From an uncultured Candidatus Saccharibacteria bacterium (GTDB lineage Bacteria > Patescibacteriota > Minisyncoccia > Phycocordibacterales > UBA5272): a stretch of DNA of 64,000 nucleotides. This document shows positions 1 to 64,000 of the stretch, one piece after another. Position 1 is the first letter of the stretch; the number at the start of each line of letters is the position of its first letter. The translations under genes were made by a program, and so were the position numbers. Location: positions 79,034 through 143,033 of the forward strand of contig CAZIHL010000001.1 in assembly GCA_964538815.1 (NCBI GenBank), in the 5' to 3' direction. Under the pieces are notes generated by a model. That model saw nothing but the letters and a program-made list of their open reading frames with translations. It was not told where the DNA came from and did not search any database.

Positions 1-89
1 AGCATTGGTAGAGGTGTATAAAAAATTAATGAGAGCAGTTTAAACTTATGTGTTTACAACAATATATTGATTTTGTATATTGTAAATAA

Positions 90-1163
90 ATGAAAAAAAA
101 TAATTTAAGAAAACAAAAGAAAAAAGTATTTGTCGGAATGAGTGGTGGTGTAGACTCGTCTGTTTCAGCATTGCTTTTAAAAAAGAAAGGTTACGATGTA
201 ACTGGAGTATTTATAAAAGTATGGCAGCCAGATTTTATCGAATGTACTTGGAGAGAAGATAGAAGAGACGCAATGAGAGTTTGTGCTGAGCTTGATATAC
301 CTTTTATTACACTTGATCTTGAAAAGGAATATAAAGAAGGCGTGATTGATTATATGATAAAAGAATATAAAGCAGGGAGAACTCCAAATCCAGATGTATT
401 TTGTAATAAAGAAGTAAAATTTGGAGCATTTTTAGACTGGGCTATCAAAAATGGAGCTGATTTTGTAGCGACAGGACATTATGCTCAAAATAAAATAATA
501 AATAAAGATAATTTTTTAGTAAAAGGAAAAGATTCTTCAAAAGATCAAAGTTATTTTTTATGGACTTTAAATAAAAAACAACTGGAAAAAATAATTTTTC
601 CAGTTGGGAATTTATTAAAGAAAGATATTAGAAAAATAGCAGAAGAAAATAATTTGGCAACAGCAAAGAAAAAAGACTCGCAAGGGCTTTGTTTTATTGG
701 AAAAATAGATGTAAAAGATTTCTTAAAAGAGTATATTAAAAATAAAAAAGGAAAAATAATTGATACAAAATCTAATAAAAAAATAGGTGAGCATAATGGA
801 GTTTTCTTTTATACAATAGGAGAGAAGTTAGATGGAGAATATATTTTAAATAAAGATATTAAAAAAAATATTTTATATGTTGGAAAGAATATAGAAGGTA
901 AAAATATTGAAAATAAAATTTTCTTACAAGAAATAAACTTTACAGAGAATTTAAAAATGGGGGAAACATATGAAGTACAAGAAAGATATCACGCTAAAGA
1001 AGTTAAAATTAAAATAGGTAAATTAAAAGAAAATAAATCTAAAAAAGAATTATTTATCGAATATAATATGGTAAATAAGGAGGATAATTTTGTTTATACC
1101 TCCGGACAATCATTAGTTTTTTATAAAAAAGATAAGCTTTTAGGTGGGGGGATAATGAAATAA
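90..1163 (+). CDS. mnmA: tRNA-specific 2-thiouridylase MnmA
   Basis: N-terminal PP-loop VGMSGGVDSSVSA and the conserved MnmA/TrmU core; 357 aa. Confidence 0.9.
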   Translation: MKKNNLRKQKKKVFVGMSGGVDSSVSALLLKKKGYDVTGVFIKVWQPDFIECTWREDRRDAMRVCAELDIPFITLDLEKEYKEGVIDYMIKEYKAGRTPNPDVFCNKEVKFGAFLDWAIKNGADFVATGHYAQNKIINKDNFLVKGKDSSKDQSYFLWTLNKKQLEKIIFPVGNLLKKDIRKIAEENNLATAKKKDSQGLCFIGKIDVKDFLKEYIKNKKGKIIDTKSNKKIGEHNGVFFYTIGEKLDGEYILNKDIKKNILYVGKNIEGKNIENKIFLQEINFTENLKMGETYEVQERYHAKEVKIKIGKLKENKSKKELFIEYNMVNKEDNFVYTSGQSLVFYKKDKLLGGGIMK

Positions 1164-1258
1164 TTAATCATTTTTAATGGTATAATAATTATATTACTAG
1201 CTATTATTTTTATTAGTATTTTAATGTTAGTAATTAAATTAATTTAATTAATAATTTT

Positions 1259-1942
1259 ATGAAATCATATTTAGCAGAACTAATAGGGACAGCTTTATTA
1301 GTATTAATTGGTTGTAGTGTAGCTATTTTTACAGGCGGTAATATTTTAGTAGTAGCTTTAGCTTTTGGAGTAGCTTTAACAATAGTGGCTTATTTAATAG
1401 ATGGTATATCTGGAGCGCATGTAAATCCAGCAGTAACTATAGCTTTAGCTTTATCGGGTAAATTTCCTTGGAATAAAGTTTTAGGATATATTGTTGCACA
1501 AATCGTAGGAGCAATAGTAGGGTCTGTAATTTTATATGCTATTGTCTCAAATATTGCAAACAGTATATTAATTATAAATGCAGGTTTTGCTACTAATGCA
1601 TTAAATACAGGAGTAGGCGTAATGGCTGGAGCACTTGTTGAAATATTTATGACAATGGTATTATGTTTAATTGTTTTAGATACAACAAGATCAAATTGGT
1701 TAAACAATAAAGCTTTAGTACCTTTAGCTGTTGGAGCGGGATTATTTATTGCTAATTTGGTAGCTATACCTTTAACTGGTGCTTCTATAAATCCAGCGAG
1801 AAGTATTGGTCCGGCACTTATATCTGGCCAACATTTAGATTCTCTTGGATTATTTATTATAGCTCCTATTTTTGGTGCTATTCTTGCATATTTTATTCAT
1901 AATTTTGTATTTGGAAGAGAATATCATAGACATAATCAATAA
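1259..1942 (+). CDS. MIP-family channel (aquaporin/glycerol facilitator)
   Basis: Two NPA boxes (HVNPAVT, SINPARS), six-TM hydrophobic profile, 227 aa. Confidence 0.85.
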   Translation: MKSYLAELIGTALLVLIGCSVAIFTGGNILVVALAFGVALTIVAYLIDGISGAHVNPAVTIALALSGKFPWNKVLGYIVAQIVGAIVGSVILYAIVSNIANSILIINAGFATNALNTGVGVMAGALVEIFMTMVLCLIVLDTTRSNWLNNKALVPLAVGAGLFIANLVAIPLTGASINPARSIGPALISGQHLDSLGLFIIAPIFGAILAYFIHNFVFGREYHRHNQ

Positions 1943-2062
1943 AGTTATTTTTTAAGAGGTTTTTTGATAAAACTATTATTTAAAATAATAGTTTTATTTT
2001 TTTAAAAATCATGATATTATCTTTTTGATATCTTTTCTTTTTCAAACCCTAAATTTTATAAA

Positions 2063-2383
2063 ATGGAAAATTATTTTAAAAAAGCGGTAATTATCGGTAA
2101 TGTTTTCGGTATTATTATACCAGTAGTCTTTATCATTATAGGATATTTATTTTGTATTTTAATGGATAAAGATCTTGATGTTTTAATTTTAGTTATATTT
2201 TTATCTACTCTTTATTATTTAGATACTTTATTAAATAATAAAAAAAGAATTAAAAAATGGTGGCTAGATTATAAAGGAGAAAAAGAAATAAATGTATTTT
2301 TAACAAGGATAGAATCTTTTTCTGCAAGTTATTTAAATAAGAAAAGATTTCTTTTAAGAAAAGAAATGTTTGATTCTTTTTAA
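2063..2383 (+). CDS. hypothetical small membrane protein
   Basis: 106-aa ORF with a hydrophobic N-terminal half, followed by a terminator hairpin. Confidence 0.4.
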   Translation: MENYFKKAVIIGNVFGIIIPVVFIIIGYLFCILMDKDLDVLILVIFLSTLYYLDTLLNNKKRIKKWWLDYKGEKEINVFLTRIESFSASYLNKKRFLLRKEMFDSF

Positions 2384-2409
2384 TTTAAAAAGAATAAAAA
2401 GTATCATTT

Positions 2410-2440
2410 AATCTCATTTTGCAAAAGTGAGATTTTTTCT
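2410..2440 (+). terminator. intrinsic terminator hairpin plus T-run
   Basis: aatctcatttt-gc-aaaagtgagatt followed by tttttct. Confidence 0.55.
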
Positions 2441-2468
2441 TGCAAAAATTCATAGCATATGATATATT
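2440..2468 (+). promoter_or_regulatory. putative sigma70 promoter upstream of rpoB (TTGCAA-N17-TATATT)
   Basis: -35/-10 hexamers with 17-nt spacing read directly from the sequence. Confidence 0.3.
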
Positions 2469-2594
2469 ATTTGCAATATTGACTAGATGCTTATCTTCTA
2501 TCCCCGACAGGTCTCCGTTTTGTGGGTGACTCAAGTCAATAATAATTTCGAAATTATTATTAGTTTAAATATTTAAAACGCAAAAACCAGTTTT

Positions 2595-5500
2595 ATGGAG
2601 TTTTCTTTTTTGCGGGTTAGTATTTTTGTTTTTAAATTAGAGCTATTATTTTTTATGTCTAAAACAAAAATTATTAATGAAGGTCTTTTCGTGGCCAATT
2701 TACCTAAAAAGACTTTTCAAAATTTTAGAAAGCCTTTTATCGAGTTACCAAATTTAGTAGAAAATCAAATAATTTCTTTTAAAAAACTTTTAGAAGAAGA
2801 TTTAGAATCGATTTTAAAAGAATTAAATCCAATCAAAGATTACACAGAAAAAAAATTTGAATTAGAAATTATATCTTTTGAGCTTGTCGAACCTAAATAT
2901 TCAGAAGAGTATACAAAAGAAAATAAATTGACCTTTGAAGCATCTATCAGAGCTAAAGTTTTGTTACGAAATAAAATTTTAGGTACAGAAAAAGAACAAG
3001 AAATATTTTTAGCGTCATTACCTATGATGACTGTACACGGGACATTCATAATTAATGGTGTGGAGAGAGTAATTATTCCACAACTTGCAAGAAGTGCCGG
3101 GGAGTTTTTTGATTGCGAAGAAATAAATGGAAAGAAATATTTCTCAGCAAAAATTGTACCAAATCGTGGAGCTTGGGTAGAAATTATCACAGACGATGAT
3201 AACGACATGTTTGTAAAAATAGATAAAAAAAGAAAATTTTCTGTAGTTTCATTGCTTAGAGCTATCGGTTTTTCTACAGATAAGGATATAGAAAATGCTT
3301 TTAGTGGTAAAGATTTAGCTAAAGCTTATATTATGAATTTAGTAGCTAAAGATACTATAAAAACAGCAGACGAGGCTTATATAGATGTTTATAAAAAATT
3401 AAGAGACGGAGATCTTGCTACTGTAGAAAATGCTAAATCTTATATATTATCCTTATTTGGAAAAGAGAGATATGATCTATCTCCAATAGGTAGAATGAGA
3501 TTTAATAAAAGATTTAATATCGAAGGGGACGCAAAAGAAATGAAAAGGATGACTCTTTCAAAAGAAGATATAGTTTTAATTATAAATCATTTAATTGAAT
3601 TAAATAATAATCCAGAAGCAGAAGGAGACGATATAGACCATTTAGCTTCAAGAAGAGTTCGTTTTGTAGGTGAAATGTTAGGAATGAAAATCAAAAAAGG
3701 AATGCTTCAAGTAAAAAGATATATTCAAGAAAAAATGTCAGTTATAGATACTGATACTACTTTACCTGTAACTATTATAAATCAAAGATCACTTCAGGCG
3801 AGAATTAAAGAATTCTTTACAGTGAATCAGCTTTCTCAACTTATGAATCAAGAAAATCTTCTTGCTGAAATAGAGAGTTTAAGAACCTTATCAGCTCTTG
3901 GCCCAGGAGGACTTTCAAAAGATAGAGCTGGATTTGAAGTGCGCGATGTACATACTTCACATTATGGTAGAGTTTGTCCTATTCAAACTCCAGATGGAGC
4001 AAATGTAGGTCTTATTTTAAGATTGGCAGCTTACGCTAAAATAAATGAATTTGGAATAATTGAAACTCCTTATGTGAAAGTTAAGAATGGTAAAATTACA
4101 AAAGAGATAGCATATTTAAATGCTTTACAAGAAGAAAATACTGTTATTGCTCACGCTGGAATTAATTATGATGAAACTGGAAATATAAAAGATCAATTTG
4201 TTCAAGCAAGAAAAAAAGGACATCCAGCAATAGTTTCTAAAGATGAAGTCGAATATGTGGATGTGTCTACAAATCAAGCATATTCAATTGCTACAAGTAT
4301 GATTCCATTTTTAGAACACGATGATGCTGCTCGTGCATCAATGGGTTCAAATATGCAAAGACAAACAGTACCACTAATTTTGGGCGAAGCACCATATGTT
4401 TCAACAGGAATGGAGAGTGAAGCAGCAAGACATATTGGAAGACTAGTGCTTGCAGAAGAAGCCGGAGAAGTAAAATATGTTGATGCTAATAAAATTACAG
4501 TATCAGGAAGTAATGGTAAAGATAAAACTTATACTTTAGTAAACTTTTCAAGAACAAATAACTTTACAGTTTTCTATCAAAGACCAATTGTAAATGTTGG
4601 TGATAAAGTTAAAAAAGGTCAAATTATAGCCGATTCTTCATCTACACGAGGAGGACAGATTTCTATAGGGCACAATGTTCGTGTAGCATTTATGAGTTGG
4701 AACGGAGCAAATTATGAAGATGCTATTATTATCTCAGAGAGGTTAGTAAGACAAAAAAAGTTTTCTTCTATTCATGTTGAAGAACTTGTATGTAATGTTC
4801 GTGATACAAAACTTGGAGCAGAAGTTACAACACACGATATTCCAAATGTAGGAGAAGCTAAATTAAAAAATCTTGACGAAGAAGGAATAATCAGAATCGG
4901 TGCAGACGTAAGAGCTGGCGATATTCTTGTTGGAAAGATTACTCCAAAAGGAGAAACTGAACTTACTCCAGAAGAAAGATTGCTAAGAAGTATTTTTGGT
5001 GAAAAAATACGTGATGTAAAAGATACTTCTCTAAGACTTGATAATGGAAAAAGAGGAAGAGTAATTGGTATTAAAGTTTTCTCAAGAGAAAGAGGAGATA
5101 CACTTGAAAGTGGTGTTATTAAAAGAATTCATATTGAAGTAGCACAACTTCGTGATATTTCAGTTGGAGATAAATTAGCCGGAAGACATGGAAACAAAGG
5201 TGTTATCTCAAGAATTCTTCCAATTGAAGAAATGCCATTTACAGCCGATGGAGAACCGATTGATATTATTTTGACTCCACTTGGTATCCCATCAAGAATG
5301 AATATTGGACAGATTTTAGAAATGCATCTCGGTCTTGCAGCACATACACTTGGTTATCAAGCTATGGTACCAGTGTTTGCTGGGTCAACAGATGAAGAAA
5401 TCAGAGACGAACTTGTAAGAGCTGGTTATGATGAATCTGGAACTGTAGACTTATTTGATGGAAGAACAGGAGAAAAATTTGCAGATAAGGTAGCAATCGG

Positions 5501-5921
5501 TATTATGTACATGCTAAAGCTTCACCACATGGTTGAAGATAAACTTCATGCTAGAAGTATCGGTCCATACTCCCTTATCACACAACAACCTCTTGGAGGA
5601 AAATCTCAAAATGGAGGACAAAGATTTGGAGAAATGGAAGTGTGGGCACTAGAAGGTTATGGTGCCTCACATACACTACGTGAAATGCTAACAATTAAGT
5701 CTGACGATATTACTGGTAGAAGTGATGCTTTTAATAGTATTATCAAAAATGAGACTATCAAAGAGCCAAATGTGCCAGCAGCATTGAATGTTCTTTTGAA
5801 TACTTTGAGAGGGCTTGCACTGGATGTGGTTCCACTTGTAAAAGAAGATAAAAAGAAAAAAGGTCGTAAAGAAAATTTACTAGGTGAGGAAAAATTTGTA
5901 GAAATGGAAAAGGAAAACTAA
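2595..5921 (+). CDS. rpoB: DNA-directed RNA polymerase subunit beta
   Basis: Full-length RpoB similarity, including the rifampicin cluster region and C-terminal conserved blocks. The true start may be the internal Met at 2658 (MSKTKIINEG...). Confidence 0.95.
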   Translation: MEFSFLRVSIFVFKLELLFFMSKTKIINEGLFVANLPKKTFQNFRKPFIELPNLVENQIISFKKLLEEDLESILKELNPIKDYTEKKFELEIISFELVEPKYSEEYTKENKLTFEASIRAKVLLRNKILGTEKEQEIFLASLPMMTVHGTFIINGVERVIIPQLARSAGEFFDCEEINGKKYFSAKIVPNRGAWVEIITDDDNDMFVKIDKKRKFSVVSLLRAIGFSTDKDIENAFSGKDLAKAYIMNLVAKDTIKTADEAYIDVYKKLRDGDLATVENAKSYILSLFGKERYDLSPIGRMRFNKRFNIEGDAKEMKRMTLSKEDIVLIINHLIELNNNPEAEGDDIDHLASRRVRFVGEMLGMKIKKGMLQVKRYIQEKMSVIDTDTTLPVTIINQRSLQARIKEFFTVNQLSQLMNQENLLAEIESLRTLSALGPGGLSKDRAGFEVRDVHTSHYGRVCPIQTPDGANVGLILRLAAYAKINEFGIIETPYVKVKNGKITKEIAYLNALQEENTVIAHAGINYDETGNIKDQFVQARKKGHPAIVSKDEVEYVDVSTNQAYSIATSMIPFLEHDDAARASMGSNMQRQTVPLILGEAPYVSTGMESEAARHIGRLVLAEEAGEVKYVDANKITVSGSNGKDKTYTLVNFSRTNNFTVFYQRPIVNVGDKVKKGQIIADSSSTRGGQISIGHNVRVAFMSWNGANYEDAIIISERLVRQKKFSSIHVEELVCNVRDTKLGAEVTTHDIPNVGEAKLKNLDEEGIIRIGADVRAGDILVGKITPKGETELTPEERLLRSIFGEKIRDVKDTSLRLDNGKRGRVIGIKVFSRERGDTLESGVIKRIHIEVAQLRDISVGDKLAGRHGNKGVISRILPIEEMPFTADGEPIDIILTPLGIPSRMNIGQILEMHLGLAAHTLGYQAMVPVFAGSTDEEIRDELVRAGYDESGTVDLFDGRTGEKFADKVAIGIMYMLKLHHMVEDKLHARSIGPYSLITQQPLGGKSQNGGQRFGEMEVWALEGYGASHTLREMLTIKSDDITGRSDAFNSIIKNETIKEPNVPAALNVLLNTLRGLALDVVPLVKEDKKKKGRKENLLGEEKFVEMEKEN

Positions 5922-5960
5922 AACAAATTTATTAATCTAAAAAATAATTAAAATAAAATT

Positions 5961-8900
5961 ATGAAAACAATAGATACAACAAATTTTGAAGCATTGCAAA
6001 TCAAAATTGCCTCACCAGAAGCTATTAGAGCTTGGAGTTATGGTGAAGTTACAAAGCCAGATACTATAAATTATAGAACTGGTAGAAGCGAAAGATCGGG
6101 TCTTTTTGATGAAAAAATATTTGGGCCAGAAAAAGATTATGAGTGTAATTGCGGTAAATATAGAAGGATTAGGTATAAAGATATTATTTGTGAAAAATGT
6201 GGAGTGCAAGTAACAAAATCTATAGTTCGCCGTGAAAGAATGGGACATATTGAATTGACGACTCCTGTAGCACATATTTGGTTTTTAAAAAGCATACCTT
6301 CAAAAATAGCTTTAGTTCTTGGTGAATCAACAGGAGAAGTTGAAAAAGTGGTTTATTTTGCAAATTATATTATTACAAAAGTAAATGAAAGAGAAAAAGA
6401 AGAACTTTTAAAGAATTTAGAAAGTGAATTTAAAGCAAAAATTAAATCTGCCAATGATGAAAAGACAAAAGAAAAATTAAAAGAATTAATGCTTGCAACA
6501 AAAAAAGAAATAATAGATATTCGTGAAAATAAAATATTAGACGAATTAACATATCATAGATATTCTATGAGATATAGCATAGCTTTTGAAGCTGAAATAG
6601 GTCCAGAGGCCATATATAATATTTTCAAAAAAATAAATTTAAATGAATTAGAAGAACAAATATTAAAAAAATTAGAAAAAATTTCTTCTATAGAAAAAGA
6701 AAAACAAGAAAAAAGACTCTCACTTATAAGAGCGTTTAAAAACGCTGGAATTCGACCAGAATGGATGTTCCTTACAGCTCTTCCGGTAACACCTCCAGGA
6801 ATTCGTCCAATGGTTGCTCTTGAAGGAGGAAGATATGCTACAAGTGATGTAAATGATTTATACAGAAGAGTAATTAATAGAAATAATCGTCTCTTAAAAC
6901 TAAAAGAAATTTCTGCACCAGATGTAATCTTGAGAAATGAGAAAAGAATTCTTCAGGAAGCTGTAGATGCTCTTATTGATAACTCAATGAGAAGAGGTCA
7001 AGAAGCTACAACAATTGTAGGACAAAAGAGACAACTTAAATCTCTATCAGATGGTATTAAATCAAAATCAGGTCTATTCCGTCAAAACTTACTAGGTAAG
7101 CGTGTAGACTATTCTGGTCGTTCTGTGATTGTGATTGGTCCGGACCTCGCTCTTGATGAATGTGGACTTCCAAAACATATGGTTCTTGAATTATTCAAGC
7201 CTTTTGTTATTTCAAAATTACTTGAAAGAGAATTCACCTTTAATATTCGTGGAGCAAATAAATTAATCGAAGACGGTATTCCAGAAGTATGGGAAATTCT
7301 TGAAGAAGTGATTGAAGGAAAATATGTTCTTCTAAACCGTGCTCCAACTCTTCATCGACTTGGTATTCAAGCTTTCAAGCCAAAAATGGTTGAAGGAAAT
7401 GCTATTCAACTTCATCCGTTAGTTTGTACCGCTTTCAACGCGGACTTTGACGGAGATCAAATGGCAGTCCATTTACCTCTTGGAGAAGAAGCGCAAAGAG
7501 AAGCTAGAGAGATTATGGCAGCAAATAAAAATCTTTTGAAACCAGGATCAGGAGAATCTATTGTAAACCCTCGTATGGATATGTTACTTGGATGTTTTTG
7601 GCTTACAACAGAAGTGGAAGGAGTTAAAGGGGAGGGAAAATATTTTGGTTCTCCAAATGAGGCTATCACAGCTCATGAATTTGGAATTGTAGATATTCGT
7701 GCAAAAATTAAAGTTGTCCCAACAAATAAAGAAAAATATAAAAAATTCAACGGTCAAAGATTTGAAACTACGGTTGGAAGATTAAGATTTAATTCAATCC
7801 TTCCTGATGATTTTGAATATATCAATGAACAAGTTGGTGGAAATTATATGAATAAGATTATTGATAAAATAATCATGCAATATGGTTTTGAAAGAGCGCC
7901 AGCTATTATTGATAAAATTAAATCCTTTGGATTTAAATATGCAACAATTTCAGGTACAACTTGGAGTATTGATGCAGTGAGAGTTCCAAAAGAGAAAAAA
8001 GAAATTGTAGAAAAAGGAAGAGTAGAAGAAAGAAAAATTAATGAATTCTACGAATCTGGGCTTTTATCAGAAGAAGAAAAATATCAAAAGGTTATAGAAA
8101 ATTGGCTTTCAATTAGAAAAGAAATTGAAAATATTATGCCAACAGAATCAATTGATAAATACGGTTCAGTATATAACTTAGTTACTTCAGGAGCTAGAGG
8201 TTCAATGAAGCAACTTATACAGATTGCAGGCATGAAGGGAATTATTGTTAACTCTTCTGGAAAAAATATTGATTTCCCAGTTATCTCTTCAAACAAAGAA
8301 GGACTTTCTCCAATTGAATACTTCATTACAACTTACGGTGCCCGTAAAGGTACTTCTGACACAGCTCTTAAGACCGCAGAAGCTGGATATTTAACAAGAA
8401 GACTTGTAGACGTGTCACAGGATATTATTATTTATGAAGCTGACTGTGGTACAAAGAATACTAAACTCTTAACAAAAGAAGACGTAATGGGAATTGAAAT
8501 TCCACTCTCAAAGAGTATTCGTGGTAGAGTTCTTGCACAAGATCTACTTGGCAAAGACGGGAATATAATTCTAAAGAAAGGTCATCTAGTTAAAAAAGGA
8601 GACATTAAAGCCATTACTGATAATGGTATAGAAGAAGTATATGTTTACTCACCACTTTCTTGCGAATCATTACATGGAGTATGTCAAAAATGTTATGGTG
8701 CTGACCTTGCAAGAAATGAACTTGTAAAGATTGGTGAAGCGGTTGGTATTGTGGCAGCACAGGCGATTGGAGAGCCTGGAACACAGCTTACAATGCGTAC
8801 ATTCCACTCAGGAGGAGTGGCGGGAGCCGACATTACACAAGGTCTTCCTCGTGTTGCGGAAATCTTTGAAAGACGGGTACCGAAAAATCCTGGTGTTATT

Positions 8901-9590
8901 TCTCTATCAAATGGTGAAGTTGTAGAAGTTATCAGAAACAGAAAAGAAAAGAAAATTGTGGTAATGAGTAATGATGACGGATCATACACACAAGCAAAGA
9001 AAAAAGGAATGAGAATTGAATATGATATGTCATATACAAGACGTCCGATTGTAAAAGTGGGAGATAAAGTAGTCAAAGGCCAAGCTTTAACTGATGGATC
9101 ATTAAATATAGAACAACTTTATGATTTAGCAGGAAGAGAAGCAGCAGAACAATACATTGTAAATGAGCTAAATAAAGTTTATGAACTACAAGGAGCATCA
9201 ATTTCAAGAAAACATATTGAGCTTATCATTAAACAAATGCTTTCTCGTGTAAAAGTGAAAGAAGTGGGTGATACTCACTTTACACAAGGAGATGTTGTAG
9301 AGGTTTCAGACTTTAGAATTGAAAATGATAGAGTAAAAGCAGTAGGAGGAAATATTGCAAAAGGATCAAACCTAATACTTGGAATCTCAGAAGTCGCTCT
9401 TACAACAAATTCATGGCTATCATCAGCATCATTTCAGCATACTACAAAAGTTTTGATTAATGCATCAACAAGAGGACAAATAGATAAGCTGCAAGGACTT
9501 AAGGAAAATGTGATAATTGGTAAACTTATACCAGCAGGAACAGGTGTAGAAGCTAGAAAAGAAAATACTGAAAAAGAATTAGAAGATTAA
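5961..9590 (+). CDS. rpoC: DNA-directed RNA polymerase subunit beta'
   Basis: Zn-finger CNCGKYRRIRYKDIICEKCGV, the NADFDGDQM catalytic loop, and full-length RpoC similarity. Confidence 0.95.
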   Translation: MKTIDTTNFEALQIKIASPEAIRAWSYGEVTKPDTINYRTGRSERSGLFDEKIFGPEKDYECNCGKYRRIRYKDIICEKCGVQVTKSIVRRERMGHIELTTPVAHIWFLKSIPSKIALVLGESTGEVEKVVYFANYIITKVNEREKEELLKNLESEFKAKIKSANDEKTKEKLKELMLATKKEIIDIRENKILDELTYHRYSMRYSIAFEAEIGPEAIYNIFKKINLNELEEQILKKLEKISSIEKEKQEKRLSLIRAFKNAGIRPEWMFLTALPVTPPGIRPMVALEGGRYATSDVNDLYRRVINRNNRLLKLKEISAPDVILRNEKRILQEAVDALIDNSMRRGQEATTIVGQKRQLKSLSDGIKSKSGLFRQNLLGKRVDYSGRSVIVIGPDLALDECGLPKHMVLELFKPFVISKLLEREFTFNIRGANKLIEDGIPEVWEILEEVIEGKYVLLNRAPTLHRLGIQAFKPKMVEGNAIQLHPLVCTAFNADFDGDQMAVHLPLGEEAQREAREIMAANKNLLKPGSGESIVNPRMDMLLGCFWLTTEVEGVKGEGKYFGSPNEAITAHEFGIVDIRAKIKVVPTNKEKYKKFNGQRFETTVGRLRFNSILPDDFEYINEQVGGNYMNKIIDKIIMQYGFERAPAIIDKIKSFGFKYATISGTTWSIDAVRVPKEKKEIVEKGRVEERKINEFYESGLLSEEEKYQKVIENWLSIRKEIENIMPTESIDKYGSVYNLVTSGARGSMKQLIQIAGMKGIIVNSSGKNIDFPVISSNKEGLSPIEYFITTYGARKGTSDTALKTAEAGYLTRRLVDVSQDIIIYEADCGTKNTKLLTKEDVMGIEIPLSKSIRGRVLAQDLLGKDGNIILKKGHLVKKGDIKAITDNGIEEVYVYSPLSCESLHGVCQKCYGADLARNELVKIGEAVGIVAAQAIGEPGTQLTMRTFHSGGVAGADITQGLPRVAEIFERRVPKNPGVISLSNGEVVEVIRNRKEKKIVVMSNDDGSYTQAKKKGMRIEYDMSYTRRPIVKVGDKVVKGQALTDGSLNIEQLYDLAGREAAEQYIVNELNKVYELQGASISRKHIELIIKQMLSRVKVKEVGDTHFTQGDVVEVSDFRIENDRVKAVGGNIAKGSNLILGISEVALTTNSWLSSASFQHTTKVLINASTRGQIDKLQGLKENVIIGKLIPAGTGVEARKENTEKELED

Positions 9591-9611
9591 AAATAAAATT
9601 ATAAAAAAGAA

Positions 9612-9641
9612 AAATCCCTTTGCGAGAGCGAAGGGATTTTG
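9612..9641 (+). terminator. intrinsic terminator after rpoC
   Basis: aatccctt-tgcgagagcg-aagggatt hairpin then T-rich stretch. Confidence 0.5.
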
Positions 9642-9697
9642 TCAAGTATTTTAATTTTTTATAATTTACTCAATTTCTGTTAAAATAAAGATAATTT

Positions 9698-11434
9698 ATG
9701 AATCCGAAAGATCAAATCAAACAAGCCATTTCCATACTTGATGTGGTTTCAACTTATGTTAGGCTTGAAAAATCAGGATCACAATTTAAAGGTCGTTGTC
9801 CATTTCATAATGAAAAGACTCCTAGCTTTTATGTTTCTCTTGAAAGAGGAACTTATCATTGTTTTGGCTGTAGTGAACATGGAGATATTTTTTCTTTTAT
9901 TGAAAAGATGGAAAGTGTACCATTTTATGAAGCTTTAACAATACTCGCAGAAAGGGCGGGGATAAAATTAACTCCATTTAAAAAAGAAGAAAAAGATAAA
10001 GAATCAAATCTTATAAATCTTTTACAAACATCAGTAATACATTATGAAAATAATTTAAGAGATTCTGCAGAAGCTAAAATGTATTTAGGTGAAAGAGGTT
10101 TAACACAGGAAACTATAAAAAAGTTTAATATTGGTTTTGCTGTTGGTGGTGAGGTTGGCTGGAGAAATCTTTTTATAAATTTATCAAAAGACGGTTTTTC
10201 TCCTGAAGAAATGATAGCCGCAGGAGTTGTCGTAAAAAAGGAAGGTGAAGAAAAGTTTTTTGATAGATTTAGGGGTAGGATAATGTTTCCAATTAAAAAT
10301 ACTTTTGGAAATGTTGTAGGATTTTCAGCGAGAATTTTACCAAAATACGACGATGGTAAAATGGGGAAGTATATAAATTCTCCTGAGACAGTAATTTATC
10401 ATAAAAGTAAAGTTTTATTTGGCTATGATGCTGCTAAAAAAAGTATTACAGAAAAAAAGGAAGCAATACTTGTGGAAGGGCAAATGGATCTTATAATGAG
10501 TCATCAAGTAGGAGTAGAAAATGTGATAGCAACTTCTGGGACAGCAGTTACAGAGGAACATATTAAAATTTTAAAAAGATTTGCAGATAGAGTATTACTT
10601 TCTTTTGATCAAGATACTGCTGGGGAAGCGGCTATGAAAAAATGCGCTATGCTCGCTCTTTATGGAGGACTTGATGTTTATATTATTCCAAAAAAGGATG
10701 GTGTAAAAGATACGGCTGACTTAATAAAAGATTTTGGTGGTGAAGAATGGAAAAATTTAATCTCAAAAAGAGTCCATTTAATAGAATATTTACTTTCAAA
10801 TATTTTTAAAAGTATTAGCGATGAAAGAGAAAGAGGTAAAGAAGTACGAGCTCAAATTTTGCCATTTCTAAAAGCCATTGAAAGCGATATAGATAGAGCT
10901 TATTTTATAAAATACATTGCGCAAAAATTAAATATTCAAGAAATAGATATAGTAAACGACATTAAAAAAATAAAAGTAGAAGATAATTTTGTAAAGGAAG
11001 AAAAAATAGAAACAAATAATACTGAAAATATTTCTAAGAAGATTAAATTAATTAAAGAAATATTTGCAATATTAAAATGGAAAAATATTGAAGAAGAAAA
11101 ATTTTTACATAAGTTTTTTGAAGAAGATGTAAATATAAAAGAAAATATATTAGAAGATAAAAAGAATATACCAGAAGAAATAATTGAAAAAGAAATAATA
11201 AAAATAGAAAAAGAATTTTCTAAAAATCCGAATTATAAAGAAAGTGAAAAAAAAATTATAAATGAGTTTCTTTTTGATCTTGTAAAAGCGTACAAGTTGG
11301 AAATGGTAAAAGAGAAAATAAAATTATTAGAGAGTAAGAATGAAGAAAATAAAAGCGAAGAAGACTTGAAAAATATAGTTATTTTGTATAAAAATCTTCA
11401 CAAAATAAAACAAGAAAAGTTTCTAAAAAATTAA
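9698..11434 (+). CDS. dnaG: DNA primase
   Basis: CHC2 zinc finger CPFHNEKTPSF...HCFGCSEHGD and TOPRIM region EGQMDLI. Confidence 0.9.
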   Translation: MNPKDQIKQAISILDVVSTYVRLEKSGSQFKGRCPFHNEKTPSFYVSLERGTYHCFGCSEHGDIFSFIEKMESVPFYEALTILAERAGIKLTPFKKEEKDKESNLINLLQTSVIHYENNLRDSAEAKMYLGERGLTQETIKKFNIGFAVGGEVGWRNLFINLSKDGFSPEEMIAAGVVVKKEGEEKFFDRFRGRIMFPIKNTFGNVVGFSARILPKYDDGKMGKYINSPETVIYHKSKVLFGYDAAKKSITEKKEAILVEGQMDLIMSHQVGVENVIATSGTAVTEEHIKILKRFADRVLLSFDQDTAGEAAMKKCAMLALYGGLDVYIIPKKDGVKDTADLIKDFGGEEWKNLISKRVHLIEYLLSNIFKSISDERERGKEVRAQILPFLKAIESDIDRAYFIKYIAQKLNIQEIDIVNDIKKIKVEDNFVKEEKIETNNTENISKKIKLIKEIFAILKWKNIEEEKFLHKFFEEDVNIKENILEDKKNIPEEIIEKEIIKIEKEFSKNPNYKESEKKIINEFLFDLVKAYKLEMVKEKIKLLESKNEENKSEEDLKNIVILYKNLHKIKQEKFLKN

Positions 11435-11578
11435 TTTTAAGAATAATTAACAATTTCAGGTGTATATTTGTAATATTTCTTGCTTTTTTTTGTAATCTAA
11501 TATATACTATTAAAAATTTGACAAGGGTGTGTTTATGTATGCTCAATTTAATAATTATTTAATCAGAGTAAAATTATT

Positions 11579-12991
11579 ATGAATAAAAAAATAAAAAAAA
11601 CAATTAAAAAATCTGTTAAAAAAACAATTAAAAAAACTAAACCATCTACCAAAAAAACAATTAAAAAAACTATAAATAAAAATTCGAAATCTATAAAAAA
11701 AACTACTAAAAAAGTAGTTAAGAAAAAAGTACTCAATTCTAATTCTCGGGAGTTTGTAAATTTAAAAGTTTTAACATCAAAAGAAAAATTAGAAGAAAAA
11801 AAGAAAAAAGAAATAAAAAATGCTAAAGATAAAAAAGAGAGAGCTAAAAGAATAGAAGAAAATAAAAAAAAGATAGCAAAAGAAAAAAAGAAAATAGAAA
11901 AATTTAAAACAATTAAACGTAGTAAATCAGAAGAAGAAAGATTTTTAAAAGAAACTGAAATTATAAAAAAGGGTAAAGAAAGAGGATTTATAACATACGA
12001 TGATATTATAAAAATATTTCCAGATTTAGAAAAAGATATTACATATCTAGATGAGCTTTATGAAAAGCTGGCCGTAGCTGGTGTTGATATCTTAGATGGA
12101 AGTAGTAATCTGTTAGATATAGATGAAGATTTAAACAAACTCTCTGATGGTGAAAGTAATCATGACAGCATTCAAATTTATTTAAAAGAAATAGGTCAAT
12201 ACCCTTTAATTTCTTCTGAAGAAGAAAAAGAACTTGCAAAAAGAATTGAAATGGGAGACGAAGAGGCGAAAAGTATATTAATGAAAGCAAATCTTCGCCT
12301 CGTAGTTACTTTTGCTAAAAAGTATGTTGGAAGAAGTCCAAATCTTACACTTTTAGACCTAATACAAGAAGGAAATCTTGGATTGTTTAAAGCTGTAGAA
12401 AAATATGATTTTAGTAAAGGTTTTAAATTTTCAACTTATGCTTGTTGGTGGATTCGTCAGGGTATTACTCGTGCGTTAGCTGATCAATCTCGTACTATTC
12501 GTATTCCAGTACACATGGTAGAAACTATTGCAAAGTATAAACAAGTTTTAAGAAGATTATCACAAGACCTTGGACGTGAACCTCTTGCAGAAGAAATTGC
12601 TGACGAAATGGGGATAGATGTAGAAAAGATTCATGTGATTGAAAATATCGATCAAGAAACTCTATCACTTGAAAAGCCGACAGGAGATGATGATGACAAA
12701 TCATCACTTGGAGAATTTGTTTCTGATGATAAAATCCTTTCCCCAGATCAAGAAGCAAGTAGAAGAATACTAGCAGATCAAATAAATGAAATATTAATGG
12801 ATCTTTCAGAAAAAGAAAGAAAGATTGTAGAAATGAGAAACGGGTTAGGTGTATATAATGGAGTTATGCATACACTTGAAGAAGTGGGAGAAGAATTTCA
12901 AGTAACTCGCGAAAGAATCCGCCAAATAGAAGCTAAAGTTCATGAAAAAATTCGTGACCATGAAAAAGCTTATAGATTAAAGAATTTTTAA
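11579..12991 (+). CDS. rpoD: RNA polymerase sigma-70 factor RpoD with lysine-rich N-terminal extension
   Basis: Regions 2-4 ([42 protein letters not shown]) and an N-terminal KKT[IV]KK repeat tail. Confidence 0.9.
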
Positions 12992-13007
12992 CCTAAAGCT
13001 ATAAAAT

Positions 13008-13032
13008 AAAAAGCACTTTTAAGTGCTTTTTA
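13008..13032. terminator. palindromic bidirectional terminator
   Basis: aaagcact-ttta-agtgcttt with A-run upstream and T-run downstream. Confidence 0.55.
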
Positions 13033-13233
13033 ATTTAAATTAGAATAATTTTTTCTTTTTTGCGATTAAAGCCGCTGTAGCTACTATAGCGCTAAGTAAG
13101 ATTATTGCTTTTTTCTTCTTCTTCATAAAATTTTTCATAAAAAATTTTTATCATTAAATAATGTATATATCTTTTTTAAGATAACACACTTTGATAAAAA
13201 AGTAAAATATGTTATATTTTAGCTAATAAATAT

Positions 13234-14247
13234 ATGTTAATAGATCATGTTGAGTTAAAAGTCAAAGCTGGAAATGGTGGTACAGGAGTGGTTAGATGGA
13301 GAAGGGAAAAACATATACCTTATGGTGGACCTGCTGGTGGTGATGGAGGAAAAGGTGGAGATGTTTATTTAAGAGTTATTCATGATATTCAAGCATTAGA
13401 TAATTACAAAAATAAAAGAGATTGGCAAGCTGAAGATGGTGAAGCAGGAAAAAAGAAAAGTATGCACGGAGGAAATGCTAAAGATTTATTTTTAAAAATC
13501 CCACTTGGTTCTAGTGTTTACAATAAGACTTACAATATTAAATACGAATGTGACAAAATAGAAGATATTTTAGTTTTGCGTGGTGGAAAAGGTGGACTAG
13601 GAAATGAAAACTTTAAAACTTCTACCAATCGCGCCCCAGAAGAATTCACAAAAGGTGAAAGGGGGGAAGATGCTATTTTTGAAATAGAATTAAAACTTAT
13701 TGCAGACGCAGGTCTCATAGGTCTTCCAAACGCAGGAAAAAGCTCATTACTCAATGCTCTTACAAATGCTAGTGCAAAGATAGGAAATTATGCTTTTACA
13801 ACCTTAGAGCCAAATTTAGGAGCGTATAAGAAATTTGTCTTAGCAGATATTCCAGGTCTTATTGAAGGGGCAAGTGAAGGGAAAGGTCTTGGATATAAAT
13901 TTTTAAAGCACATATCTCGCACAAGAATGCTATTCCATTTAATCTCTGTAGAAAATTCTGATGTAAAAGAAGCTTACAAAGTTATTCGTGAAGAATTAAA
14001 AAATTACGATAAAAAAAATAAAGAAAATAATCTTCTCTCTACAAAAGATAATGAGCTAACAAAGAAAAAAGAAATTGTAATTTTATCTAAAATAGACGAA
14101 GTAAAAGATAAAAAAGAATTAGACAAAAAAGTGAACGATTTAGCCAAAGCTTCTAAACAGAAAAAAGAAGATATAATACTACTTTCACTTTTTGATGATA
14201 AATCTGTAAAAAATTTTGAAAAGAAATTAGGAGAAATATTGAAATAA
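13234..14247 (+). CDS. obg: GTPase Obg/CgtA
   Basis: Obg-fold N-terminus GNGGTGVVRWRREKHIPYGGPAGGDGGKGGDV and G-domain GLPNAGKSSL. Confidence 0.9.
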   Translation: MLIDHVELKVKAGNGGTGVVRWRREKHIPYGGPAGGDGGKGGDVYLRVIHDIQALDNYKNKRDWQAEDGEAGKKKSMHGGNAKDLFLKIPLGSSVYNKTYNIKYECDKIEDILVLRGGKGGLGNENFKTSTNRAPEEFTKGERGEDAIFEIELKLIADAGLIGLPNAGKSSLLNALTNASAKIGNYAFTTLEPNLGAYKKFVLADIPGLIEGASEGKGLGYKFLKHISRTRMLFHLISVENSDVKEAYKVIREELKNYDKKNKENNLLSTKDNELTKKKEIVILSKIDEVKDKKELDKKVNDLAKASKQKKEDIILLSLFDDKSVKNFEKKLGEILK

Positions 14248-14288
14248 AAAAATACAAATTAAAATATAATTATTTTAATTTATATTTT

Positions 14289-15794
14289 TTATTTCGCTTT
14301 TTCTTTAATTAATTCAGTAAATAATTGTGGATTTCCAGAGCCCTTACTCTCTTTCATTGCTTGCCCTACAAAATACATTATAAGTTTATCATTTCCAAGT
14401 TTTAAAGCGTCCCACTGGTCAGGGTTATTGGTAATTACTTTTTCTACTATTTCATTTAATGCGTCTTTATCATTTTTTTGTATAAGTCCTTTCATTTCAG
14501 CTACTACTCTTGCGTCCATATCATTTTCACTCATTTCTAACATATTATCATACGGCATTTCAGTCATCATAAATAAAATTAAATCTTTTGCTCCACGACT
14601 AGAAAGTTCATTTACTAAAAGCATTTCCATAATTTGCACAAAATTTATTTTGTCTACAAAGTGTATTAATTTTTCTTTATTTTCTTTTTGTAAAATTGAA
14701 GAAACATCTACACAGATATAATTCACAGCTAGATTTATAAGTTTATTTGCTTTCTCTTTATCAAAATCGTGATTTAGAATTTCTTTTTTAACTTCATTGA
14801 AATATTTAAATAAAGTAGTGTTGTTAATCAAAAGCTCAATATAGTCTTCTTTAATATTTAAGTCTTTTAATTCTTTTCTAATATCTTCTAAATTCTCAGG
14901 AAGAATTGTTTTGATCTCTTCAAGATTAAACATTGAATGTAAATACAATTTTGGTAGATCTGGATCTGGAAAATATTTATAATCATTTGCTGTTTCTTTT
15001 TTTCTTTGCGAGACTGTTACTCTTTTATTCTCCTCAAAGCCACGAGTCTCTTGAACAATTTCATTTTCCTTTCCAGCTTCTATTAATTCAATATGTCTTA
15101 CTGCTTCAAAGCGAACAGAATCTTCAACAGACTTAAATGAATTAATATTTTTTACTTCTACTTTTGTACCATATTTGTTCTTATCTTTACTTACAGAAAG
15201 ATTTACTTCGATACGCATTTGTCCTTTACTCATTTCTGCTTCACTGGCATCAAGTATACGAAGGATTAATTGTAATTCTTTTGCAAAATTACTACATGCT
15301 TTGGCTGCAACTTCTACATCTAGAAAAGTCTCTGGCTCAGTTACTAGCTCCATTAGAGGAACTCCTGCACGATTAAAATCAATTAAAGTGTGGTTGCCTT
15401 TATCGTGAGTAGATTTGGCAGTATCTTCTTCTAAATGTATTCTGGTGAGAGGCCAAGAATTTATTTTTCCACCACTTACAATAGGGTATTTATATTGAGT
15501 TAGCTGATAAGCTTTTGGTATATCTGGATAAAAATAATGCTTTCTGTCCCATTCTGTAAAATCGGCAATATCTGAATTAATATATAATCCAATTTGTATC
15601 ATTTTTTTGATAGCTTCTTTGTTTAGAGTTGGAAGAGTTCCAGGGTGTGCCATACAGATTGAACAGACATTTTTATTTGGAGAATCTTCAAGAGGAACAT
15701 TGGCACAGCCACAGAACATTTTGCTATTTGTTTTTAGTTCTGCATGAATTTCAAGTCCTATTGTTATATAGTATTTATTTTCTTTATTTTCCAT
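14289..15794 (-). CDS. gatB: Asp/Glu-tRNA(Asn/Gln) amidotransferase subunit B
   Basis: N-terminal IGLEIHAELKTNSKMFCGC and full-length GatB similarity. Confidence 0.9.
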   Translation of the reverse strand: MENKENKYYITIGLEIHAELKTNSKMFCGCANVPLEDSPNKNVCSICMAHPGTLPTLNKEAIKKMIQIGLYINSDIADFTEWDRKHYFYPDIPKAYQLTQYKYPIVSGGKINSWPLTRIHLEEDTAKSTHDKGNHTLIDFNRAGVPLMELVTEPETFLDVEVAAKACSNFAKELQLILRILDASEAEMSKGQMRIEVNLSVSKDKNKYGTKVEVKNINSFKSVEDSVRFEAVRHIELIEAGKENEIVQETRGFEENKRVTVSQRKKETANDYKYFPDPDLPKLYLHSMFNLEEIKTILPENLEDIRKELKDLNIKEDYIELLINNTTLFKYFNEVKKEILNHDFDKEKANKLINLAVNYICVDVSSILQKENKEKLIHFVDKINFVQIMEMLLVNELSSRGAKDLILFMMTEMPYDNMLEMSENDMDARVVAEMKGLIQKNDKDALNEIVEKVITNNPDQWDALKLGNDKLIMYFVGQAMKESKGSGNPQLFTELIKEKAK

Positions 15795-15797
15795 AAA

Positions 15798-16727
15798 TTA
15801 TTTTGAGATTATAGCATTTTTATATCGCTTATTCCAGACAATTTGTCTTTTCGCATATTGCCAGATTTTATTTTGGAGAGTTTCTATCATTTCCTCATAA
15901 GAAATATCTCCTCGCAAATACATCGTCACATATTTATATTCAAGACCGAGGGAAAGTAGCCAAGCATCATCTAGATTTAATTTATCTCTTAAAAATTTTA
16001 TTTCATTTATTAAATTATTTTTTCCTTTGTCTTCAAGCCTTTTTTTGAGTCTTAAATTTATTCTTTCTCGTAATTCTTCAGATGTTTTTTCAATAAAAAC
16101 AAATTCAGGATTATATTTTATTTTTTTATTTCTTTCAGATATTTTTACTTCTTTTCCATTTTCTTTTTTTGATTCTAAAATTTCTATTATTCGTATGAGT
16201 CTTCTTTTATTATTTACTTCACTCGTATTTTCATTTTTGGTTAATTCTAAAAATTTTTCTTTATTTAGTTTTTTAATTTTATTTAACAAATCTTTTTTGT
16301 TTTCTTTTTCAAGTTTTTCGCGAAGAAGGGGGTTTGGTTCAGCATTTTTTGGCAAGCCATAAATTATTGCATCAATATACATTCCAGTCCCACCACAAAT
16401 GATTGGAGTTTTATTTTTCTTTAAAATTTCTTTTATTGCCTTATTTGCAAACTTTAAATAGTCTTTAGTAGAAAAAGTCTGATGGTTTTTCTTATAATTT
16501 TTAGAATATTTTACTGGATCAGCAATATCAAGACAATAATGAGGAATATTTTTCATTTCTTTTTTTGTGATTTTTCCAGATCCTATATCAAAGTATTTAT
16601 ATATTTGCCTTGAATCAGCAGAGACTATTTCTCCTCTTATTTTTTTAGCTAATTCTACAGCAGCATCACTTTTACCACTAGCAGTTGGGCCAATTATTAT
16701 AAATATTTTTAGTAAAGATTTTTGCAT
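15798..16727 (-). CDS. miaA: tRNA dimethylallyltransferase
   Basis: P-loop GPTASGKS, SADSRQIY motif, 309 aa. Confidence 0.9.
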   Translation of the reverse strand: MQKSLLKIFIIIGPTASGKSDAAVELAKKIRGEIVSADSRQIYKYFDIGSGKITKKEMKNIPHYCLDIADPVKYSKNYKKNHQTFSTKDYLKFANKAIKEILKKNKTPIICGGTGMYIDAIIYGLPKNAEPNPLLREKLEKENKKDLLNKIKKLNKEKFLELTKNENTSEVNNKRRLIRIIEILESKKENGKEVKISERNKKIKYNPEFVFIEKTSEELRERINLRLKKRLEDKGKNNLINEIKFLRDKLNLDDAWLLSLGLEYKYVTMYLRGDISYEEMIETLQNKIWQYAKRQIVWNKRYKNAIISK

Positions 16728-16728
16728 A

Positions 16729-17469
16729 TTAATTCTGCATTATAAGTCGTTTTATACCTTCAATATTTTCATTTTGTATATCAATACTGTTGCCAAGAAT
16801 TTGTGGCTTTTTATTTATTAGAATATCATAAACAGCTAAATCTCTAGCAAATAATTCTCTCAGAAAAGTTTTAGTATTTATCCAAATATTATCTTTATAT
16901 TTTTTATAAGGATAGTTTGCATTGTAAGCAATAGCGTCAATTCCATTTTTTCTTGCTATAAAAATCGCTCTTTCGTTATGGAATTTTTGTGAGACGATCG
17001 TGATTTTATTTTGGTTAAATACTTCACTACTACGAAGTACAGAGTCTAGGGTCCTTCTACCAGCATAATCAGAAACTATAGCATTATTATCTATATTTAA
17101 TTTTAATAAATAATTTCTCATATATTTTGGCTCATTATATGATACATCACGATTGTCTCCTGAGACTATAATATATTCTATTTTTTTATTATCTATTAAA
17201 GTCTTGACAGCCTCCATTCTAGTTGTGAAAAATAGACTAATATCACCATTACTTGTGACAGGGGAAGTGCCTAGAGCAAGACCAGTTTTATTATTTGGAA
17301 GATTTGCTAAATTAGAATAAATAAATGATTTTGAGTAGTTTGAAATATAAAAATAAACTATAACTGAAACGATAAAAAATAAGATTATTAAGAGAAGAAT
17401 AATTGATAGTATATTCTTAAAAATTTTTAAAGCTTTTTTAATTTTTATTCTTTTAAAAGCCGTGTTCAT
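16729..17469 (-). CDS. SanA/YdcF-like DUF218 membrane protein
   Basis: N-terminal TM segment followed by a DUF218-like core (SGDNRDVSYNEP...VSQKFHNERA). Confidence 0.6.
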   Translation of the reverse strand: MNTAFKRIKIKKALKIFKNILSIILLLIILFFIVSVIVYFYISNYSKSFIYSNLANLPNNKTGLALGTSPVTSNGDISLFFTTRMEAVKTLIDNKKIEYIIVSGDNRDVSYNEPKYMRNYLLKLNIDNNAIVSDYAGRRTLDSVLRSSEVFNQNKITIVSQKFHNERAIFIARKNGIDAIAYNANYPYKKYKDNIWINTKTFLRELFARDLAVYDILINKKPQILGNSIDIQNENIEGIKRLIMQN

Positions 17470-17513
17470 ATCTAAATAATAACAATTTTAAAAGCTTTTG
17501 TCATTAATTCTTG

Positions 17514-17594
17514 TGCCGAAGGTGGGACTTGAACCCACAAGCCGTGAGGCATGCGATTTTGAGTCGCACGTGTATACCATTCCACCACTTCGGC
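17514..17594 (-). tRNA. tRNA-Leu(CAA)
   Basis: Cloverleaf on the minus strand with a class II long variable arm and CAA in the anticodon loop (CTCAAAA). Confidence 0.85.
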
Positions 17595-17678
17595 GTATTT
17601 ATTCACATATCTTATCACATTTTAAAAAACTTTTCATGTTATACTAAAAAAATAGATATCTTAAATTTATATAAATTT

Positions 17679-18971
17679 ATGGCACAATTACAAAATGCAG
17701 TCTTTTGGATTGAAGTAGAAAAAATCTTACCAAATCCATATCAACCTCGTAGAGAATTTGATCAAAATAATCTAAAAGATTTAGCGGAAAGTATAAAACA
17801 ATACGGAGTTTTACAACCACTTGTTGTGACTCGTAGAGAAGATCCGCACGAAGACGGTTCTATCTCTGTCACTTATGAGCTTATTGCTGGAGAAAGACGT
17901 TTGCGTGCTTCTAAACTCGCCGGAGTAAAAGAAGTTCCATGTGTCGTGCGTGTGGGTGATGATAATAGAAGCAAGCTTGAATTAGCTATTATTGAAAATA
18001 TTCAAAGAGAAGATCTAAACTCTGTAGATCGTGCAAAATCATTTCAACAGCTTGCAGATGAATTTAAACTTTCTTGGGCAGAGATTGGAAAAAAGGTTGG
18101 TAAAAGCCGTGAATATGTTTCTAATACTGTTCGTATTTTAATGCTTCCTCAAGAGATTCTTGATGCGCTTGTAGCTGGAAAAATATCAGAAGGACATACA
18201 AGACCACTGCTAATGCTTATAGATAAGCCAGCAGAACAGATTACTCTTTTTAAAGAAATGCTAATGCGTAAAATGACGGTCCGTGAAGCAGAAGGTTTGG
18301 CTCGTAGGGTGGCTTATGAAAAGATTCGTAAAAAATCTTTAATGGCAAATCCTGAAGTTGTGGATCTTGAAGAGAGACTTGCGGAAAGTCTTGGAACAAG
18401 AGTTCATATTGAGCCAAGAGAAAAAGGAGGGAAAATTACAATTGATTACTTTTCTCACGATGAATTACTTGCACTTGCTGGGATTATGAAAAATGCTGGT
18501 AAAGAAAAATCTCATGAAGGAATGTTTGATAAGATTAAAAAAGAAATGAATCTATCATCGAGCTCACCACTCGCAGATGCTATGGTTACTCATAATATTG
18601 TCGAAGATTTAACAGAAGAAAATCATAAACATATTTTACCAATTACAAATAGTGTAAGTACATTACCAGTTATAGAAAATGTAGAAAATCATATAGGGGA
18701 ATTGATAGTAAATAATAATTCTAACTTAGAAAATAAAGAAATTGATAACACGGTTAACAAAAAAGAAAAATCTGAAAATTTAAAAATTGTAGATTATAGA
18801 GAAAATGATTTAAATAATTTAAACGATTTTGATAATATGGAAAGTGATCAAAATAATCAAAGTTCTAATTTAGAAGATTTTAAATTAGAAGATGATAGAA
18901 GTAAAGAAGAAATAAAAGAAGATGAGGAGAGGGAGAATGATTTGTATGATATAAGAAATTTTAGTTTATAG
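17679..18971 (+). CDS. parB: chromosome partitioning protein ParB/Spo0J
   Basis: ParB box LIAGERRLRASKLAG and HTH region. I moved the start to the Met at 17679 because the longer ORF overlaps the tRNA-Leu gene. Confidence 0.85.
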   Translation: MAQLQNAVFWIEVEKILPNPYQPRREFDQNNLKDLAESIKQYGVLQPLVVTRREDPHEDGSISVTYELIAGERRLRASKLAGVKEVPCVVRVGDDNRSKLELAIIENIQREDLNSVDRAKSFQQLADEFKLSWAEIGKKVGKSREYVSNTVRILMLPQEILDALVAGKISEGHTRPLLMLIDKPAEQITLFKEMLMRKMTVREAEGLARRVAYEKIRKKSLMANPEVVDLEERLAESLGTRVHIEPREKGGKITIDYFSHDELLALAGIMKNAGKEKSHEGMFDKIKKEMNLSSSSPLADAMVTHNIVEDLTEENHKHILPITNSVSTLPVIENVENHIGELIVNNNSNLENKEIDNTVNKKEKSENLKIVDYRENDLNNLNDFDNMESDQNNQSSNLEDFKLEDDRSKEEIKEDEERENDLYDIRNFSL

Positions 18972-18979
18972 AGTTTAAT

Positions 18980-19023
18980 ATTTATGGGCGGCTACCGAAG
19001 GTAGCCGCCCATAAATATTTTTT
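18980..19023. terminator. strong bidirectional terminator between convergent parB and rel
   Basis: 17-bp stem atttatgggcggctacc-GAAG-ggtagccgcccataaat flanked by A/T runs. Confidence 0.7.
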
Positions 19024-20554
19024 ACTTCACAAAGAATCTGTCAAATGTTCCACCGTGCTCTTTAATATAGTTTTTAATATGTCTTTTTGCTAGATTAGTA
19101 TAAGCATAATCCATCCATTTACGGCTAGGCTTCGCATCATCTTTTGTTATGATTTCTACTATATCTCTATCTTTTAATTTAGTATTAAGAGAAACTATTT
19201 TACCATTAACCATAGCAGAGTAGACATGATTACCAATATCAGAATGCACCGCATAAGCAAAATCTATTACGCCAGAGCCATTTGGCATTTCTATAATATC
19301 TCCTTTTGGAGTATGAATAAATAATTTTTGTTCTAAAAATCCTTCCTTAATATTTTTCAAAAAATCTTTGTTTTCTGAAGTTTCTTGAGTTTTTATCAAA
19401 TCTTTTGTCCAAGCTATTCTTTCACCAAGATTTTGAATCTTTCTTTTTTTGTGTTTGTTATTTATATTTTTACTATCTCCTGTTTCTTTATAGAACAAGT
19501 GTGAAGCAATACCGTATTCTGCTTCTTCATGCATTTGTATAGTTCTAATCTGTACTTCAAAAGTTCCTCCTGTTCCATCAAAAACAGTTGTATGAAGCGA
19601 TTGATAACCATTTGGTTTTGGTATGGCTATATAGTCTTTAAATCTTTGCGGGACAGGCTTGTAAAGACCATGTATAATACCTAAGACTTGATAGCAAGCT
19701 CCAACATCTTCAACTATTATTCTCATGGCTGCTATATCATATATTTTTTGTATATCCCAATTATGTTTTTTTAATTTTTCATACAAAGAATATAAATGCT
19801 TTAGTCTATGATCTATTTTTATAAACTTTATATTAAATATTTCTAATTCAATTTTTACTTTATCAAGTATTTTAAGTAGATAGTCTTCTTCTGAAGACTT
19901 TGTAGTATCAAACATTGTTTTTACTTTTGTATAATCTGTAGGATAAGCATAAGGAAAAGCTTTATCTTCTAATTCGCTTTTTAATTTACCCATACCAATT
20001 CTATCTGCAAGACGAGCATGTATTTCTAAAGTCTCAATAGCTATTCTTTTTGCTTTATCTTCTCTTAAATATTCAAGAGTGGAAACGTTATGAAGTCTGT
20101 CGCAAAGTTTTATAACTACAACACGAATATCTTCTGCCATAGCTATAAAAAATTTACGCATACTTTCTACATGTCTTTCTACTCCTTTATATTTAATTGT
20201 TCCAAGTTTTGTAACACCTTGTATTAAAAATAGTATGTCATGTCCAAATTCTTTTTCTATTTCTTCCTCACTTGTTTCTGTGTCTTCTAGTACATCATGA
20301 AGAAGTCCAGCCGTAATTGTGTCTACATCCATATTTTGTCTAGCAATATTTATAGCAGTATAAACTAGGTGATTAAAGTACGGTTCACCAGAGTTTCTTT
20401 GTTGACCATTGTGAGCTTTTTTTGAAAAATTAAAAGCCTTTTCTATTAGATCTTTATCATAATCATCAAAAGTATTTTCCTTTGGTACAGCTTCAAAAAT
20501 CTCTTCTAAGAGGGGAGTTTTAAATATTTTCGTTTCCTCAATAATTTTTTCCAT
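19022..20554 (-). CDS. rel: bifunctional (p)ppGpp synthetase/hydrolase (short Rel/SpoT homologue)
   Basis: HD hydrolase motif LLHDVLEDT and synthetase motif YQSLHTTV. Confidence 0.85.
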   Translation of the reverse strand: MEKIIEETKIFKTPLLEEIFEAVPKENTFDDYDKDLIEKAFNFSKKAHNGQQRNSGEPYFNHLVYTAINIARQNMDVDTITAGLLHDVLEDTETSEEEIEKEFGHDILFLIQGVTKLGTIKYKGVERHVESMRKFFIAMAEDIRVVVIKLCDRLHNVSTLEYLREDKAKRIAIETLEIHARLADRIGMGKLKSELEDKAFPYAYPTDYTKVKTMFDTTKSSEEDYLLKILDKVKIELEIFNIKFIKIDHRLKHLYSLYEKLKKHNWDIQKIYDIAAMRIIVEDVGACYQVLGIIHGLYKPVPQRFKDYIAIPKPNGYQSLHTTVFDGTGGTFEVQIRTIQMHEEAEYGIASHLFYKETGDSKNINNKHKKRKIQNLGERIAWTKDLIKTQETSENKDFLKNIKEGFLEQKLFIHTPKGDIIEMPNGSGVIDFAYAVHSDIGNHVYSAMVNGKIVSLNTKLKDRDIVEIITKDDAKPSRKWMDYAYTNLAKRHIKNYIKEHGGTFDRFFVK

Positions 20555-20594
20555 TTAATTATTGTAGCATTAATTTTTATTTTGACAAGTGTCT

Positions 20595-22811
20595 TTATTT
20601 TTTATTTAATTTATGAGGATTATGATTTGTGCAATTTTTATTAGAGCATCTTTCTGGGATAGTTTTTGTTCCTTCCATCATCATTTCTCCACACATTTTA
20701 CAAAATGCTCCAGTTGGTTTAGCTTTGATTGCATGCTTACAATCTGGATAATTGCTACATGAATAAAATACTCCAAATCTCCCACGTCTCTCTTCCATAT
20801 ATCCTGTTTCGCATTTATTGCATTTTACTCCTGTGTTTTTCTTTTGTCTCTCTTCTTCACTAACTTCTATATATTTACATTTTGGATAATTTGAGCAGGC
20901 GATAAATTTACCAAATCTACCATCTCTTTCGATGAGCTTACCCTTGGAACATTTTGGACAAATTTTTCCTGTATCTTTTGGTCCTTCAAGCTCTGTTCCA
21001 TCTAATTTTCTCGCTCCATTACAATCAGGAAATTTTGAGCAAGAATAAAATTTTCCCCCTTTTGAAAGTTTGATAATCATCTTGTTTCTGCAAATAGGAC
21101 ATTTAATATTCTCTGGCGCTTCGCCAAAATTATTTTCTTTTTCTATTTTTTCCTTTTCTTTTACTTCTTTAAGAAATGGTTTATAGAAATCAGTTAAAAG
21201 TTTTAAATATGTAAGTTTTCCATTTGCTATATCATCAAGCTCATCTTCCATCTCTTTTGTAAAATCATCAGAAATATATTTTGCAAAATTTGCTTCTAGA
21301 AAATCAGAAACAACTTCTCCAGTATCTGTTGGATGAAGTGCTTTATTTATTTTTTCCACATAACCACGATCTTCAATGGTTGAGATAATAGATGCATAAG
21401 TTGAAGGGCGACCAATATCTCTTTTTTCGAGTTCTTTGATAAGGCTGGCCTCGGAGTATCTTCCAGGTGGATTAGTTTCTTTTTCGAAAGAGTTTATTGC
21501 TTTTAAATTTAAATCATCTCCTTCTTTTAGTTTTGGAAGATTTACATCTTCACCTTTACCGTCAGGATCGGCTTTTAACCAGCCATCAAAAAGAATAACA
21601 GATCCATTCACTAAAAAATTTGGATACTCTTTTTTCTCTTTTACATTTACTATTATCTTTGTACGAAGTAATTTTGCATCAGACATTTGTGAAGCAACAG
21701 TCCTTGTCCATATCAAATCATAAAGCCTTTTTTCATCAGAAGTAGATCCAGCTGACAAATTTATTGCATGAGTTGGCCGAATAGCTTCGTGAGCTTCTTG
21801 AGCATTTTTTGATTTAGCTTTATAAGCTCTTGTTTCCAAATACTCTTTTCCATATTTTTTTGTAATAAGAGAAGAGATTTCAGCGACAGCCGAAGTTGCA
21901 AGATTTGTAGAGTCTGTACGCATATATGTAATGAAACCTTTTTCATATAATTTTTGAGCTAGCATCATTGTCTTTTTTGGGGGGAACCCAAGACGACTAG
22001 AAGTAGTTTGCTGCAAGGTTGAGGTTGTAAAAGGTGCCTTAGGGCTAGATTTGGCTTGTGTTTCCTTTATTTCCTTCACATACCAATTTCCTGCACGGCC
22101 ATCTTTTACGATACTTTCAACTAAGTTTTGAGCTTCATCTCCCTTTAATTCTGGATTTAGTCCTGGTTCAAGTTCACAGTCAAAAATAAGTTTATATTTT
22201 TTAGATTCAGTAAGCTTGCCAATAGTTTCAAGCTCAGCAGCGATATTAAAATATTTTATTGGGATGAAATTTCTTATTTCTCTTTCGCGCTCCATTATTA
22301 TACGAAGTGCAGGGGATTGTACGCGTCCTGCTGAAAGGCCATAACGAACTTTTTTCCAAATTATCCCAGAAAGGTCATAACCTACAAGTCTATCAAGCAC
22401 ACGACGAGCTTCTTGGGCTTCTTTTAAATTCATATCAATATCACGTGGATGTTTAAGAGCTTCTATGATTGCTTCTTTTGTAATCTCATGAAATACTGCA
22501 CGTTTTGCATTTTTTAGTCCCACTGCTTCTTTTACATGCCAAGCGATAGCTTCACCTTCACGGTCAGGGTCAGTTGCCAGAATCACTTCTTTTGCATTTT
22601 TAGCAAGAGATTTTATTTCAGAAATAACTTTTTCTTTTCCTTTACTTATTTCATAATGAGGAATAAATCCTGCTTCTATATCAAGCGCTTTTTTATTTGA
22701 CTTAGGAAGATCGCGAATATGTCCAACAGAAGCACGCACAGTAAAATCTCCACCAAGATATTTCTCAATGGTTTTTGCTTTACTTGGAGATTCTACAATA
22801 AGTAATTTCAT
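20595..22811 (-). CDS. topA: DNA topoisomerase I
   Basis: TOPRIM N-terminus MKLLIVESPSKAKTIEKYLG, catalytic Tyr region, four C-terminal C4 zinc ribbons. Confidence 0.9.
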   Translation of the reverse strand: MKLLIVESPSKAKTIEKYLGGDFTVRASVGHIRDLPKSNKKALDIEAGFIPHYEISKGKEKVISEIKSLAKNAKEVILATDPDREGEAIAWHVKEAVGLKNAKRAVFHEITKEAIIEALKHPRDIDMNLKEAQEARRVLDRLVGYDLSGIIWKKVRYGLSAGRVQSPALRIIMEREREIRNFIPIKYFNIAAELETIGKLTESKKYKLIFDCELEPGLNPELKGDEAQNLVESIVKDGRAGNWYVKEIKETQAKSSPKAPFTTSTLQQTTSSRLGFPPKKTMMLAQKLYEKGFITYMRTDSTNLATSAVAEISSLITKKYGKEYLETRAYKAKSKNAQEAHEAIRPTHAINLSAGSTSDEKRLYDLIWTRTVASQMSDAKLLRTKIIVNVKEKKEYPNFLVNGSVILFDGWLKADPDGKGEDVNLPKLKEGDDLNLKAINSFEKETNPPGRYSEASLIKELEKRDIGRPSTYASIISTIEDRGYVEKINKALHPTDTGEVVSDFLEANFAKYISDDFTKEMEDELDDIANGKLTYLKLLTDFYKPFLKEVKEKEKIEKENNFGEAPENIKCPICRNKMIIKLSKGGKFYSCSKFPDCNGARKLDGTELEGPKDTGKICPKCSKGKLIERDGRFGKFIACSNYPKCKYIEVSEEERQKKNTGVKCNKCETGYMEERRGRFGVFYSCSNYPDCKHAIKAKPTGAFCKMCGEMMMEGTKTIPERCSNKNCTNHNPHKLNKK

Positions 22812-22938
22812 AATAATAGATTAAATAAAAATATTTTAGAATTATTTTTTTCTAAAATATTTTGATGAATGAATATATTTTCATTATAGCACAGGAGTAT
22901 AACAGTAAATTTTATTTTTGCAAAGCTCTGTTAAGTTT

Positions 22939-25308
22939 TTATTTAGCGTATTCAGTAGCTTCATCAAATTTAATTGAAAGAAGTTTTGAACTTCCCTCAA
23001 CTCCAATTGTCACTCCGTAAAGCACATCACATTGATTCATTGTCTCGCGATTGTGAGTGATGACGAGTAATTTTGAATTTTCAGAAAGTCTACGGACCAT
23101 TTTTCCATATTTGCGAGCATTTGCCTCATCAAGAGCTGCATCAGTCTCATCTAGCACCATAAATGGTGGGTGATTAATTGAACTCATTGCGAAAATGAGA
23201 GCAATAGAAGATAGTGCACGCTCTCCACCAGAAAGCATTTGTAAATCTTTGACTTTCTTTTGTGGTAAGTTTACCGATATTTCAATACCAGGTTCTTTTT
23301 CTTCCTCTTCTTCTCCATTATTTTCTTCTTTATTTTTAATTACCTTTTCAAGCGTAAGAGAGGCATGACCTCCTGTAAATATTTCACTAAAATATGTATT
23401 AAAGTTTGAATTAATTTTTTCAAGTCCAGCATTAAAGTCTAATAATAGTGTATTTTTTAAATCAGTGATTAAGTTTTCAAGGTTTCCTCTTGAGTTTTCA
23501 AGATCTGAAATTTCATGAGCTAGAAATTCATCTCTCTCAGACAGAGTTTTATATTCTTCAAGTACATCTCCTGCATTTGTGACTCCAGTTTCTTCTACTT
23601 TTATTTTGCTTCGGTCTATTTTTCGTAGTAAATCACTCTGAAGCATATTAAAGAAACTTTTTTCAAGTTCAGTCATTTCAGTTTCTATAAAAGATCTATA
23701 TTTAAATGTGTTTATTCCAAGAACAACAATCATATCTTTGGTGATATGTTCAAAATTTTCCTCTTGATTTCTAAGATTCTCTTCTTTCATTTTTATGGTT
23801 TCTTTTTGAGAATATAGTTTTTCAAGATTTAATTTAGCTTGTAAAATTTCATTATCAAGCTTGAAAGATTTTTCTTTCGCTTCTATTTTTAAATTATTTA
23901 ATTCTTCTTCTAATTTATTTTTATTAGAATTTAATTCTTTAATTTCTTTATCAAGATTTTGTAATAAAGAATTTTTTTCTTCTTTATTTTTATTTAAATT
24001 TTCAATTTCTATTTCATATTTTTTTTCTTCCTTATTATTAAAATTATTTTTTTCATTTGGATTTAGGTTTTTAATTTTAGTGAAAAAATCTAATTCTTCA
24101 ATATTTGCTTTTTTAAGAAAGTTTGGAAGCTCTCCAAATTTTTGTGCATTTGATAAGTTAAAAATTTCTTTCCAAAGATTGGTGCGAGAACTTTCAAAAT
24201 TATGAAATTCGTTTTTATTTATAAAATATTTTTCAACTTTTTCTCTTGCTTCTTCTTCCAGTTTTCTATTTTGATTTTCAATATTTTTTTTAATTAAAAA
24301 TCTAATCTCTGCATCAAGATTTAAAATTTCTTTATAAATATTTTCTCTTTCAATATTTGATGAATTTATTTTTTGAAAAAGGGAAGAAATTTCTTCTTCT
24401 AATTTATTTTTTAAAGTGTTTTCTTTTTCTTTATCATTATTTTCTTCTTCAGATTTCTTTGTTTCTAAAAGTATATGAAGACTCGATTCTAAAGTCGTAA
24501 TTCTATTTTCAATACCATCATTATGTATTTCTTTCTTTTTCTTTTCTATATCTAAATTTTCTTTATAAAGATAAACTTTAAGCATGTTAGAGAGAAAAAA
24601 AATTTCCTCTTCTCTTTTTTCAAGTTCTTTTACTTGTTTTTTTAAATAATTAAGATGGGGAATATTTTCTTTTCTTATTAGTTCAATTTCATTTAAATGG
24701 GTTTTAACTTTATCAAGTTTTTTTTCTCCTTCTTTGATACGTATATGATAAATACGAAGTCCGAGAGCATCTTCAATCATTTCTCTTCTATCATTACTAT
24801 TTGAAAGAAGTATTCTGTCAGCTTCACCTTGATTTACAATTGTGTGCCCCGCAACAGAGATATTTGCCATAGCAAGTAGCTCTTGCACATCTTTTAGGCG
24901 AACTTTTGTACCATTAATTAAATATTCACTTGCACCATCCATATAAATCTCACGAGTTAAAATAATTTCATCTAAATTTATAAAATTGGAAAGAGTGTTA
25001 GAAATTTCGTGGCTACCGTTTATAAATTTCTCATTTATTTTTTTGTTTCTATTATCTAAATGCATTGAAACACTGGCACGAGATAGAGGAGAGAGATGAC
25101 TTGATCCTTTGAATATGAGGTCGCTACCACTTTTTGAGCGAAGACCTTTCATACTTTGTTCACCAAGCACAAAACGAATTGCTTCAGCAACATTACTTTT
25201 ACCTGATCCATTTGGACCAACTACTCCTGTAACAGGAGTAGAAAGATCAAGGTTCACTTTTTTAGCAAAGCTTTTAAATCCTTGCATACTGATTGATTTT
25301 AGATACAT
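22939..25308 (-). CDS. smc: chromosome segregation ATPase SMC (short form)
   Basis: Walker A GPNGSGKSN at the N-terminus, long coiled coil, C-terminal signature LSGGERALSSIAL and Walker B MVLDETDAALD. scpA and scpB are present downstream. Confidence 0.75.
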   Translation of the reverse strand: MYLKSISMQGFKSFAKKVNLDLSTPVTGVVGPNGSGKSNVAEAIRFVLGEQSMKGLRSKSGSDLIFKGSSHLSPLSRASVSMHLDNRNKKINEKFINGSHEISNTLSNFINLDEIILTREIYMDGASEYLINGTKVRLKDVQELLAMANISVAGHTIVNQGEADRILLSNSNDRREMIEDALGLRIYHIRIKEGEKKLDKVKTHLNEIELIRKENIPHLNYLKKQVKELEKREEEIFFLSNMLKVYLYKENLDIEKKKKEIHNDGIENRITTLESSLHILLETKKSEEENNDKEKENTLKNKLEEEISSLFQKINSSNIERENIYKEILNLDAEIRFLIKKNIENQNRKLEEEAREKVEKYFINKNEFHNFESSRTNLWKEIFNLSNAQKFGELPNFLKKANIEELDFFTKIKNLNPNEKNNFNNKEEKKYEIEIENLNKNKEEKNSLLQNLDKEIKELNSNKNKLEEELNNLKIEAKEKSFKLDNEILQAKLNLEKLYSQKETIKMKEENLRNQEENFEHITKDMIVVLGINTFKYRSFIETEMTELEKSFFNMLQSDLLRKIDRSKIKVEETGVTNAGDVLEEYKTLSERDEFLAHEISDLENSRGNLENLITDLKNTLLLDFNAGLEKINSNFNTYFSEIFTGGHASLTLEKVIKNKEENNGEEEEEKEPGIEISVNLPQKKVKDLQMLSGGERALSSIALIFAMSSINHPPFMVLDETDAALDEANARKYGKMVRRLSENSKLLVITHNRETMNQCDVLYGVTIGVEGSSKLLSIKFDEATEYAK

Positions 25309-25364
25309 AAAAATACAATCTTTATTAATAAAATTATAACATGAAATTTTTTATATTTTAAAAA

Positions 25365-26183
25365 TTAAATTACAAAAAATATAATAAAAAAAATTATAGA
25401 TATTATTATTCTATACCAACCAAAGATTACAAAATTATTTTTTTGAATATAAGATAAAAGCCATTTAATGAAAATAAGAGCAAAAAGAAATGAAGCTACA
25501 AAACCAATACCAATATTTAAAATATCTGTACTTGAGAAATTTTCATAGCTTTTTAAAATATCGTAGCCAGTAGCGGCAAGCATAGTAGGTATTGCAAGAA
25601 GAAATGAAAATTTTACAATGGTTTCTCTTTTTAAATTCATTAAAAGCCCACCGATAATTGTAGCTCCACTTCTTGATACTCCTGGAATTATTGCAATACT
25701 CTGCCAAAGTCCAAGTAAAAAAGCTTTTTTGTATGAAATTTCTTTTATTTTAAGTCTAGTATTATTTTCTTCTTTTATTTTTTTATCAAATTCTGGAGAA
25801 AAAATTTTATTTCTACGATTATATTTATTTTCTAAAATTATCATTGTGATTCCACCGATTAAAAGAGAAATAATAACAATAAATACATTATCTAATAAAT
25901 ACTCTTTTATTAATTTATAAACAGTTAACCCTATTATTCCGGTCGGTAAAAAACCTATAATTAATTTCTTAATAGTTTCAAAATTAAATAATTCTTTAAA
26001 ATATAAGACAACAACAGCAAGTATTGCACCAAGTTGTATTATTATTGAAAAACTTTTTAAGGTTTCCGTGTCTGGAATCTTTAATAGGTGGGAAGTTAAA
26101 ATAAGGTGTCCAGTGGAAGAAATGGGTAAGAATTCTGTAATACCTTCGACAATACCTAGAATGATTGAATGTAATATAGACAT
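25365..26183 (-). CDS. uppP: undecaprenyl-diphosphatase
   Basis: BacA/UppP motifs GITEFLPISSTGHL and PGVSRSG. Confidence 0.9.
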   Translation of the reverse strand: MSILHSIILGIVEGITEFLPISSTGHLILTSHLLKIPDTETLKSFSIIIQLGAILAVVVLYFKELFNFETIKKLIIGFLPTGIIGLTVYKLIKEYLLDNVFIVIISLLIGGITMIILENKYNRRNKIFSPEFDKKIKEENNTRLKIKEISYKKAFLLGLWQSIAIIPGVSRSGATIIGGLLMNLKRETIVKFSFLLAIPTMLAATGYDILKSYENFSSTDILNIGIGFVASFLFALIFIKWLLSYIQKNNFVIFGWYRIIISIIFFIIFFVI

Positions 26184-26247
26184 AGAAATTATTTAATAAA
26201 TATAAGACCTAATCACAAATTCGCTCGTGGCTTCGCAGATAACTCAG

Positions 26248-26268
26248 TTCGAGTCCCGCCCCGAGCAA
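26248..26268. repeat. inverted copy of the 3' 21 nt (T-arm/acceptor) of the adjacent tRNA-Leu(UAA)
   Basis: gttcgagtcccgccccgagca is the exact reverse complement of 26315..26335. Confidence 0.7.
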
Positions 26269-26312
26269 AAAATATATTCAAAAAATCTTCCAGATTTTTC
26301 TCATTATTTTTT

Positions 26313-26395
26313 GGTGCTCGGGGCGGGACTCGAACCCGCAAGCCGTGAGGCAAAAGATTTTAAGTCTTTCGTGTATACCATTCCACCACCCGAGC
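26313..26395 (-). tRNA. tRNA-Leu(UAA)
   Basis: Minus-strand cloverleaf with anticodon loop ACTTAAAAT (UAA) and a long variable arm. Acceptor GCTCGGG pairs with CCCGAGC. Confidence 0.85.
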
Positions 26396-26462
26396 ATTTT
26401 ATGTTGATTATTTTAACATAAAATTAATTCTTTTGAAAATATTAAAAATATTTTTTAAATTT

Positions 26463-26669
26463 TTAATTATCATTTTTATTTTCTTCTTCATCGTTAAGTT
26501 TTTTTTTAAATTTTTCAAAATAGGAATTTATTCCACTGACGTTGTTTTTCTGAAAAAAGGTGTTTAATTGTTCTTTATTTAAAGGTCGCATATTTTGTCT
26601 AGTAATATTTTCTCCTTTTTGTTCAATAGTTTCTTTTTTTATTTTTTTATTAAAAAAATTAAATTTCAT
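26463..26669 (-). CDS. hypothetical small basic protein
   Basis: 68-aa ORF between two tRNA genes with no recognisable domain. Confidence 0.3.
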   Translation of the reverse strand: MKFNFFNKKIKKETIEQKGENITRQNMRPLNKEQLNTFFQKNNVSGINSYFEKFKKKLNDEEENKNDN

Positions 26670-26740
26670 AATATTATATTTATAATTATAATTTTAATAA
26701 TAACATATTTTGTGATATTATTATTGTAATAATGTTTTAT

Positions 26741-26814
26741 TGGTGCGATGGCGAAGAGGCTTAACGCTGCGGTTTGCAAAACCGCCATTTCGCGGGTTCG
26801 AATCCCGCTCGCAC
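26741..26814 (+). tRNA. tRNA-Cys(GCA)
   Basis: Cloverleaf with anticodon stem-loop gcggt-TTGCAAA-accgc and T-loop TTCGAAT. Confidence 0.85.
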
Positions 26815-26831
26815 CTCATTAAATTAATTAT

Positions 26832-27251
26832 ATGAAAAAAAATATTTTTTTTAATAAAATAGAAAAAAAAATTACAAAAATACAATTAAAAAATAGAAAT
26901 TTTTTAGCAAAACATAAGTTTTTTTATTCTCTTTTAGGAGCAACAGGTGTAGTTCTTTATTGGAGAGGAGTTTGGCATATGGCTGATATTTTAGAAAACA
27001 GAGGAGGTTTTTTAGAAATATTTTTTTCTCCCATAGGTTCTCTCATTTTGGGAATTTTAATATTATCTTTTGGCGGGATTTTAGTCCAAGAATTAATAGG
27101 CACAGATACAATTATTTCAGGACTTAAAAAACAAAAAAGAGATATTGATAAAACTATAGATGAATTATCAAAAGAAGAAGAAATTAGAAAAAAAGAAAAA
27201 AATTTAATAGTAGAAATAGATAACCATTTACACAAAATTGAAAAAAAATAA
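26832..27251 (+). CDS. hypothetical membrane protein
   Basis: 139 aa with two predicted TM segments and a charged C-terminal tail. Confidence 0.45.
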   Translation: MKKNIFFNKIEKKITKIQLKNRNFLAKHKFFYSLLGATGVVLYWRGVWHMADILENRGGFLEIFFSPIGSLILGILILSFGGILVQELIGTDTIISGLKKQKRDIDKTIDELSKEEEIRKKEKNLIVEIDNHLHKIEKK

Positions 27252-27325
27252 ATAATATAGACAGATAAAATAATTATTTTTTGAAAAATATTTATTTTGT
27301 GTTATTATTGTTTAATAACAACGCT

Positions 27326-27398
27326 GGGCCCTTAGCTCATTTGGTAGAGCGCCGGTTTTGCACTCCGGAGGTGAGCGGTTCGAATCCGCTAGGGTCCA
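27326..27398 (+). tRNA. tRNA-Ala(UGC)
   Basis: G3:U70 alanine identity pair in the acceptor stem, anticodon loop TTTGCAC, T-loop TTCGAAT. Confidence 0.85.
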
Positions 27399-27527
27399 CT
27401 AATAGTATTTGACTAATTATATATAATATAGTATTATCTTTTTGGGAAATTAAATTTAGTATTTTTAAAAATAAGCATATTTAATAAACTTATTTTTATA
27501 ATAAAAACAATTCTTTAAAAACATAAC

Positions 27528-27557
27528 TCGGGGACGGGAGAAAATCCGAACACTACA
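27528..27557 (+). promoter_or_regulatory. conserved 30-nt motif abutting a start codon (copy 1)
   Basis: ctcggggacgggagaaaatccgaacactac, near-identical to the copy at 28518..28547. Confidence 0.5.
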
Positions 27558-27560
27558 ATA

Positions 27561-28460
27561 ATGAAAAAAGAAAATAAAAATGATTCGTCAATTCTTATTG
27601 TTATAATAACTTTATTATCTTTTATTTTGGGTGTAGTTTCTTCTACTTTCATAAAAGAAATAATTGAAGAAATTCGCCTTGCGTTTCTGAGATTTATGGA
27701 AGTGAACCATACTTTTATAGTATGGTCTTTGATTGGGGTGACCACTTTTTATTTTTTTCTAGTGGTAGCATTCTTGCCTCCACCTAAAAAGAAATCTTCT
27801 CAAAAAGAAGAATCAAATCCTAACTCTGGCAGCAATAATAACTCCACTAAAGATGATCAACAGAAAAAGGAGGAAGATGAAGCTAAAAGAAAAGAAGAAG
27901 AAAGAATAAAAAAGGAAAAAGAAGAACAGGAAAGAAGACAGAAGGATGAAGAAGCTAAAAGAAAAGAAGAAGAAAGAATAAAAAAGGAAAAAGAAGAACA
28001 GGAAAGAAGACAGAAGGATGAAGAAGCTAAAAGAAAAGAAGAAGAAAAAGCCAAAAGTAAACAAGAGGAACAAAAAAGAAAAGACGAAGAATCTAAAAAA
28101 GAATCTGAAGCTAAAGATAGTACAAAAGAAAAATATCAAGGTAACTCCTTCTTTTCATTAAAAGTGGAGTCCATTATTTCCAGGATAGAAACCGCCCAAA
28201 AAGGATGGGAAATATTTAAAACCAAAAATATGGATAAACATCATCTTTATGCACAAATCTTTAGTGGATTTGTGGAAGAATTTTTGGTTCTTAATGAAAA
28301 AGAGAACAAAAGAATTTATCGCAAGCTAGCAAAGATGTTTCATCCAGAAGGTGATAATTCTGGGAAAATTGATGGAAAAGTATTAGAGTCAACTTTTCAA
28401 AAGTTGACTAATGTTTATAAAGAACATTATAACTTCTATTTTTCCAAAAAAAATATGTAG
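27561..28460 (+). CDS. membrane-anchored KE-rich repeat protein with degenerate J-domain-like C-terminus
   Basis: N-terminal TM, tandem 24-aa EEAKRKEEERIKKEKEEQERRQKD repeats, C-terminal YRKLAKMFHPEGD (HPD-like). Confidence 0.6.
   Translation: MKKENKNDSSILIVIITLLSFILGVVSSTFIKEIIEEIRLAFLRFMEVNHTFIVWSLIGVTTFYFFLVVAFLPPPKKKSSQKEESNPNSGSNNNSTKDDQQKKEEDEAKRKEEERIKKEKEEQERRQKDEEAKRKEEERIKKEKEEQERRQKDEEAKRKEEEKAKSKQEEQKRKDEESKKESEAKDSTKEKYQGNSFFSLKVESIISRIETAQKGWEIFKTKNMDKHHLYAQIFSGFVEEFLVLNEKENKRIYRKLAKMFHPEGDNSGKIDGKVLESTFQKLTNVYKEHYNFYFSKKNM
27878..28050 (+). repeat. 72-bp tandem repeat (about 2.4 copies) inside the CDS
   Basis: gaagctaaaagaaaagaagaagaaagaataaaaaaggaaaaagaagaacaggaaagaagacagaaggat repeated. 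Confidence 0.8.
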
Positions 28461-28467
28461 ATACATT

Positions 28468-28500
28468 ATGCTGCGCTTTACAGCGCAGCATTTATCTTTC
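28468..28500 (+). terminator. intrinsic terminator
   Basis: tgctgcgc-tttaca-gcgcagca then T-rich tail. Confidence 0.6.
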
Positions 28501-28517
28501 TTTTTTAAAATCTAAAA

Positions 28518-28547
28518 TCGGGGACGGGACAAAATCCGAACACTGCT
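28518..28547 (+). promoter_or_regulatory. conserved 30-nt motif abutting a start codon (copy 2)
   Basis: atcggggacgggacaaaatccgaacactgc, 4-5 nt before the ATG at 28552. Confidence 0.5.
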
Positions 28548-28551
28548 TCAA

Positions 28552-30144
28552 ATGAGCTTTATATTTACAATCTTAATTTGGATAGGGCTTTATTTCTTAG
28601 AATCTAAAAAAGGTATCTGGATAAGTGATAGTCCTATCTTTCAAGTGATTATGTGTTGGATTTATTTTATGAATGCTTTTGTTATGGTTAAAAGAGGTCA
28701 GACAAGAGAACTTATATTTAGACCAACACAAAGACTTTTGATAGACTTAAGGCCTGGAATTTATTTCTTTCCATTCTTATGGTGGTGGGGAGAGGTAGAA
28801 GAAGATTATGAACCTCAAAAATCTTCTTTCATTCATATTGATACGAGACAAGTTTTTAGAAAAAGAGAACTTGTTGGTAGATGGGGCTGGTTTGAAGATG
28901 TGAGTAGAGAATTTTTGATCCCTTTTATATTAAGAAGAAGTTTATGGGCGATAGTAATTTGTTTTATACTTGCCTACTTTATAGGAACTTATTCTGTAAA
29001 ATTAAAACATAAATATTTTGTTGATTATTTTCCAAAAAGGGAAGTCTCAAAAGAAAATAATTCTACTAGTTATCCTTCTACTAATTATTCAGCAACAACT
29101 CAGAATTCTTACTCATCTTCATCAAGTTCAGAAGTTTCTAATTCTAATCAAAATGCATACAATGCCAATGATGTGCAAGAAGTTCAGCAATCACAAAAAG
29201 AAGTGTGGCCACCTCCTGAGTCTTATAATTCTGCTCGTACTTGGGATAATTTGCAGCTAGATGATAACTACACAGCAGTTGCAAGTCTAAACAAAGGAGT
29301 AAATTATGTTGAAGAGGAAGGATTTTTTGTCTCGTTTTCAAGATCTAAAAATTATTATCCACATGTGTATGTGGATGGATTTTCGGAAGATAATGATTTT
29401 TTTTGCAAGTTTTTTACAGTTCACATAAATAGACTTACATTTAATAATGGTGAGGCCTGGAATAATGTGGATATGAATTTGTGTGATTATATAGAAATTG
29501 TAAAAGATAAAAAAAAAGTTGGAGAGGGACAATATAGAAGTATAAAGATAATGTTGAAAAATGAATTTTCTGGTAAATATAAGTGGCATTTAGTGTCAGC
29601 AGGGTTTGGAAATGAAAATTCAGACTTTAGGTTATTTTTAGGAGATCAATCTACATCTTCCAATGCTGAAGCAAAAAGAAAAAGTGACATAGAGCAGAAC
29701 AAGGCGGATGAAATACAGAGGCAAAATAATATTGCGGAAAAAAGACAACAAGAAGCGAGAGAAGCAGAACAAAGATCTGATTACAATGAACAAACTAGAA
29801 TTATGAGAGCAAGTATAAGATTTATTCCTCATATAATTTTGAACGGCTATGATATCAATACTGTATCTCAATATCTTTTAAAAGGATATAAGATTTCTTA
29901 TGATAGAAATTCAGATGGTTCTTTTATCATTTTGAATGATTTTAATTCTGTAATTCAAGAGGAAGAATGTTTTTATTTTACTTTTGCTTGCAGGGGGTTC
30001 TTGTATCATTCTGACAATAGAAAAAGGTTTGACGGAGCGATGAATAAATCATTAGAAAATGACGCAAATATTTCCGCTAATCTTCCAGAGTATGTTTACG
30101 TCATAAACGGAAGAAAATTTAACTTCGATGGATCAAGATATTGA
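28552..30144 (+). CDS. hypothetical membrane-associated protein
   Basis: 530 aa with N-terminal TM segments, a Ser-rich low-complexity linker and a C-terminal globular region of unknown function. Confidence 0.55.
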   Translation: MSFIFTILIWIGLYFLESKKGIWISDSPIFQVIMCWIYFMNAFVMVKRGQTRELIFRPTQRLLIDLRPGIYFFPFLWWWGEVEEDYEPQKSSFIHIDTRQVFRKRELVGRWGWFEDVSREFLIPFILRRSLWAIVICFILAYFIGTYSVKLKHKYFVDYFPKREVSKENNSTSYPSTNYSATTQNSYSSSSSSEVSNSNQNAYNANDVQEVQQSQKEVWPPPESYNSARTWDNLQLDDNYTAVASLNKGVNYVEEEGFFVSFSRSKNYYPHVYVDGFSEDNDFFCKFFTVHINRLTFNNGEAWNNVDMNLCDYIEIVKDKKKVGEGQYRSIKIMLKNEFSGKYKWHLVSAGFGNENSDFRLFLGDQSTSSNAEAKRKSDIEQNKADEIQRQNNIAEKRQQEAREAEQRSDYNEQTRIMRASIRFIPHIILNGYDINTVSQYLLKGYKISYDRNSDGSFIILNDFNSVIQEEECFYFTFACRGFLYHSDNRKRFDGAMNKSLENDANISANLPEYVYVINGRKFNFDGSRY

Positions 30145-30149
30145 TTTTA

Positions 30150-30185
30150 CTCCACACAAAAAATTTTGTGTGGAGTTTTTTATTT
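30150..30185 (+). terminator. intrinsic terminator
   Basis: ctccacacaaaa/ttttgtgtggag hairpin then T-run. Confidence 0.65.
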
Positions 30186-30211
30186 TCTTCATGATAAAAT
30201 AATATAAACAT

Positions 30212-31231
30212 ATGGCATCAGAATTTTTAGATGAAGAAATTTTAAATACAAACAATTCAGAAATTTTTTCATGTAAAATTTTAAAAGAAGACTTTCATAA
30301 ATTTAAATTACTTTCTTCACTTCTAGAAATTCGTGATACTCCAAATTTTTTAAATATTAAAGTAAAAGATGAACAAGTTTTGCAAAACTTTTTAAATAAA
30401 AATTTTGCAGGTGATGATTATAAAGTTCTCACAATAGTTGGTAGTCGTAAAAATTCTACTTATGGTAAGGAGGTTTTAAATTATTTATCAAGATCTCTCA
30501 AAGGGCAAAATATTATAATTGTTTCTGGGCTTGCGCTTGGTATAGATTCATTAGCACACAAAGTTGCACTTCAAAATAATTTTCCGACTATTTCTGTGCC
30601 TGGATCGGGACTTTCTAAAAAAGTAATTTATCCTGCAACAAATGTCAGACTTGCTGAAGAAATTTTAAATACAGGAAATATTCTTGTCTCAGAATATGAA
30701 GATGATCAAAAAAGTAAAATTTATTATTTCCCAGCAAGAAATAGAATAATGGCAGCGATATCTGACGCGGTATTAATAGTAGAAGCTGGTGAGAAAAGTG
30801 GAACATTAATCACAGCGAGACTTGCAATGGAATATGGTAAAAATGTTGGTGTAATTCCAAACACTATTTTTGCTGAAGCGTCAGTTGGGTCAAATAAATT
30901 AATTCAAGACGGAGCATCTCCAATTTTAAATGAATATGACTTGTTAGAACTTTTAAATATTAGTGTTGATAATCAATCAATAATGGATCTTGATTTTAAT
31001 TCTAAAGAAGGCAGAAATAAATTTGAAAAAGCTTTATCATTGCTCAGTATTAACGAAAGAAGTATTTTAGAAAAAATAATTCAAGAAGGAAATATTGAAA
31101 AAGAAGTTTTACTTTCTCAAATAGAAGAAGAGTTTAGTATTTCGTATACAGATATATTGGTAGCATTGATGAGTCTTGAAATAAATGGGTTTATAAAGGA
31201 AGAAATGGGGGAAATACGGATACTAAAATAA
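30212..31231 (+). CDS. dprA: DNA processing protein DprA/Smf
   Basis: Rossmann-like DprA core TIVGSRKNSTYG...VSGLALGIDSLAHKVAL...GTLITARLAMEYGKNV. Confidence 0.85.
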   Translation: MASEFLDEEILNTNNSEIFSCKILKEDFHKFKLLSSLLEIRDTPNFLNIKVKDEQVLQNFLNKNFAGDDYKVLTIVGSRKNSTYGKEVLNYLSRSLKGQNIIIVSGLALGIDSLAHKVALQNNFPTISVPGSGLSKKVIYPATNVRLAEEILNTGNILVSEYEDDQKSKIYYFPARNRIMAAISDAVLIVEAGEKSGTLITARLAMEYGKNVGVIPNTIFAEASVGSNKLIQDGASPILNEYDLLELLNISVDNQSIMDLDFNSKEGRNKFEKALSLLSINERSILEKIIQEGNIEKEVLLSQIEEEFSISYTDILVALMSLEINGFIKEEMGEIRILK

Positions 31232-31290
31232 AAAATATCAGTTTTTCTTTTGTGTTATACTAAATATAATATTATTTCTGTTTTTTATTT

Positions 31291-33279
31291 ATGCATAAAC
31301 TTATACATGGAAGAATAACTTTAACCAGCAAAGGAGATGGTTATGTTCGCCTTAGTGAAGATCATGAGAAGTTAGACCAAGCTTTTACCAAAGACGAATC
31401 TGTTTTTGTAGACCATGAACATTTAAATTGTGCTTTTCATGGAGATACTGTAGAAGTAGAAGTATTAGGCAAAAGAAAAAATGAAAAAACAGGTGAGGAC
31501 ATTTTTTACGGAAAAGTCTCAGAAATACTTGAAAGAGCAAAATATGCTCATGCGGGTAAACTAGAAGAAGATAACGGAATGTTTTTTTTGGTCCCAGATG
31601 ATAAAAAAACTTATACGGACTTTATAGTAAAAAAAGAAGATGCAAATGATGCACAAGCTGGAGATAAGGTCGTAGTAGAAATATCAAAATGGGATGATCA
31701 TAAAAAATCTCCATTTGCAAAAGTTGTGCAAGTGCTTGGAAAGCCGGGAGACAATAATGCAGAGATGTTAGCTTTCGCACTTGAGAGAGGGTTCTATAGT
31801 GATCACAAAGAAGAAGTAAAAGCAGAAGCTGAAGCAATTCATACGAGAGGTATTACAGAAGAAGATAAAAAAATAAATGAAAATGGTATTGACGGGAGAA
31901 GAGATTTTAGAGAGGTTCTAACTTTTACTATTGATCCAGCTGATGCAAAAGATTTTGACGATGCGATAAGTATTAGAAATTTAGATAATGGTAATTATGA
32001 AATAGGAATTCATATTGCTGATGTTTCTTATTATCTTAAAAAAGATATGAAAATGGACGATGAAGCTATTTATAGAGAGACAAGTGTTTATTTGGTAGAC
32101 AGAACAATTCCTATGCTTCCAGAAGTTCTTTCTAATGATCTTTGCTCACTTGTAGAAGGGAAAGATAGACTGGTTATGAGTGCAATATTTGAAATAGATG
32201 AAAAGGCTGAAGTGAAAGACGAATGGTATGGAAGAGGAATTATTTATTCAGATAAAAGATTTACTTACGAAGACGCACAGGAGATTATAGAAAATGGAGG
32301 ATTGTATGAAAAAGAATTAAAAATATTAAATTCTTTATCAAAAAAATTAGCTGACAGAAAAGAAGAAAACGGAGCACTTATAATAGAAACAGAAGAAGTT
32401 AAATTTAAACTCGATGAAAATGGTGTTCCAGTTGATGTGTATGTAAAAGAAAGAAAAGACGCCCATAAAATGATTGAAGAATTCATGTTGCTTGCCAATA
32501 GAAAAGTTTCTAAATTTATTTATGATGAAGAAAAAAATAATAATCAAGCAATAATTTCAGTTTACAGAATTCATGATAAACCAGATCCTGACAAAATGCA
32601 TGAGTTAGATTTATTTATTAGAAGTATTGGAGAAAGAGTAAAATTTATTGATGGGCTTATACCTTCAACAGAATTAAATAAACTTCTTGAAAAATTAAAA
32701 AAAGAAGGAAGAGAAGCTGAAAAAGATTTGCTTTCAATGCACATTTCAAGAAGTATGCAAAAGGCAGCTTATTCTACAAATAATGTAGGACATTATGGGC
32801 TTGCATTTCCATTTTATTCTCACTTTACTTCACCTATTAGAAGATATCCCGATGTAATGCTTCATAGAATTTTAATGAGAGTTTTAAAGAAAGATTGGAT
32901 TAAAGCTGAAGAAAAAGGATATTTTGATAGAATGTGCGCTTTAGCGAGTCGTCGTGAAAAAGAAGCGGCCGATGCTGAAAGGGGAAGCGTGAAATACAAA
33001 CAGGTTGAATATATGAGTTATAGAATAGGACAGACTTTTGATGGAGTTGTATCTGGAGTATCACAATGGGGAATATATGTAGAGGAAGCTAAAAGTAGAA
33101 GTGAAGGTATGATTAGGTTAAAAGATTTGGGTGAAGATTTTTATATTTACAATGAAAAGGATTCTTCAATTCGTGGTGAAAATGGAGGAGAACAATTTAG
33201 AATAGGAGATAGGATAAAAATAAAAGTTAAATCAACTAATCTTGATTTAAAACAGATAGATTATGAATTAGTTAAATAA
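31291..33279 (+). CDS. rnr: ribonuclease R (RNase II family, VacB)
   Basis: RNB catalytic motif FTIDPADAKDFDDAISI and C-terminal S1 domain. Confidence 0.9.
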   Translation: MHKLIHGRITLTSKGDGYVRLSEDHEKLDQAFTKDESVFVDHEHLNCAFHGDTVEVEVLGKRKNEKTGEDIFYGKVSEILERAKYAHAGKLEEDNGMFFLVPDDKKTYTDFIVKKEDANDAQAGDKVVVEISKWDDHKKSPFAKVVQVLGKPGDNNAEMLAFALERGFYSDHKEEVKAEAEAIHTRGITEEDKKINENGIDGRRDFREVLTFTIDPADAKDFDDAISIRNLDNGNYEIGIHIADVSYYLKKDMKMDDEAIYRETSVYLVDRTIPMLPEVLSNDLCSLVEGKDRLVMSAIFEIDEKAEVKDEWYGRGIIYSDKRFTYEDAQEIIENGGLYEKELKILNSLSKKLADRKEENGALIIETEEVKFKLDENGVPVDVYVKERKDAHKMIEEFMLLANRKVSKFIYDEEKNNNQAIISVYRIHDKPDPDKMHELDLFIRSIGERVKFIDGLIPSTELNKLLEKLKKEGREAEKDLLSMHISRSMQKAAYSTNNVGHYGLAFPFYSHFTSPIRRYPDVMLHRILMRVLKKDWIKAEEKGYFDRMCALASRREKEAADAERGSVKYKQVEYMSYRIGQTFDGVVSGVSQWGIYVEEAKSRSEGMIRLKDLGEDFYIYNEKDSSIRGENGGEQFRIGDRIKIKVKSTNLDLKQIDYELVK

Positions 33280-33360
33280 ATATTATATTTATAAAAGACT
33301 TTTCTTTTTTATAAAAATGTGCTATATTATTTGAATAAAAATTAAGACAAATATTTTATT

Positions 33361-33666
33361 ATGTTAAAAATCAGATTACAAAGACTAGGTAGAAAGAACG
33401 ACCCGCATTTTAAATTGATCGTTACTCCACAAACATATAAGCCAAAAACTCATAAATTTATTGAAGATTTAGGTTTTTATGATGTAAAAAGTGGTACATA
33501 CAAATTTAAAGGTGACAGGGTAAAATACTGGATAAGTGTAGGAGCAAAAGTAACTCCAACTGTTCATAATTTTCTTGTAGCAGAAAAAGTAATAGAAGGA
33601 AAGAAAATAAATGTTCTTCCAAAGAAAAGCGTTACAAGGCCAAAGAAAGAAATGAAGAAGAAGTAA
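33361..33666 (+). CDS. rpsP: 30S ribosomal protein S16
   Basis: MLKIRLQRLGRKNDPHFKLIV N-terminus. Confidence 0.9.
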   Translation: MLKIRLQRLGRKNDPHFKLIVTPQTYKPKTHKFIEDLGFYDVKSGTYKFKGDRVKYWISVGAKVTPTVHNFLVAEKVIEGKKINVLPKKSVTRPKKEMKKK

Positions 33667-33776
33667 TTTTTACTTTTTTCTAATTTAAAACTTAAAAGTG
33701 TTAATTAAAAAAGATCTGTGTATTTTTGTCGTGATATAATGTATTTGTTATTAAGATAATAATTTGAAAATAATAT

Positions 33777-34106
33777 ATGGTTAAAGATTCAGAATTTGTA
33801 GAATTCATCGTAAAGAGTTTAGTAGATAATCCAGGAGAAGTAAAAATCGATAGGAAAGTTGATGAAATGGGGGTGCTCATCACAGTAGATGTTGGAAAGG
33901 ATGATATGGGAAAAATTATTGGTCGCCAAGGTGCTACAGCAAAAGCAATCAGAACACTACTGCGAGTAGTTGGAATGAAAAATAATGCAAGAGTAAATCT
34001 TAAAATCAATGAGCCAGTAGAAATGCTTGGAGCACAATCAGGCGAAGGATATAGATCACACCTTGATGATGTAGACGCAGTAATGGATGGAATAAAAGGA
34101 ATTTAA
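33777..34106 (+). CDS. KH-domain RNA-binding protein (YlqC-like)
   Basis: GKIIGRQGATAKAIRTL KH GXXG motif and the conserved position between rpsP and trmD. Confidence 0.75.
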   Translation: MVKDSEFVEFIVKSLVDNPGEVKIDRKVDEMGVLITVDVGKDDMGKIIGRQGATAKAIRTLLRVVGMKNNARVNLKINEPVEMLGAQSGEGYRSHLDDVDAVMDGIKGI

Positions 34107-34117
34107 TAAATAAAATA

Positions 34118-34150
34118 AAAACCGCATAATATACAGCGGTTTTTATTTTT
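34118..34150 (+). terminator. intrinsic terminator
   Basis: aaccgc-ataatataca-gcggtt then T-run. Confidence 0.5.
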
Positions 34151-34172
34151 GGTATAATCTTAAATAATTTTT

Positions 34173-34919
34173 ATGAAATATTTTGTTATTACACTTTTTC
34201 CAAATATTATAGATTCCTATGTAAATGAGTCTATAATTGGTCGTGCACAAGAGGCTAAAACTATAAAAGTAAAATCATATCACTTGCGTGAATTCACAAA
34301 AGATAAACATCGTCGCACTGATGGAAAGCCTTTTGGTGGAGGTCCTGGAATGGTTTTATGGGTGGATCCTATTATAAATACTTTTGAAAAAATTTTAAAA
34401 GAAATAGATAAAGATAAGAAACAAAAAAATGATTCTGCAAAGAAAAATATTTTAATAGTGAATTTTGTCCCGTCGGCCCAAGTTTTTGATAATAATTTAG
34501 CAAAAGAATATTCTAAAAAATATAATTATATTATTTTTATTTGTGGGCGATATGAAGGAGTGGACGCTAGAGTAAATGATGTGGTAAAAGATATTCTCGC
34601 AAATAAAAAGAAAGAATTAAAAGAAAAAGGGATAATTTTGAATAGTAAAATTGAAAATATTTCTATTGGGAAATTTGTTTTGACTGGTGGCGAATTACCA
34701 GCACTTATTATGATTGATGCAATAAGTAGACAAATAAAAGGAGTTTTGCACGACAATGAAAGTATTGAAGAAAATAGAGTAGCGAGTTCTGAAGTGTATG
34801 CTCGCCCAGAAATATATGAAAAGAAAGTTGGCGGAAAAATAAAAAAGTATAAAGTGCCAGAAGTTTTGCTTTCAGGTCATCATGCAAAGATAGAAGAGTG
34901 GAGGAAAAATAAAAAATAA
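34173..34919 (+). CDS. trmD: tRNA (guanine37-N1)-methyltransferase
   Basis: SPOUT knot motifs ITLFPNII, CGRYEGVDAR and VLTGGELPAL. Confidence 0.9.
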   Translation: MKYFVITLFPNIIDSYVNESIIGRAQEAKTIKVKSYHLREFTKDKHRRTDGKPFGGGPGMVLWVDPIINTFEKILKEIDKDKKQKNDSAKKNILIVNFVPSAQVFDNNLAKEYSKKYNYIIFICGRYEGVDARVNDVVKDILANKKKELKEKGIILNSKIENISIGKFVLTGGELPALIMIDAISRQIKGVLHDNESIEENRVASSEVYARPEIYEKKVGGKIKKYKVPEVLLSGHHAKIEEWRKNKK

Positions 34920-35134
34920 TGTATATTAAAGTGAAAATCCAAACTGAATCTAAAAAAGAGTCTTTTGAAAAAGTAAAAGATGATACTTTTAATATTTCTG
35001 TGAAAGAAGAAGCTAGAAACGGCTGGGCAAATGAAAGAGTGATAGAGATTTTAAAAAAAGAATTAAATAAGAGAAATGTAAGATTGGTAGCAGGGCACAC
35101 GAGTCCAAGTAAAATATTTTCAATTGAAGATTAA
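34919..35134 (+). CDS. DUF167/YggU-family small protein
   Basis: Pattern G-W-AN..vIeiL...l......v.lvaGhTSpsKif.I typical of UPF0235. Start codon overlaps the trmD stop (ATAATG). Confidence 0.55.
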   Translation: MYIKVKIQTESKKESFEKVKDDTFNISVKEEARNGWANERVIEILKKELNKRNVRLVAGHTSPSKIFSIED

Positions 35135-35169
35135 CTGCTTTTTTGTTATAATTTTAAAAAATAAGTTAA

Positions 35170-35242
35170 GCCAATATAGCTCAGTTGGTAGAGCACATCC
35201 ATGGTAAGGATGAGGTCATCAGTTCGATCCTGATTATTGGCT
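35170..35242 (+). tRNA. tRNA-Thr(GGU)
   Basis: Acceptor GCCAATA/TATTGGC, anticodon stem CATCC/GGATG with loop ATGGTAA, T-loop TTCGATC. Confidence 0.85.
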
Positions 35243-35375
35243 CCAGTTTTGTAGAAAAAGACACAGAAGACCCAAGAGAGTGGGACGCGCTCCGCTCGGC
35301 AACCCCGAAAGAAAAATGTCTCTTGCTTTTTTGATTTGCGCAGGTTTTCGCTTCGGGATTTTTCGGCGGCGGCTA
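35241..35375. repeat. left arm of a 135-bp terminal inverted repeat (IR-L)
   Basis: Reverse complement of 38331..38466 with only about 4 mismatches. Begins within the last nucleotides of the tRNA-Thr (ctccag). Confidence 0.85.
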
Positions 35376-35404
35376 TGGACAAAAACGACTAAAACTGCTA
35401 AAAT
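35376..35404 (+). promoter_or_regulatory. putative sigma70 promoter TGGACA-N17-TAAAAT giving a near-leaderless transcript
   Basis: Hexamers and spacing read directly from the sequence. The ATG at 35414 lies about 3-5 nt from the predicted TSS. Confidence 0.45.
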
Positions 35405-35413
35405 TCATTTCAT

Positions 35414-38323
35414 ATGGAGAAGCCACATTTTGAAGCACGATTTGGACAAACAAAGAAGACGCTTGAATCTTCGCGAGCGGAAATAAATGAGTTTTTGAAA
35501 CAAGAAACTCTCGACGAACGAGATAGAGTTCGCCTCACTCGTGTTTTGCAATTAGTAGAACGCTATCAACCGGAACGAGAAGTTGAAGAACCAAAAGTTA
35601 ATAAGTGGCGAAGCTATCTCGAAAGCGTGTATCGTTTTTTACCGAGTCGAAAAAAAACGCAAAAACCAATTGAAAATATTTCCGCTCGCTCATATCTACT
35701 TGCTGAAAAAACAATCGCTTCACTTCGGGAACTTCAACATGTAGATTTCCAACTTGAACAAGAAAGTGGATTTTCTGAAGAAGAAGTTTTAAATCAAGAA
35801 CGACCGAGTAAAGTTGAAAGAGAGGAAACATTAGACACTTCTCTTACACTTGAATACGAAAAGAAAAATTGGGGTGTAGAACGAGTTTGTCTTGATGGTG
35901 TGCAAAATCACTTGCCATCAGACTCAAAAGGTGAGCATGTTTGGGTAAGATGTTTAGTTGGTGGCAAGTGGGTTTCTTTGACAGAAGCAAAAGACAAAAA
36001 AGATCAAATAGAAGCGGTGAGATTTGCAGACGATGGCGTTGGTTTTGATGTAAAAAATCTAGTACTTTTATATTCCACAAAAGCGGAGGAAAAAGAATCT
36101 CGCGGACAATTTGGAGAAGGTATGAAAATGATGGCCGCCGCGGCTCTGCGGGAGGGCTTGGAGCCGGAAATGGAATCTCAAGACTGGCGCGCAAAGCCAA
36201 CACCAAAAGAAGTAGAGGTTTTTGATACACGACATCAAAAAGAACGAGTTATTCAACAACTCTCGTTTAAAGTTGACTATTTAGCTGGCGAGCCAATGAT
36301 TGGTTCTCGCACTACTTTTCATAAGCCAACCGAAGCGTTTGTTGACGAGTTAATGCAAATTGAAAAGAAAGTTTTGGCTTTGCGCGAAAATTATCGTCCC
36401 GTTTTTGTGGGAAGTACGGGCGAAATTGTAGATCGTGAATCAGGAAGTCTATTTGTAAAAGGAATTTATGTTAGAGGTAAGAAAACTTTGTTTTCTTACA
36501 ACTTTGAAGATGTTGAAACAAACCGAGATCGCAACAGAATTGTTTCAGAAGGTTTAGAAAGAAGAATTGCAAAAATAGTTCAAGAAATTTCCGATAAACG
36601 ATTGGTTAAAACAATGCTTCAAAAAAGTATTGTGGAACCGGACGCAGTTGAAAGTTCTTTTTATGATCTAAGAGCCGAACATCCAACAGTATGGATTGAG
36701 GGATTTTATGAAGCATTTGGAAAAGATGCAGTTCTGGATACAGGTTTCAAAATCCCCGATACTTTCAAAGATAAGCCGTTGAACAAAGTTAAAGTGCCGT
36801 CTGGCATGCAGAGTTTGCTTTTGCGAGCGGGAGTAAAGACCGACCAAGAGGTCACACCTGATTTTTGGGAGGAAACAATCCCGACTTCCTTAACTCTTGA
36901 ATACGGAAAAGATATTTGGAATGAGGAAAGAATTTTACTTGACGCGGTGCAAAATCATTTACCGCACGATTCCGGCGGTTTAAATATCGGTTTGCGTTTC
37001 AAAACTAAAGATGGCAAGTGGCACTCATTTAGAGATTTACCAGATATTAAAGACGAAGAGGTAGAGTCCGTAAAAATTTATGATGATGGACGCGGATATG
37101 ACTCTCGTTTGCTCGGTTTTTTCTACTCTACAAAAGGAGAGGGTGAAAGCACCGGAAAATTTGGCGAGGGTTTGAAAATGTTGTGCATAGCTTCACTACG
37201 CAAGGGTATTGATATGACTTTGCGTTCTCAAAATTGGTCATCGAAACCGAGAGCGTTACGACAAGAAGTTGATGGAAAGCAAATTGATCAGCTTGTTTTT
37301 GATGTAATTCACGCTGTTAAAAAACAAGAAATGGACGATGATGAGGGGCTTTATCAAAGCAGTTCAACTACATTTTCAAACCCGACGCCGGAATTATTGC
37401 AAGAATTTCGCCAAATTAACAAAAAAGTTCTCGCAATAGAAAGAGCAAAACCAGTAGAAAGAACTTCAAATGGAGATGTACTTTCGCTTGATGGAGGAAT
37501 GGTTTATGTGCGAGAACTTTTGATTCCAGGAGACCACAATTTGCTTTTCACTTATCATTTGCCGAGATTGGAAATTAAAAATCGAGACCGAAGTTTTGTT
37601 GACCAACAAGAACTTACTCCGGCTATCGCAGGGGTATGGTCGGAGACCGAAAATCCTGAAGTTATCAAAAGTTTTCTTTTCAAAGCAAATTTGGAAGCGC
37701 AAAAAGGTGGCGGAAAAGATAAGGTCGAATTTTCGATGGATTTTACCCCCAAAGATACTGAAAACTGGAAAAAGATTTTCGAGGAAGTTTTTGGAAAAGA
37801 TACCGCTATTCGCGATATGCGCTCGGAAGATTTTGACGCTATGCAACAAAATATGCATGTCGGTTTGGAACTTGTATCTTTTCCAAGCGCAACATATCAA
37901 GTTTTGAAAAGACTTGGATTGCCAACATATGAATCTCGTTTATCTGAAATGACCGATGTGGAGCATATTCCTAACGAAGAGCTAACAGCAGAAGAAAAAG
38001 CGTTATTGGAGGTTTTAACAGCGATTGATGAATATTTACCGAACAATAGGCCGTCTGAGATTAAAGTCTATAAGCGCAAAACAGATGGTCAAAAAGTTGC
38101 AGCTGGTTTTGCTGATGGTGTAAATATTCATCTTTTGCGCGAAATTCTATCTGATTTTACTCACGCGGCAGATGTGTATGTTCACGAGAAAACGCATCAT
38201 AATACCGGTGGCGCACAAGACGCAAGTTCAGATTTCAGAAATTACCTAAGTTTTGCGCTGGGCAAGATGGCGTTAGATCAATTGAAAAAAGTTCGACCAG
38301 ATTTAGTAAAGACAGAGAGTTAA
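35414..38323 (+). CDS. 969-aa protein with two tandem GHKL (Bergerat-fold) ATPase modules and a C-terminal HExxH motif
   Basis: A duplicated module of about 350 aa. Each copy has an N-box-like LD[GA]VQNHLP.D, a G1 box DDG[VR]G[FY]D and a G2 box G[QK]FGEG[ML]K (Hsp90/MORC-like). C-terminal VYVHEKTHH. Foreign codon usage (CGN arginine, higher GC). Confidence 0.7.
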   Translation: MEKPHFEARFGQTKKTLESSRAEINEFLKQETLDERDRVRLTRVLQLVERYQPEREVEEPKVNKWRSYLESVYRFLPSRKKTQKPIENISARSYLLAEKTIASLRELQHVDFQLEQESGFSEEEVLNQERPSKVEREETLDTSLTLEYEKKNWGVERVCLDGVQNHLPSDSKGEHVWVRCLVGGKWVSLTEAKDKKDQIEAVRFADDGVGFDVKNLVLLYSTKAEEKESRGQFGEGMKMMAAAALREGLEPEMESQDWRAKPTPKEVEVFDTRHQKERVIQQLSFKVDYLAGEPMIGSRTTFHKPTEAFVDELMQIEKKVLALRENYRPVFVGSTGEIVDRESGSLFVKGIYVRGKKTLFSYNFEDVETNRDRNRIVSEGLERRIAKIVQEISDKRLVKTMLQKSIVEPDAVESSFYDLRAEHPTVWIEGFYEAFGKDAVLDTGFKIPDTFKDKPLNKVKVPSGMQSLLLRAGVKTDQEVTPDFWEETIPTSLTLEYGKDIWNEERILLDAVQNHLPHDSGGLNIGLRFKTKDGKWHSFRDLPDIKDEEVESVKIYDDGRGYDSRLLGFFYSTKGEGESTGKFGEGLKMLCIASLRKGIDMTLRSQNWSSKPRALRQEVDGKQIDQLVFDVIHAVKKQEMDDDEGLYQSSSTTFSNPTPELLQEFRQINKKVLAIERAKPVERTSNGDVLSLDGGMVYVRELLIPGDHNLLFTYHLPRLEIKNRDRSFVDQQELTPAIAGVWSETENPEVIKSFLFKANLEAQKGGGKDKVEFSMDFTPKDTENWKKIFEEVFGKDTAIRDMRSEDFDAMQQNMHVGLELVSFPSATYQVLKRLGLPTYESRLSEMTDVEHIPNEELTAEEKALLEVLTAIDEYLPNNRPSEIKVYKRKTDGQKVAAGFADGVNIHLLREILSDFTHAADVYVHEKTHHNTGGAQDASSDFRNYLSFALGKMALDQLKKVRPDLVKTES

Positions 38324-38330
38324 TTTCTTG

Positions 38331-38466
38331 ATAGCCGTCGCCGAAAAATCCCGAAGCGAAAGCCCGCGTAAATCAAAAAAGCAAGAGACATTTTTCTTTC
38401 GGGGTTGCCGAGCGGAGCGCGTCCCACTCTCTTGGGTCTTCTGTGTCTTTTTCTACAAAACTGGAG
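38331..38466. repeat. right arm of the 135-bp terminal inverted repeat (IR-R)
   Basis: Reverse complement of IR-L. Ends with ctggag (revcomp ctccag). Confidence 0.85.
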
Positions 38467-38530
38467 TGTCTTTATGACTTCGCTCGAACTTACTTTATCA
38501 AAAATTCCTAATGAATCCAAATGCGGACTC

Positions 38531-38574
38531 GGTTTTGCCAAACTATTTTTCTGGGGAAAAGGATTGGCAAAACC
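38531..38574 (+). other. stable hairpin (11-bp stem ggttttgccaa/ttggcaaaacc, 22-nt loop)
   Basis: Perfect complementarity seen directly. Followed by a GC-rich segment and a T8 run at 38636..38643, possibly a terminator for read-through from the 969-aa gene. Confidence 0.4.
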
Positions 38575-38705
38575 TCGGCTGTTTTCCCGCCCGCAGGAGG
38601 GGTCTGGGGAGGAATCCGCATGGGCTGGGCTTCCGTTTTTTTTGTGGCTAAAATGGCTTAAAAACAAAGGTTTTTTAGAGTTAAACTAGGTTATAGCGAT
38701 TTGGC

Positions 38706-38734
38706 TTGACAAAATAGACTAGATATGCTATACT
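38706..38734 (+). promoter_or_regulatory. consensus sigma70 promoter TTGACA-N17-TATACT
   Basis: Perfect -35 hexamer, 17-nt spacer, near-consensus -10. Predicted TSS about 38741. Confidence 0.6.
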
Positions 38735-38954
38735 TAACGCATAATTTGAGGCGGTAAAAATACTCCTTAAATTATGTAAATTGTTCTTTGATAAGCGAGA
38801 TTAGTGAAAATTTCTTTTGCTCTACTACTTCGTGAGTAGCATAGTATGTATCTCAATTTGAGGTATCTAGTGTGCTACTCATGTTGAGGAGCCCTTGATG
38901 CGAGGAACGTATCATTAAAAAAAAATTTTTGATATGATATTATGGTCTAACGAG

Positions 38955-39698
38955 ATGGGCGAGAGGGGGCGAGGAGCCTGGCTGTTATTTATAAAGGATG
39001 ACGAAGTCATCGTCTTCCGCGGCCAGAACATCCCCGGTGTGGTCGTCGTGCGCGGCACGGACTACACCAAGAACGGGAAGTGGTCTCACACCACCTACCG
39101 CCTCCAGCTTGTCCCTGGAGTTCGCCAGATAGCCGGATACTCCGGCTGGGAAACCGGTCGGTTCGTCGAAGGCCTCGGCTCCGCCGTTGGCTGCGCAACG
39201 CCCGACACGTGGGCGGACACGGCCAAGGCTCTTGGGGTTTCGGTCCCGAGCGTGATGGAGTTCCTGCGGAGCTGGCGTCCGAAAGCCGCGGCGAAGCTGG
39301 ACGAAGTCGAGCAGGCGTTGGCCGATCTCGAGGAAGCCTCCTCTCAACAGGAGACCGACTCGGTGATCGTTACCGTCTCCTTCGGTTCGCCGACCAACCG
39401 CGCCATCAGCGATGGCTACTGGGTGGCGCCGAAGGCGATCCCGGGCTACAATGCGGAGATCCACCTGAAGGATCGCTCGCAGGGCTGGAACGAGGGGAAC
39501 ATCGAGGTTGTCGGAATCTCCGGCACCATCCTCTCGGTCAAGCACTCGGCCGGAATGCACGGCGGTTACTACGCCGTGTCGGTCGCGGTGATACCCGGAA
39601 CGGAGACCGAGATCCCGCCCTTCGAGACCAGCAAGCCTTGTAACGGTGGTAACACCGTGTTGGGCGATGCCCTCCGTAAGGCAGGGCTCCGCAGCTAG
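38955..39698 (+). CDS. hypothetical protein encoded by a very high-GC, GC3-rich foreign CDS
   Basis: A 744-bp frame with GC3 almost entirely G/C and balanced amino-acid composition. The alternative frames are Arg/Gly-rich junk. The ATG at 38955 marks the switch from AT-rich to GC-rich sequence. The in-frame upstream ATG at 38934 is an alternative start. Confidence 0.6.
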   Translation: MGERGRGAWLLFIKDDEVIVFRGQNIPGVVVVRGTDYTKNGKWSHTTYRLQLVPGVRQIAGYSGWETGRFVEGLGSAVGCATPDTWADTAKALGVSVPSVMEFLRSWRPKAAAKLDEVEQALADLEEASSQQETDSVIVTVSFGSPTNRAISDGYWVAPKAIPGYNAEIHLKDRSQGWNEGNIEVVGISGTILSVKHSAGMHGGYYAVSVAVIPGTETEIPPFETSKPCNGGNTVLGDALRKAGLRS

Positions 39699-39747
39699 TC
39701 TCGTATCGTATTTCCAGTTTGAGAGGACTGGGTTAACAAAACCTCTC

Positions 39748-39799
39748 TCTGTCGATAAGTGTGTTACTTATCCTGATGAGTCCGAAAGGACGAAACAGA
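39748..39799 (+). ncRNA. hammerhead ribozyme, type III topology (open stem III)
   Basis: tctGUC cleavage site, then stem I GATAAG-tgtgtta-CTTATC, then CUGAUGA, then stem II GTCC-GAAA-GGAC, then GAA, then ACAGA pairing with UCUGU. Every conserved core position is present. Confidence 0.8.
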
Positions 39800-39931
39800 T
39801 TGTACCTTGAGAAAATTTAGTTCTCTCGTGAGTAGCGCAATGGATGTCTTAAAAAGATTTCTAGTGCTGTCGGATACTTCGGACCAATTACGAGAGGGGA
39901 AATAAAATAAAAATAAATTTATTGTATAGAA

Positions 39932-39968
39932 TAACTCCATAGCTGTCAGTCGGGAGTTATTTTTTATT
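39932..39968 (+). terminator. intrinsic terminator
   Basis: taactcc-(14-nt loop)-ggagtta followed by ttttttattt. Confidence 0.6.
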
Positions 39969-39999
39969 TCTCACAATTTTGTTAAAATGTGCTTTAAGG

Positions 40000-40073
40000 C
40001 CATCTTAGCTTAGTTGGTAGAGCACTTCACTCGTAACGAAGAGGTCTCGAGTTCGATCCTCGGAGATGGCTCA
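40000..40073 (+). tRNA. tRNA-Thr(CGU)
   Basis: Acceptor GCCATCT/AGATGGC, anticodon loop CTCGTAA, T-arm TCGAG-TTCGATC-CTCGG. One A:C mismatch at the base of the anticodon stem. Confidence 0.8.
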
Positions 40074-40096
40074 AAATTTTGTTATTATTTATATAA

Positions 40097-40990
40097 ATGC
40101 GAGATAAAGAAGAAGTAAAAAAAGAATTAATAGCATTAGAAGCTCATTTGTATGAGAATGATTTTTGGACAGATAAAAGCCATGCTAACGAAGTTCTACA
40201 AAAAATAAAAGAATTGAAAATGGAGCTGGAAGGTGGAAGTATTCTTGATGCTGGAAGCGCTACGATGAATATTTTAGCAGGAGCGGGAGGCGACGATAGT
40301 GAAGACTTTGCTCGAATGCTGGTAAACATGTATTTAAAATATTTTGAAAGAAATGGATGGGAAGTATTTAATCTTCACTCAAATAGTAATGACCATGGAG
40401 GCTACAGAAATATCTCTATAGAAATAATAGGTAAAAATGTTTATGGAAAATTAAAAAATGAATCAGGAGTCCATCGTCTTGTGCGTATTTCTCCGTTCAA
40501 TAGCAACGCAAAGAGACATACGAGCTTTGCAATGGTTGAAATATTACCAGTACTACCAAAATTAGAATTTGAGAAATTTAAATCAAATCTAAATTCTGAC
40601 GATATAGAAGTAGAAACTTCAAAATCATCTGGACCAGGTGGTCAAAATGTAAATAAAAGAGAGACAGCAGTGCGAGTAGTACACAAACCTACAAATATTG
40701 CCGTGTCAGTATCAACCGAAAGAAGTCAAGAACAAAATAAAGAAAAAGCTTTTAATATGCTCTATGCGAAGCTTTTTAAATTAGAAGAAAGAAGACAAAA
40801 AGCTGAAAAAGAAGGATTACAAATTTCTAAAACGGTAGAAATAGAGTGGGGAAATCAGATCAGAAATTATGTTCTACATCCGTATAAATTAGTAAAAGAT
40901 TTGAGGACTAATATAGAAACAAGCGATGTAGATAAAGTTTTAGAAAAAGGTGAAATCGAAGAATTTATAGAAGCGGAAAAAAGTATTTAA
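40097..40990 (+). CDS. prfB: peptide chain release factor 2 (N-terminally short)
   Basis: SPF tripeptide (RISPFNS) and GGQ motif (SGPGGQNVNK), 297 aa. Confidence 0.85.
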   Translation: MRDKEEVKKELIALEAHLYENDFWTDKSHANEVLQKIKELKMELEGGSILDAGSATMNILAGAGGDDSEDFARMLVNMYLKYFERNGWEVFNLHSNSNDHGGYRNISIEIIGKNVYGKLKNESGVHRLVRISPFNSNAKRHTSFAMVEILPVLPKLEFEKFKSNLNSDDIEVETSKSSGPGGQNVNKRETAVRVVHKPTNIAVSVSTERSQEQNKEKAFNMLYAKLFKLEERRQKAEKEGLQISKTVEIEWGNQIRNYVLHPYKLVKDLRTNIETSDVDKVLEKGEIEEFIEAEKSI

Positions 40991-41079
40991 AATATAAGTT
41001 ATTTTTAAATGTTAATAACTATTTTTAGTAAAATATAATTTTATGTTAAACTAAAAAACATAGACTTAGGTTATTTTTT

Positions 41080-41760
41080 ATGCTTTATTTTGAAAATGTA
41101 AAAAAAGAGTATCCCGGTGGATTTGTTGTTCTAGACGAAGTAAATCTGACAATTGATAAAGGGGAACTAGTTTCAATTGTAGGACACTCTGGAGCAGGCA
41201 AGACCACACTTATAAAAATGATTTTGGCTGAAGAAAAGCCAAGCCGTGGAAAAATATCATTTCACTCAAATCAAATACATAAATTAAGAGGGAAAGAATT
41301 GACTAACTTTAGAAGAAAGGTTGGGGTTGTTTTTCAAGATTACAGATTACTTTCAAATAGAACAGTATTTGAAAATATTGCTTTTGCTATGGAAGCTGCA
41401 GGAAAGACTGATGAAGACATAATAAAAGACGTGCCTCATGTTTTAGATCTTGTAGACCTTCGAAATAAAATCTATCATTTTCCAGATCAGCTTTCTGGTG
41501 GAGAAAAACAACGTGTCGCAATTGCTCGTGCACTTGTAAATAGGCCAGATATTATCATTGCTGATGAGCCAACTGGAAATCTTGATCCGGTAAATACTTA
41601 TGATATTATCCAGATTCTTAAAAAAATAAATGATCTCGGCACAACTATCATTCTCACAACTCATAATAAAGGTATTATTGATCACTTAAAAAAGAGAGTT
41701 ATAACAATGGAAGATGGTAGAATTATAAAAGATGAAAAGATTGGAAAATATTCAATTTAA
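41080..41760 (+). CDS. ftsE: cell division ATP-binding protein FtsE
   Basis: Walker [13 protein letters not shown] signature [15 protein letters not shown], Walker [12 protein letters not shown]. Confidence 0.9.
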
Positions 41761-41771
41761 GAAATAAAAAT

Positions 41772-42704
41772 ATGAGTAAAACAAGTATATCAATAAAAAG
41801 AATTCTCAAGTCAGGTTTTTTAAATTTTATTAGAAACAAAACGGTTTCTTTTTCTTCTTTAGCAATTCTGACAGTCACTTTACTTATTATAGGTATTTTC
41901 TTCTTTTTTAGAGGTATTTTCGATTATTCTTTAAATGAAATACAAAATAAGGTTGATATAAAGATTTACTTTAAATTAGATGCTGAAAATTCTCAAATAA
42001 ATAATGTATTTCAAAAAATAAAAAATCTACCAGAAATAGAATCTGTGTCTTTAACAACAGCGGAAGAAGCTTTGGTTGATTTTCAAACAAAACATTCAAA
42101 TGATCCGGTAACTTTAGAAGCTTTAAAAGAAGTTGGTAATAATCCTTTTGGAGCTATGATAACAGTCGTAGCTAAAGATACAAATAGTTATGAGTCTATT
42201 TCAAACACTTTAAATGATAGGCAAGGATTTTTAGGAGATGATTATAATAGTATAGATAAAATAAATTATTTTGAATTAAAGTCCACAATAGATAAATTAA
42301 ATAATATTATAAAATGGGTAAATAATGCTGGGTATTGGATAGCCTTAATTTTCATAATTATAAGTTCTCTTATTATATTTAATACTATTCGTCTTTCAAT
42401 TTTTATATTTAGAGAAGAAATTTCAGTAATGAAGCTTGTAGGGGCTTCAAATATGTATATTCGAGGCCCATTTTTAATTGAGTCTACAATATATGCTTTT
42501 ATTTCTACAATATTAGCAATGCTTATATTTTTACCAATAACTTATTGGGTTTCAGAAAAAACAGTAGTATTCTTTAATGGGTTGAATATATTTAATTATT
42601 ATTTAAATAATTTCTTTTCTTTGTTTATTTTATTATTAATAATAAGTTTTGTATTAGCTTCAATATCATCAATAATGGCGATGAGAAAGTATTTAAAAGT
42701 TTAA
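41772..42704 (+). CDS. ftsX: cell division permease FtsX
   Basis: Immediately downstream of ftsE. One N-terminal TM, a periplasmic domain and three C-terminal TMs. Confidence 0.8.
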   Translation: MSKTSISIKRILKSGFLNFIRNKTVSFSSLAILTVTLLIIGIFFFFRGIFDYSLNEIQNKVDIKIYFKLDAENSQINNVFQKIKNLPEIESVSLTTAEEALVDFQTKHSNDPVTLEALKEVGNNPFGAMITVVAKDTNSYESISNTLNDRQGFLGDDYNSIDKINYFELKSTIDKLNNIIKWVNNAGYWIALIFIIISSLIIFNTIRLSIFIFREEISVMKLVGASNMYIRGPFLIESTIYAFISTILAMLIFLPITYWVSEKTVVFFNGLNIFNYYLNNFFSLFILLLIISFVLASISSIMAMRKYLKV

Positions 42705-42737
42705 TTTATGTTATAATTAAAATATAATTAAAATTAT

Positions 42738-45074
42738 ATGTCATTTAAATTAAAAATAATTAATTCTTTTTCAATTCTATCTTTTTTAGTAGCTTTAATA
42801 ACTTTAAGTAGTTTTTTTTTATTGAAAATACCATTTTTAGATAATTATATATCTTTAGATGCTAATAAAAGTCTATTTTTATTAGGGATGACATCAATTT
42901 CTTTGATATTATTTTTAATATCTGCATTTTTAAATAAGAATATACATATACCTGAAAATAAAATAACTAGAGCTTTCTTTATCCTTATTCCTTTATTTTT
43001 AATAATTTCTATATTATTTTCCCAAAGTATTCCAAATTCTTTTTTTGGTAAATATGTGTTTTTCCAAAGCGGAGCAATATATTTGTCATTATTCACTTTA
43101 TTTTACATAATAGCATATAAGATTAAATATTATAAGAAATTAACATGGATTATTTTATTTTTGAGTAATTTGTCGATAACAATATTATCTATTTTAGCTG
43201 TTGTATTTAGTAAGTTTAATTGGATTAATTTAATAAATAAAATAAGTTATTTTATAGATGGTTGGGACACTACAGCAATAGCTTGTTCTATAGTTATTTT
43301 TATAACGCTTGTTTATTTAGAAAATAATTCCTTAACAAAATTCCAAAAAATATTATCTATATTTATAGTAATTATTCATACTTTATTATTAATTTGTATT
43401 ATAATGCCAGATATTTGGTATGCTGTATTTTTTACTGTGCTATTTATATTTATAACTAGTAAAAACATAAAATTTTTTTATAAAAAGACTTCTTTTTATA
43501 TTCTTTTAATATCTTTTGTGATGTCATTCTTAATTCTTTTTTCAAATGGCGGATTCACAACTAATATAGTAAATAAAATTACAAATTTTACAAATAATTA
43601 TTTAAAAATTAATTATAGTTTTGTAAAGCCTAATATTGAAACTAGTTTGTCTTTGGCGGGCAAAGAATTATTTAAAGGTAAATTGTTTGGTGTTGGTCCT
43701 AACGATTTTTATAAAGTCTGGCAAATTCAGAAGACTGATTCAGTTATAACTTCTAGTTATTGGAATACAGACTTTGTTTCTTCTTATTCTGCTTTTACTA
43801 CTCTGTTAGTAACTTTAGGTGTAGCTAACGTTTTATTATTTATAATAATTTATTTTGCTATTGGTATAAATTTATTTAAAAAACTCAAAAAAGAAAATAA
43901 AGAAAATGATATTTTAGATTATCAAAATAAATTTTACTTATACTCTGCTATTACTATTTTTATTTTCTCATTTTTCATATTTTTATTTTTTGCAAACATT
44001 TCAATTTCTATTATTTTAATGGTTTTAGCTATATCTATAGTATCTTCTAATAATATTAAATGGAAAAATAGTAAAAATTATTTGATTAAATTTTTACTAG
44101 TTTTACTATTTATAGCTGTATTTATAGGGTTATTAATATCTATAAATAAAGTAAGAACAAATTATATTTTTACTAAAGCTATTAAGAATTATCAAACAGA
44201 TAATAATATTTCAAATTTAGAAACTTCTTTCATAAAAGCTGTTAATTTATCTAAAACTGATTCAAGTTATAGATTATTGACACAATTTTATATTTTTAAA
44301 TCACAATTAATATTAAATAGTTCTTCTACAGATATAGAAATCAAAGGAAAAGAATTTTCAGATTCTATTAATAATGCTATAAATTCTGCCAATATGTCCA
44401 TCAAATTAGATAGTAATGATTATTATAATTACATAATTTTAGGTTCCATTTATGATTTTTTGATTCCTTTAAATGAAGAAAATAAAAATAATAATTATAA
44501 TCTAGCCAAAGAAGCATATAATAAAGCTTTAATTCTTTATCCAAAAAATCCATCAATTTATTTAACTTTAGCTCAATTAGAATATAATTCTAATCAAAAT
44601 AAAGAAACAACAATAGAAAATTTGAATAAATCTTTACAAATAAAACCAAATTATTCTCAAGCTTTATTTATTTTTTCACAATTGTCTTTACAAAATAATG
44701 ATAACGATAATGCTATGGAATATGCTCTTAAAGCTGTGCAATCAGATCCTCGAAATATAAATGCTCTTTTACAGTATGGGTTTTTACTTATAAATAAAAA
44801 AGATGTAAAAATAGAAGACTTAAATCAAGCATACACTGCATTTATCACAATTTTAAATCTAGATCCAAACAATGTGGTAGCAGCTTATAATTTAGGAGTC
44901 ACTTATATATTAGCTGGAGAATATGATCAAGCTCAAAATGTTATAAATATTTTAAAGCAAGTTTTACCTAATGATGAAAAAATTATAGAATTAGAAAAAT
45001 ATTTATCAATTATAAGAAATAATAATTCTAATAATAAAGATATTAAAAATACTGAAAGTAAAGATCATAAATAA
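42738..45074 (+). CDS. polytopic membrane protein (O-antigen ligase/Wzy-like) with C-terminal TPR repeats
   Basis: At least 10 hydrophobic segments followed by TPR-like repeats (AYNKALILYPKNPSIYLTLAQLEY...). Confidence 0.5.
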   Translation: MSFKLKIINSFSILSFLVALITLSSFFLLKIPFLDNYISLDANKSLFLLGMTSISLILFLISAFLNKNIHIPENKITRAFFILIPLFLIISILFSQSIPNSFFGKYVFFQSGAIYLSLFTLFYIIAYKIKYYKKLTWIILFLSNLSITILSILAVVFSKFNWINLINKISYFIDGWDTTAIACSIVIFITLVYLENNSLTKFQKILSIFIVIIHTLLLICIIMPDIWYAVFFTVLFIFITSKNIKFFYKKTSFYILLISFVMSFLILFSNGGFTTNIVNKITNFTNNYLKINYSFVKPNIETSLSLAGKELFKGKLFGVGPNDFYKVWQIQKTDSVITSSYWNTDFVSSYSAFTTLLVTLGVANVLLFIIIYFAIGINLFKKLKKENKENDILDYQNKFYLYSAITIFIFSFFIFLFFANISISIILMVLAISIVSSNNIKWKNSKNYLIKFLLVLLFIAVFIGLLISINKVRTNYIFTKAIKNYQTDNNISNLETSFIKAVNLSKTDSSYRLLTQFYIFKSQLILNSSSTDIEIKGKEFSDSINNAINSANMSIKLDSNDYYNYIILGSIYDFLIPLNEENKNNNYNLAKEAYNKALILYPKNPSIYLTLAQLEYNSNQNKETTIENLNKSLQIKPNYSQALFIFSQLSLQNNDNDNAMEYALKAVQSDPRNINALLQYGFLLINKKDVKIEDLNQAYTAFITILNLDPNNVVAAYNLGVTYILAGEYDQAQNVINILKQVLPNDEKIIELEKYLSIIRNNNSNNKDIKNTESKDHK

Positions 45075-45079
45075 AAAAT

Positions 45080-46111
45080 ATGGGAAAAAAGATTTTGGTA
45101 TCAGGAGTTCAATCAAGTGGGAAACTTCATATTGGTAATTATTTTGGAGCTATAAAACAAATGATTGAGTTAGTTAATAGTGGTGAATATGAATCATATA
45201 TTTTTATAGCAGATTATCATTCTATGACCACTTTGATAGATTCTGAAGAAAGGTCTAAAAATACACTAGAAAGTATTGCTACATATTTAGCACTTGGTAT
45301 GGATAGAAAAAAAGTAAATATCTTTAAGCAAAGTGACGTATTAAGTATAACAGAATTAGCCTGGATATTTAATACTGTTACTCCAATTCCAATGTTATTT
45401 TTGGCTCATTCTTTTAAAGATAAAGTTGGTAGTATAAGAGAAGAAAAAATAAATATTGATAATTTAAAAAATATAAATGTTGGTCTTTTTGATTATCCAA
45501 TACTTATGGCGGCTGATATTTTAATTTATAATGCTGATATTGTACCGGTGGGAAAAGATCAAGAACAACATATAGAATATGCAAGAGAGATTGCTGGAAA
45601 GTATAATAGAACATATAAAGTAAACACATTTAAAGAGCCAAAAGCTTTTATAAAAAAAGAAGTTGCTACCATACAGGGAACTGACGGAGAAAAAATGGCA
45701 AAAAGTAAAGGAAACGCGATACCTATATTTGGAAATATTGAAGAAATAAAAAAGAAAATAATGAGTATTAAGACAGATAGTTTACTCCCAAATGAAAAAA
45801 AAGATCCTGATATTAATAATATTTATAATATTCATAAATTATTTTTATCACAAATAGAAAATAAAAAACTTCGTGAAAAATTTTTAAACAGTGATAAAGT
45901 TCCGTATAGTTATAAAGAAGCTAAAGAAGAATTGTTAAACACTATAAATAATTATTTTAAAGATGCTCAAAAAAAGTTTGATTATTTTACTAGTACAGAA
46001 AAAGGAAAGAAGGAGATTTTGAAAATTATGAAAGAAGGAGCAAAAAAAGCAAATAAAAGAAGTCTTGAAATGATTAAAAAAGTCAGAAAGGAAACAGGAC
46101 TTGATTTTTAG
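45080..46111 (+). CDS. trpS: tryptophan--tRNA ligase
   Basis: HIGH-type motif GKLHIGNYFG and KMSKS-type KMAKSKGN. Confidence 0.9.
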   Translation: MGKKILVSGVQSSGKLHIGNYFGAIKQMIELVNSGEYESYIFIADYHSMTTLIDSEERSKNTLESIATYLALGMDRKKVNIFKQSDVLSITELAWIFNTVTPIPMLFLAHSFKDKVGSIREEKINIDNLKNINVGLFDYPILMAADILIYNADIVPVGKDQEQHIEYAREIAGKYNRTYKVNTFKEPKAFIKKEVATIQGTDGEKMAKSKGNAIPIFGNIEEIKKKIMSIKTDSLLPNEKKDPDINNIYNIHKLFLSQIENKKLREKFLNSDKVPYSYKEAKEELLNTINNYFKDAQKKFDYFTSTEKGKKEILKIMKEGAKKANKRSLEMIKKVRKETGLDF

Positions 46112-46189
46112 TATAAAAAATAAATCAAATAAAAAGACTAAGATTTTTATTTTGGTTTTTTATTTGTTAAGTTTTACTTAATTTATATT

Positions 46190-47833
46190 TTGCTTATGAT
46201 ATTATATATACATATGAAAAATAAAATTCTTGTATTGTTTGGTATTTTATTATTAACTTTATCTTTTTTTATAACTAAAGCAGCAACTACACCTTCTTAT
46301 TTACCAAATACAACATTCTCGTATTCAGCTTGGGTCCCGTATTGGGCAAGGTGGACAGGAGTCGATGAACTTTACGCTAGCATTACTACAAATGGTGCTA
46401 TGGTCTATAATTCAAATTTTTTTGCCACCACTTCTGGTGCAGGATTTCATCTGGCGACAAATACTCCTATGAATCTAGATAAGATCGATATAATTTCTCC
46501 ATTTACATTTGAAGTAAATGAAACAGGAGCATTTCAAGATAAAGGAAAAATGAGTGAAGATGCTTTTAAATCACTTATAGCTGTGGCTCATGAAAAAGGT
46601 AAAAAAGTTTATCCGACAGTACTTTGGGCAAATGGTGATCAGATAGACAAAGTTTTAGCTGATAAAGGGTTGCAAGATGCTATTTATTCTGATGTCATGT
46701 ATCACGTAATTAAATATAATCTTGATGGAATTGATATAGATTTTGAAGGGAAGAAAGCCGAAACTAAAGATAATTTTAGTTATCTTTTAAGTATGTTATC
46801 TACGGCACTTCATGCAAAAAATAAAGGATTGATTTGTACAATAGAACCTCGCTTACCTCTTGATAGTTTATATTCAACTCTAACAGATGGTACTAAAAAT
46901 AATATTGAAAGAGCTAATGATTATACATCTCTTGCAAAATATTGTGATCAAGTAAGAATAATGGCTTATGATCAAATGGGTGCGGATATGGTTTTAAATA
47001 ATCAAAATAAAGATAAACTTTACAGGCCAGTTGCCGATATTAATTGGGTAGAAAAAGTTATAAAAAATACTATTCAAGAAGGAATACCTGTAAATAAAAT
47101 AGTATTAGGTGTCGCAACATATGGTTATAAATTTGAGATTTCAAACGCTACTCCAACTCTCACTAGTACAAACACTCCTGATCGATATGGAAGTATTCTT
47201 CTAAACAATCTTTCACAGTATAAATATTTTCGTATAGGTAGTATGAATTATTTTTATGCTGACAAGTTTGTAAAGGATTTTGGTATAATACCAATTCGTA
47301 ATAGCGGAGGAGAATTAGAATTTACTTATTCATCAAGTACGGATCTTTCAAATACTACTCCCGGGGTAATGAAAAATTATTATGTAGAATATTCTGATGC
47401 AGAAGCAATATCACAAAAGATAACTCTTGCTAAAAAGTATGGACTAGCTGGAATAGCTATGTTTAAAATTGACGGGAATAATGATCACAATATATGGAAT
47501 GTATTAACAAAAGAACCGTCTGCAACAACAAATACAAACACAGGTAATAGTTGTTATGTATTTAATAAAAATATGGATATTGGTAGCCTAGGTAATGATG
47601 TATTAAAATTACAAAAATTATTAAACCAAAATGGATTTATTGTATCATCTAGCGGAGCAGGATCTTCTGGAAACGAGACAAGTATGTATGGTAGAGCTAC
47701 ATTTAATGCTGTAAAAAAGTTTCAAGAAAAATATAAAGATAAAATATTAGCTCCTAATGGTTTAAAATTTGGAACTGGTTATTTTGGTAAAACTACTAGA
47801 GAATTTATAAATAAAAATATTTGTATAAATTAA
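46190..47833 (+). CDS. secreted glycoside hydrolase family 18 protein with C-terminal peptidoglycan-binding domain
   Basis: Signal peptide or TM at the N-terminus, GH18 catalytic motif DGIDIDFEG, C-terminal PG_binding_1-like LKLQKLLNQNGF...ATFNAVKKFQ. Confidence 0.7.
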   Translation: MLMILYIHMKNKILVLFGILLLTLSFFITKAATTPSYLPNTTFSYSAWVPYWARWTGVDELYASITTNGAMVYNSNFFATTSGAGFHLATNTPMNLDKIDIISPFTFEVNETGAFQDKGKMSEDAFKSLIAVAHEKGKKVYPTVLWANGDQIDKVLADKGLQDAIYSDVMYHVIKYNLDGIDIDFEGKKAETKDNFSYLLSMLSTALHAKNKGLICTIEPRLPLDSLYSTLTDGTKNNIERANDYTSLAKYCDQVRIMAYDQMGADMVLNNQNKDKLYRPVADINWVEKVIKNTIQEGIPVNKIVLGVATYGYKFEISNATPTLTSTNTPDRYGSILLNNLSQYKYFRIGSMNYFYADKFVKDFGIIPIRNSGGELEFTYSSSTDLSNTTPGVMKNYYVEYSDAEAISQKITLAKKYGLAGIAMFKIDGNNDHNIWNVLTKEPSATTNTNTGNSCYVFNKNMDIGSLGNDVLKLQKLLNQNGFIVSSSGAGSSGNETSMYGRATFNAVKKFQEKYKDKILAPNGLKFGTGYFGKTTREFINKNICIN

Positions 47834-47875
47834 TTGTAAATAAAATTTTATTTATCATGATATAATTTTATTATT

Positions 47876-48613
47876 ATGATGAATGGATTCAATGTAGAAT
47901 TGGAAAGATTTTCAGGGCCTTATTTTAAATTACTTAAATTGATAGAAGAAAGAAAACTTTCAATAAATGAATTTTCACTTGCAGAAGTGACTGATAAATA
48001 TATTGAATATATTCGAGGACTAGAATTGAAAGAAAAAAAGAATATTGTAGATATTTCTCAATTTATATCAGTGGCTTCTACTCTTATGTTAATAAAAGCG
48101 AAATCTCTTTTTCCTAATATTTCTTTTTCACAAGAAGAAGAAGTTTCAGTTCAAAATCTTGAAAAAAAATTAGAACTTTATAAAAGTATATATGAAGCTT
48201 CTAAAATTTTAAATAAGATATACAATAAAAATATTTTATATTCTATATCTAAAGTTGAAAATAAAGAAAATGTTTTTGTTTGGGATACTAGAGTAGATCC
48301 ACTTATATTGCATTCTATAGCAATAGCTTCACTTTTAAAAGTTCCTAAAAAGGAGGTTTTAAAACAAGTTGCTGTAAAACAAGTTTTAAAAATAGAAGAT
48401 GTTATAGAAAAGTTATTATATAGAGTTAAAGCTAGTTTTAGTATATCTTTTAAAGAATTTTCTAATTCTATTTCTAAAGAAAGTAAAACACTGGATGAGA
48501 AAAAATCTGCATTTATAGTATCTTTTTTGGCAATGTTAGAATTAATTAAAAATGGTATTGTGAGTGCTGATCAAGGAGAGAATCATAATGAGATTAATAT
48601 TTTAAATGTATAA
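47876..48613 (+). CDS. scpA: segregation and condensation protein A (kleisin)
   Basis: N-terminal F.GPyfkLLkLIeerKLsInefSLaeVtdkYieYi pattern typical of ScpA. Adjacent to scpB. Confidence 0.7.
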   Translation: MMNGFNVELERFSGPYFKLLKLIEERKLSINEFSLAEVTDKYIEYIRGLELKEKKNIVDISQFISVASTLMLIKAKSLFPNISFSQEEEVSVQNLEKKLELYKSIYEASKILNKIYNKNILYSISKVENKENVFVWDTRVDPLILHSIAIASLLKVPKKEVLKQVAVKQVLKIEDVIEKLLYRVKASFSISFKEFSNSISKESKTLDEKKSAFIVSFLAMLELIKNGIVSADQGENHNEINILNV

Positions 48614-48630
48614 AATGATATAATAAAAGT

Positions 48631-49203
48631 ATGGAAAATCTAAATAATAATATTTATACAAAATTATCTGCAATTTTATTTTTATACAACGATTCTATTA
48701 ATATAAATACAATAAAAGAATTTTTAGAGGATGAAAATATAACAACAGAAATAATTAAAGACAATATAAAAATATTAAACGATAAATTGGCAGAAATTGG
48801 ATTAGTTATTATAGAAAATAATTTAAAAAATAATGAAAATATAGAATATTCTTTAGCAGTTAAAAAAGAATTAGGTTTTTTAGCTAAAAAAATTAAAGAA
48901 GATGAATTAAGTTATGATTTAACACCAGCAGCATTACAAGTACTTACTATTTGTGCTTATTTGGGAGCTTGTACTAAAAATGAAATATCCTTTATTAGAG
49001 GTATTCAATCTTCACAAAGTATAAGATCTCTTTCTGTAAGAGGATTAATAAAAAAAGTAGGCGATAAATATGTTCTTTCTATAGACGCTATTCAAAGACT
49101 TGGTATAACTAAAATTAACGATTTACCAGAATATGAAAAAATAAGTAATGATTTTAAAGAAAGATTAAAAGAAATAATGGAAGAAGATCAAGAAAAAATA
49201 TAA
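48631..49203 (+). CDS. scpB: segregation and condensation protein B
   Basis: Tandem winged-helix pattern (LSAILFLYND...; LQVLTICAYLGACTKNEISFIRG). Confidence 0.7.
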   Translation: MENLNNNIYTKLSAILFLYNDSININTIKEFLEDENITTEIIKDNIKILNDKLAEIGLVIIENNLKNNENIEYSLAVKKELGFLAKKIKEDELSYDLTPAALQVLTICAYLGACTKNEISFIRGIQSSQSIRSLSVRGLIKKVGDKYVLSIDAIQRLGITKINDLPEYEKISNDFKERLKEIMEEDQEKI

Positions 49204-49212
49204 GATAATGAT

Positions 49213-50217
49213 ATGAAAAAAAGAGAAGAAGATATTATAAAATATAATAATATACATACAATGTCTATTGTATTAATAATTCTATTTTTTATTTGTATTT
49301 TATTTTTTAAATCTACTCCAAAAATTTTATTTAATAATTCTTTATTATTATCAAACATATTTATATCTTTAAATAATAAAAAATATGATAATTTATTTCT
49401 AAAAACTTTAAATGATATTTCTTACAGCCATAAATATAAAGATATAGATATTAATAATAGAACAGGGCAAAAAATAATAGCTAAAAGCTATATCGTGTAT
49501 GATATTAAAAATGATAGTATAATTTTTTCTAAAAATGAAAATACGGTTTTACCTTTAGCTTCATTAACTAAAGTCGTAGCAGCAGCCACAGCTATAAATA
49601 TTAAAAATAGAGATACTTTAATAACTATTGATAGTAATAAGATGAGAGAAGATGAAATTTTAGATACAGGATTAAAAGAAGGCGAGGTGTGGCAATTAGG
49701 AGATTTATTAAAATATGGCCTGACTATATCGTCAAATGCTTCTATGGATATAATAGCTGGTTCTTTATTTGAAAAAAATATTGATTTTGTTTCAAAAATG
49801 AATAATTATGTTAAAAGTTTAGGTTTTCAGAATTTTTCTTTTAATTCAGCAAGCGGATTAGATTATGGAGATGTTATAGGTGGTTCAGGCACAGCTCTAG
49901 AATATGCTAAATTTTTATCTAAAGCTTATATATTTATACCTGATATATTAAGTTATACTATAAATTCTAAAATAAATATAGAATCTGATAATCAGAATAT
50001 TTATGCTATTCCAAATACAAATAAGGATGCCAGTAAAGCTATTGGTTTGTTAGCTTCAAAAACAGGGTATACTGATATTGCGGGGGGTAATTTAGCTATT
50101 TTAGTTGATTTTGATATCAACAGGCCTATAGCTATAATAGTATTAGGATCAACTATAAATGATAGATTTGAAGATGTTAATAAATTATATAAAATGACTA
50201 AAGATATTTTAAAATAA
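49213..50217 (+). CDS. D-alanyl-D-alanine carboxypeptidase (peptidase S11, PBP5-like)
   Basis: SxxK (ASLTK), SxN (SSNAS) and KTG (SKTGYT) motifs. Confidence 0.75.
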   Translation: MKKREEDIIKYNNIHTMSIVLIILFFICILFFKSTPKILFNNSLLLSNIFISLNNKKYDNLFLKTLNDISYSHKYKDIDINNRTGQKIIAKSYIVYDIKNDSIIFSKNENTVLPLASLTKVVAAATAINIKNRDTLITIDSNKMREDEILDTGLKEGEVWQLGDLLKYGLTISSNASMDIIAGSLFEKNIDFVSKMNNYVKSLGFQNFSFNSASGLDYGDVIGGSGTALEYAKFLSKAYIFIPDILSYTINSKINIESDNQNIYAIPNTNKDASKAIGLLASKTGYTDIAGGNLAILVDFDINRPIAIIVLGSTINDRFEDVNKLYKMTKDILK

Positions 50218-50295
50218 AATTTATCCAATTATTGTCAATATTTCATATAAAAAAATAATGATATAATAAAAAATATTCTCAATCTAAACAAAATT

Positions 50296-51399
50296 ATGCC
50301 AGGACCAATAAGTGCACAAAATTTAGAATTAGCATTATCTTCTTTATCTATTTTTAAAATTTTGTGGCCTAGTATCACAGCATTTATTATTGGTGTTTTT
50401 TTGACTCCTATTATTTCTAAAATACTATATAAATCAAAATTGTGGAAAAAAAAGAATATTTCTACAACAATAGATGGAGAAAAAGCTACAATAACAGCAT
50501 CTATTTTAAATGATGGTAAAAGAGAAACACCTAGAATGGGGGGTTTAATTATAATTTTTTCAGTTTTATTTTCAATTTTATTTTATTATTTTCTTTCAGA
50601 AATTTTAAGTTTCAATATATTTAATAAATTAAATTTTATTTCAAGAAATCAAACTTGGTTACCGATAGCAATATTTATTTTTGCGTCATTAATAGGTGCT
50701 GTGGACGATTTAGCATCTGTTGGCAAATTAAAAATAACTAACAAACATGGTGAACCTGGATTATCTTTAAAATATAGATTGTTTTTTATAGTTATTTTTG
50801 CAATATTGGCAGGATGTTGGTTTTATTTTAAATTAGATTTCACTACTTTACATATTCCATTTATAGGTGACATTATATTAGGCAAATATATAATTTTATT
50901 ATTTATTTTATTATTTATGGGCACTTATGGAGCTTCAAATATAGATGGATTAGATGGCTTGTCAGGCGGACTTTTTGCAATACTATTTTCTAGTTATGGA
51001 TTTATAGCTTTGATAAATAATCAAATAGATATAGCAACTTTATGCTTTGTAGTAGTAGGAGCTACTTTAGCATTTTTATGGTTCAATATACCGCCCGCTA
51101 GATTTTATTTATCAGAAACTGGTTATATGCCATTATCTATATTATTAGCCATAATAGCTATTATGACTAACGCTGTATTATTATTAATAATAATAGCTAT
51201 GCCTTTTGTATTAACAGAATTTACAACAATAATACAATTATTATCTAAAAAATTTAGAAAGAAAAAAATATTTCCAGTAACTCCAATACATAATACTTTT
51301 ATTTATATTGGGTGGTCTAAAGAAAAGGTTGTTATGAGATATTGGATATTTGGCATTATGTCTGCTCTTTTTGGTATAGCTTTATATATTATTTCTTAA
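50296..51399 (+). CDS. mraY: phospho-N-acetylmuramoyl-pentapeptide transferase
   Basis: ETPRMGG and NIDGLDGL motifs of the MraY/WecA family, upstream of ftsW-murG. Confidence 0.85.
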   Translation: MPGPISAQNLELALSSLSIFKILWPSITAFIIGVFLTPIISKILYKSKLWKKKNISTTIDGEKATITASILNDGKRETPRMGGLIIIFSVLFSILFYYFLSEILSFNIFNKLNFISRNQTWLPIAIFIFASLIGAVDDLASVGKLKITNKHGEPGLSLKYRLFFIVIFAILAGCWFYFKLDFTTLHIPFIGDIILGKYIILLFILLFMGTYGASNIDGLDGLSGGLFAILFSSYGFIALINNQIDIATLCFVVVGATLAFLWFNIPPARFYLSETGYMPLSILLAIIAIMTNAVLLLIIIAMPFVLTEFTTIIQLLSKKFRKKKIFPVTPIHNTFIYIGWSKEKVVMRYWIFGIMSALFGIALYIIS

Positions 51400-51407
51400 T
51401 ATTTTTT

Positions 51408-52520
51408 ATGAAGAATTTGTTTGGTAATCTAAAAATAGATAAATATTTATTGATTTCCATAGTTATCTTGATAATTATAGGGGTAGTAACTTTTTTATCA
51501 GCATCATTAGGTATTTTAGCAAATGATGAATTGAAATTTTTTTCAATAATAAAATCACAGCTTATATTTGTTTTTTTATTTGGTAGTACAGCCTTATTTT
51601 TGGGTTCTAAAATAAATTATAAATATTATAAAAAATATGCGTTTTATATATTTTTATTTACTTTCTTAATGACTTTTACAGTTTTTGTTCCTGGATTACA
51701 GTTTTATTATAATGGTGCGTATAGATGGATACATATTTTTGGATTATCAATACAACCAAGTGAATTATTAAAATTTGGGAGTATTGTTTTTATGTCTTTT
51801 TTTTGTGTAAAGTATAGTAAATATTTTAAAGATTTTAAAATCGGCCTCATACCTTTCATTGTTTTTGTTTTAATGATAGCTAGTGTTTTATTATTGCAAC
51901 CAGATTTTGGTACTTTTTCTATTATTTTATTCCCAGTCTTTATAATATATATTATAGGAGGCGCAAAAGCTAAGCATGTTTTATTTTTAACGATCACAGG
52001 ATTATTATTATTTTTTACTTTAGTAGAAATGAGGCCTTATATGAAAGAGAGACTTTTAACCTTTATGAACCCTTCTAGAGAGTCTTTAGATGCTGGATAT
52101 CAATTAAATCAATCTTTAATAGCAGTAGGGTCTGGCGGTTTATTCGGTAGGGGTCTTGGACAATCTATACAAAAGTTTAATTATTTACCAGAACAAATAT
52201 CAGATTCAATTTTTGCTGTTTATGCAGAAGAATTTGGATTTGTAGGATCTTTAATTTTATTAACTTTATTTTTATTTATAATAAGTAGAGGGCTTTATAT
52301 TTCAAAAATGTCTCAAGATACTTTTGGAAGACTTTTATCTGTAGGTATAATTTCAACTTTCTTTTTCCAGATAATTTTAAATATAGGTTCTTCTATAGCG
52401 TTAGCCCCATTAACAGGAGTACCTTTGCCTTTATTTTCAAAAGGGGGCACATCTTTTGTTTTTATAATGTTTGAATTGGGAGTACTTTTAAATATATCAA
52501 AATATAAAATCAGAATATGA
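51408..52520 (+). CDS. ftsW: SEDS-family peptidoglycan glycosyltransferase FtsW/RodA
   Basis: 10-TM SEDS profile between mraY and murG. I moved the start to the Met at 51408 to avoid a 58-bp overlap with mraY. Confidence 0.85.
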   Translation: MKNLFGNLKIDKYLLISIVILIIIGVVTFLSASLGILANDELKFFSIIKSQLIFVFLFGSTALFLGSKINYKYYKKYAFYIFLFTFLMTFTVFVPGLQFYYNGAYRWIHIFGLSIQPSELLKFGSIVFMSFFCVKYSKYFKDFKIGLIPFIVFVLMIASVLLLQPDFGTFSIILFPVFIIYIIGGAKAKHVLFLTITGLLLFFTLVEMRPYMKERLLTFMNPSRESLDAGYQLNQSLIAVGSGGLFGRGLGQSIQKFNYLPEQISDSIFAVYAEEFGFVGSLILLTLFLFIISRGLYISKMSQDTFGRLLSVGIISTFFFQIILNIGSSIALAPLTGVPLPLFSKGGTSFVFIMFELGVLLNISKYKIRI

Positions 52521-52533
52521 TAAAATTAAATGT

Positions 52534-53649
52534 ATGAAATTAGTTTTAACTGGAGCTGGAGGTGGACATTTTTATCCGTTAATAGCCGTGTCGGAAAAAA
52601 TTATAAAAGAAGTAGAAAAACAACAAATTTTAAATGTTGAAACATATTTTTTTTCTGATAAAAATTATGATAAAAATTTATTGGAAAGTAAAAAAATAAA
52701 ATTTGTAAAGATTCCAGCTGGTAAACTCCGCTTATATTTTTCTATTCAAAACTTCTTTGATCCATTTAAATCTATTTTTGGTTTTTTTGTTGCGCTTTGG
52801 AAATTATTTATAATTTATCCTGATGTTGTATTTGTAAAAGGAGGGTATTCTAGTATGCCCGTTACTCTTGCTGCAAAGTGTTTATTTATTCCTATATTTG
52901 TACATGAGAGCGATTCTGTCCCTGGGAAAACAACTCAATTTGCTGGAAGATTGGCGAAACGTATTGCTGTAAGTTATGCCGCAGCTACCAAATATTTTAA
53001 TATTAAAAAAACCGCATATACAGGGCAACCAATTATGGAAGAGTATCTTCCGACAAAGGAAAAATTAGACAGAAAGTTTATAAATTATTCTGAAGATAAA
53101 AAGAAAACTATTTTGATTTTAGGTGGTTCACAAGGTAGTGAAACAATCAATAATATGCTTTTAGAATGTTTACCTGATTTACTACAAAAGTATAATGTTA
53201 TTCATCAAGTTGGTCCAAATAATGTAAACTCCATTAAAATCTCTAGTGAAATATTATTAAAAAATAATCCTTATAGGGACAATTATAAATATTTTTCTTT
53301 TGGAGATCTTTCTCGTCATTATGAAGTAGCTGATGTTTGTATAACTCGTGCAGGATCAAGTTTGTTTGAACTTTCCGCTTGGGGAATACCATCGATTATT
53401 ATACCTATAACTAACAGTAATAATAATCATCAAATGACTAACGCTTTTACTTTTGAAAAAGCTGGCTGCTCTATTGTGATAGAAGAAATTAATTTAAAAA
53501 GAAATTTATTTATAAATGAAATAAATTCTGTTTTGGGAGATAATAAAAGACATGAATTAATGCAGTTTAATAATTTAAATAGCTTCAAGCCGGGTGCCGC
53601 AGAAAAAATTGCAGAAGAAATAGTAAAAATTGGTTTATCGCATATATAA
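52534..53649 (+). CDS. murG: UDP-N-acetylglucosamine--N-acetylmuramyl-(pentapeptide) pyrophosphoryl-undecaprenol N-acetylglucosamine transferase
   Basis: N-terminal TGAGGGHFYP and C-terminal GT-B motifs. Confidence 0.85.
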   Translation: MKLVLTGAGGGHFYPLIAVSEKIIKEVEKQQILNVETYFFSDKNYDKNLLESKKIKFVKIPAGKLRLYFSIQNFFDPFKSIFGFFVALWKLFIIYPDVVFVKGGYSSMPVTLAAKCLFIPIFVHESDSVPGKTTQFAGRLAKRIAVSYAAATKYFNIKKTAYTGQPIMEEYLPTKEKLDRKFINYSEDKKKTILILGGSQGSETINNMLLECLPDLLQKYNVIHQVGPNNVNSIKISSEILLKNNPYRDNYKYFSFGDLSRHYEVADVCITRAGSSLFELSAWGIPSIIIPITNSNNNHQMTNAFTFEKAGCSIVIEEINLKRNLFINEINSVLGDNKRHELMQFNNLNSFKPGAAEKIAEEIVKIGLSHI

Positions 53650-53703
53650 GAATTGGGAAAACCTTTATTTTATGCTATATTTTGAATATTAATTCACTTT
53701 ACT

Positions 53704-55086
53704 ATGTCAGAAAACAAGAAAGTAATAACTAGATTTGCTCCAAGTCCAACAGGATTTCTTCATATAGGGGGTGCAAGGACAGCTCTTTTTAACTATATTT
53801 TTACCAAACAAAAAGAAGGGAAAATAATTTTAAGAATAGAAGATACAGATACGGAAAGAAATAAAGAAGAATTCACGCAAGGAATTTATGATGCTTTTCT
53901 ATGGCTTGGATTTGAATTTGATGAGACTAAAAAACAGTCAGATAATTTTAGTGTTCATAGAAATTATTTAGAAAAATTAATCACTACTGGACATGCTTAT
54001 ATTTCTAAAACAGATGAGAAAGAAATAGAAGAAGCTAAAAAAGAAGGAAAAACTTTGAGAGAAAAAGTTATTCGTTTTAAAAATCCAAATAAGGTTATAA
54101 CTTTTACTGATATGATCCGTGGTGAAGTTTCGACTGACACTACTGACTTAGGAGACTTTGTTATTGCAAAGAGTTTAGATGAGCCAATATTTCACTTATC
54201 AAACGTAGTAGACGATATTTTAATGGGTGTAAATCACATTATTCGTGCAGAGGAGCATATTGCTAATACTCCAAGACAAATACTTATCTGGGAGGCAATA
54301 AACGAAGCTCCAAGGCCTGTTTACGGACATATTCCTCTTATACTCTCACAGACTAAAGAAAAGCTCTCAAAGAGAAAACATGGCGAAATGGCATCTGTTG
54401 AATATTATAAAAATAATGGCTACTTAAAAGATGCTTTTATAAATTTCATAGCTTTCCTAGGATGGAATCCAGGAGGCGAAAGAGAAATATATTCACTAAA
54501 CGAAATAATAAAAATATTTGATATTTCTAAAGTCCAAAAAGGAGGGGCTGTATTTAATATTGAGAAATTGAACTGGTTTAATAAAGAATATATCAAGCTT
54601 CAGCATGAAGAAGAACAGATAAAATGTATTAAGAAATTCTTACCAAATTCTGATAAATATGGTGATGAATTAATTAAAAAAATGCGACCTATAATAGTAG
54701 ACAGGATTAGTCATTATGGAGAATTGAAAGTAATGGATGAAGCTGGAGAATTTTCATATTTCTTAGAAGCTCCTAGTTTTGATTCATCTACTCCTGAAAA
54801 AGTGATTGCGAAAATAATTTGGAAAAAATCCGACAAAGAAAAAACAATAGAAAATTTAAACTCTTTAAAAAATATTTTAGAAAAGGGGAGAAATATAGAA
54901 GAAGTTTGGCAAAAGATTTATAGTTTAGCAGAAGAGAAAGGTAAAGGAGATATACTTTGGCCATTGCGATATTCACTATCAGGAAAAGAAAAGTCTCCAG
55001 ATCCAAAGACCTTACTTGAAATTTTGGGTATAAATGAATCTAAAAATAGAGTTAATTTTGCTTTGGAAGATCTACAAAATTCTTAA
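53704..55086 (+). CDS. gltX: glutamate--tRNA ligase
   Basis: RFAPSPTGFLHIGGARTAL HIGH region and KLSKR. Confidence 0.9.
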   Translation: MSENKKVITRFAPSPTGFLHIGGARTALFNYIFTKQKEGKIILRIEDTDTERNKEEFTQGIYDAFLWLGFEFDETKKQSDNFSVHRNYLEKLITTGHAYISKTDEKEIEEAKKEGKTLREKVIRFKNPNKVITFTDMIRGEVSTDTTDLGDFVIAKSLDEPIFHLSNVVDDILMGVNHIIRAEEHIANTPRQILIWEAINEAPRPVYGHIPLILSQTKEKLSKRKHGEMASVEYYKNNGYLKDAFINFIAFLGWNPGGEREIYSLNEIIKIFDISKVQKGGAVFNIEKLNWFNKEYIKLQHEEEQIKCIKKFLPNSDKYGDELIKKMRPIIVDRISHYGELKVMDEAGEFSYFLEAPSFDSSTPEKVIAKIIWKKSDKEKTIENLNSLKNILEKGRNIEEVWQKIYSLAEEKGKGDILWPLRYSLSGKEKSPDPKTLLEILGINESKNRVNFALEDLQNS

Positions 55087-55249
55087 TATTTTAACTTGTA
55101 ATTTTTCTAAAAAGATTGTATTATGCAGGACATGTTAATACATATAACTTTGGCCAATTTTCTTATATTACTATTCATATTATTTATGATTGGTATAGTT
55201 TTTGGCTTTTATATGACTTTGGAGAAGGAAAAATTTTTCGGGTAATAAT

Positions 55250-55495
55250 ATGATATTAGAGATATATTTATTTAGATTTATATTTTTTTGTTTAGGTGCA
55301 TTTCTCTTTGGGTATTACGTAGTCTACCAGACTATTGTAAAAGGAAATCACAAAAATGGCTTTAATACATTTTATTTCTTTAATAAAATTAAACTTCCAA
55401 ATTTATTTGAATGGATTTGGAGTTTAATAGTAAATATTTTAAAGATTATTACTGGTGGAAAAATAGAATTAGAAAAATTTGAAATAAAAAAGTAA
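55250..55495 (+). CDS. hypothetical small membrane protein
   Basis: 81-aa ORF with two hydrophobic segments. Confidence 0.3.
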   Translation: MILEIYLFRFIFFCLGAFLFGYYVVYQTIVKGNHKNGFNTFYFFNKIKLPNLFEWIWSLIVNILKIITGGKIELEKFEIKK

Positions 55496-55718
55496 TACAA
55501 TATATATTTATTATTGTAAAGGTTGTATACATTTGTCTGCTTGATACAATTGTAATTGAGGGGAGATAAGAAAATCCCACATTCTTGTCTCTCCTTTCAA
55601 AATTAAATATAAAATAGTCTAGGAACTATTTACAAAATACACGTCCTCAATGCGTGTGTTTTGTTTTATATTTGTGTATACTGTTATTGCAAACAAGTTC
55701 TTTAATTTAAAATTTTAA

Positions 55719-55931
55719 TTGATGATTTCATTTGAAGATCTTAAAAAGAATTACTCTGCAGCAAAAACTCAAGAAGCAAGAGGGGAGATACTACAAAGAA
55801 TGTTAGAAAGGGCTATGATCGATGATCATTATAAATGGCTTGAGAAGAATTCTTTTATAAGTAGAATTAAGAGTCGCGCCAAAGCAGAAAGAAAAAGAAT
55901 AGCAGGAGAAGTAGATCCAAAGCCTGTATAA
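55719..55931 (+). CDS. hypothetical small protein
   Basis: 70-aa ORF followed by a strong terminator. Confidence 0.3.
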   Translation: MMISFEDLKKNYSAAKTQEARGEILQRMLERAMIDDHYKWLEKNSFISRIKSRAKAERKRIAGEVDPKPV

Positions 55932-55956
55932 AAATATACAGGCTTTTTATTTTTTG
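55921..55956 (+). terminator. intrinsic terminator
   Basis: agcctgtata-aaaa-tatacaggct then a 12-nt T-rich run. Confidence 0.65.
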
Positions 55957-56106
55957 CTACTTTTTAAGTATTTAAGGTTATGGGGAGAATTATATATATT
56001 GTCGCACAATATATCTTTTACGACTATATATATTAAAATAAAGCTTTATTATTAAATAAAATAAAAGCCTAAGATTTAAACTCAGACTTTTAAACTTGTA
56101 TTCTTT

Positions 56107-57177
56107 TTATTCTTCTATAATCCTAATCAATCCTGTCACCAATACTGTTTTCTTTAAATTTGTATTTAGGTTTAGATTTCTTTCTATCTCTAATAGCTTG
56201 TATAAATTATTTGATGAGATTATTTTAGGATATTTATCAGATAATTCTTTAGCTTTCACAAGTAGTTTTTCCCCTGTCTGTTTCCCAAAAATTTCGTTAG
56301 CCTTAGCTGTGTCTATAAATCTCATATATAGGGCTAGTTCAAATATTCGGACAATATCAAGATAAGCTCTATCTACAAGTGCGGCTGTTTCTAGTTTTAA
56401 ATTATTTACTGCGGCAAGTAATTTTGAAATATCTTTTTCTCCTAAACCTTCTACAATAGTTAAAACTTCGTCTTCAGATATAGTTCCAAGTATATCTTCA
56501 ACGTCTTTTAAAGTAATTTCTTTTTTATTACTTGTATTAAAAACTTTTTCAAGTACTCCTAGCGTATCTCTAAATGATCCGTGACCTTCAAGAGCAATTT
56601 TATTTTTAGCTTTCTCATCAATCTCTATTTCTTCTTTTTTAGAAATAGTTGTGATGAGTTTTTCAATAGTATCTACGCTCGGTGAAGCAAAATTTATTTC
56701 TTGGCAGCGAGAGATGATTGTACTTGGTATCTTATGTCTATCTGTAGTAGCAAGTATAAAGATCACATGTGCTGGAGGCTCTTCTAAAGTTTTTAAAAGT
56801 GCATTAAAAGCAGCCTTGGAAAGCATGTGAGCTTCGTCTAATATGTATACTTTATATCGCGACCCAAATGTTGAAGTTTGTGTTGCGTCTATTATAAGTC
56901 TAATATCATCTACACTATTATTACTAGCAGCATCGAGCTCAAAGATATCGTCTGGAGAGCATCCAATCTCTTTAGCAAAGATTCTGGCTGCTGTAGTCTT
57001 TCCAGTACCACGATCTCCTGAGAATATATAAGCGTGATAGATTTTACCAGTTTTAATAGCATTTTTAAGTGTCTCTAATGCTAATTCTTGGCCTACAACG
57101 TCTTTAAAATCACTAGGTCGGTATTTTCTATATAGAGCTAAATGAGGAGTATTTTGAGTAGTTTTATCAGTTTTCAT
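56107..57177 (-). CDS. dnaX: DNA polymerase III subunit gamma/tau (short form)
   Basis: YRKYRPSDFKDVVGQE, P-loop GDRGTGKTT, DEAHML box. Confidence 0.85.
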   Translation of the reverse strand: MKTDKTTQNTPHLALYRKYRPSDFKDVVGQELALETLKNAIKTGKIYHAYIFSGDRGTGKTTAARIFAKEIGCSPDDIFELDAASNNSVDDIRLIIDATQTSTFGSRYKVYILDEAHMLSKAAFNALLKTLEEPPAHVIFILATTDRHKIPSTIISRCQEINFASPSVDTIEKLITTISKKEEIEIDEKAKNKIALEGHGSFRDTLGVLEKVFNTSNKKEITLKDVEDILGTISEDEVLTIVEGLGEKDISKLLAAVNNLKLETAALVDRAYLDIVRIFELALYMRFIDTAKANEIFGKQTGEKLLVKAKELSDKYPKIISSNNLYKLLEIERNLNLNTNLKKTVLVTGLIRIIEE

Positions 57178-57293
57178 ATATAGATTTTACTATAAAAATC
57201 AAGCATTTTAAAACTTGACTTATATTTATCTATAGTGTATAATCTAAAAGGACATGTAAAATTATTATTTTAAAACTTAAAAATTCTTTTCAA

Positions 57294-57515
57294 ATGGAAA
57301 AAATAAGCCAAAAAATAGAAATAGTAAGAAATAAAATTCTTATTATAATGAGGTTCCAAAAATTTTTAATTTTCAAATTAAAAAAAAATGGATGGGGTAA
57401 CTTGGAAACTAAAAAATTGCTTTCAAAATTAGAAGAAGCTAGAATTCAAGAAGAACAACATTATAAGAATTTATATTATCTAGAAATGAAGTTAAATACT
57501 TTTATTTCTAGGTAA
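57294..57515 (+). CDS. hypothetical small protein
   Basis: 73-aa ORF with no recognisable domain. Confidence 0.25.
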   Translation: MEKISQKIEIVRNKILIIMRFQKFLIFKLKKNGWGNLETKKLLSKLEEARIQEEQHYKNLYYLEMKLNTFISR

Positions 57516-57571
57516 TTTCAATTCCCAAAGAATATAAAAACACTTTTAATTCAAATAATTAAAAGTGTTTT

Positions 57572-58645
57572 TTATTTTAATTTATTTTTTATAAATTCAT
57601 CTGCTATCTTTTTTATTTCTTTATAATCTTTACCATTCATTAAATCATTTCTTAAATCTTTTGCTCCATCAAATCCATTCACATACGCCTTATAATGCTT
57701 CTTCATTATATTAAAACTTTTTATTTTAGTTAATTTCTTTTCAAAAAGTTTAGTATGTTCTTTCATTACTTCTAGTCTAAATAAAATATTATTCTTCCCC
57801 TTTTTTGTTTCAATATTTTGATCATTTCTTTTTTCAAACTCCTTTTCGTCAAAAAACCAAGGTGTACCAAATACTCCCCTACCAATCATAACTCCATCAG
57901 CGCCACTGTCTTTAGTTTTTTCTTTAGCTTCTCGGACACTTTTAATATCACCATTTAAAAGAATAATAGGAGTTTTTAAATTATTTTTTTCGCAATAATT
58001 TTTTATAAATTTTACTATGTCTTTTGATAATTCCCAGTGAGCTCCCACAAGAGACAATTCTTTTCTGGTGCGAAGATGAATACTAAAAATGTCAGGCTCT
58101 ACATCAAGGATAATTGGAAACCAAGTTTTGTATTCAATTTTATTGTATCCAAGTCTTGTTTTTACTGAAAAAGAAAAATAACTTTTAGATTTTTTATTTA
58201 TATCATTTACTAACTCTCTTGAAGCAGAAAGAATTTCTTTTGAAAGATTTGGATGTTTTATCATAGCGGACCCAGAGAGTTGCTTTTCAATACTTCTGTC
58301 AGGACATCCCATATTTATATCTACTCCATTAAATCCTAATTTATGAGTGAGTTTTATAGCTTCTAAAATATTTTCTTTTTTAGAACTAAATATTTGAGCA
58401 AGTATTGGATACTCGCTTTTTTTATCAAAGACAAAATCATGAAGTAATGCACTTCTTCCTGAGCTTGCGAGTCCATCAGCTGAAACAAACTCAGTCCAAA
58501 AAATATCAGGCCCTGCTGGACGAGAATATTTTGCGAGCATTTTTCTAAAAACTTGATCTGTTACATCGGCCATTGGAGCTAACGCTAAAATAGCTTTTCC
58601 TTTTTCAGATTTCTTTTTTAATTCTTCTATAAATTTTTTAACCAT
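57572..58645 (-). CDS. dus: tRNA-dihydrouridine synthase
   Basis: LAPMADVTD and NMGCP motifs of Dus-family TIM-barrel flavoenzymes. Confidence 0.85.
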   Translation of the reverse strand: MVKKFIEELKKKSEKGKAILALAPMADVTDQVFRKMLAKYSRPAGPDIFWTEFVSADGLASSGRSALLHDFVFDKKSEYPILAQIFSSKKENILEAIKLTHKLGFNGVDINMGCPDRSIEKQLSGSAMIKHPNLSKEILSASRELVNDINKKSKSYFSFSVKTRLGYNKIEYKTWFPIILDVEPDIFSIHLRTRKELSLVGAHWELSKDIVKFIKNYCEKNNLKTPIILLNGDIKSVREAKEKTKDSGADGVMIGRGVFGTPWFFDEKEFEKRNDQNIETKKGKNNILFRLEVMKEHTKLFEKKLTKIKSFNIMKKHYKAYVNGFDGAKDLRNDLMNGKDYKEIKKIADEFIKNKLK

Positions 58646-58647
58646 AT

Positions 58648-59307
58648 TTATTGTATATTTGTAGTTGAAGAATTTTCAATAATAGTAGATGAAGACGCTG
58701 TTTCGTTAGTATTTTTTGTATTTTTTATAGATTTTTCGTCAGATTTTTTTTCATTTGATACAATATTAAGATTTGCATTTTTAAATTTATAAAAAACTTT
58801 ATTTGAAAATCTTAAGTCTATATAGTCTAAGTTTTCTAAATCATTTTTGATTTTTGTCTTTAATGGTTCAACATCAATTACTGAAACAAAAGTTATCCAA
58901 ACATAATCAGCTTTATCATTTATATTTACATAAATATATCCAGAGTTATCTTTTGTATTATTTAAAAATAATTTCATATCTCCATTTGATAAAATTTCAC
59001 TAGAAGAAGAGAATTCTAAATCTTTACTTGGAAGTCTAGTTTTAAAAATAGAAACAAAATCATTATTATCCGTGTTCTCTACAATATTTTCAGAATTATT
59101 ATTTTTTACAAAAATAGATTTTGTGTCTTGCCAAAGATTATTTAAATCAATGACTCTTTCTTTATTTAAAAAATATAAAATTAGGACAATTAAAGCCAAA
59201 AGAAAGATAAATAAAAATCTCTTAAAACTTTTTTTTAATTTTCTTCTTTTTCTATTTTTCATTTTTGTATTATTTAAATAATAATTATTGTATTTTTTCT
59301 CTTCCAT
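58648..59307 (-). CDS. hypothetical membrane-anchored protein
   Basis: N-terminal basic stretch plus one TM, then an Asn/Ser-rich ectodomain. Confidence 0.45.
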   Translation of the reverse strand: MEEKKYNNYYLNNTKMKNRKRRKLKKSFKRFLFIFLLALIVLILYFLNKERVIDLNNLWQDTKSIFVKNNNSENIVENTDNNDFVSIFKTRLPSKDLEFSSSSEILSNGDMKLFLNNTKDNSGYIYVNINDKADYVWITFVSVIDVEPLKTKIKNDLENLDYIDLRFSNKVFYKFKNANLNIVSNEKKSDEKSIKNTKNTNETASSSTIIENSSTTNIQ

Positions 59308-60547
59308 CCATATATGGTCTTAAAGCTTCTGGGATAGTAATACTACCGTCTTCATTTTGGAAATTCTCAACAAGAGAAACCAAAATACGAGGTGTAGGTA
59401 TAGCTGTACAATTTAAAGAGTGCACATAACGAGTTTTTCCATCTTCGTCGCGATATTTAATATTACTTCTTCTTGCTTGAAAATCATGAAAATATGAAGC
59501 ACTAGAAATCTCTCTATATTTTTCTTCTTTTGGTACCCAAAGTTCAATATCATATTTTTTTACTTGTCCTTGTCCAAGATCACCGCCGCAGTTGATAACA
59601 GTGTGATATGGAATATGCATAGACTCGATAAATTCTTCTGTGTTTCTATTTAATTCTTCATGATATTTTACAGATTCTTCGTGAGAAGCTTCACAGAGAA
59701 TAAGCTGTTCAAATTTATAAAATTCATGCACACGGATCAACCCTTTTGTATCTTTTGAATAGCTTCCTGCTTCTCTTCGAAAGCATGGTGAAAATCCTAA
59801 ATACTTTTTTGGTAAATCTTTTTTATCTAATACTTCGTCTCGATGGAAACCCATTAAAGGCACTTCTGCTGTACCCGCTAATGCGTCATCATCTTGAGTT
59901 ACATAATAATCATCAGTATCTCCTGGAAGATGTCCTGTACCATAAAGATTTTCTTTTCGTACAATTACAGGAGGAATCACAGGATTATATCCTTTATCTC
60001 CGAAAAACTTTAATGCATAATTCCAAATAGCAAAACAAAGTTGGACTCCTTCTCCTGTTAAAAAGTATCCACGAAATCCATGAACTTTTGATCCTCTCTC
60101 AAAATCAACCATTTTAAGATTTTCCATTATTTGAATGTGATCTTTTGGAATAAAAGAAAAAATAGGTTTTTCCCCCCAAATTTTTATTTCTTGATTATAT
60201 TCATCAGAATCTCCGTCTGGGACAGATATGTCTGGTATATTTGGTACACGAAGCATTAAAGCTCTCCACTCATTTATTATTTTTTCAAATTCTGGCTCTA
60301 GCTTTTTTATTTCTTCTTTTACAAGAGACATCTCTTCTATCTTTTTTTGTTTTTCTTCTAGATTTACTTTTGTTATTTCTCCTGATACTAAATTTTGCTT
60401 TGAGCGAAGCTCTTCTATTTTTTGAGAATATTCTATTCTTTTTTTATCTATTTCAATTAATTTTTGCACGTCAAAATCAATATGTTTTTTTTCTGCAGCC
60501 ATTTTAATAATTTCTGGATTTTCTCTAATAAATTTAATATCCAACAT
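59285..60547 (-). CDS. serS: serine--tRNA ligase
   Basis: N-terminal coiled coil (MLDIKFIRENPE) and class II motifs (FRREAGS, GLDLPR-like). Confidence 0.9.
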   Translation of the reverse strand: MLDIKFIRENPEIIKMAAEKKHIDFDVQKLIEIDKKRIEYSQKIEELRSKQNLVSGEITKVNLEEKQKKIEEMSLVKEEIKKLEPEFEKIINEWRALMLRVPNIPDISVPDGDSDEYNQEIKIWGEKPIFSFIPKDHIQIMENLKMVDFERGSKVHGFRGYFLTGEGVQLCFAIWNYALKFFGDKGYNPVIPPVIVRKENLYGTGHLPGDTDDYYVTQDDDALAGTAEVPLMGFHRDEVLDKKDLPKKYLGFSPCFRREAGSYSKDTKGLIRVHEFYKFEQLILCEASHEESVKYHEELNRNTEEFIESMHIPYHTVINCGGDLGQGQVKKYDIELWVPKEEKYREISSASYFHDFQARRSNIKYRDEDGKTRYVHSLNCTAIPTPRILVSLVENFQNEDGSITIPEALRPYMDGREKIQ

Positions 60548-60681
60548 AATCTTGTAAAAATAATAATTAATTAATATTCAAATAATATCATAAAATTAAG
60601 ATTTATAAAGTTGACAACTGGTATTTTTTTTCTTATTCTTATTAAGAATAAATCTATTTTGTACTTTTTAAAAATTTCCAG

Positions 60682-61020
60682 ATGAATAAAAAAGAATCAG
60701 AAGAAAAAATAATCTTATTAGAAAAACAAAAAGAAGAGATACTATCTTTTTTAGTTTCTCTAATAAAGATAAATGAGAATATAAATAAAATTGATATATT
60801 TAAATTTTTAGTTGAAAATTTAAATTATAAAGCAAGTAAAGAAGATATAATAAATATATGTTCTGGACATTTAAGTCCTATGGAAAAATTTCGTTTTTCT
60901 AATTATGTAAAAAATAAATATCCTGAATATTATGGAGATTTCAGAAAAGAAATCTTAATTTCTCCACCTAAACAGAATAGAGAATTTAAAGATGAAAATT
61001 CTGAAGAATATTATTATTAA
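60682..61020 (+). CDS. hypothetical protein
   Basis: 112-aa ORF, convergent with the sufD-like gene and overlapping its 3' end. Confidence 0.35.
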   Translation: MNKKESEEKIILLEKQKEEILSFLVSLIKINENINKIDIFKFLVENLNYKASKEDIINICSGHLSPMEKFRFSNYVKNKYPEYYGDFRKEILISPPKQNREFKDENSEEYYY

Positions 61021-61579
61021 GAAAAATTTCCGCATCTTTTTCTGAAAAAGCATGAAGGCCGACATAAAATATGTCGGTCTTTTTTATTTTAGAAATTGAT
61101 ACAGCGTGAGATACTTGTACTTTATGACTATTTATATCAAGGCTTGGTATAGCGTCTATCTCACCAGTATTTCTATTTTCATCCACCGCAAAAATATATT
61201 TACATTTTTCTTCTCCATCTATCCCCTTTACTCCTTCTTTTACTTTAATATTTGTACGAGAAATAATTTTCCCATTTACTTCTGCAATTCCACGGATATT
61301 AATCAAGCTTTTTGTGTTGTCAGCATTGTGATTTACTTCACATGACACATCTACAAGACTTTCATTTGCTTTATATCTTCCAATAAATTCTACACTTGCG
61401 CCTTCTACATTTAAATTGATCTCGTAGTGAGAGAGAAAATCTCCTTCAAATTTTTCTTCACGAATCTCTAAATGCTCTCTTTTATCAATATTAATAACAT
61501 GAGTATTTTTCTTTATCTCGCTTTCTGTAAAATCAGTATTTACTTTTAATCCGTAAGATATTTTTTTAGATTCTTTCAT
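60986..61579 (-). CDS. SufD-like Fe-S cluster assembly protein (short)
   Basis: SufBD-family C-terminal beta-helix similarity, directly downstream of sufB. Confidence 0.6.
   Translation of the reverse strand: MKESKKISYGLKVNTDFTESEIKKNTHVINIDKREHLEIREEKFEGDFLSHYEINLNVEGASVEFIGRYKANESLVDVSCEVNHNADNTKSLINIRGIAEVNGKIISRTNIKVKEGVKGIDGEEKCKYIFAVDENRNTGEIDAIPSLDINSHKVQVSHAVSISKIKKTDIFYVGLHAFSEKDAEIFLNNNILQNFHL
61056..61087 (+). terminator. intrinsic terminator for the plus-strand transcript, embedded in the minus-strand CDS
   Basis: aggccgacat-aaaat-atgtcggtct then tttttt. Confidence 0.45.
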
Positions 61580-61582
61580 ATT

Positions 61583-62962
61583 TTACATTCCTTCTATCTC
61601 AAGATCAATAAGTTTATTAAGCTCTACCGCGTACTCCAGCGGTAGTTTTTTTATTATTTCACTTGCAAATCCTCCAACGATTAATCTCTGCGCAGCATAT
61701 TCATCAAACCCATGAAGATTTGCATAAAAAATTTCTTTGTCAGAGAGTTGTCCGACTTTCGCTTCATGAGAAATTTCTACATCTTTGTTTGATACTTTAT
61801 TTACTGGTATGGCGAGTGCTTTTGAGTCTTTATCCATTATGAGTGTATCACAAGCTACTACAACTTTTGAGTTAGTTGCCCTCTTTCCTATTTCTACTGA
61901 TCCACGATAAGTAGACACACCTCCATTTTTAGCAATTGATTTTGATTTTATAACTGAGTAAGTATTTGGTGCGAGATGTATAACTTTACTTCCAACATCT
62001 TGATTTTGTCCTCGTCCTGCCATAGCGATACCAAGACTTTCACTTTTAGCATATTCGCCAAGAAGTATAGATGACGGGTAAAGCATTGTTGTTGATGACC
62101 CAGTATTTCCATTTAACCATTCAACTTCCCCTCTCTCATAGACGAGTGCTTTTTTAGTATTTAAATTATAAACATTTTTACTCCAGCTTTCGATACTTGA
62201 GTATTTTATTTTTGCATCTTTCATAACAAATAATTCCACTCCTCCAGCATGCAGAGCTGAAAAAGAATATCTTGGTGCAGAACAACCTTCAATATATTCA
62301 ACATAACTATCCTCGTCAGCAATTATTATTGTGTGTTCAAATTGACCTCCTTTTTCTTGATTCATTCTAAAGTATGACTGTAATGGCATTTTTACTTTTA
62401 CTCCTTTTGGGACATAGATAAATGTGCCTCCACTCCAGCATGCAGCGTGTAGTGATGCGAATTTATGCTCGTTCACTTTTATACAATCGCTCATAAAATA
62501 TTTTTTTACCATTTCAGGATAAAGCTTAAGAGCAGTATCCATATTTTCAAAAATTACTCCTTGCTTTTTGAGTGAGTCTTTGATCGAATGATACACAACA
62601 CCAGAGTCATATTGAGCCCCTACTCCACCCAAGTATTCCCTTTCAGCTTTTGGTATGCCAAGCTTTTCAAAAGTATCTGAAATTTCTTTTGGTACTTTAT
62701 CCCAACTATTTTGTTCTTTCATTTCTGGAGAAACATAATAAATAATTTCTTCAAGCTTTAAATCTTTCAAACTCGGCCCCCATGATGGAAGTGGTGCTCT
62801 TTTATATGCTCTATAAGCCTCTAAACGCTTCTCTAGCATCCATTCTGGCTCATCCTTGTCTTTTGATATATTTCGGACCATTCCTTCTGTTAAACCAAAA
62901 GAAAAATCAACTTCTTTAGACTTATTCTTATAAGATATTTTTTTAAATATATTTAAATCCAT
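61583..62962 (-). CDS. sufB: Fe-S cluster assembly protein SufB
   Basis: Full-length SufB similarity (…GGQFEHTIIIADEDSYVEYIEGCSAP…). Confidence 0.85.
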   Translation of the reverse strand: MDLNIFKKISYKNKSKEVDFSFGLTEGMVRNISKDKDEPEWMLEKRLEAYRAYKRAPLPSWGPSLKDLKLEEIIYYVSPEMKEQNSWDKVPKEISDTFEKLGIPKAEREYLGGVGAQYDSGVVYHSIKDSLKKQGVIFENMDTALKLYPEMVKKYFMSDCIKVNEHKFASLHAACWSGGTFIYVPKGVKVKMPLQSYFRMNQEKGGQFEHTIIIADEDSYVEYIEGCSAPRYSFSALHAGGVELFVMKDAKIKYSSIESWSKNVYNLNTKKALVYERGEVEWLNGNTGSSTTMLYPSSILLGEYAKSESLGIAMAGRGQNQDVGSKVIHLAPNTYSVIKSKSIAKNGGVSTYRGSVEIGKRATNSKVVVACDTLIMDKDSKALAIPVNKVSNKDVEISHEAKVGQLSDKEIFYANLHGFDEYAAQRLIVGGFASEIIKKLPLEYAVELNKLIDLEIEGM

Positions 62963-63002
62963 ATCTATAAAATAACACTTTTTATGCTAAAATTGAAATA
63001 AT

Positions 63003-64000
63003 ATGACTCAATCTGAAGCATTGGACATTTTAAAAATGGGGCATTCTGTATTTTTGACTGGTGCTGCTGGTACTGGAAAAACTTATGTTTTAAATCAATA
63101 TATAAATTATTTAAAAAGTCATTCTATCTATCCTGCTATTACTGCCTCAACTGGTATCGCATCGACTCATATTGGTGGACAAACAATTCATTCTTGGAGT
63201 GGAATCGGTGTATATGAAAAGCTTGATAGATGGGCCCTTGATAAACTAGAGCAAAATGAGAGACTATATAAAAGATATAATGAAGCAAAAGTTTTAATAA
63301 TAGATGAGATATCAATGCTTCACGCATCACGTCTTGATATGGTGAATACTTTATTTAAAAAGTTTCGTAGCAACTCTTTACCATTTGGTGGAGTACAAAT
63401 AATTTTTTGTGGAGATTTCTTTCAACTTCCACCTGTCGTAAAAAAGTTCGGTGATGAAATTCCTGACGAAAGTAAAGAGTTCGCCTACAATAGTGAAGCA
63501 TGGAAAGAATTAAATCCTGTTATCTGTTATCTTGAAGAAAATTATCGTCAAGAAGATGAAAGATTAACAAAAATTTTAAATAATATTCGCTTTGAAAGAG
63601 AAACAGAAAAAATATATGAAGTATTAAGCCAAAGTGTGCGAGACATAGAAGAAGAAATAAATATTGATACAAATGAAGAAGTGTTTGGAGGAGATGTTTT
63701 AAAACTCTATACTCATAATATAGATGTAGATGGAATTAATGTTCAAAAATATATTTCTCTATCAAGCATCGAAGAATATTCTTATGAAATGCAAAGTAGT
63801 GGTAAAAAGAATTTAATAGAAGCTTTAAAAAATAATTGTCTTGCACCAGAAATATTAAATTTGAAAATTGGCACAAAAGTTATTTTTGTAAAAAATGATA
63901 AAAATAAAGAATATCAAAATGGAACTCTTGGAGAAGTTATAGGTTTTGATATTTCAAATATGCCAATAGTAAAAACTTTTAATGGTAGAGACATAAATGT
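63003..64000 (+). CDS. PIF1/RecD-family ATP-dependent DNA helicase (partial, runs off the window)
   Basis: Walker A LTGAAGTGKT, PIF1-like motifs (IDEISML; GGVQIIFCGDFFQLPPV). No stop codon before position 64000. Confidence 0.75.
   Translation, partial: MTQSEALDILKMGHSVFLTGAAGTGKTYVLNQYINYLKSHSIYPAITASTGIASTHIGGQTIHSWSGIGVYEKLDRWALDKLEQNERLYKRYNEAKVLIIDEISMLHASRLDMVNTLFKKFRSNSLPFGGVQIIFCGDFFQLPPVVKKFGDEIPDESKEFAYNSEAWKELNPVICYLEENYRQEDERLTKILNNIRFERETEKIYEVLSQSVRDIEEEINIDTNEEVFGGDVLKLYTHNIDVDGINVQKYISLSSIEEYSYEMQSSGKKNLIEALKNNCLAPEILNLKIGTKVIFVKNDKNKEYQNGTLGEVIGFDISNMPIVKTFNGRDIN

Follow-up and report, generated by a model that had tools for sequence, protein, structure and literature searches.

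A GC-rich gene in an AT-rich Patescibacteria genome is probably the cargo of a mobile, ribozyme-flanked expression cassette

How does a single GC-rich gene come to lie in an AT-rich Patescibacteria genome, with the change in composition falling on the ends of its reading frame? The window analysed here, a stretch of 64,000 nucleotides with 29.6% GC overall, contains such a gene. The 744-nt frame at 38955–39698 (+) is 63.4% GC, with 61, 49 and 81% GC at codon positions 1, 2 and 3, while the sequence on its 5′ side (38706–38954) has 32.5% GC and that on its 3′ side (39699–39998) 36%. In 50-nt steps, the jump in GC coincides with the ends of the ORF. The original prediction described a GC-rich frame with high GC3, AT-rich flanks and a shift at the CDS borders, and all of this is borne out by calculation. 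The start that it placed at 38955 (247 aa) is not: the family alignment favours the ATG at 38934, where MILWSNEMGERGRG aligns with M..ITWSDGIGSRGR. The CDS is therefore taken as 38934–39698 (+), 765 nt encoding 254 aa, with 62.6% GC and a GC3 of 0.80. When the window's 40 other ORFs that do not overlap and reach 150 aa or more are taken for comparison (mean GC3 0.164, sd 0.040, maximum 0.296), it is an outlier by 16 standard deviations. The idea that the stretch is a structured non-coding RNA rather than a CDS was rejected, being contradicted by the codon periodicity and by dN/dS.

The sequence upstream of the gene contains a series of conserved elements. The outermost is a module at 38520–38700 (+), here called the U module, which precedes the promoter and has blastn homologues of 72–81% identity elsewhere. 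These lie directly 5′ of similar promoters in contigs L003, L059, L064, L069, L072, L074 and L075, and in L092 upstream of a GHKL gene. Inverted copies of the module stand at the far end of gene arrays in L059, L072, L075 and L092; the cassette studied here has the left copy only, and no inverted copy was found anywhere in the window. The sigma-70-type promoter that had been claimed, TTGACA-N17-TATACT at 38706–38734 (+), has a TG extended −10 and agrees with the consensus at 11 of 12 positions. It is also conserved in L003, L009, L064, L069 and L074, and the U module and promoter together are conserved in at least 10 loci.

A structured leader follows (38822–38933, +; alignment A3). The hairpins that had been predicted 5′ of the gene are present, the 5′ UTR folding with z = −5.6. 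They comprise a long hairpin P1 (38833–38881, +), a conserved linker CTACTCATGTTGAGGAGCC (38875–38893, +) and a second hairpin P2 (38896–38914, +). Other members of the family continue with a P3 hairpin and a Shine-Dalgarno sequence, in place of which the window has AT-rich sequence at 38916–38933. In the alignment of 30 leaders, 96% of cells are paired and 13 pairs show compensatory change, values reached by none of 500 shuffles. The three-hairpin leader is a new RNA motif, supported by covariation and absent from Rfam. The window leader scores 108 bits with CM R1, for which it was among the training sequences, and because a 19-nt pattern from the leader served to collect the loci, the conservation of those 19 nt arises by construction. 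In IMG/VR this pattern gave a single chance match (L041), in a coding region that by eye resembles a viral helicase. A possible uORF in the linker was rejected because it is not conserved.

The 3′ flank is equally ordered. Directly after the stop codon is an H-type pseudoknot (39714–39747, +), in which stem A pairs CCAG (39714–39717) with CTGG (39728–39731) and stem B pairs GAGAGG (39721–39726) with CCTCTC (39742–39747). Pairing in the two stems reaches 89% and 94% in alignment A4, and the compensatory variants include GAGGGT/ACCCTC, GAGAGG/CCTCTC, GAGGAT/ATCCTC and GGGAAGTT/AACTTCCC. The pseudoknot abuts stem III of a type III hammerhead ribozyme (39746–39801, +), which the original prediction had overlooked. 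Cleavage is predicted 3′ of C39753, followed by stem I (39754–39772), the CUGAUGA core (39773–39779), stem II (39780–39791), GAAA (39792–39795) and the remainder of stem III, ending at 39799. A search of 5.2 kb with Rfam RF00008 (Hammerhead_3) gave it 44.2 bits (E 1.8e-7), and its relatives have 38–47.7 bits, just below a gathering score of 48.5 that is a curation threshold and not a biochemical criterion. Matches to this model occur in the window, in L003, L009, L014 and L016, and in L006, where the ribozyme lies 3′ of a Csx3 gene. Altogether there are 23 distinct homologous ribozymes, 18 of them directly 3′ of cassette genes, and each has either C or U at the cleavage site, position 17. Stems I and II are closed and stem III is open, as in the type III fold; all three are 100% paired (18 sequences), with compensatory change in 12 of 16 pairs. 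Taken together, pseudoknot and hammerhead are 96.9% paired, with 17 compensatory pairs.

Beyond the ribozyme lies a second, truncated leader copy, likewise missed earlier (39818–39907, +; CM R1 30.1 bits, E 1.6e-5). It retains only the 5′ half of P1, homology stops at about 39866, and no further GC-rich gene of this type follows. Comparison with the TARA contig L003 suggests what has been lost: window positions 38541–39629 and 39628–39866 are about 78% identical to L003, including the promoter, both leaders and the ribozyme, and in the counterpart of the second segment (L003 1367–1607, by blastn) a full leader stands before a second GC-rich gene. Further downstream, the MFE fold of 39699–39975 contains a hairpin resembling an intrinsic terminator, AATAACTCC...GGGAGTTATT with a T run (39930–39966, +), which stands before the tRNA-Thr(CGT) gene. 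The terminator pattern scan missed it because its loop is longer than 8 nt.

At least 10 unrelated families of GC-rich ORFs have the same leader before them. Leader and ribozyme modules flank these families in tandem arrays in which the order of genes varies: the family denoted FAM8 precedes the gene studied here in L013, L015 and L020 and follows it in L016 and L021. Several genomes have arrays enclosed by near-perfect inverted repeats, 104 to about 200 nt in length; the arrays of L059, L072 and L075 have a terminal inverted repeat on either side, as do the GHKL units of L092 and the window. The cargo includes a Csx3 ring nuclease, and the other families gave no Pfam matches; an assignment of FAM8, a small cassette gene, as DUF1874/AcrIII-1 was dropped for want of Pfam support. 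In L074, alone among the relatives, the U module and the promoter are separated by an ORF with a weak match to rve-type transposases (E 2.6e-5, under the GA cutoff). Promoter and UTRs are 72–81% homologous at the nucleotide level to the flanks of this gene or of other GC-rich genes in unrelated contigs, and are not resident host DNA. It follows that the flanks came along with the gene, contrary to the original suggestion that it had been captured without them.

The host site is a variable island of 4.75 kb (35246–39998), which holds the GHKL gene and the GC-rich cassette between tRNA-Thr(GGT) (35170–35245) on the left and tRNA-Thr(CGT) (39999–40072) on the right. In the relatives L095 and L097 the backbone KH-trmD-yggU-tRNA-Thr...tRNA-Thr...prfB-ftsE-ftsX is kept, and a ferric-reductase-like gene takes the place of the island. 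The insert has the usual features of a tRNA-associated island, being adjacent to tRNA genes, deviant in composition (GC3 z-scores of 16 for the GC-rich gene and 3.3 for the GHKL gene) and missing from the site in relatives. No integrase or transposase ORF was found within 35246–39998, where the only ORFs are these two, and neither direct att repeats nor a target-site duplication were identified at the island. The repeat that involves the tRNA 3′ end (35241–35383) is inverted, not direct as is expected of genomic islands. The GHKL gene is bracketed by an inverted repeat of its own, of 143 nt in the window and 142 nt in L092, and the GC-rich cassette has no right-hand inverted repeat.

On the basis of these observations, we propose that the CDS is probably cargo, carried by an expression cassette that is self-contained, moves horizontally and is typical of Patescibacteria (CPR), and that resides here in an AT-rich Paceibacteria-like genome. 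Arrival as a ready-made mobile cassette would account for a GC-rich gene in such a genome. The order of parts is an upstream boundary module, a near-consensus extended −10 promoter, the three-hairpin leader, the GC-rich ORF, and the pseudoknot with its hammerhead. To judge from the sequence, the ribozyme would cut the transcript 3′ of each ORF, such that the upstream mRNA would end in a pseudoknot with a 2′,3′-cyclic phosphate and the next would begin with a 5′-OH, the folded ribozyme and the leader hairpins. Each cistron may in this way be insulated and stabilised as a unit, a natural counterpart to the ribozyme insulators of synthetic biology. The sharp GC step would result from cargo ORFs drawn from a GC-rich pool combined with regulatory RNA and promoter that are intrinsically AT-richer. 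That the regulatory parts are AT-richer than the coding part is seen in L003, where the cassette flanks have 44–46% GC against 65% for the coding part. The copy in the window appears to be a one-gene remnant, its second leader truncated and a C-terminal domain of the protein lost in frame, in which host-style sequence, AT-rich and SD-less, would have taken the place of the leader's native P3 and Shine-Dalgarno (1 of 41 host ORFs has a Shine-Dalgarno). More broadly, and with slightly less than even confidence, the window may be a remnant of an undescribed class of Patescibacteria mobile elements: inverted-repeat-bounded, ribozyme-punctuated cassette arrays with hammerhead insulators, carrying at least 10 shuffled gene families, plausibly genes of counter-defence or conflict.

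The composition of the gene in other hosts bears on where its GC came from. It is GC-rich in all of them, although host GC ranges from 27 to 64%. Lineage-specific synonymous changes number 168 from GC to AT against 28 from AT to GC, with a ratio of 6:1 in the window lineage, and in some copies (L017, L008, L012) GC3 is already down to 0.58–0.66. The bias is present in every lineage, which argues for decay from a GC-rich source, and the gene in the window would have merely started decaying toward host composition. It could instead be supposed that high GC3 is functional, kept by selection at the mRNA level rather than as a relic of origin, for instance because the mRNA would withstand A/U-specific RNases, adopt a structure, be translated deliberately slowly, or be used in a partner cell of high GC. 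The persistence of GC-rich members in hosts of 27–64% GC despite dS of up to about 1–2 would fit this, as would the fact that the trait is common to all cassette cargo genes, with a Csx3 ring nuclease among them. We regard it as unlikely, and disfavoured by the decay signal: the synonymous bias is as stated, the lowered GC3 of those three copies is what neutral decay predicts, and distant phage homologues have ordinary GC3.

The remaining alternatives fare worse. Precise, integron-like capture of a foreign CDS behind resident promoter and UTR DNA would account for a GC step at the ORF ends, and it agrees with the 18 nt that lead up to the ATG and with the initial codons, which are AT-rich and SD-less like host genes. 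However, promoter, leader, pseudoknot, ribozyme and U module all have homologues beside this and other GC-rich genes in many unrelated contigs, relatives with the same backbone have none of the cassette DNA at the site, and the island has no integron integrase ORF. Such a capture is very improbable; in the original suggestion of a cassette behind resident regulatory DNA, the cassette stands and the resident regulatory DNA does not, the flanks being part of the element. An equally poor prospect is a two-gene system in which the CDS would serve the GHKL ATPase as its effector, as was also suggested. The two are neighbours on one strand within the island and have homologous promoter and upstream modules, but by tblastn no GHKL homologue occurs in about 55 loci with the GC-rich family or its leader, no homologue of the GC-rich gene occurs in 6 GHKL loci, and in both the window and L092 an inverted repeat of its own sets the GHKL gene apart. 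An assembly chimera or contamination from another organism, to which the extreme compositional contrast (z = 16) might point, is scarcely credible. An independent Logan assembly (L088, SRR12712853; found in 3 samples) matches window positions 38586–40698 with 100% identity over 2113 nt, crossing both GC junctions and the tRNA-Thr into prfB, and the locus is therefore not chimeric. Moreover, the AT-rich flanks are themselves homologous to cassette flanks elsewhere, and other AT-rich genomes (L017, 27% GC; L061, 30%) hold the same kind of GC-rich insert. That the insert was engineered or re-coded, an option raised at the outset, we consider next to inconceivable, even though it has a consensus promoter, an insulated design resembling synthetic parts, and a hammerhead core that does not differ from that of minimal ribozymes in common use. 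Its homologues are natural, diverged and numbered in hundreds, from metagenomes, with dS of 0.4–1.9; covariation in the leader and ribozyme RNA indicates long natural evolution; and neither blastn against 72,556 plasmids (PLSDB) nor tblastn against 50,697 GenBank phage records found any similarity.

The protein itself belongs to a large family, of 607 clusters at 50% identity. The gene has 226 homologues at 55–87% identity, from groundwater, marine and other metagenomes, and dN/dS of 0.12–0.37 at dS 0.4–1.9 indicates purifying selection on a real coding gene. The window protein is a short form, in which a C-terminal domain of about 89 residues, present in the 345-aa form, is absent; relative to L003 it was removed by an in-frame deletion. 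The earlier statement that the protein has no recognisable domain holds, in that Pfam, PHROGs, NCBIfam and PADLOC gave no match, nor did a profile search against PDB sequences. An AlphaFold (AF2) model with pLDDT 89.8 predicts a helix-turn-helix at residues 86–107, and has no significant structural match in PDB and none in BFVD. Sub-threshold matches to PF04967 (HTH_10) occur at AKALGVSVPSAMEFLR in 48 of 120 family members (best E 7e-4), typically with 12–15 bits against a cutoff of 23.1, the window protein itself being without one. Our best guess is that it is a DNA-binding, HTH-containing factor in conflict between mobile element and host. Longer members that are candidate domain fusions (P0220, P0291, P0338 and others) contain no informative Pfam domains, and a transpeptidase match in P0278 looks like a gene-call chimera. 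Distant phage homologues have a GC3 of 0.20–0.47.

Three new objects emerge, namely the leader motif, a family of more than 600 clusters that is confidently modelled and has no structural relative found, and a probable route for the movement of GC-rich 'dark-matter' genes among ultrasmall CPR bacteria. For the scanning of genomes, it is relevant that a GC step matching ORF borders can arise from a natural cassette with AT-rich regulatory parts, and needs neither capture behind host DNA nor engineering.

Hammerheads beside bacterial genes have been known since 2011 (Perreault et al., 2011; PMC3088659). Those of prophages flank single genes or short blocks of varying identity, and it was proposed that they split long transcripts into mRNAs of one gene each (PMC3088659). 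Here too a ribozyme lies between protein genes that are not constant, and pseudoknots often accompany the prophage ribozymes. The present system differs in its fixed composite module of pseudoknot, hammerhead and three-hairpin leader, in arrays that start with a promoter and U module, in cargo that is uniformly GC-rich and unannotated, in hosts that are Patescibacteria and not recognisable prophages, and in a pseudoknot that lies 5′ of stem III instead of joining loops I and II. It is a widespread, modular and sequence-defined system of natural ribozyme-flanked mobile genes, a variant distinct from the prophage loci. Because the genes are interchangeable while the composite module that holds the ribozyme between them is always the same, the hypothesis of cistron processing and insulation is directly testable. 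A literature search on hammerhead ribozymes with Patescibacteria or CPR found nothing relevant, and an exact scan of IMG/VR for the hammerhead core returned generic ribozymes only.

With RF00008 the ribozyme shares the full catalytic core, the arrangement of stems and the predicted cleavage after GUC or GUU. It is a DNA-encoded element of bacterial mRNA, not a replication element of a viroid or satellite; an Obelisk-like or viroid-like RNA replicon was considered and rejected, the element being integrated in DNA, with a promoter and a single ribozyme polarity. The synthetic insulator RiboJ consists of the sTRSV hammerhead and a hairpin between promoter and RBS. As in RiboJ, a hammerhead followed by a hairpin lies 5′ of each coding sequence, and would give the same processed 5′ end whatever stands upstream; unlike RiboJ, the cassette is natural, and the upstream mRNA would be left with a 3′ end capped by a pseudoknot. 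Integron cassettes likewise form promoter-proximal arrays of single ORFs, mostly of unknown function, with a repeated structured element, shuffled order and variable content, but here no IntI was seen, the conserved 3′ element is a pseudoknot and hammerhead in place of attC, the recurring unit combines an RNA-processing part with a leader, and long inverted repeats enclose the arrays. In their long terminal inverted repeats the related arrays and the GHKL gene also resemble non-autonomous TIR-bounded elements of MITE or foldback type, from which the cassette in the window differs in having the left boundary module only, in an island without a transposase.

The window is 29.6% GC overall, and within it 38955-39698 reaches 63.4%, with 61, 49 and 81% GC at codon positions 1, 2 and 3, against 32.5% on the 5' side (38706-38954) and 36% on the 3' side (39699-39998). 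A scan in 50-nt steps shows that the change matches the ends of the ORF. The target has a GC3 of 0.80, a z-score of 16 relative to the 0.164 ± 0.040 of the 40 other non-overlapping window ORFs with 150 aa or more; the next highest value, 0.296, is that of the neighbouring 969-aa GHKL gene. The original prediction of a GC3-saturated coding sequence with a compositional step at its borders is therefore confirmed, as are the consensus promoter ahead of it (TTGACA-17-TATACT at 38706-38734, with a TG extended -10 and 11 of 12 consensus positions) and the 5' hairpins (the 5' UTR folds with z = -5.6 against shuffled controls). The proposed 744-nt frame is indeed GC-rich and coding, but the family alignment, which matches MILWSNEMGERGRG to M..ITWSDGIGSRGR, puts the start elsewhere, at ATG 38934, giving 254 aa. 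A weak internal promoter-like site (TTAAAA-17-TATTAT, 38915-38943, 9 of 12 positions) overlaps this ATG. It would start transcripts a few nucleotides before ATG 38955, and a host-style short-leader mRNA for the 247-aa form is possible from this putative promoter.

The protein has no match in Pfam, PHROGs, PADLOC or NCBIfam, in agreement with the earlier view that it has no recognisable domain. A search by sequence recovers 226 homologues with 55-87% identity, nearly all unnamed and from Patescibacteria MAGs and metagenomes, and a profile search gives a family of 607 clusters at 50% identity. Its members come in two forms: the long form, of ~345 aa, has an additional domain at the C-terminus, and the short form is ~250 aa. 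The window copy is of the short form, with an in-frame loss of ~266 nt relative to the TARA contig L003. Against eight homologues dN/dS is 0.12-0.37 (dS 0.43-1.9), so the gene is genuine and evolves under purifying selection. Function is hinted at only by HTH_10 matches below threshold at AKALGVSVPSAMEFLR, seen in 48 of 120 members of the family. More remote homologues (27-57% identity) are present on large IMG/VR phage contigs; none was found in GenBank phages. On one such contig, L032 (28% GC), the homologue (42% identity) is 48-50% GC, and the surrounding region (5294-17766) contains a DndB-like gene, an N6/N4 DNA methylase and a Pnkp-Rnl1 RNA-repair fusion, together with weak macro and SLOG matches. 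The gene content resembles that of a counter-defence or RNA-repair region.

The gene belongs to a modular cassette. L003 aligns at ~78% with window 38541-39629 and 39628-39866, from the upstream module and the promoter (GGCTTGACA...TGCTATACT) through the leader, the CDS, a post-stop pseudoknot, a hammerhead ribozyme and a second leader. In L003 the second leader is complete and leads into another GC-rich gene, while the window copy is truncated: after the hammerhead only 39818-39907 matches the leader covariance model CM R1 (30 bits, E 1.6e-5). In 29 metagenome loci obtained with a 19-nt leader pattern, 10 or more unrelated families of GC-rich ORFs (GC 0.53-0.68, GC3 0.63-0.92) lie behind the same leader, and none has a Pfam match except a Csx3 ring nuclease. 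Gene order differs among loci; in L006, a Saccharibacteria contig, a hammerhead comes after the Csx3 gene, and the target gene after that. Many homologues are on contigs of ~1.2 kb, because assemblies break at the repeated modules.

L006 carries Csx3 twice, in an AT-rich operon with an ATPase matching the PADLOC Csx3-AAA model and as a GC-rich cassette copy (1774-3456, 5808-6158). Upstream lie a serine recombinase and an ORF that, by inspection, resembles a terminase C-terminus. A second target subfamily (loci L013, L015, L018, L020, L024, L019 and L016) has another conserved 5' leader, ~150 nt upstream (…GCGAATAGGACG…CAGTCCGAAG…TTCGCA…CACGAGCAGAAGGCAAG), and, on the 3' side, a conserved element that has a terminator; these look like another unclassified structured RNA.

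Alignments support the RNA structures of the cassette. The leader alignment A3 (30 sequences) points to three hairpins, with 96% of cells paired and 13 pairs showing compensatory change; none of 500 shuffles attains these values, and slid controls are 31-47% paired. The 19-nt linker is invariant there by construction, being the pattern used for retrieval. A type III hammerhead is located at 39746-39801, ~50 nt past the stop codon, and scores 44.2 bits against Rfam RF00008 (E 1.8e-7; gathering score 48.5). Neither it nor the truncated second leader figured in the original prediction. Alignment A4, which covers the 3' module in 18 sequences, bears out an H-type pseudoknot as well as three hammerhead stems, with 96.9% of cells paired, 17 pairs compensatory and the ribozyme stems 100% paired. 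The hammerhead core is intact in 23 distinct ribozymes, position 17 being C or U, and cleavage of the window ribozyme is predicted 3' of C39753.

The original prediction offered two readings of the GC step: a gene captured as a cassette behind resident AT-rich regulatory DNA, or a re-coded or engineered insert. The flanks are indeed AT-rich, but they are ~78% alike in L003, and the same leader precedes at least 10 ORF families. Contamination is contradicted by the independent Logan assembly L088 (in three samples), which is 100% identical to window 38586-40698 and spans both GC junctions, the tRNA-Thr and prfB, so that the GC-rich feature is real and contiguous. Capture, contamination and engineering are all rejected in favour of natural horizontal acquisition of a self-contained cassette.

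The gene is of foreign origin. It is 56-70% GC in every host, host GC spanning 27-64%, and the non-coding parts of the cassette reach only ~44-46% GC, and do so even in L003, a GC-rich contig; this contrast within the element accounts for the sharpness of the GC step. Lineage-specific synonymous third-position changes number 168 GC->AT against 28 AT->GC, with an overwhelming GC->AT excess in 10 of 10 lineages (6:1 in the window lineage, 45:2 in the compared locus L017). Compositional equilibrium would give 1:1; the bias thus marks a decay of the ORFs from a GC-rich ancestral state. The few private changes in the window copy indicate a recent acquisition.

We propose that the hammerhead cleaves the transcript after each ORF. 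The upstream mRNA would keep a pseudoknot-capped 3' end, and the downstream mRNA would begin with a 5'-OH enclosed by the folded ribozyme and the leader hairpins, so that every cistron would be insulated and stabilised. Synthetic ribozyme insulators resemble this arrangement. In the window, the ribozyme would do no more than shorten the 3' UTR, cutting before the remaining half-leader and the terminator (39930-39966). The role proposed for prophage hammerheads agrees with such cleavage after each ORF (PMC3088659). Among ribozyme-flanked mobile genes, this cassette system forms a variant of its own, distinguished by a leader motif absent from Rfam, the pseudoknot-hammerhead module, inverted-repeat-bounded arrays and GC-rich uncharacterised cargo; no description of it was found in the searchable literature.

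The GHKL protein had been suggested as a partner of the target. This is not upheld: target and leader loci contain no GHKL homologue, and none of six GHKL loci contains a target homologue. The GHKL gene is a mobile unit in its own right. An inverted repeat of 143 nt and 95% identity (35241-35383 and 38324-38466) encloses its ORF (35414-38323); the left arm begins within the 3' end of tRNA-Thr(GGT). Many of the 93 GHKL homologues are on contigs of ~3.3-3.7 kb. In the compared locus L092 the homologue (83% nt identity) lies between the arms of a 142-nt, 99% inverted repeat and adjoins tRNA-Thr(CGT); this repeat is built from the U module, the same stretch that precedes the target promoter in the window. 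By inspection, the window GHKL promoter (TGGACA-17-TAAAAT, ~35377-35405) appears homologous to that of the cassette. The GHKL ORF has an internal duplication (35822-35916 and 36869-36963, 72% identity over 95 nt), with two GHKL-like halves 1047 nt apart, and among protein families it matches only HATPase_c, weakly, and PHROG 6077 (no known function).

Near-perfect inverted repeats derived from the U module also bound cassette arrays in other Patescibacteria contigs, at 2644-2747/5894-5997 in L059, 11874-11994/13351-13471 in L072 and 12366-12567/14383-14584 in L075. They are 104 to ~200 nt long, some arms reaching contig or locus ends, and the U module in them is the counterpart of window 38520-38627. 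Such arrays look like a non-autonomous TIR element. In locus L074, a weak rve-type DDE transposase-like ORF (2781-4031, minus strand; E 2.6e-5, below the Pfam cutoff) separates the U module from the cassette promoter; it may represent either an autonomous form of the element or an IS that inserted independently.

In the window, GHKL gene and cassette form a 4.75-kb island between tRNA-Thr(GGT) (35170-35245) and tRNA-Thr(CGT) (39999-40072). By its RF2 (78-80% identity), the host belongs with Paceibacteria and Nomurabacteria-like Patescibacteria. Two relatives, L095 and L097, share the backbone KH-trmD-yggU-tRNA-Thr(GGT)...tRNA-Thr(CGT)...prfB-ftsE-ftsX and have a ferric-reductase-like gene between the two tRNA-Thr genes, which makes the island a hot-spot insertion or replacement. 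The host essentially lacks Shine-Dalgarno sequences: only 1 of the 41 window ORFs of at least 150 aa has one. The window leader has an AT-rich, SD-less sequence in place of the family's P3 hairpin and SD, and the first codons of the target are AT-richer; we infer adaptation to host initiation.

Upstream regions of the 41 window ORFs are 0-24% GC, often with TATAAT-like boxes 10-15 nt before the ATG, which suggests short-leader or leaderless host mRNAs. A near-identical 28-nt motif, TCGGGGACGGGA(G/C)AAAATCCGAACACT, has no Rfam family at gathering score; it occurs at 27529-27556 and 28519-28547, directly 5' of the start codons of the consecutive ORFs 27561-28460 and 28552-30144, and could be a cis-regulatory element.

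Follow-up and report, generated by a model that had tools for sequence, protein, structure and literature searches.

In an AT-rich Patescibacteria genome (about 28% GC), a GC-rich gene is bracketed by two short, similar sequences about 1 kb apart, and the locus raises the question of what these repeats are: recombination sites that delimit an inserted cassette, paired RNA structures at the two ends of one transcript, or something else. The window, that is, the whole stretch of DNA that was analysed, is 64 kb long, and the parts of the cassette described below lie on its + strand. The decamer CGTGAGTAGC is found where the original prediction had placed it, at 38831-38840 and 39827-39836, within an exact match of 11 nt (TCGTGAGTAGC, from 38830 and 39826), and CTAGTG, likewise at its predicted positions (38867 and 39861), belongs to an exact match of 7 nt, TCTAGTG, from 38866 and 39860. 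The pair does bracket the CDS of the GC-rich gene, named gene A (38934-39698), together with a hammerhead ribozyme (39746-39801), and folding confirmed the hairpin that had been claimed for each copy (-31 kcal/mol upstream, -27.9 kcal/mol downstream). The arrangement is not a product of misassembly, as a separately assembled Logan contig matches 38586-41100 with 100% identity.

On within-window statistics alone, the repeat pair is weakly significant and not compelling. Allowing up to one mismatch, the decamer has 5 matches in the window, where 0.54 are expected, one of them being the complementary arm at 38874-38883. The alignment of 38800-38900 against 39800-39900, which had been proposed as a check, recovered only the 11-mer, with a local score of 22 that is also reached by 25 of 2000 dinucleotide shuffles (1.25%) and by 15% of the pairs of window segments that lie 1 kb from each other, figures that would suit a chance match of two AT-rich intergenic stretches. 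The second proposed check, recurrence in other genomes, came out in favour of the pair: leader copies flank gene A homologues in related Patescibacteria loci. Moreover, each copy by itself has homologues among the leaders at matching positions in other genomes, the upstream one scoring 67.7 bits against a covariance model (R1; E = 8e-17, over the full model) and the downstream one being about 95% identical over 42 nt to leader-B of locus L020. We accept the pair as real because other genomes have it too, arranged alike around homologous genes; a chance match, to which we assign a negligible probability, can be regarded as already refuted by this comparison across genomes.

In the relatives, the promoter is followed by leader, gene A, type III hammerhead, leader again and gene B, every gene of the cassette having a leader before it. 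Gene A homologues lie between two leader copies in L003, L018, L020, L033-L035 and L002, four leader copies are present in L024, and the genes that follow a leader vary among loci. These loci are a sample and not a census (at least 11 from a genome scan and at least 14 from a metagenome scan). We consider it quite probable that the two repeats of the window are ancient paralogues, the leaders of successive cistrons, each built on a hairpin that we call P2, in a horizontally mobile, GC-rich cassette of Patescibacteria, and that the second was truncated by loss of the downstream unit. The context is that of foreign, mobile DNA: the CDS of gene A (254 aa) has a GC content of about 63-65% and a GC3 of 0.80 against the 28% of the genome, it sits on an island between two tRNA-Thr genes, its homologues occur in varied hosts, and a serine recombinase is encoded a few kb upstream in L016. 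The window also contains a pair of 143-nt inverted repeats, at 35241-35383 and 38324-38466.

The upstream repeat is a complete P2 leader hairpin (38818-38896), as shown by its fold, by covariation among 16 copies and by its match to R1. It is preceded by a predicted sigma-70-type promoter at 38706-38734 (TTGACA and TATACT with a 17-nt spacer and a TG before the -10 hexamer; 11 of 12 consensus matches), and a homologous promoter precedes the leader in L003, L032-L035, L018 and L014. The predicted 5' end of the transcript forms another hairpin, P1 (38739-38777; -16.8 kcal/mol, z = -6.9), with homologues in L003 and L032; in internal leader copies the hammerhead sits in its place. P2 itself (z = -7.1) is made of a main helix at 38831-38883, with invariant UAGC/GCUA pairs, and an outer stem in which 38826-38832 pairs partially with the GAGGAG region. 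With a hairpin of about 25 bp, the invariant UAGC/GCUA, a promoter or ribozyme before it and a start codon after it, the upstream copy bears the marks of the P2 family.

The statistics on P2 structure come from 16 distinct copies from the related Patescibacteria loci. The main helix is paired at 95.6% in these copies, compared with only 35-49% when the 3' partners are slid by 1-3 columns as a control, and 13 of 19 pairs have changed on both sides, that is, in a compensatory manner. G-U pairs are frequent in the helix, and each of the 16 copies folds more stably as sense than as antisense strand (mean difference 11.8 kcal/mol, p = 3e-5). Given this conserved pairing, the compensatory changes and a sense strand that always folds better, P2 is an RNA element and not a DNA site. 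Its position is the same in all copies, with a promoter or hammerhead upstream and a start codon downstream. When the region, the full window and 25 related loci were scanned against Rfam, only tRNAs, one tmRNA and hammerheads came up; the leader RNA matches no family of Rfam 15, and the recurrent Patescibacteria unit appears to be undescribed. P2 candidates on viral contigs were discarded: 26 matches to the exact arms all scored at most 26 bits with R1, against 47-84 for real copies, and are generic hairpins.

The original prediction had offered remnant att or recombination sites as one reading. Several features of the locus would indeed suit att-like or integron-attC-like DNA sites that delimit a mobile cassette and whose single-stranded hairpins a recombinase would cut and rejoin: a gene of foreign composition lies between imperfect palindromes, the genes behind the leader differ from locus to locus, deletions end in or near leaders, L016 has its serine recombinase and the island has its flanking tRNA-Thr genes. 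The attC sites of integrons are folded single-stranded DNA, lie 3' of promoterless ORFs and need IntI; like them, P2 is an imperfect inverted repeat that recurs between variable genes of foreign composition. P2, however, lies within the transcript, 5' of the ORF and behind a promoter, its helix relies on G-U pairs and is strongly strand-asymmetric, and the repeated unit runs on through the elements P3 and P4 and the Shine-Dalgarno sequence to the start codon, which makes it a leader for translation initiation, ribosome-binding region included. Furthermore, the second copy of the window, without its 3' arm, cannot form the conserved hairpin, so that only one of the two boundaries has it. An integron would have the tyrosine recombinase IntI and an attI site next to it, but the ORFs that flank the cassette encode a 969-aa GHKL-like/ATPase-like protein, a release factor, FtsE and FtsX, none of which looks like a recombinase, and the 143-nt inverted repeats are better candidates for any DNA-level boundaries of the island. 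The repeats are not att sites, and we judge the DNA-site reading very unlikely.

Directly after P2, the leader contains a short hairpin, P3 (38897-38913; GAUGCG/CGUAUC), as read from the sequence. In relatives its variants (AUGCG/CGCAU, GUGCG/CGCAC and GCCGCA/UGCGGC) stand before a P4 motif and a Shine-Dalgarno sequence; the gene A leader of the window has neither. For this reason the cassette of the window is possibly in decay, with a P2 that may have lost its importance here. Another candidate for the primary signal of this region, an upstream ORF that would begin with the AUG or GUG of P3 (MRGTHYFT...), was rejected, since L018a and L020a lack a start codon at this place and since covariation of the first position with the base it pairs with (AUGCG/CGCAU versus GUGCG/CGCAC) also speaks against it.

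On the other side of gene A, the type III hammerhead at 39746-39801 is the only one in the 64-kb window according to an Rfam scan (RF00008, 44.2 bits, E = 2e-7). Its core has the conserved catalytic elements, with CUGAUGA (39773-39779; consensus CUGANGA), GAAA (39792-39795) and, as the NUH cleavage triplet with the A15.1-U16.1 pair, GUC (39751-39753); the predicted cleavage site follows C39753, and 8 of the 9 aligned homologues share this core unchanged. The score falls short of the RF00008 gathering score of 48.5, and those of the homologous hammerheads range from 40 to 48 bits; the shortfall is due to a long loop on stem I and a short loop on stem II, not to the core. The three helices, with stem III open, are found as expected: over 9 homologous loci, both-side changes affect 6 of 6 pairs in stem I, 2 of 4 in stem II and 2 of 5 in stem III, and 92% of cells are paired, against 36-52% with the partners slid. 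The distance from the stop codon of gene A to the ribozyme is 45-60 nt in the window and in L003, L018, L020, L021, L033, L016, L005 and L007. It separates co-oriented genes in L003, L018, L020, L033, L007 and L016, while the downstream gene is absent from the window. Before it, a hairpin in the 3' untranslated region (CCAG/CUGG at 39714-39731) covaries between CCAG/CUGG and ACAG/CUGU, and the GAGAGG in its loop (39721-39726) could base-pair with the CCUCUC (39742-39747) that immediately precedes the ribozyme, so that the whole feature spans 39714-39747; the sequences involved are mostly invariant, which lends this putative loop pairing weak support.

Hammerheads that separate genes in the operons of mobile elements are already known. 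They flank single genes in prophage operons, as in the triple hammerhead around ardA of Agrobacterium tumefaciens, and native polycistronic constructs of about 2 kb showed hammerhead cleavage during in vitro transcription, one arrangement self-cleaving also in vivo after cloning (PMC3088659, Perreault et al. 2011). The locus studied here resembles those systems in having a type III hammerhead between the cistrons of a foreign, mobile-looking operon, in the ribozymes on both sides of one gene in L016, in the variable genes that come after the ribozyme and in the counter-defence look of some of the relatives' neighbour genes. It differs from them in that each ribozyme is followed by a repeated P2-P3-P4 leader, of which we found no published description, and preceded by a conserved 3' hairpin, in the Patescibacteria hosts and in a cassette far more GC-rich than these hosts.

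Direct repeats about 1 kb apart around a hammerhead recall a retrozyme-like or viroid-like element, from which repeats and ribozymes would release an RNA of about 1 kb for circularisation; hammerheads on both sides of gene A in L016 and the many homologous contigs of only 1.1-1.3 kb would agree with it. These contigs begin and end in or beside the leader or upstream modules, so their size reflects assembly breaks at the repeated leaders, and the idea that they are circular was dropped. The window, however, has its single hammerhead between the repeats and no ribozyme in the repeats themselves, and the element is part of the chromosome, where it has a promoter and a terminator of its own. Moreover, Perreault et al. 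searched for circular and for spliced RNAs from clustered hammerheads of bacteria and found none (PMC3088659). We regard such an element as extremely improbable.

The downstream repeat (39800-39866) corresponds to the linker, the 5' arm and the apical hairpin of a gene-B-type P2 leader. The 42 nt that it shares with L020 leader-B run from CTCGTGAGTAGC to TCTAGTG, the sequences being unrelated beyond, and the homology with intact leaders in general stops at about 39866, with the 3' arm and gene B absent. R1 finds a partial match at 39837-39867 (21.6 bits, only model positions 24-53 of 76). Because of this partial match and since no start codon or gene follows, we count the downstream copy as a relic and not as a member of the P2 family; judged by homology, it is the remains of a truncated gene-B-type leader. 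The place of the lost 3' arm is taken by 39867-39898, which forms a small hairpin; in addition, ACGAGAGG pairs with UCUCUCGU to close a local stem. None of the fetched loci has a homologue of this stretch, for which BLAST gave only spurious matches of 13-21 nt. Beyond it, a terminator-like hairpin with a U run (39924-39967; -13.2 kcal/mol, z = -3.0; inverted repeat I23) ends the cassette 30 nt before tRNA-Thr(cgt) (39999-40072); a consensus terminator scan missed this hairpin because of its 14-nt loop.

Given its stable local fold, closed by a stem of 11 bp (UUCUCUCGUGA with UUACGAGAGGG; z = -3.3), the downstream module may have been remodelled into a functional element. Cleavage by the hammerhead would leave an RNA of about 214 nt with a 5'-OH end (39754-39967), which could pair with the 3' arm of P2 or act as a 3' stability element; lying between ribozyme and terminator, it would accumulate as a discrete RNA, and its orphan arm CGUGAGUAGCGCA is complementary over 13 bp to the P2 3' arm (38871-38884), as read from the sequence. 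This complementarity is nevertheless automatic, the orphan arm being one half of the same hairpin, and the 3' half of the module is absent from all other fetched loci, several of which (L016 among them) end in hammerhead and terminator without any such module. In a fold of the full transcript both modules remain local, with no pairing between the upstream and the downstream one. A function of the downstream module in its own right is therefore, in our opinion, quite unlikely. The same results bear on the other reading of the original prediction, paired RNA modules in the 5' and 3' untranslated regions: the RNA module stands, as a covarying hairpin in the 5' untranslated region, but the two copies are paralogues in the same sense and not a cooperating 5'/3' pair.

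In intact relatives, the predicted single transcript comprises promoter, P1, P2, P3, P4, Shine-Dalgarno sequence, gene A, 3' hairpin, type III hammerhead, a second P2-P3-P4 with its Shine-Dalgarno sequence and gene B, in some cases with further units beyond. Self-cleavage of the hammerhead would yield single-gene mRNAs, the upstream one with a structured 3' tail and the downstream one with a structured 5' leader. In the window, on this reading, the unit after the hammerhead has been deleted, the second P2 being broken off behind its loop and ahead of its 3' arm, so that the remnant TCGTGAGTAGC...TCTAGTG now adjoins unrelated sequence, the terminator and the host tRNA-Thr. Comparable deletions are found in L032, where gene A is fused to the P3 of the next leader, and in L034, where gene B is cut after 11 codons. 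The apparent pair of cassette boundaries would thus be one working leader and the stump of a second, a stump that marks the loss of a gene.

Regarding the function of P2, we favour a role in mRNA processing or stability, as its near-perfect duplex of about 25 bp is the type of substrate used by RNase III or another factor that binds double-stranded RNA, as in the phage T7 early region, and could also simply block decay that depends on the 5' end. The early genes of T7 have RNase III processing hairpins, R0.3 to R1.3, between successive cistrons; P2 is similar to them as a repeated hairpin of about 50-60 nt between the cistrons of one transcript and as a long, near-perfect duplex with small internal mismatches, and its length fits that of RNase III sites (about 20 bp or more). 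It is unlike them in its invariant UAGC/GCUA and in the inter-cistron cut that the ribozyme is already predicted to supply, and the RNase III role is hypothetical. Stabiliser hairpins at the 5' end of bacterial mRNAs, of which the ompA 5' untranslated region is an example, are also stable stem-loops at or near the mRNA 5' end, before the ribosome-binding site, but P2 is not the 5'-most element (P1 or the hammerhead comes first), is much longer and is more conserved in sequence than a stabiliser needs to be. The invariant UAGC/GCUA pairs point to sequence-specific recognition, and P2 may also act jointly with P3 and P4 in controlling translation. A bolder proposal would make leader, hammerhead and 3' hairpin a portable, undescribed RNA "expression module" on each gene of the mobile element, possibly for counter-defence, read by a dedicated factor through UAGC/GCUA and the AC/AC internal loop of P4, with the orphan half-hairpin in the RNA of about 214 nt acting in trans on the P2 of gene A; we think this unlikely.

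The reason for the association of hammerheads with certain genes of bacteria has yet to be explained (PMC6765202), and the coupling of ribozyme and leader provides a concrete system for asking whether cleavage yields individually stabilised or translated mRNAs. The recurrent unit combines a strongly covarying leader, a hammerhead behind a conserved 3' hairpin and a confidently modelled protein that has no matching PDB fold, all on a GC-rich island moving between AT-rich genomes. That protein belongs to a conserved family, the window version being a short form without an insert of about 90 aa; sequence differences are concentrated at third codon positions, and its AlphaFold model has a pLDDT of 90.7, with no fold or family match. 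Searches of gene A and the gene B types against Pfam, PHROGs, PADLOC, NCBIfam and PDB sequences detected nothing, the sole profile match being a weak, B116-like one for the second gene of L014. By eye, the gene B proteins had given the impression of DHH-type phosphoesterases, an identity that no profile match backs and that was therefore dropped. Gene A homologues are present in several Patescibacteria lineages and on a viral contig of 67% GC, and the neighbours of the homologue on viral contig L036 are uninformative apart from a sigma factor. In the relatives, the neighbour genes that look like counter-defence genes are B116/DUF1874-like in L014 and L007 and Csx3-like in L017, and the two gene B types have in common only a C-terminal GWGG..TIGG motif.

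The repeat strings of the original prediction are present where they were reported, with exact matches slightly longer than described: the 11-mer TCGTGAGTAGC starts at 38830 and 39826, and the 7-mer TCTAGTG at 38866 and 39860. With at most one mismatch, the reported 10-mer occurs five times in the window (0.54 expected), one of these being the other, complementary side of the upstream hairpin. Both hairpins also fold as proposed (upstream, -31 kcal/mol, z = -7.1; downstream, -27.9 kcal/mol, z = -3.3). When the two copies are aligned only the 11-mer aligns, with a best local score of 22 that was equalled or beaten in 25 of 2000 shuffles (within-window test). This within-window similarity is modest, and it is other genomes that carry the case. 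The arrangement itself is genuine, since a second, independent assembly agrees at 100% identity across 38586-41100.

The repeats surround gene A (38934-39698; 254 aa, 63% GC, GC3 0.80), which stands out against a genomic GC of about 28%, a value shared by the window overall. We found 224 homologues at 55-86% identity, every one unannotated and mostly from Patescibacteria, in lineages whose own GC runs from 28% to 55%; a viral contig of 67% GC carries another, at 53% identity. Aligned, they share a core and a C-terminal tail that are both conserved, and an optional insert of ~90 aa is lacking from the short form in the window. Most differences between gene A and its homologues fall at third codon positions (27, 25 and 70 at positions 1, 2 and 3 against locus L033), and this ORF is a real gene. 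Its AlphaFold model is confident (pLDDT 90.7), and searches of PDB folds, Pfam, PHROG, PADLOC and NCBIfam returned no significant structural or sequence relative.

The motif recurs around gene A homologues in other genomes. In loci L003 (Moraniibacteriota), L018, L020 and L033-L035 the order is a near-consensus promoter, a 5' hairpin (P1), the long hairpin CGUGAGUAGC-loop-GCUACUCAUG (P2), a short hairpin (P3), P4 with a Shine-Dalgarno sequence, gene A, a small hairpin, a hammerhead, a short linker, and then P2, P3, P4 and a Shine-Dalgarno sequence again before a second gene (gene B), which varies from locus to locus. This cross-genome homology excludes chance as the source of the repeat similarity. 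Variants include L002, with two leader copies and a degenerate ribozyme core, L016, where gene A has a hammerhead on each side, and L024, with four P2 copies in a four-gene array. In the latter (1200-4840), each gene is followed by a whole repeated intergenic module of ~400 nt, made up of 3' UTR and P2-bearing leader; no hammerhead is recognisable, and a conserved CUGAAG...AAAAAC segment might serve as a processing element of another kind. Many homologues lie on contigs of 1.1-1.3 kb, a length explained by assembly breaks at the repeated leaders.

Sixteen distinct P2 copies were aligned for pair counts. The main helix of 19 pairs is 95.6% paired, against only 35-49% in controls whose 3' side is shifted by 1-3 columns; both sides change in 13 of the 19 pairs, there is hardly any change in the four pairs at the centre (UAGC/GCUA), and G-U pairs are numerous. 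Folding is more stable for the sense than for the antisense strand in all sixteen copies, by a mean of 11.8 kcal/mol. This asymmetry, together with a site between promoter or ribozyme and start codon, points to an element that works in the transcript and not to a symmetric site in DNA. The proposal that the repeats are remnant att or recombination sites is thus disfavoured, also by a leader extending up to the start codon, by a downstream copy without one arm and by the ORFs flanking the cassette, none of which looks like a recombinase. Its counterpart, paired RNA modules in the UTRs, holds for the upstream copy, a covarying leader hairpin, and fails for the downstream one, which lacks the 3' arm; in a fold of the full predicted transcript P1, P2 and the downstream module all stay local. 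Scanning the 64 kb with R1, a covariance model built here from P2 copies, gave one full copy (38818-38896, 67.7 bits), one partial match of 21.6 bits (39837-39867, confined to model positions 24-53) and nothing else. The hairpin was not found in the viral contigs scanned.

Through hammerhead, linker, 5' arm and apical hairpin, the window is nearly identical to the L020 leader of gene-B type, with 2 mismatches over the 42 nt as far as TCTAGTG, and homology with the relatives stops at ~39866. Beyond this breakpoint the relatives continue with UGCUACUCAU-CGAGGAG, P3, P4, a Shine-Dalgarno sequence and gene B, whereas the window has CTGTCGGATACTTCGGACCAATTACGAGAGG, a stretch with no counterpart among the fetched loci, then a terminator-like hairpin and a tRNA. 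The downstream copy is the stump of a gene-B-type leader; that this region is instead a remodelled functional 3' module or a released small RNA seems to us quite improbable. Comparable deletions occur in L032, where a shortened gene A runs into P3 of the following leader, and in L034, where gene B breaks off after 11 codons. The upstream copy, with its inner stem GUAUCU.../...AGGUAUC, is similar to the leaders of gene-A type in L018 and L020. As the two copies resemble different leader types, they are paralogues of long standing and do not stem from a recent duplication. The window's cassette is reduced in further ways, with its short gene A and a leader lacking both P4 and a Shine-Dalgarno sequence, and is a decayed example of a ribozyme-punctuated operon.

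The type III hammerhead (39746-39801) has an intact core and scores 44.2 bits (E = 2e-7), just below the Rfam threshold; its three stems covary over nine homologous loci, with 92% of cells paired versus 36-52% in slid controls. This single ribozyme, situated outside the repeats, is at odds with a retrozyme-like circular RNA. Directly 5' of it, in the 39714-39747 region, lies a conserved CCAG/CUGG hairpin, present at the homologous positions in L003, L018, L020, L033, L016 and L021, that covaries to ACAG/CUGU. The loop of this hairpin, GAGRGN, is able to base-pair with NCYCUC, which immediately precedes hammerhead stem III; covariation support for this pairing is weak because it is mostly invariant. 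Cleavage as predicted would leave the hairpin at the 3' terminus of the gene A mRNA. Each cut would give an upstream mRNA ending in a structured tail (the hairpin and its loop, able to pair before the ribozyme) and a downstream mRNA starting with ribozyme and leader; the conserved layout suggests two such products per cut. P2 is a near-perfect duplex of ~25 bp, the type of substrate on which RNase III acts between the cistrons of phage T7. The comparison shows the homology of both copies, the structure and strand specificity of P2, the place of the ribozyme and the truncation; for the function of P2 we infer that it could be an RNase III-type substrate or a barrier to 5'-end-dependent decay, roles that the computation does not tell apart.

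Hammerheads flanking single genes are already known from prophage operons: when native polycistronic constructs of ~2 kb are transcribed in vitro, the ribozymes cleave the transcripts, and one arrangement, after cloning, self-cleaved in vivo too (PMC3088659); their purpose is still an open question (PMC6765202). Our literature search found no paper linking hammerheads to Patescibacteria and our Rfam scans gave no family for the leader, so the cassette is a ribozyme-punctuated mobile operon, a known type, with a previously undescribed repeated leader.

The P4 motif, UUCAC-[GYYC-AC-GGnn...nnCC-AC-GRRC]-ACGAA, is conserved in the relatives just before the Shine-Dalgarno sequence (L003 4935-4990, L033 345-400, L012 3940-3995, L020 110-178 and others). 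By eye, covariation is seen in the first helix (GCCC/GGGC, GCUC/GAGC, GGCC/GGCC) and the second (GGGA/UCCC, GAGAU/AUCUC, GGAC/GUCC), around a symmetric AC/AC internal loop. P4 matches no Rfam family and may be a protein-binding translational operator. In the window (38895-38917) and in P3 of several relatives, GAGGAG is followed 6 nt on by AUG or GUG in the P3 5' arm, which could open a short upstream ORF, reading MRGTYH* in the window and MRGTHYFT... in relatives. This ORF stops at an AUGA overlapping the main start codon in L032 and in the second leader of L033; the gene A leaders of L018 and L020 have no start codon at this position, so it is not universal.

Among neighbour genes in relatives are B116/DUF1874-like proteins (weak matches; Pfam E = 4e-4, AFV3-109 E = 0.07), a family whose viral members are reported ring-nuclease anti-CRISPRs (bioRxiv 10.1101/778746), and in L017 a Csx3-domain protein (PMC7371418). 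As a lead only, these hint at a counter-defence island.

In the window, the foreign island (35250-40000) is flanked by tRNA-Thr(ggt) (35170-35245) on the left and tRNA-Thr(cgt) (39999-40072) on the right. A 143-nt inverted repeat (95% complementary; arms 35241-35383 and 38324-38466) exactly brackets a 969-aa ORF (35414-38323), whose internally duplicated, GHKL-ATPase-like product matches phrog_6077; the repeat's left arm shares 5 nt with the end of tRNA-Thr(ggt). At its inner end the repeat has the motif GGATTTTTCGGCGGCGGCTA, which is seen again ahead of the gene A promoter in L033-L035, and both ends of contig L032 carry, in inverted orientation, a close variant of the upstream module (GGATTTTTGGCGAGGGCGGC). 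The inverted repeats could be transposon-like ends or true DNA boundaries of modules. Upstream of the cassette promoter, non-coding 38467-38700 has 77% identity to L033 1-185 and contains an 11-bp hairpin, GGUUUUGCCAA/UUGGCAAAACC (38531-38574), and a GC-rich terminator-like segment. Around tRNA-Thr(cgt) lies a 15-nt direct repeat (CTCACAATTTTGTTA at 39970-39984, CTCAAAATTTTGTTA at 40070-40084) whose second copy overlaps the tRNA 3' end; it resembles the att-type duplication that insertion into a tRNA gene leaves behind, and may be the island's right-hand boundary.

Follow-up and report, generated by a model that had tools for sequence, protein, structure and literature searches.

A type III hammerhead ribozyme at a probable gene-cassette junction downstream of a high-GC gene in a Saccharibacteria genome

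RiboJ is a synthetic insulator in which the sTRSV hammerhead ribozyme and a hairpin are placed ahead of a ribosome-binding site: cleavage strips the upstream context and leaves a structured 5' end before a standard leader and ribosome-binding site. Natural hammerheads of bacteria were surveyed by Perreault et al. 2011 (PMC3088659), who found that type II occurs in bacteria at roughly the same frequency as types I and III, reported that hammerheads flank single genes in prophages, and proposed that they process long transcripts into gene-length mRNAs; in that study native polycistronic fragments from three bacteria cleaved, and circular products were sought and none found. [quoted passage not shown] Our literature search for hammerheads in Patescibacteria/CPR returned nothing relevant. 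The ribozyme that we analyse belongs to an already known class, the canonical type III, which occurs in bacteria and is abundant in phages.

The window, that is, the whole stretch of 64,000 nucleotides analysed here, carries at 39748-39799 of its forward strand the sequence of a type III hammerhead ribozyme (tctGTC/GATAAG-tgtgtta-CTTATC-CTGATGA-GTCC-gaaa-GGAC-GAA-ACAGA, with the slash at the predicted cut). All the invariant hammerhead nucleotides are present, including a non-G at position 17 (C39753), and the three-helix layout is that of the type: loops close stems I and II, the third stem is open, and stems I, II and III have 6, 4 and 5 bp, respectively (Table 1). The first-pass annotation had described a canonical type III hammerhead just downstream of a high-GC gene, and we find both the sequence and the adjacency as it gave them: the TAG stop codon of that gene, referred to as gene A throughout, ends at 39698, although the distance to stem III is 49 nt and not 48. 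Stems I and II are present in the minimum-energy fold, in which an alternative CUG/CAG pairing takes the place of stem III; such a displacement is common with energy models that ignore the hammerhead core. Conservation beyond pairing is seen at U15, G16 and G18 of loop 1 and at the AAA of loop 2 (positions of alignment A2, described below); the loop 1 U and G and the loop 2 AAA are invariant in that alignment and resemble the loops of sTRSV. Since a contact between the two loops is needed for fast cleavage at cellular Mg2+ (review, PMC6155905), these invariant nucleotides would fit a loop 1-loop 2 contact for fast cleavage at low Mg2+.

Table 1. Positions of the features discussed in the text, in window coordinates unless a related locus is named.
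Feature	Position	Strand	Description
Sigma-70-type promoter	38706..38734	+	TTGACA, 17-nt spacer, TATACT, TG before the -10
5' hairpin, UAAUUUGAGG / CCUUAAAUUA	38742..38774	+	just 3' of the predicted transcription start
Structured 5' leader of gene A	38776..38933	+	nhmmer match 38820-38916, E=3e-20; alignment A5
Gene A	38934..39698	+	254-aa ORF, protein of unknown function
Helix S1	UCCAGU 39713-39718 / ACUGGG 39727-39732	+	possible H-type pseudoknot with S2 (39713..39747)
Helix S2	GAGAGG 39721-39726 / CCUCUC 39742-39747	+	abuts stem III directly
Stem III	UCUGU 39748-39752 / ACAGA 39795-39799	+	5 bp, open
A15.1-U16.1 pair	A39795 with U39752	+	
C17	39753	+	predicted cut C39753/G39754
Stem I	GAUAAG 39754-39759 / CUUAUC 39767-39772	+	6 bp, 7-nt loop UGUGUUA
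Core CUGAUGA (C3-A9)	39773-39779	+	
Stem II	GUCC / GGAC, 39780-39791	+	4 bp, GAAA loop
GAA (G12-A14)	39792-39794	+	
Truncated next-cassette leader	39802..39897	+	nhmmer match 39802-39866, E=1.5e-8; A5 row win_dn
AT-rich stem-loop and T-run	39925..39972	+	stem 39925-39938/39953-39966; inverted repeat, fold
Gene B in L017	5317-6237		
Gene B in L047	940-1947		
Gene B in L001	1896-2891		
Gene B in L003	1932-3806		

The comparison with the Rfam Hammerhead_3 model (RF00008) that the first-pass annotation had proposed gave a significant full-length match at 39746-39801, with 44.2 bits and E=1.4e-8 in an E-value scan of 401 nt (39600-40000), or E=1.7e-7 when the same match is evaluated over the 5-kb island; the core was aligned without mismatch. 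The score is nonetheless under the RF00008 gathering score of 48.5 bits, which is a database annotation cut-off and no biological defining feature, and for this reason a default Rfam scan of the whole window lists six tRNAs only and leaves the hammerhead out. In the alignment the window copy departs from RF00008 at its loops, with 6 nt inserted in loop 1 and 4 nt missing from loop 2, so that the shortfall is a matter of loop lengths and leaves the core unaffected. A pairing-aware pattern search located type III hammerheads of the same build near gene A in many related loci, and 23 copies gathered in this way constitute alignment A2. As many as 99.1% of the pair cells of A2 are paired, a percentage that is inflated by the pairing-aware collection; the compensatory (both-side) changes, which are recognized in 13 of the 15 pairs and in all three stems, are not inflated by it. 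The covariation score of A2 is 0.883, versus 0.27 for shuffles and ~0.1 for slid registers. A covariance model built from A2, referred to as R1, scores the window hammerhead at 74.4 bits, with the window sequence itself among the 23 members of its building set, and yields 35 strong matches in 28 of 62 sources (the window and 27 loci), all on the gene strand. Only one of these matches is in the window, and neither Rfam (to E 1) nor R1 detects a second hammerhead or another ribozyme class in the 5-kb island. A score under the Rfam gathering cut-off could be read as a chance resemblance with no ribozyme behind it, but the E-value, the position kept in 27 related loci and the compensatory changes in every stem make the probability of such a coincidence negligible. 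Comparative sequence analysis confirms 39748-39799 as a genuine, intact type III hammerhead of a common phage/mobile-element subtype; it is active-looking, with cleavage predicted.

How common this subtype is can be appreciated from viral sequences. The string comprising the core and stem II, CTGATGAGTCCRAAAGGACGAAA, occurs in 53 IMG/VR viral contigs, nearly always as part of a type III hammerhead and often 3-5 times per contig. These copies have a 6-bp stem I and a UG(U/A)GU loop, and the one in L066 is almost identical to the window copy; when 22 IMG/VR loci were searched with R1, 20 of them yielded full-length matches scoring 50 bits or more, 39 in total and as many as 5 in a single locus. 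Some of the IMG/VR records with CTGATGAGTCCRAAAGGACGAAA measure 322-457 nt, and by size only are taken to be satellite or viroid RNAs. The first-pass annotation had regarded a type III ribozyme as unexpected in a bacterium, a view contradicted by these 53 contigs as well as by Perreault et al. 2011 and the De la Pena review, and its premise that bacterial hammerheads are mostly of type II is at odds with the frequencies of Perreault et al. 2011 quoted above. Its observation that the core and stem II are the same as in engineered sTRSV-type hammerheads is correct.

We have studied the context of the ribozyme in 61 related loci, of which 11 come from genome assemblies and 50 from metagenomes. 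A ribozyme recognized by R1 lies beside the gene A homologue, on the gene strand, in 27 of the 61. The titles of the 11 assembly loci are mostly CPR (Saccharibacteria, Kaiserbacteria, Moranbacteria, Uhrbacteria), with three from Proteobacteria or Bdellovibrionales bins; on the lineage names provided by these 11 titles among the 61 loci, the ribozyme-bearing relatives of gene A are mostly CPR. Of 45 assessable sources, 20 have a hammerhead downstream of gene A, within ~1.1 kb, and 5 have one upstream of it, within 500 nt. In four loci (L001, L022, L030, L054) ribozymes are found on either side of gene A, 0.94-1.43 kb apart; this co-oriented multi-ribozyme arrangement, seen also in the IMG/VR contigs, is absent in the window with its single ribozyme. 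In L001 two tandem hammerheads ~100 nt apart (4652-4706 and 4759-4813, the second one weaker at 42 bits) are located upstream of gene A. About half of the gene A loci have no detectable hammerhead, and no known ribozyme reached its Rfam gathering score as a substitute in the 18 ribozyme-less loci. L004 (1190-1310) displays a decayed junction, in which the pseudoknot and the 3' end (CGAAACAGA / CGAAACAGAACTGCAC) are kept, CUGAUGA is lost and the stem I region is replaced. Since half of the loci are without the ribozyme and one of them shows it in decay, it appears to be dispensable in some lineages.

Other recurrent neighbours of gene A are large serine recombinases, in 5 loci (L007, L037, L038, L042, L047), and TrmB-like regulators, in 7 (L001, L003, L010, L023, L031, L040, L045); their recurrence is consistent with a mobile element. 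A match to a CRISPR direct repeat (Rfam CRISPR-DR2) was noticed at 2918-2947 of L046, ~560 nt downstream of the gene A homologue.

Gene A is genuinely protein-coding, and its codon usage is foreign. The GC content of the gene is 63%, distributed as 0.60/0.48/0.80 over codon positions 1/2/3, against a GC3 of ~0.19 in the neighbouring host genes. The family comprises 224 homologues with 55-86% identity, and those that are named belong to Patescibacteria only; the GC content of the homologues ranges from 44 to 70% across flanking sequences of 24-69% GC. Many relatives (~345 aa) contain an insert of ~90 aa that precedes the conserved C-terminal tail, and gene A is a short form that is without it. 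The AlphaFold model has a pLDDT of 90.7. By sequence or fold, no match to gene A was found in Pfam, PHROG, PDB or BFVD, and the 224 homologues carry no Pfam domain. The gene is absent from curated phage and plasmid collections, and in IMG/VR only two contigs contain a homologue of its N-terminal half, neither of them near a ribozyme. A structured non-coding RNA was considered as an alternative identity for gene A, and was rejected on the GC content by codon position, the protein-like alignment with an in-frame domain indel and the confident AlphaFold model.

The gene and the ribozyme are part of an island of 4.75 kb in which GC is raised, with tRNA-Thr(ggt) (35170-35245) on its left and tRNA-Thr(cgt) (39999-40072) on its right; the genome around the island has ~28% GC and housekeeping genes on both flanks. 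The identical locus is present in sample SRR12712853. The downstream terminator hairpin of the first-pass annotation is recognizable as an AT-rich stem followed by a T-run, but was not flagged at 39925-39972 by a consensus terminator scan; lying before tRNA-Thr(cgt), where the island ends on the right, it probably represents an intrinsic terminator. The island contains no integrase. A 143-nt inverted repeat (35241-35383 and 38324-38466, 95-97% identical), whose left arm begins within the 3' end of tRNA-Thr(ggt), brackets a 969-aa ORF; it could represent transposon-like ends, an inversion, or a long double-stranded RNA stem. A core of ~57 nt of the repeat arm recurs in the gene A elements of L017, L018, L026 and L047, and window positions 38520-38701 match L017 2117-2319. 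Within the 969-aa ORF itself (35414-38323, ~40% GC) a segment is duplicated, as 95-nt repeats spaced 1047 nt apart, and two regions weakly resemble HATPase_c. The ORF has a solid match to phrog_6077 (function unknown; E 2e-32), and none of the 61 related loci contains a homologue of it.

The relatives reveal the full organization of which the window preserves a part. At their junctions the order is stop codon, helix or pseudoknot, hammerhead, leader of ~190 nt, ribosome-binding site, and next high-GC gene. The family leader consists of TTGCACTTTG, an A-rich stretch, three hairpins, an AGGAG site and the ATG; its profile has matches in 26 sources, some ahead of gene A and others between the ribozyme and a second gene (for example, L017 3804-4009 and 5135-5339). 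Its consensus fold contains 38 pairs, 15 of which show compensatory changes, and no Rfam family matched it (to E 1, 5-kb island). The second gene that follows ribozyme and leader is most often gene B, a high-GC gene of ~306-336 aa with the motifs NIDPQH and GWGGSPTIGGSPQGVSS, which has no match in Pfam and occurs in 14 loci, where it either follows the ribozyme and leader or precedes gene A. One complete copy of the element, L017 3700-6240, extends from the promoter and first leader through gene A, the pseudoknot, the hammerhead and a second leader to gene B. Gene B of L003 carries a fused P-loop domain, which L001 encodes separately (198-1529).

The first cassettes of these elements begin differently from the internal ones: a promoter and a 5' hairpin occupy the position held in internal cassettes by the ribozyme. 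The window is organized likewise. Its promoter matches 11 of 12 consensus positions, and the same promoter block is found upstream of the first leader in L005, L017, L052, L053 and L060; the hairpin block AATTTGAGGTGGTGAAAT.CC.TTAAATTA is also conserved in related loci. In the gene A leader of the window, hairpin 1 (~38828-38888) and hairpin 2 (38897-38913) can be recognized, while an A/T run stands where the family consensus has hairpin 3 and its AGGAG ribosome-binding site. The truncated leader after the ribozyme retains the GTACCTTGAGAAA block and, of hairpin 1, the 5' half, and is followed by neither a ribosome-binding site nor a gene; a tblastn search of the whole window found no gene B. 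The window copy therefore has a short gene A, an intact helix-pseudoknot and ribozyme, two degraded leaders, and gene B gone: as judged from the comparison with the family leader, its downstream cassette is lost, with only a truncated leader left.

Immediately 5' of the hammerhead lie the helices S1 and S2 (Table 1). Since MAFFT placed gaps inside the upstream helices, S1 and S2 were scored instead by script. S2 was found in 26 of 28 hammerhead copies of the related loci, with many compensatory variants, and is also part of the minimum-energy fold of 39680-39975; S1 varies in a paired manner and is less secure. The two may form an H-type pseudoknot, toward which S1 is only suggestive. A helix abutting the ribozyme is likewise a feature of the IMG/VR hammerheads, where it reaches at least 6 bp in 32 of 42 distinct copies (mean 7.9 bp versus 4.3 in shuffles); in the IMG/VR loci L065-L117 it often carries a tetraloop. 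The abutting helix may stack on the short stem III, or act as a stem-loop at the 3' end left by cleavage.

These observations bear directly on the regulatory role suggested by the first-pass annotation, which placed the ribozyme in the 3' UTR of gene A. In the window the placement is accurate; in the relatives, however, the ribozyme is intergenic and precedes a leader and a second gene, and the 3'-UTR position in the window results from the loss of the downstream cassette. According to that suggestion, cleavage would remove the terminator hairpin; acting as a negative control, it would expose the gene A mRNA to 3' exonucleases and keep the expression of a foreign gene low. The location of the window ribozyme between the stop codon and the sole terminator-like stem is as expected for such a negative control, and there is a precedent in mammalian Clec2 genes, whose 3'-UTR hammerheads lower expression. 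This tenet is challenged by the conserved helix/pseudoknot directly 5' of the cut: because the helix abuts the cleavage site on its 5' side, the cleaved mRNA would still end in a stem-loop. It is challenged also by the relatives, where the ribozyme lies ahead of another gene and outside a terminal UTR, and by features of the ribozyme itself, which has no attached ligand-sensing or switchable domain and whose conserved loop pair suggests constitutive fast cleavage. We consider it rather unlikely that the ribozyme serves to destabilize the gene A message by stripping its terminator.

On balance, we think it probable that the window ribozyme represents a phage/mobile-element subfamily of hammerheads that marks the junctions between gene cassettes, and whose role is the processing of mRNA between cistrons. 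A complete element would be transcribed from one promoter into an RNA comprising the 5' hairpin, a leader, gene A, the abutting helix/pseudoknot, the hammerhead, a second leader and gene B or another high-GC gene. Self-cleavage after C17 would split this transcript in two: the upstream mRNA would terminate with a stable stem-loop and UCUGUC bearing a 2',3'-cyclic phosphate, and the downstream mRNA would start with a 5'-hydroxyl and with stem I at its extreme 5' end, ahead of the usual leader and ribosome-binding site. In this way every cistron would become an independent message with defined, structured ends, in a manner similar to RiboJ. The promoter-proximal hairpin that takes the place of the ribozyme in first cassettes supports such an equivalence of structured ends among cistrons. 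From this architecture we infer that the RNA is cleaved in vivo, which ends cleavage would leave, and what effect it would have on the stability or translation of the mRNAs. Together, the features of the cassettes predict single-gene mRNAs whose ends are protected following cleavage, and the promoter and hairpin in the ribozyme's place in the first cassette, the common leader, and an abutting helix shared by bacterial and phage copies give these elements value as a test case. The ribozyme cassettes also mark two widespread, mostly-CPR protein families, those of gene A and gene B, to which no fold or function has been assigned.

In the window, cleavage would separate a gene A mRNA of ~1.0 kb from a non-coding tail of ~0.2 kb that includes the terminator. 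With one ribozyme and no downstream gene, the processing role is best read as a vestige in the window, where it would do no more than fix the 3' end of the gene A mRNA. One may go further and regard the ribozyme as a relic, carried in by a partly decayed cassette of recent acquisition and without any role in the present genome. The absence of gene B, the truncation of the downstream leader and the upstream leader without hairpin 3 and AGGAG would all agree with a relic, the GC3 of 0.80 versus 0.19 in host genes points to a recent arrival, and L004 provides a precedent for the decay of the ribozyme. Nevertheless, next to a degraded leader the ribozyme, both of its loops and the abutting helix are fully intact, and gene A retains an open frame and the conserved C-terminal tail; on these grounds we regard a mere relic as unlikely.

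Intercistronic processing, as proposed above, can also be extended in the opposite direction. The hammerhead, the helix/pseudoknot and the leader could together constitute a junction module by which a mobile, mostly-CPR operon swaps high-GC genes of unknown fold and expresses them independently, with each cassette needing cleavage for its translation or stability. Taken to its extreme, this idea would have it that the cassettes would spread via the cleaved RNA, which would explain why their GC is high whatever the host. We judge this extended reading to be distinctly improbable.

A different possibility is that paired hammerheads release a unit-length RNA that is then ligated and perhaps copied into DNA, as in retrozymes or viroid-like RNAs. 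The four relatives in which ribozymes flank gene A are compatible with such an excision, and so are the high GC of gene A regardless of host GC and the presence of the same ribozyme architecture in the viroid-like or satellite-sized records of IMG/VR. However, the window has a single ribozyme, and where ribozymes are paired the two copies of a locus differ and are not repeats of each other, their stems III being cross-compatible in 2 of 4 loci. A reverse transcriptase is not a recurrent neighbour in the related loci, contigs of ~1.2 kb are explained by the repeated leader, which breaks assemblies, and Perreault et al. detected no circular products for their bacterial hammerheads. Taken together, these points leave the excision of a circular or mobile RNA very improbable. 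An Obelisk- or viroid-like integrated RNA, or a circular replicon, was considered separately as the source of the ~1.2-kb contigs, and was rejected because the ends of two-ribozyme contigs are non-identical and the repeated leader accounts for the assembly breaks.

These results can be placed in the light of the known hammerhead systems. Among the closest are the hammerheads of prophages and phages (PMC3088659), which are also co-oriented, intergenic and often several per element; the present ones differ in that their hosts are mostly CPR/Patescibacteria, that the window holds a single ribozyme, and that they go with a single family of cassettes, in which a structured leader is repeated and the promoter is shared. 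Retrozymes and viroid-like RNAs have in common with our loci the type III hammerhead and, in some relatives, the pairs of ribozymes that bound a unit; unlike retrozymes, the window element has a protein-coding operon context, one ribozyme, no direct-repeat structure and no recurrent reverse transcriptase. The similarity to the sTRSV-type hammerheads of RF00008 is in the ribozyme itself: the core is the same, stem I has 6 bp and a loop starting with UGUG, stem II has the 4-bp GUCC/GGAC with a GNRA-like loop, and the open stem III is short; a related string with a GUGA loop 2 occurs in papers using engineered hammerheads. In contrast to the sTRSV type, the window copy is located in bacterial DNA, within an mRNA and outside a rolling-circle RNA replicon, and has an extra helix abutting stem III. 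Finally, unlike RiboJ, the junction of which the window preserves an example is a natural one, is found between cistrons, and is predicted to leave a 3' stem-loop on the upstream product.
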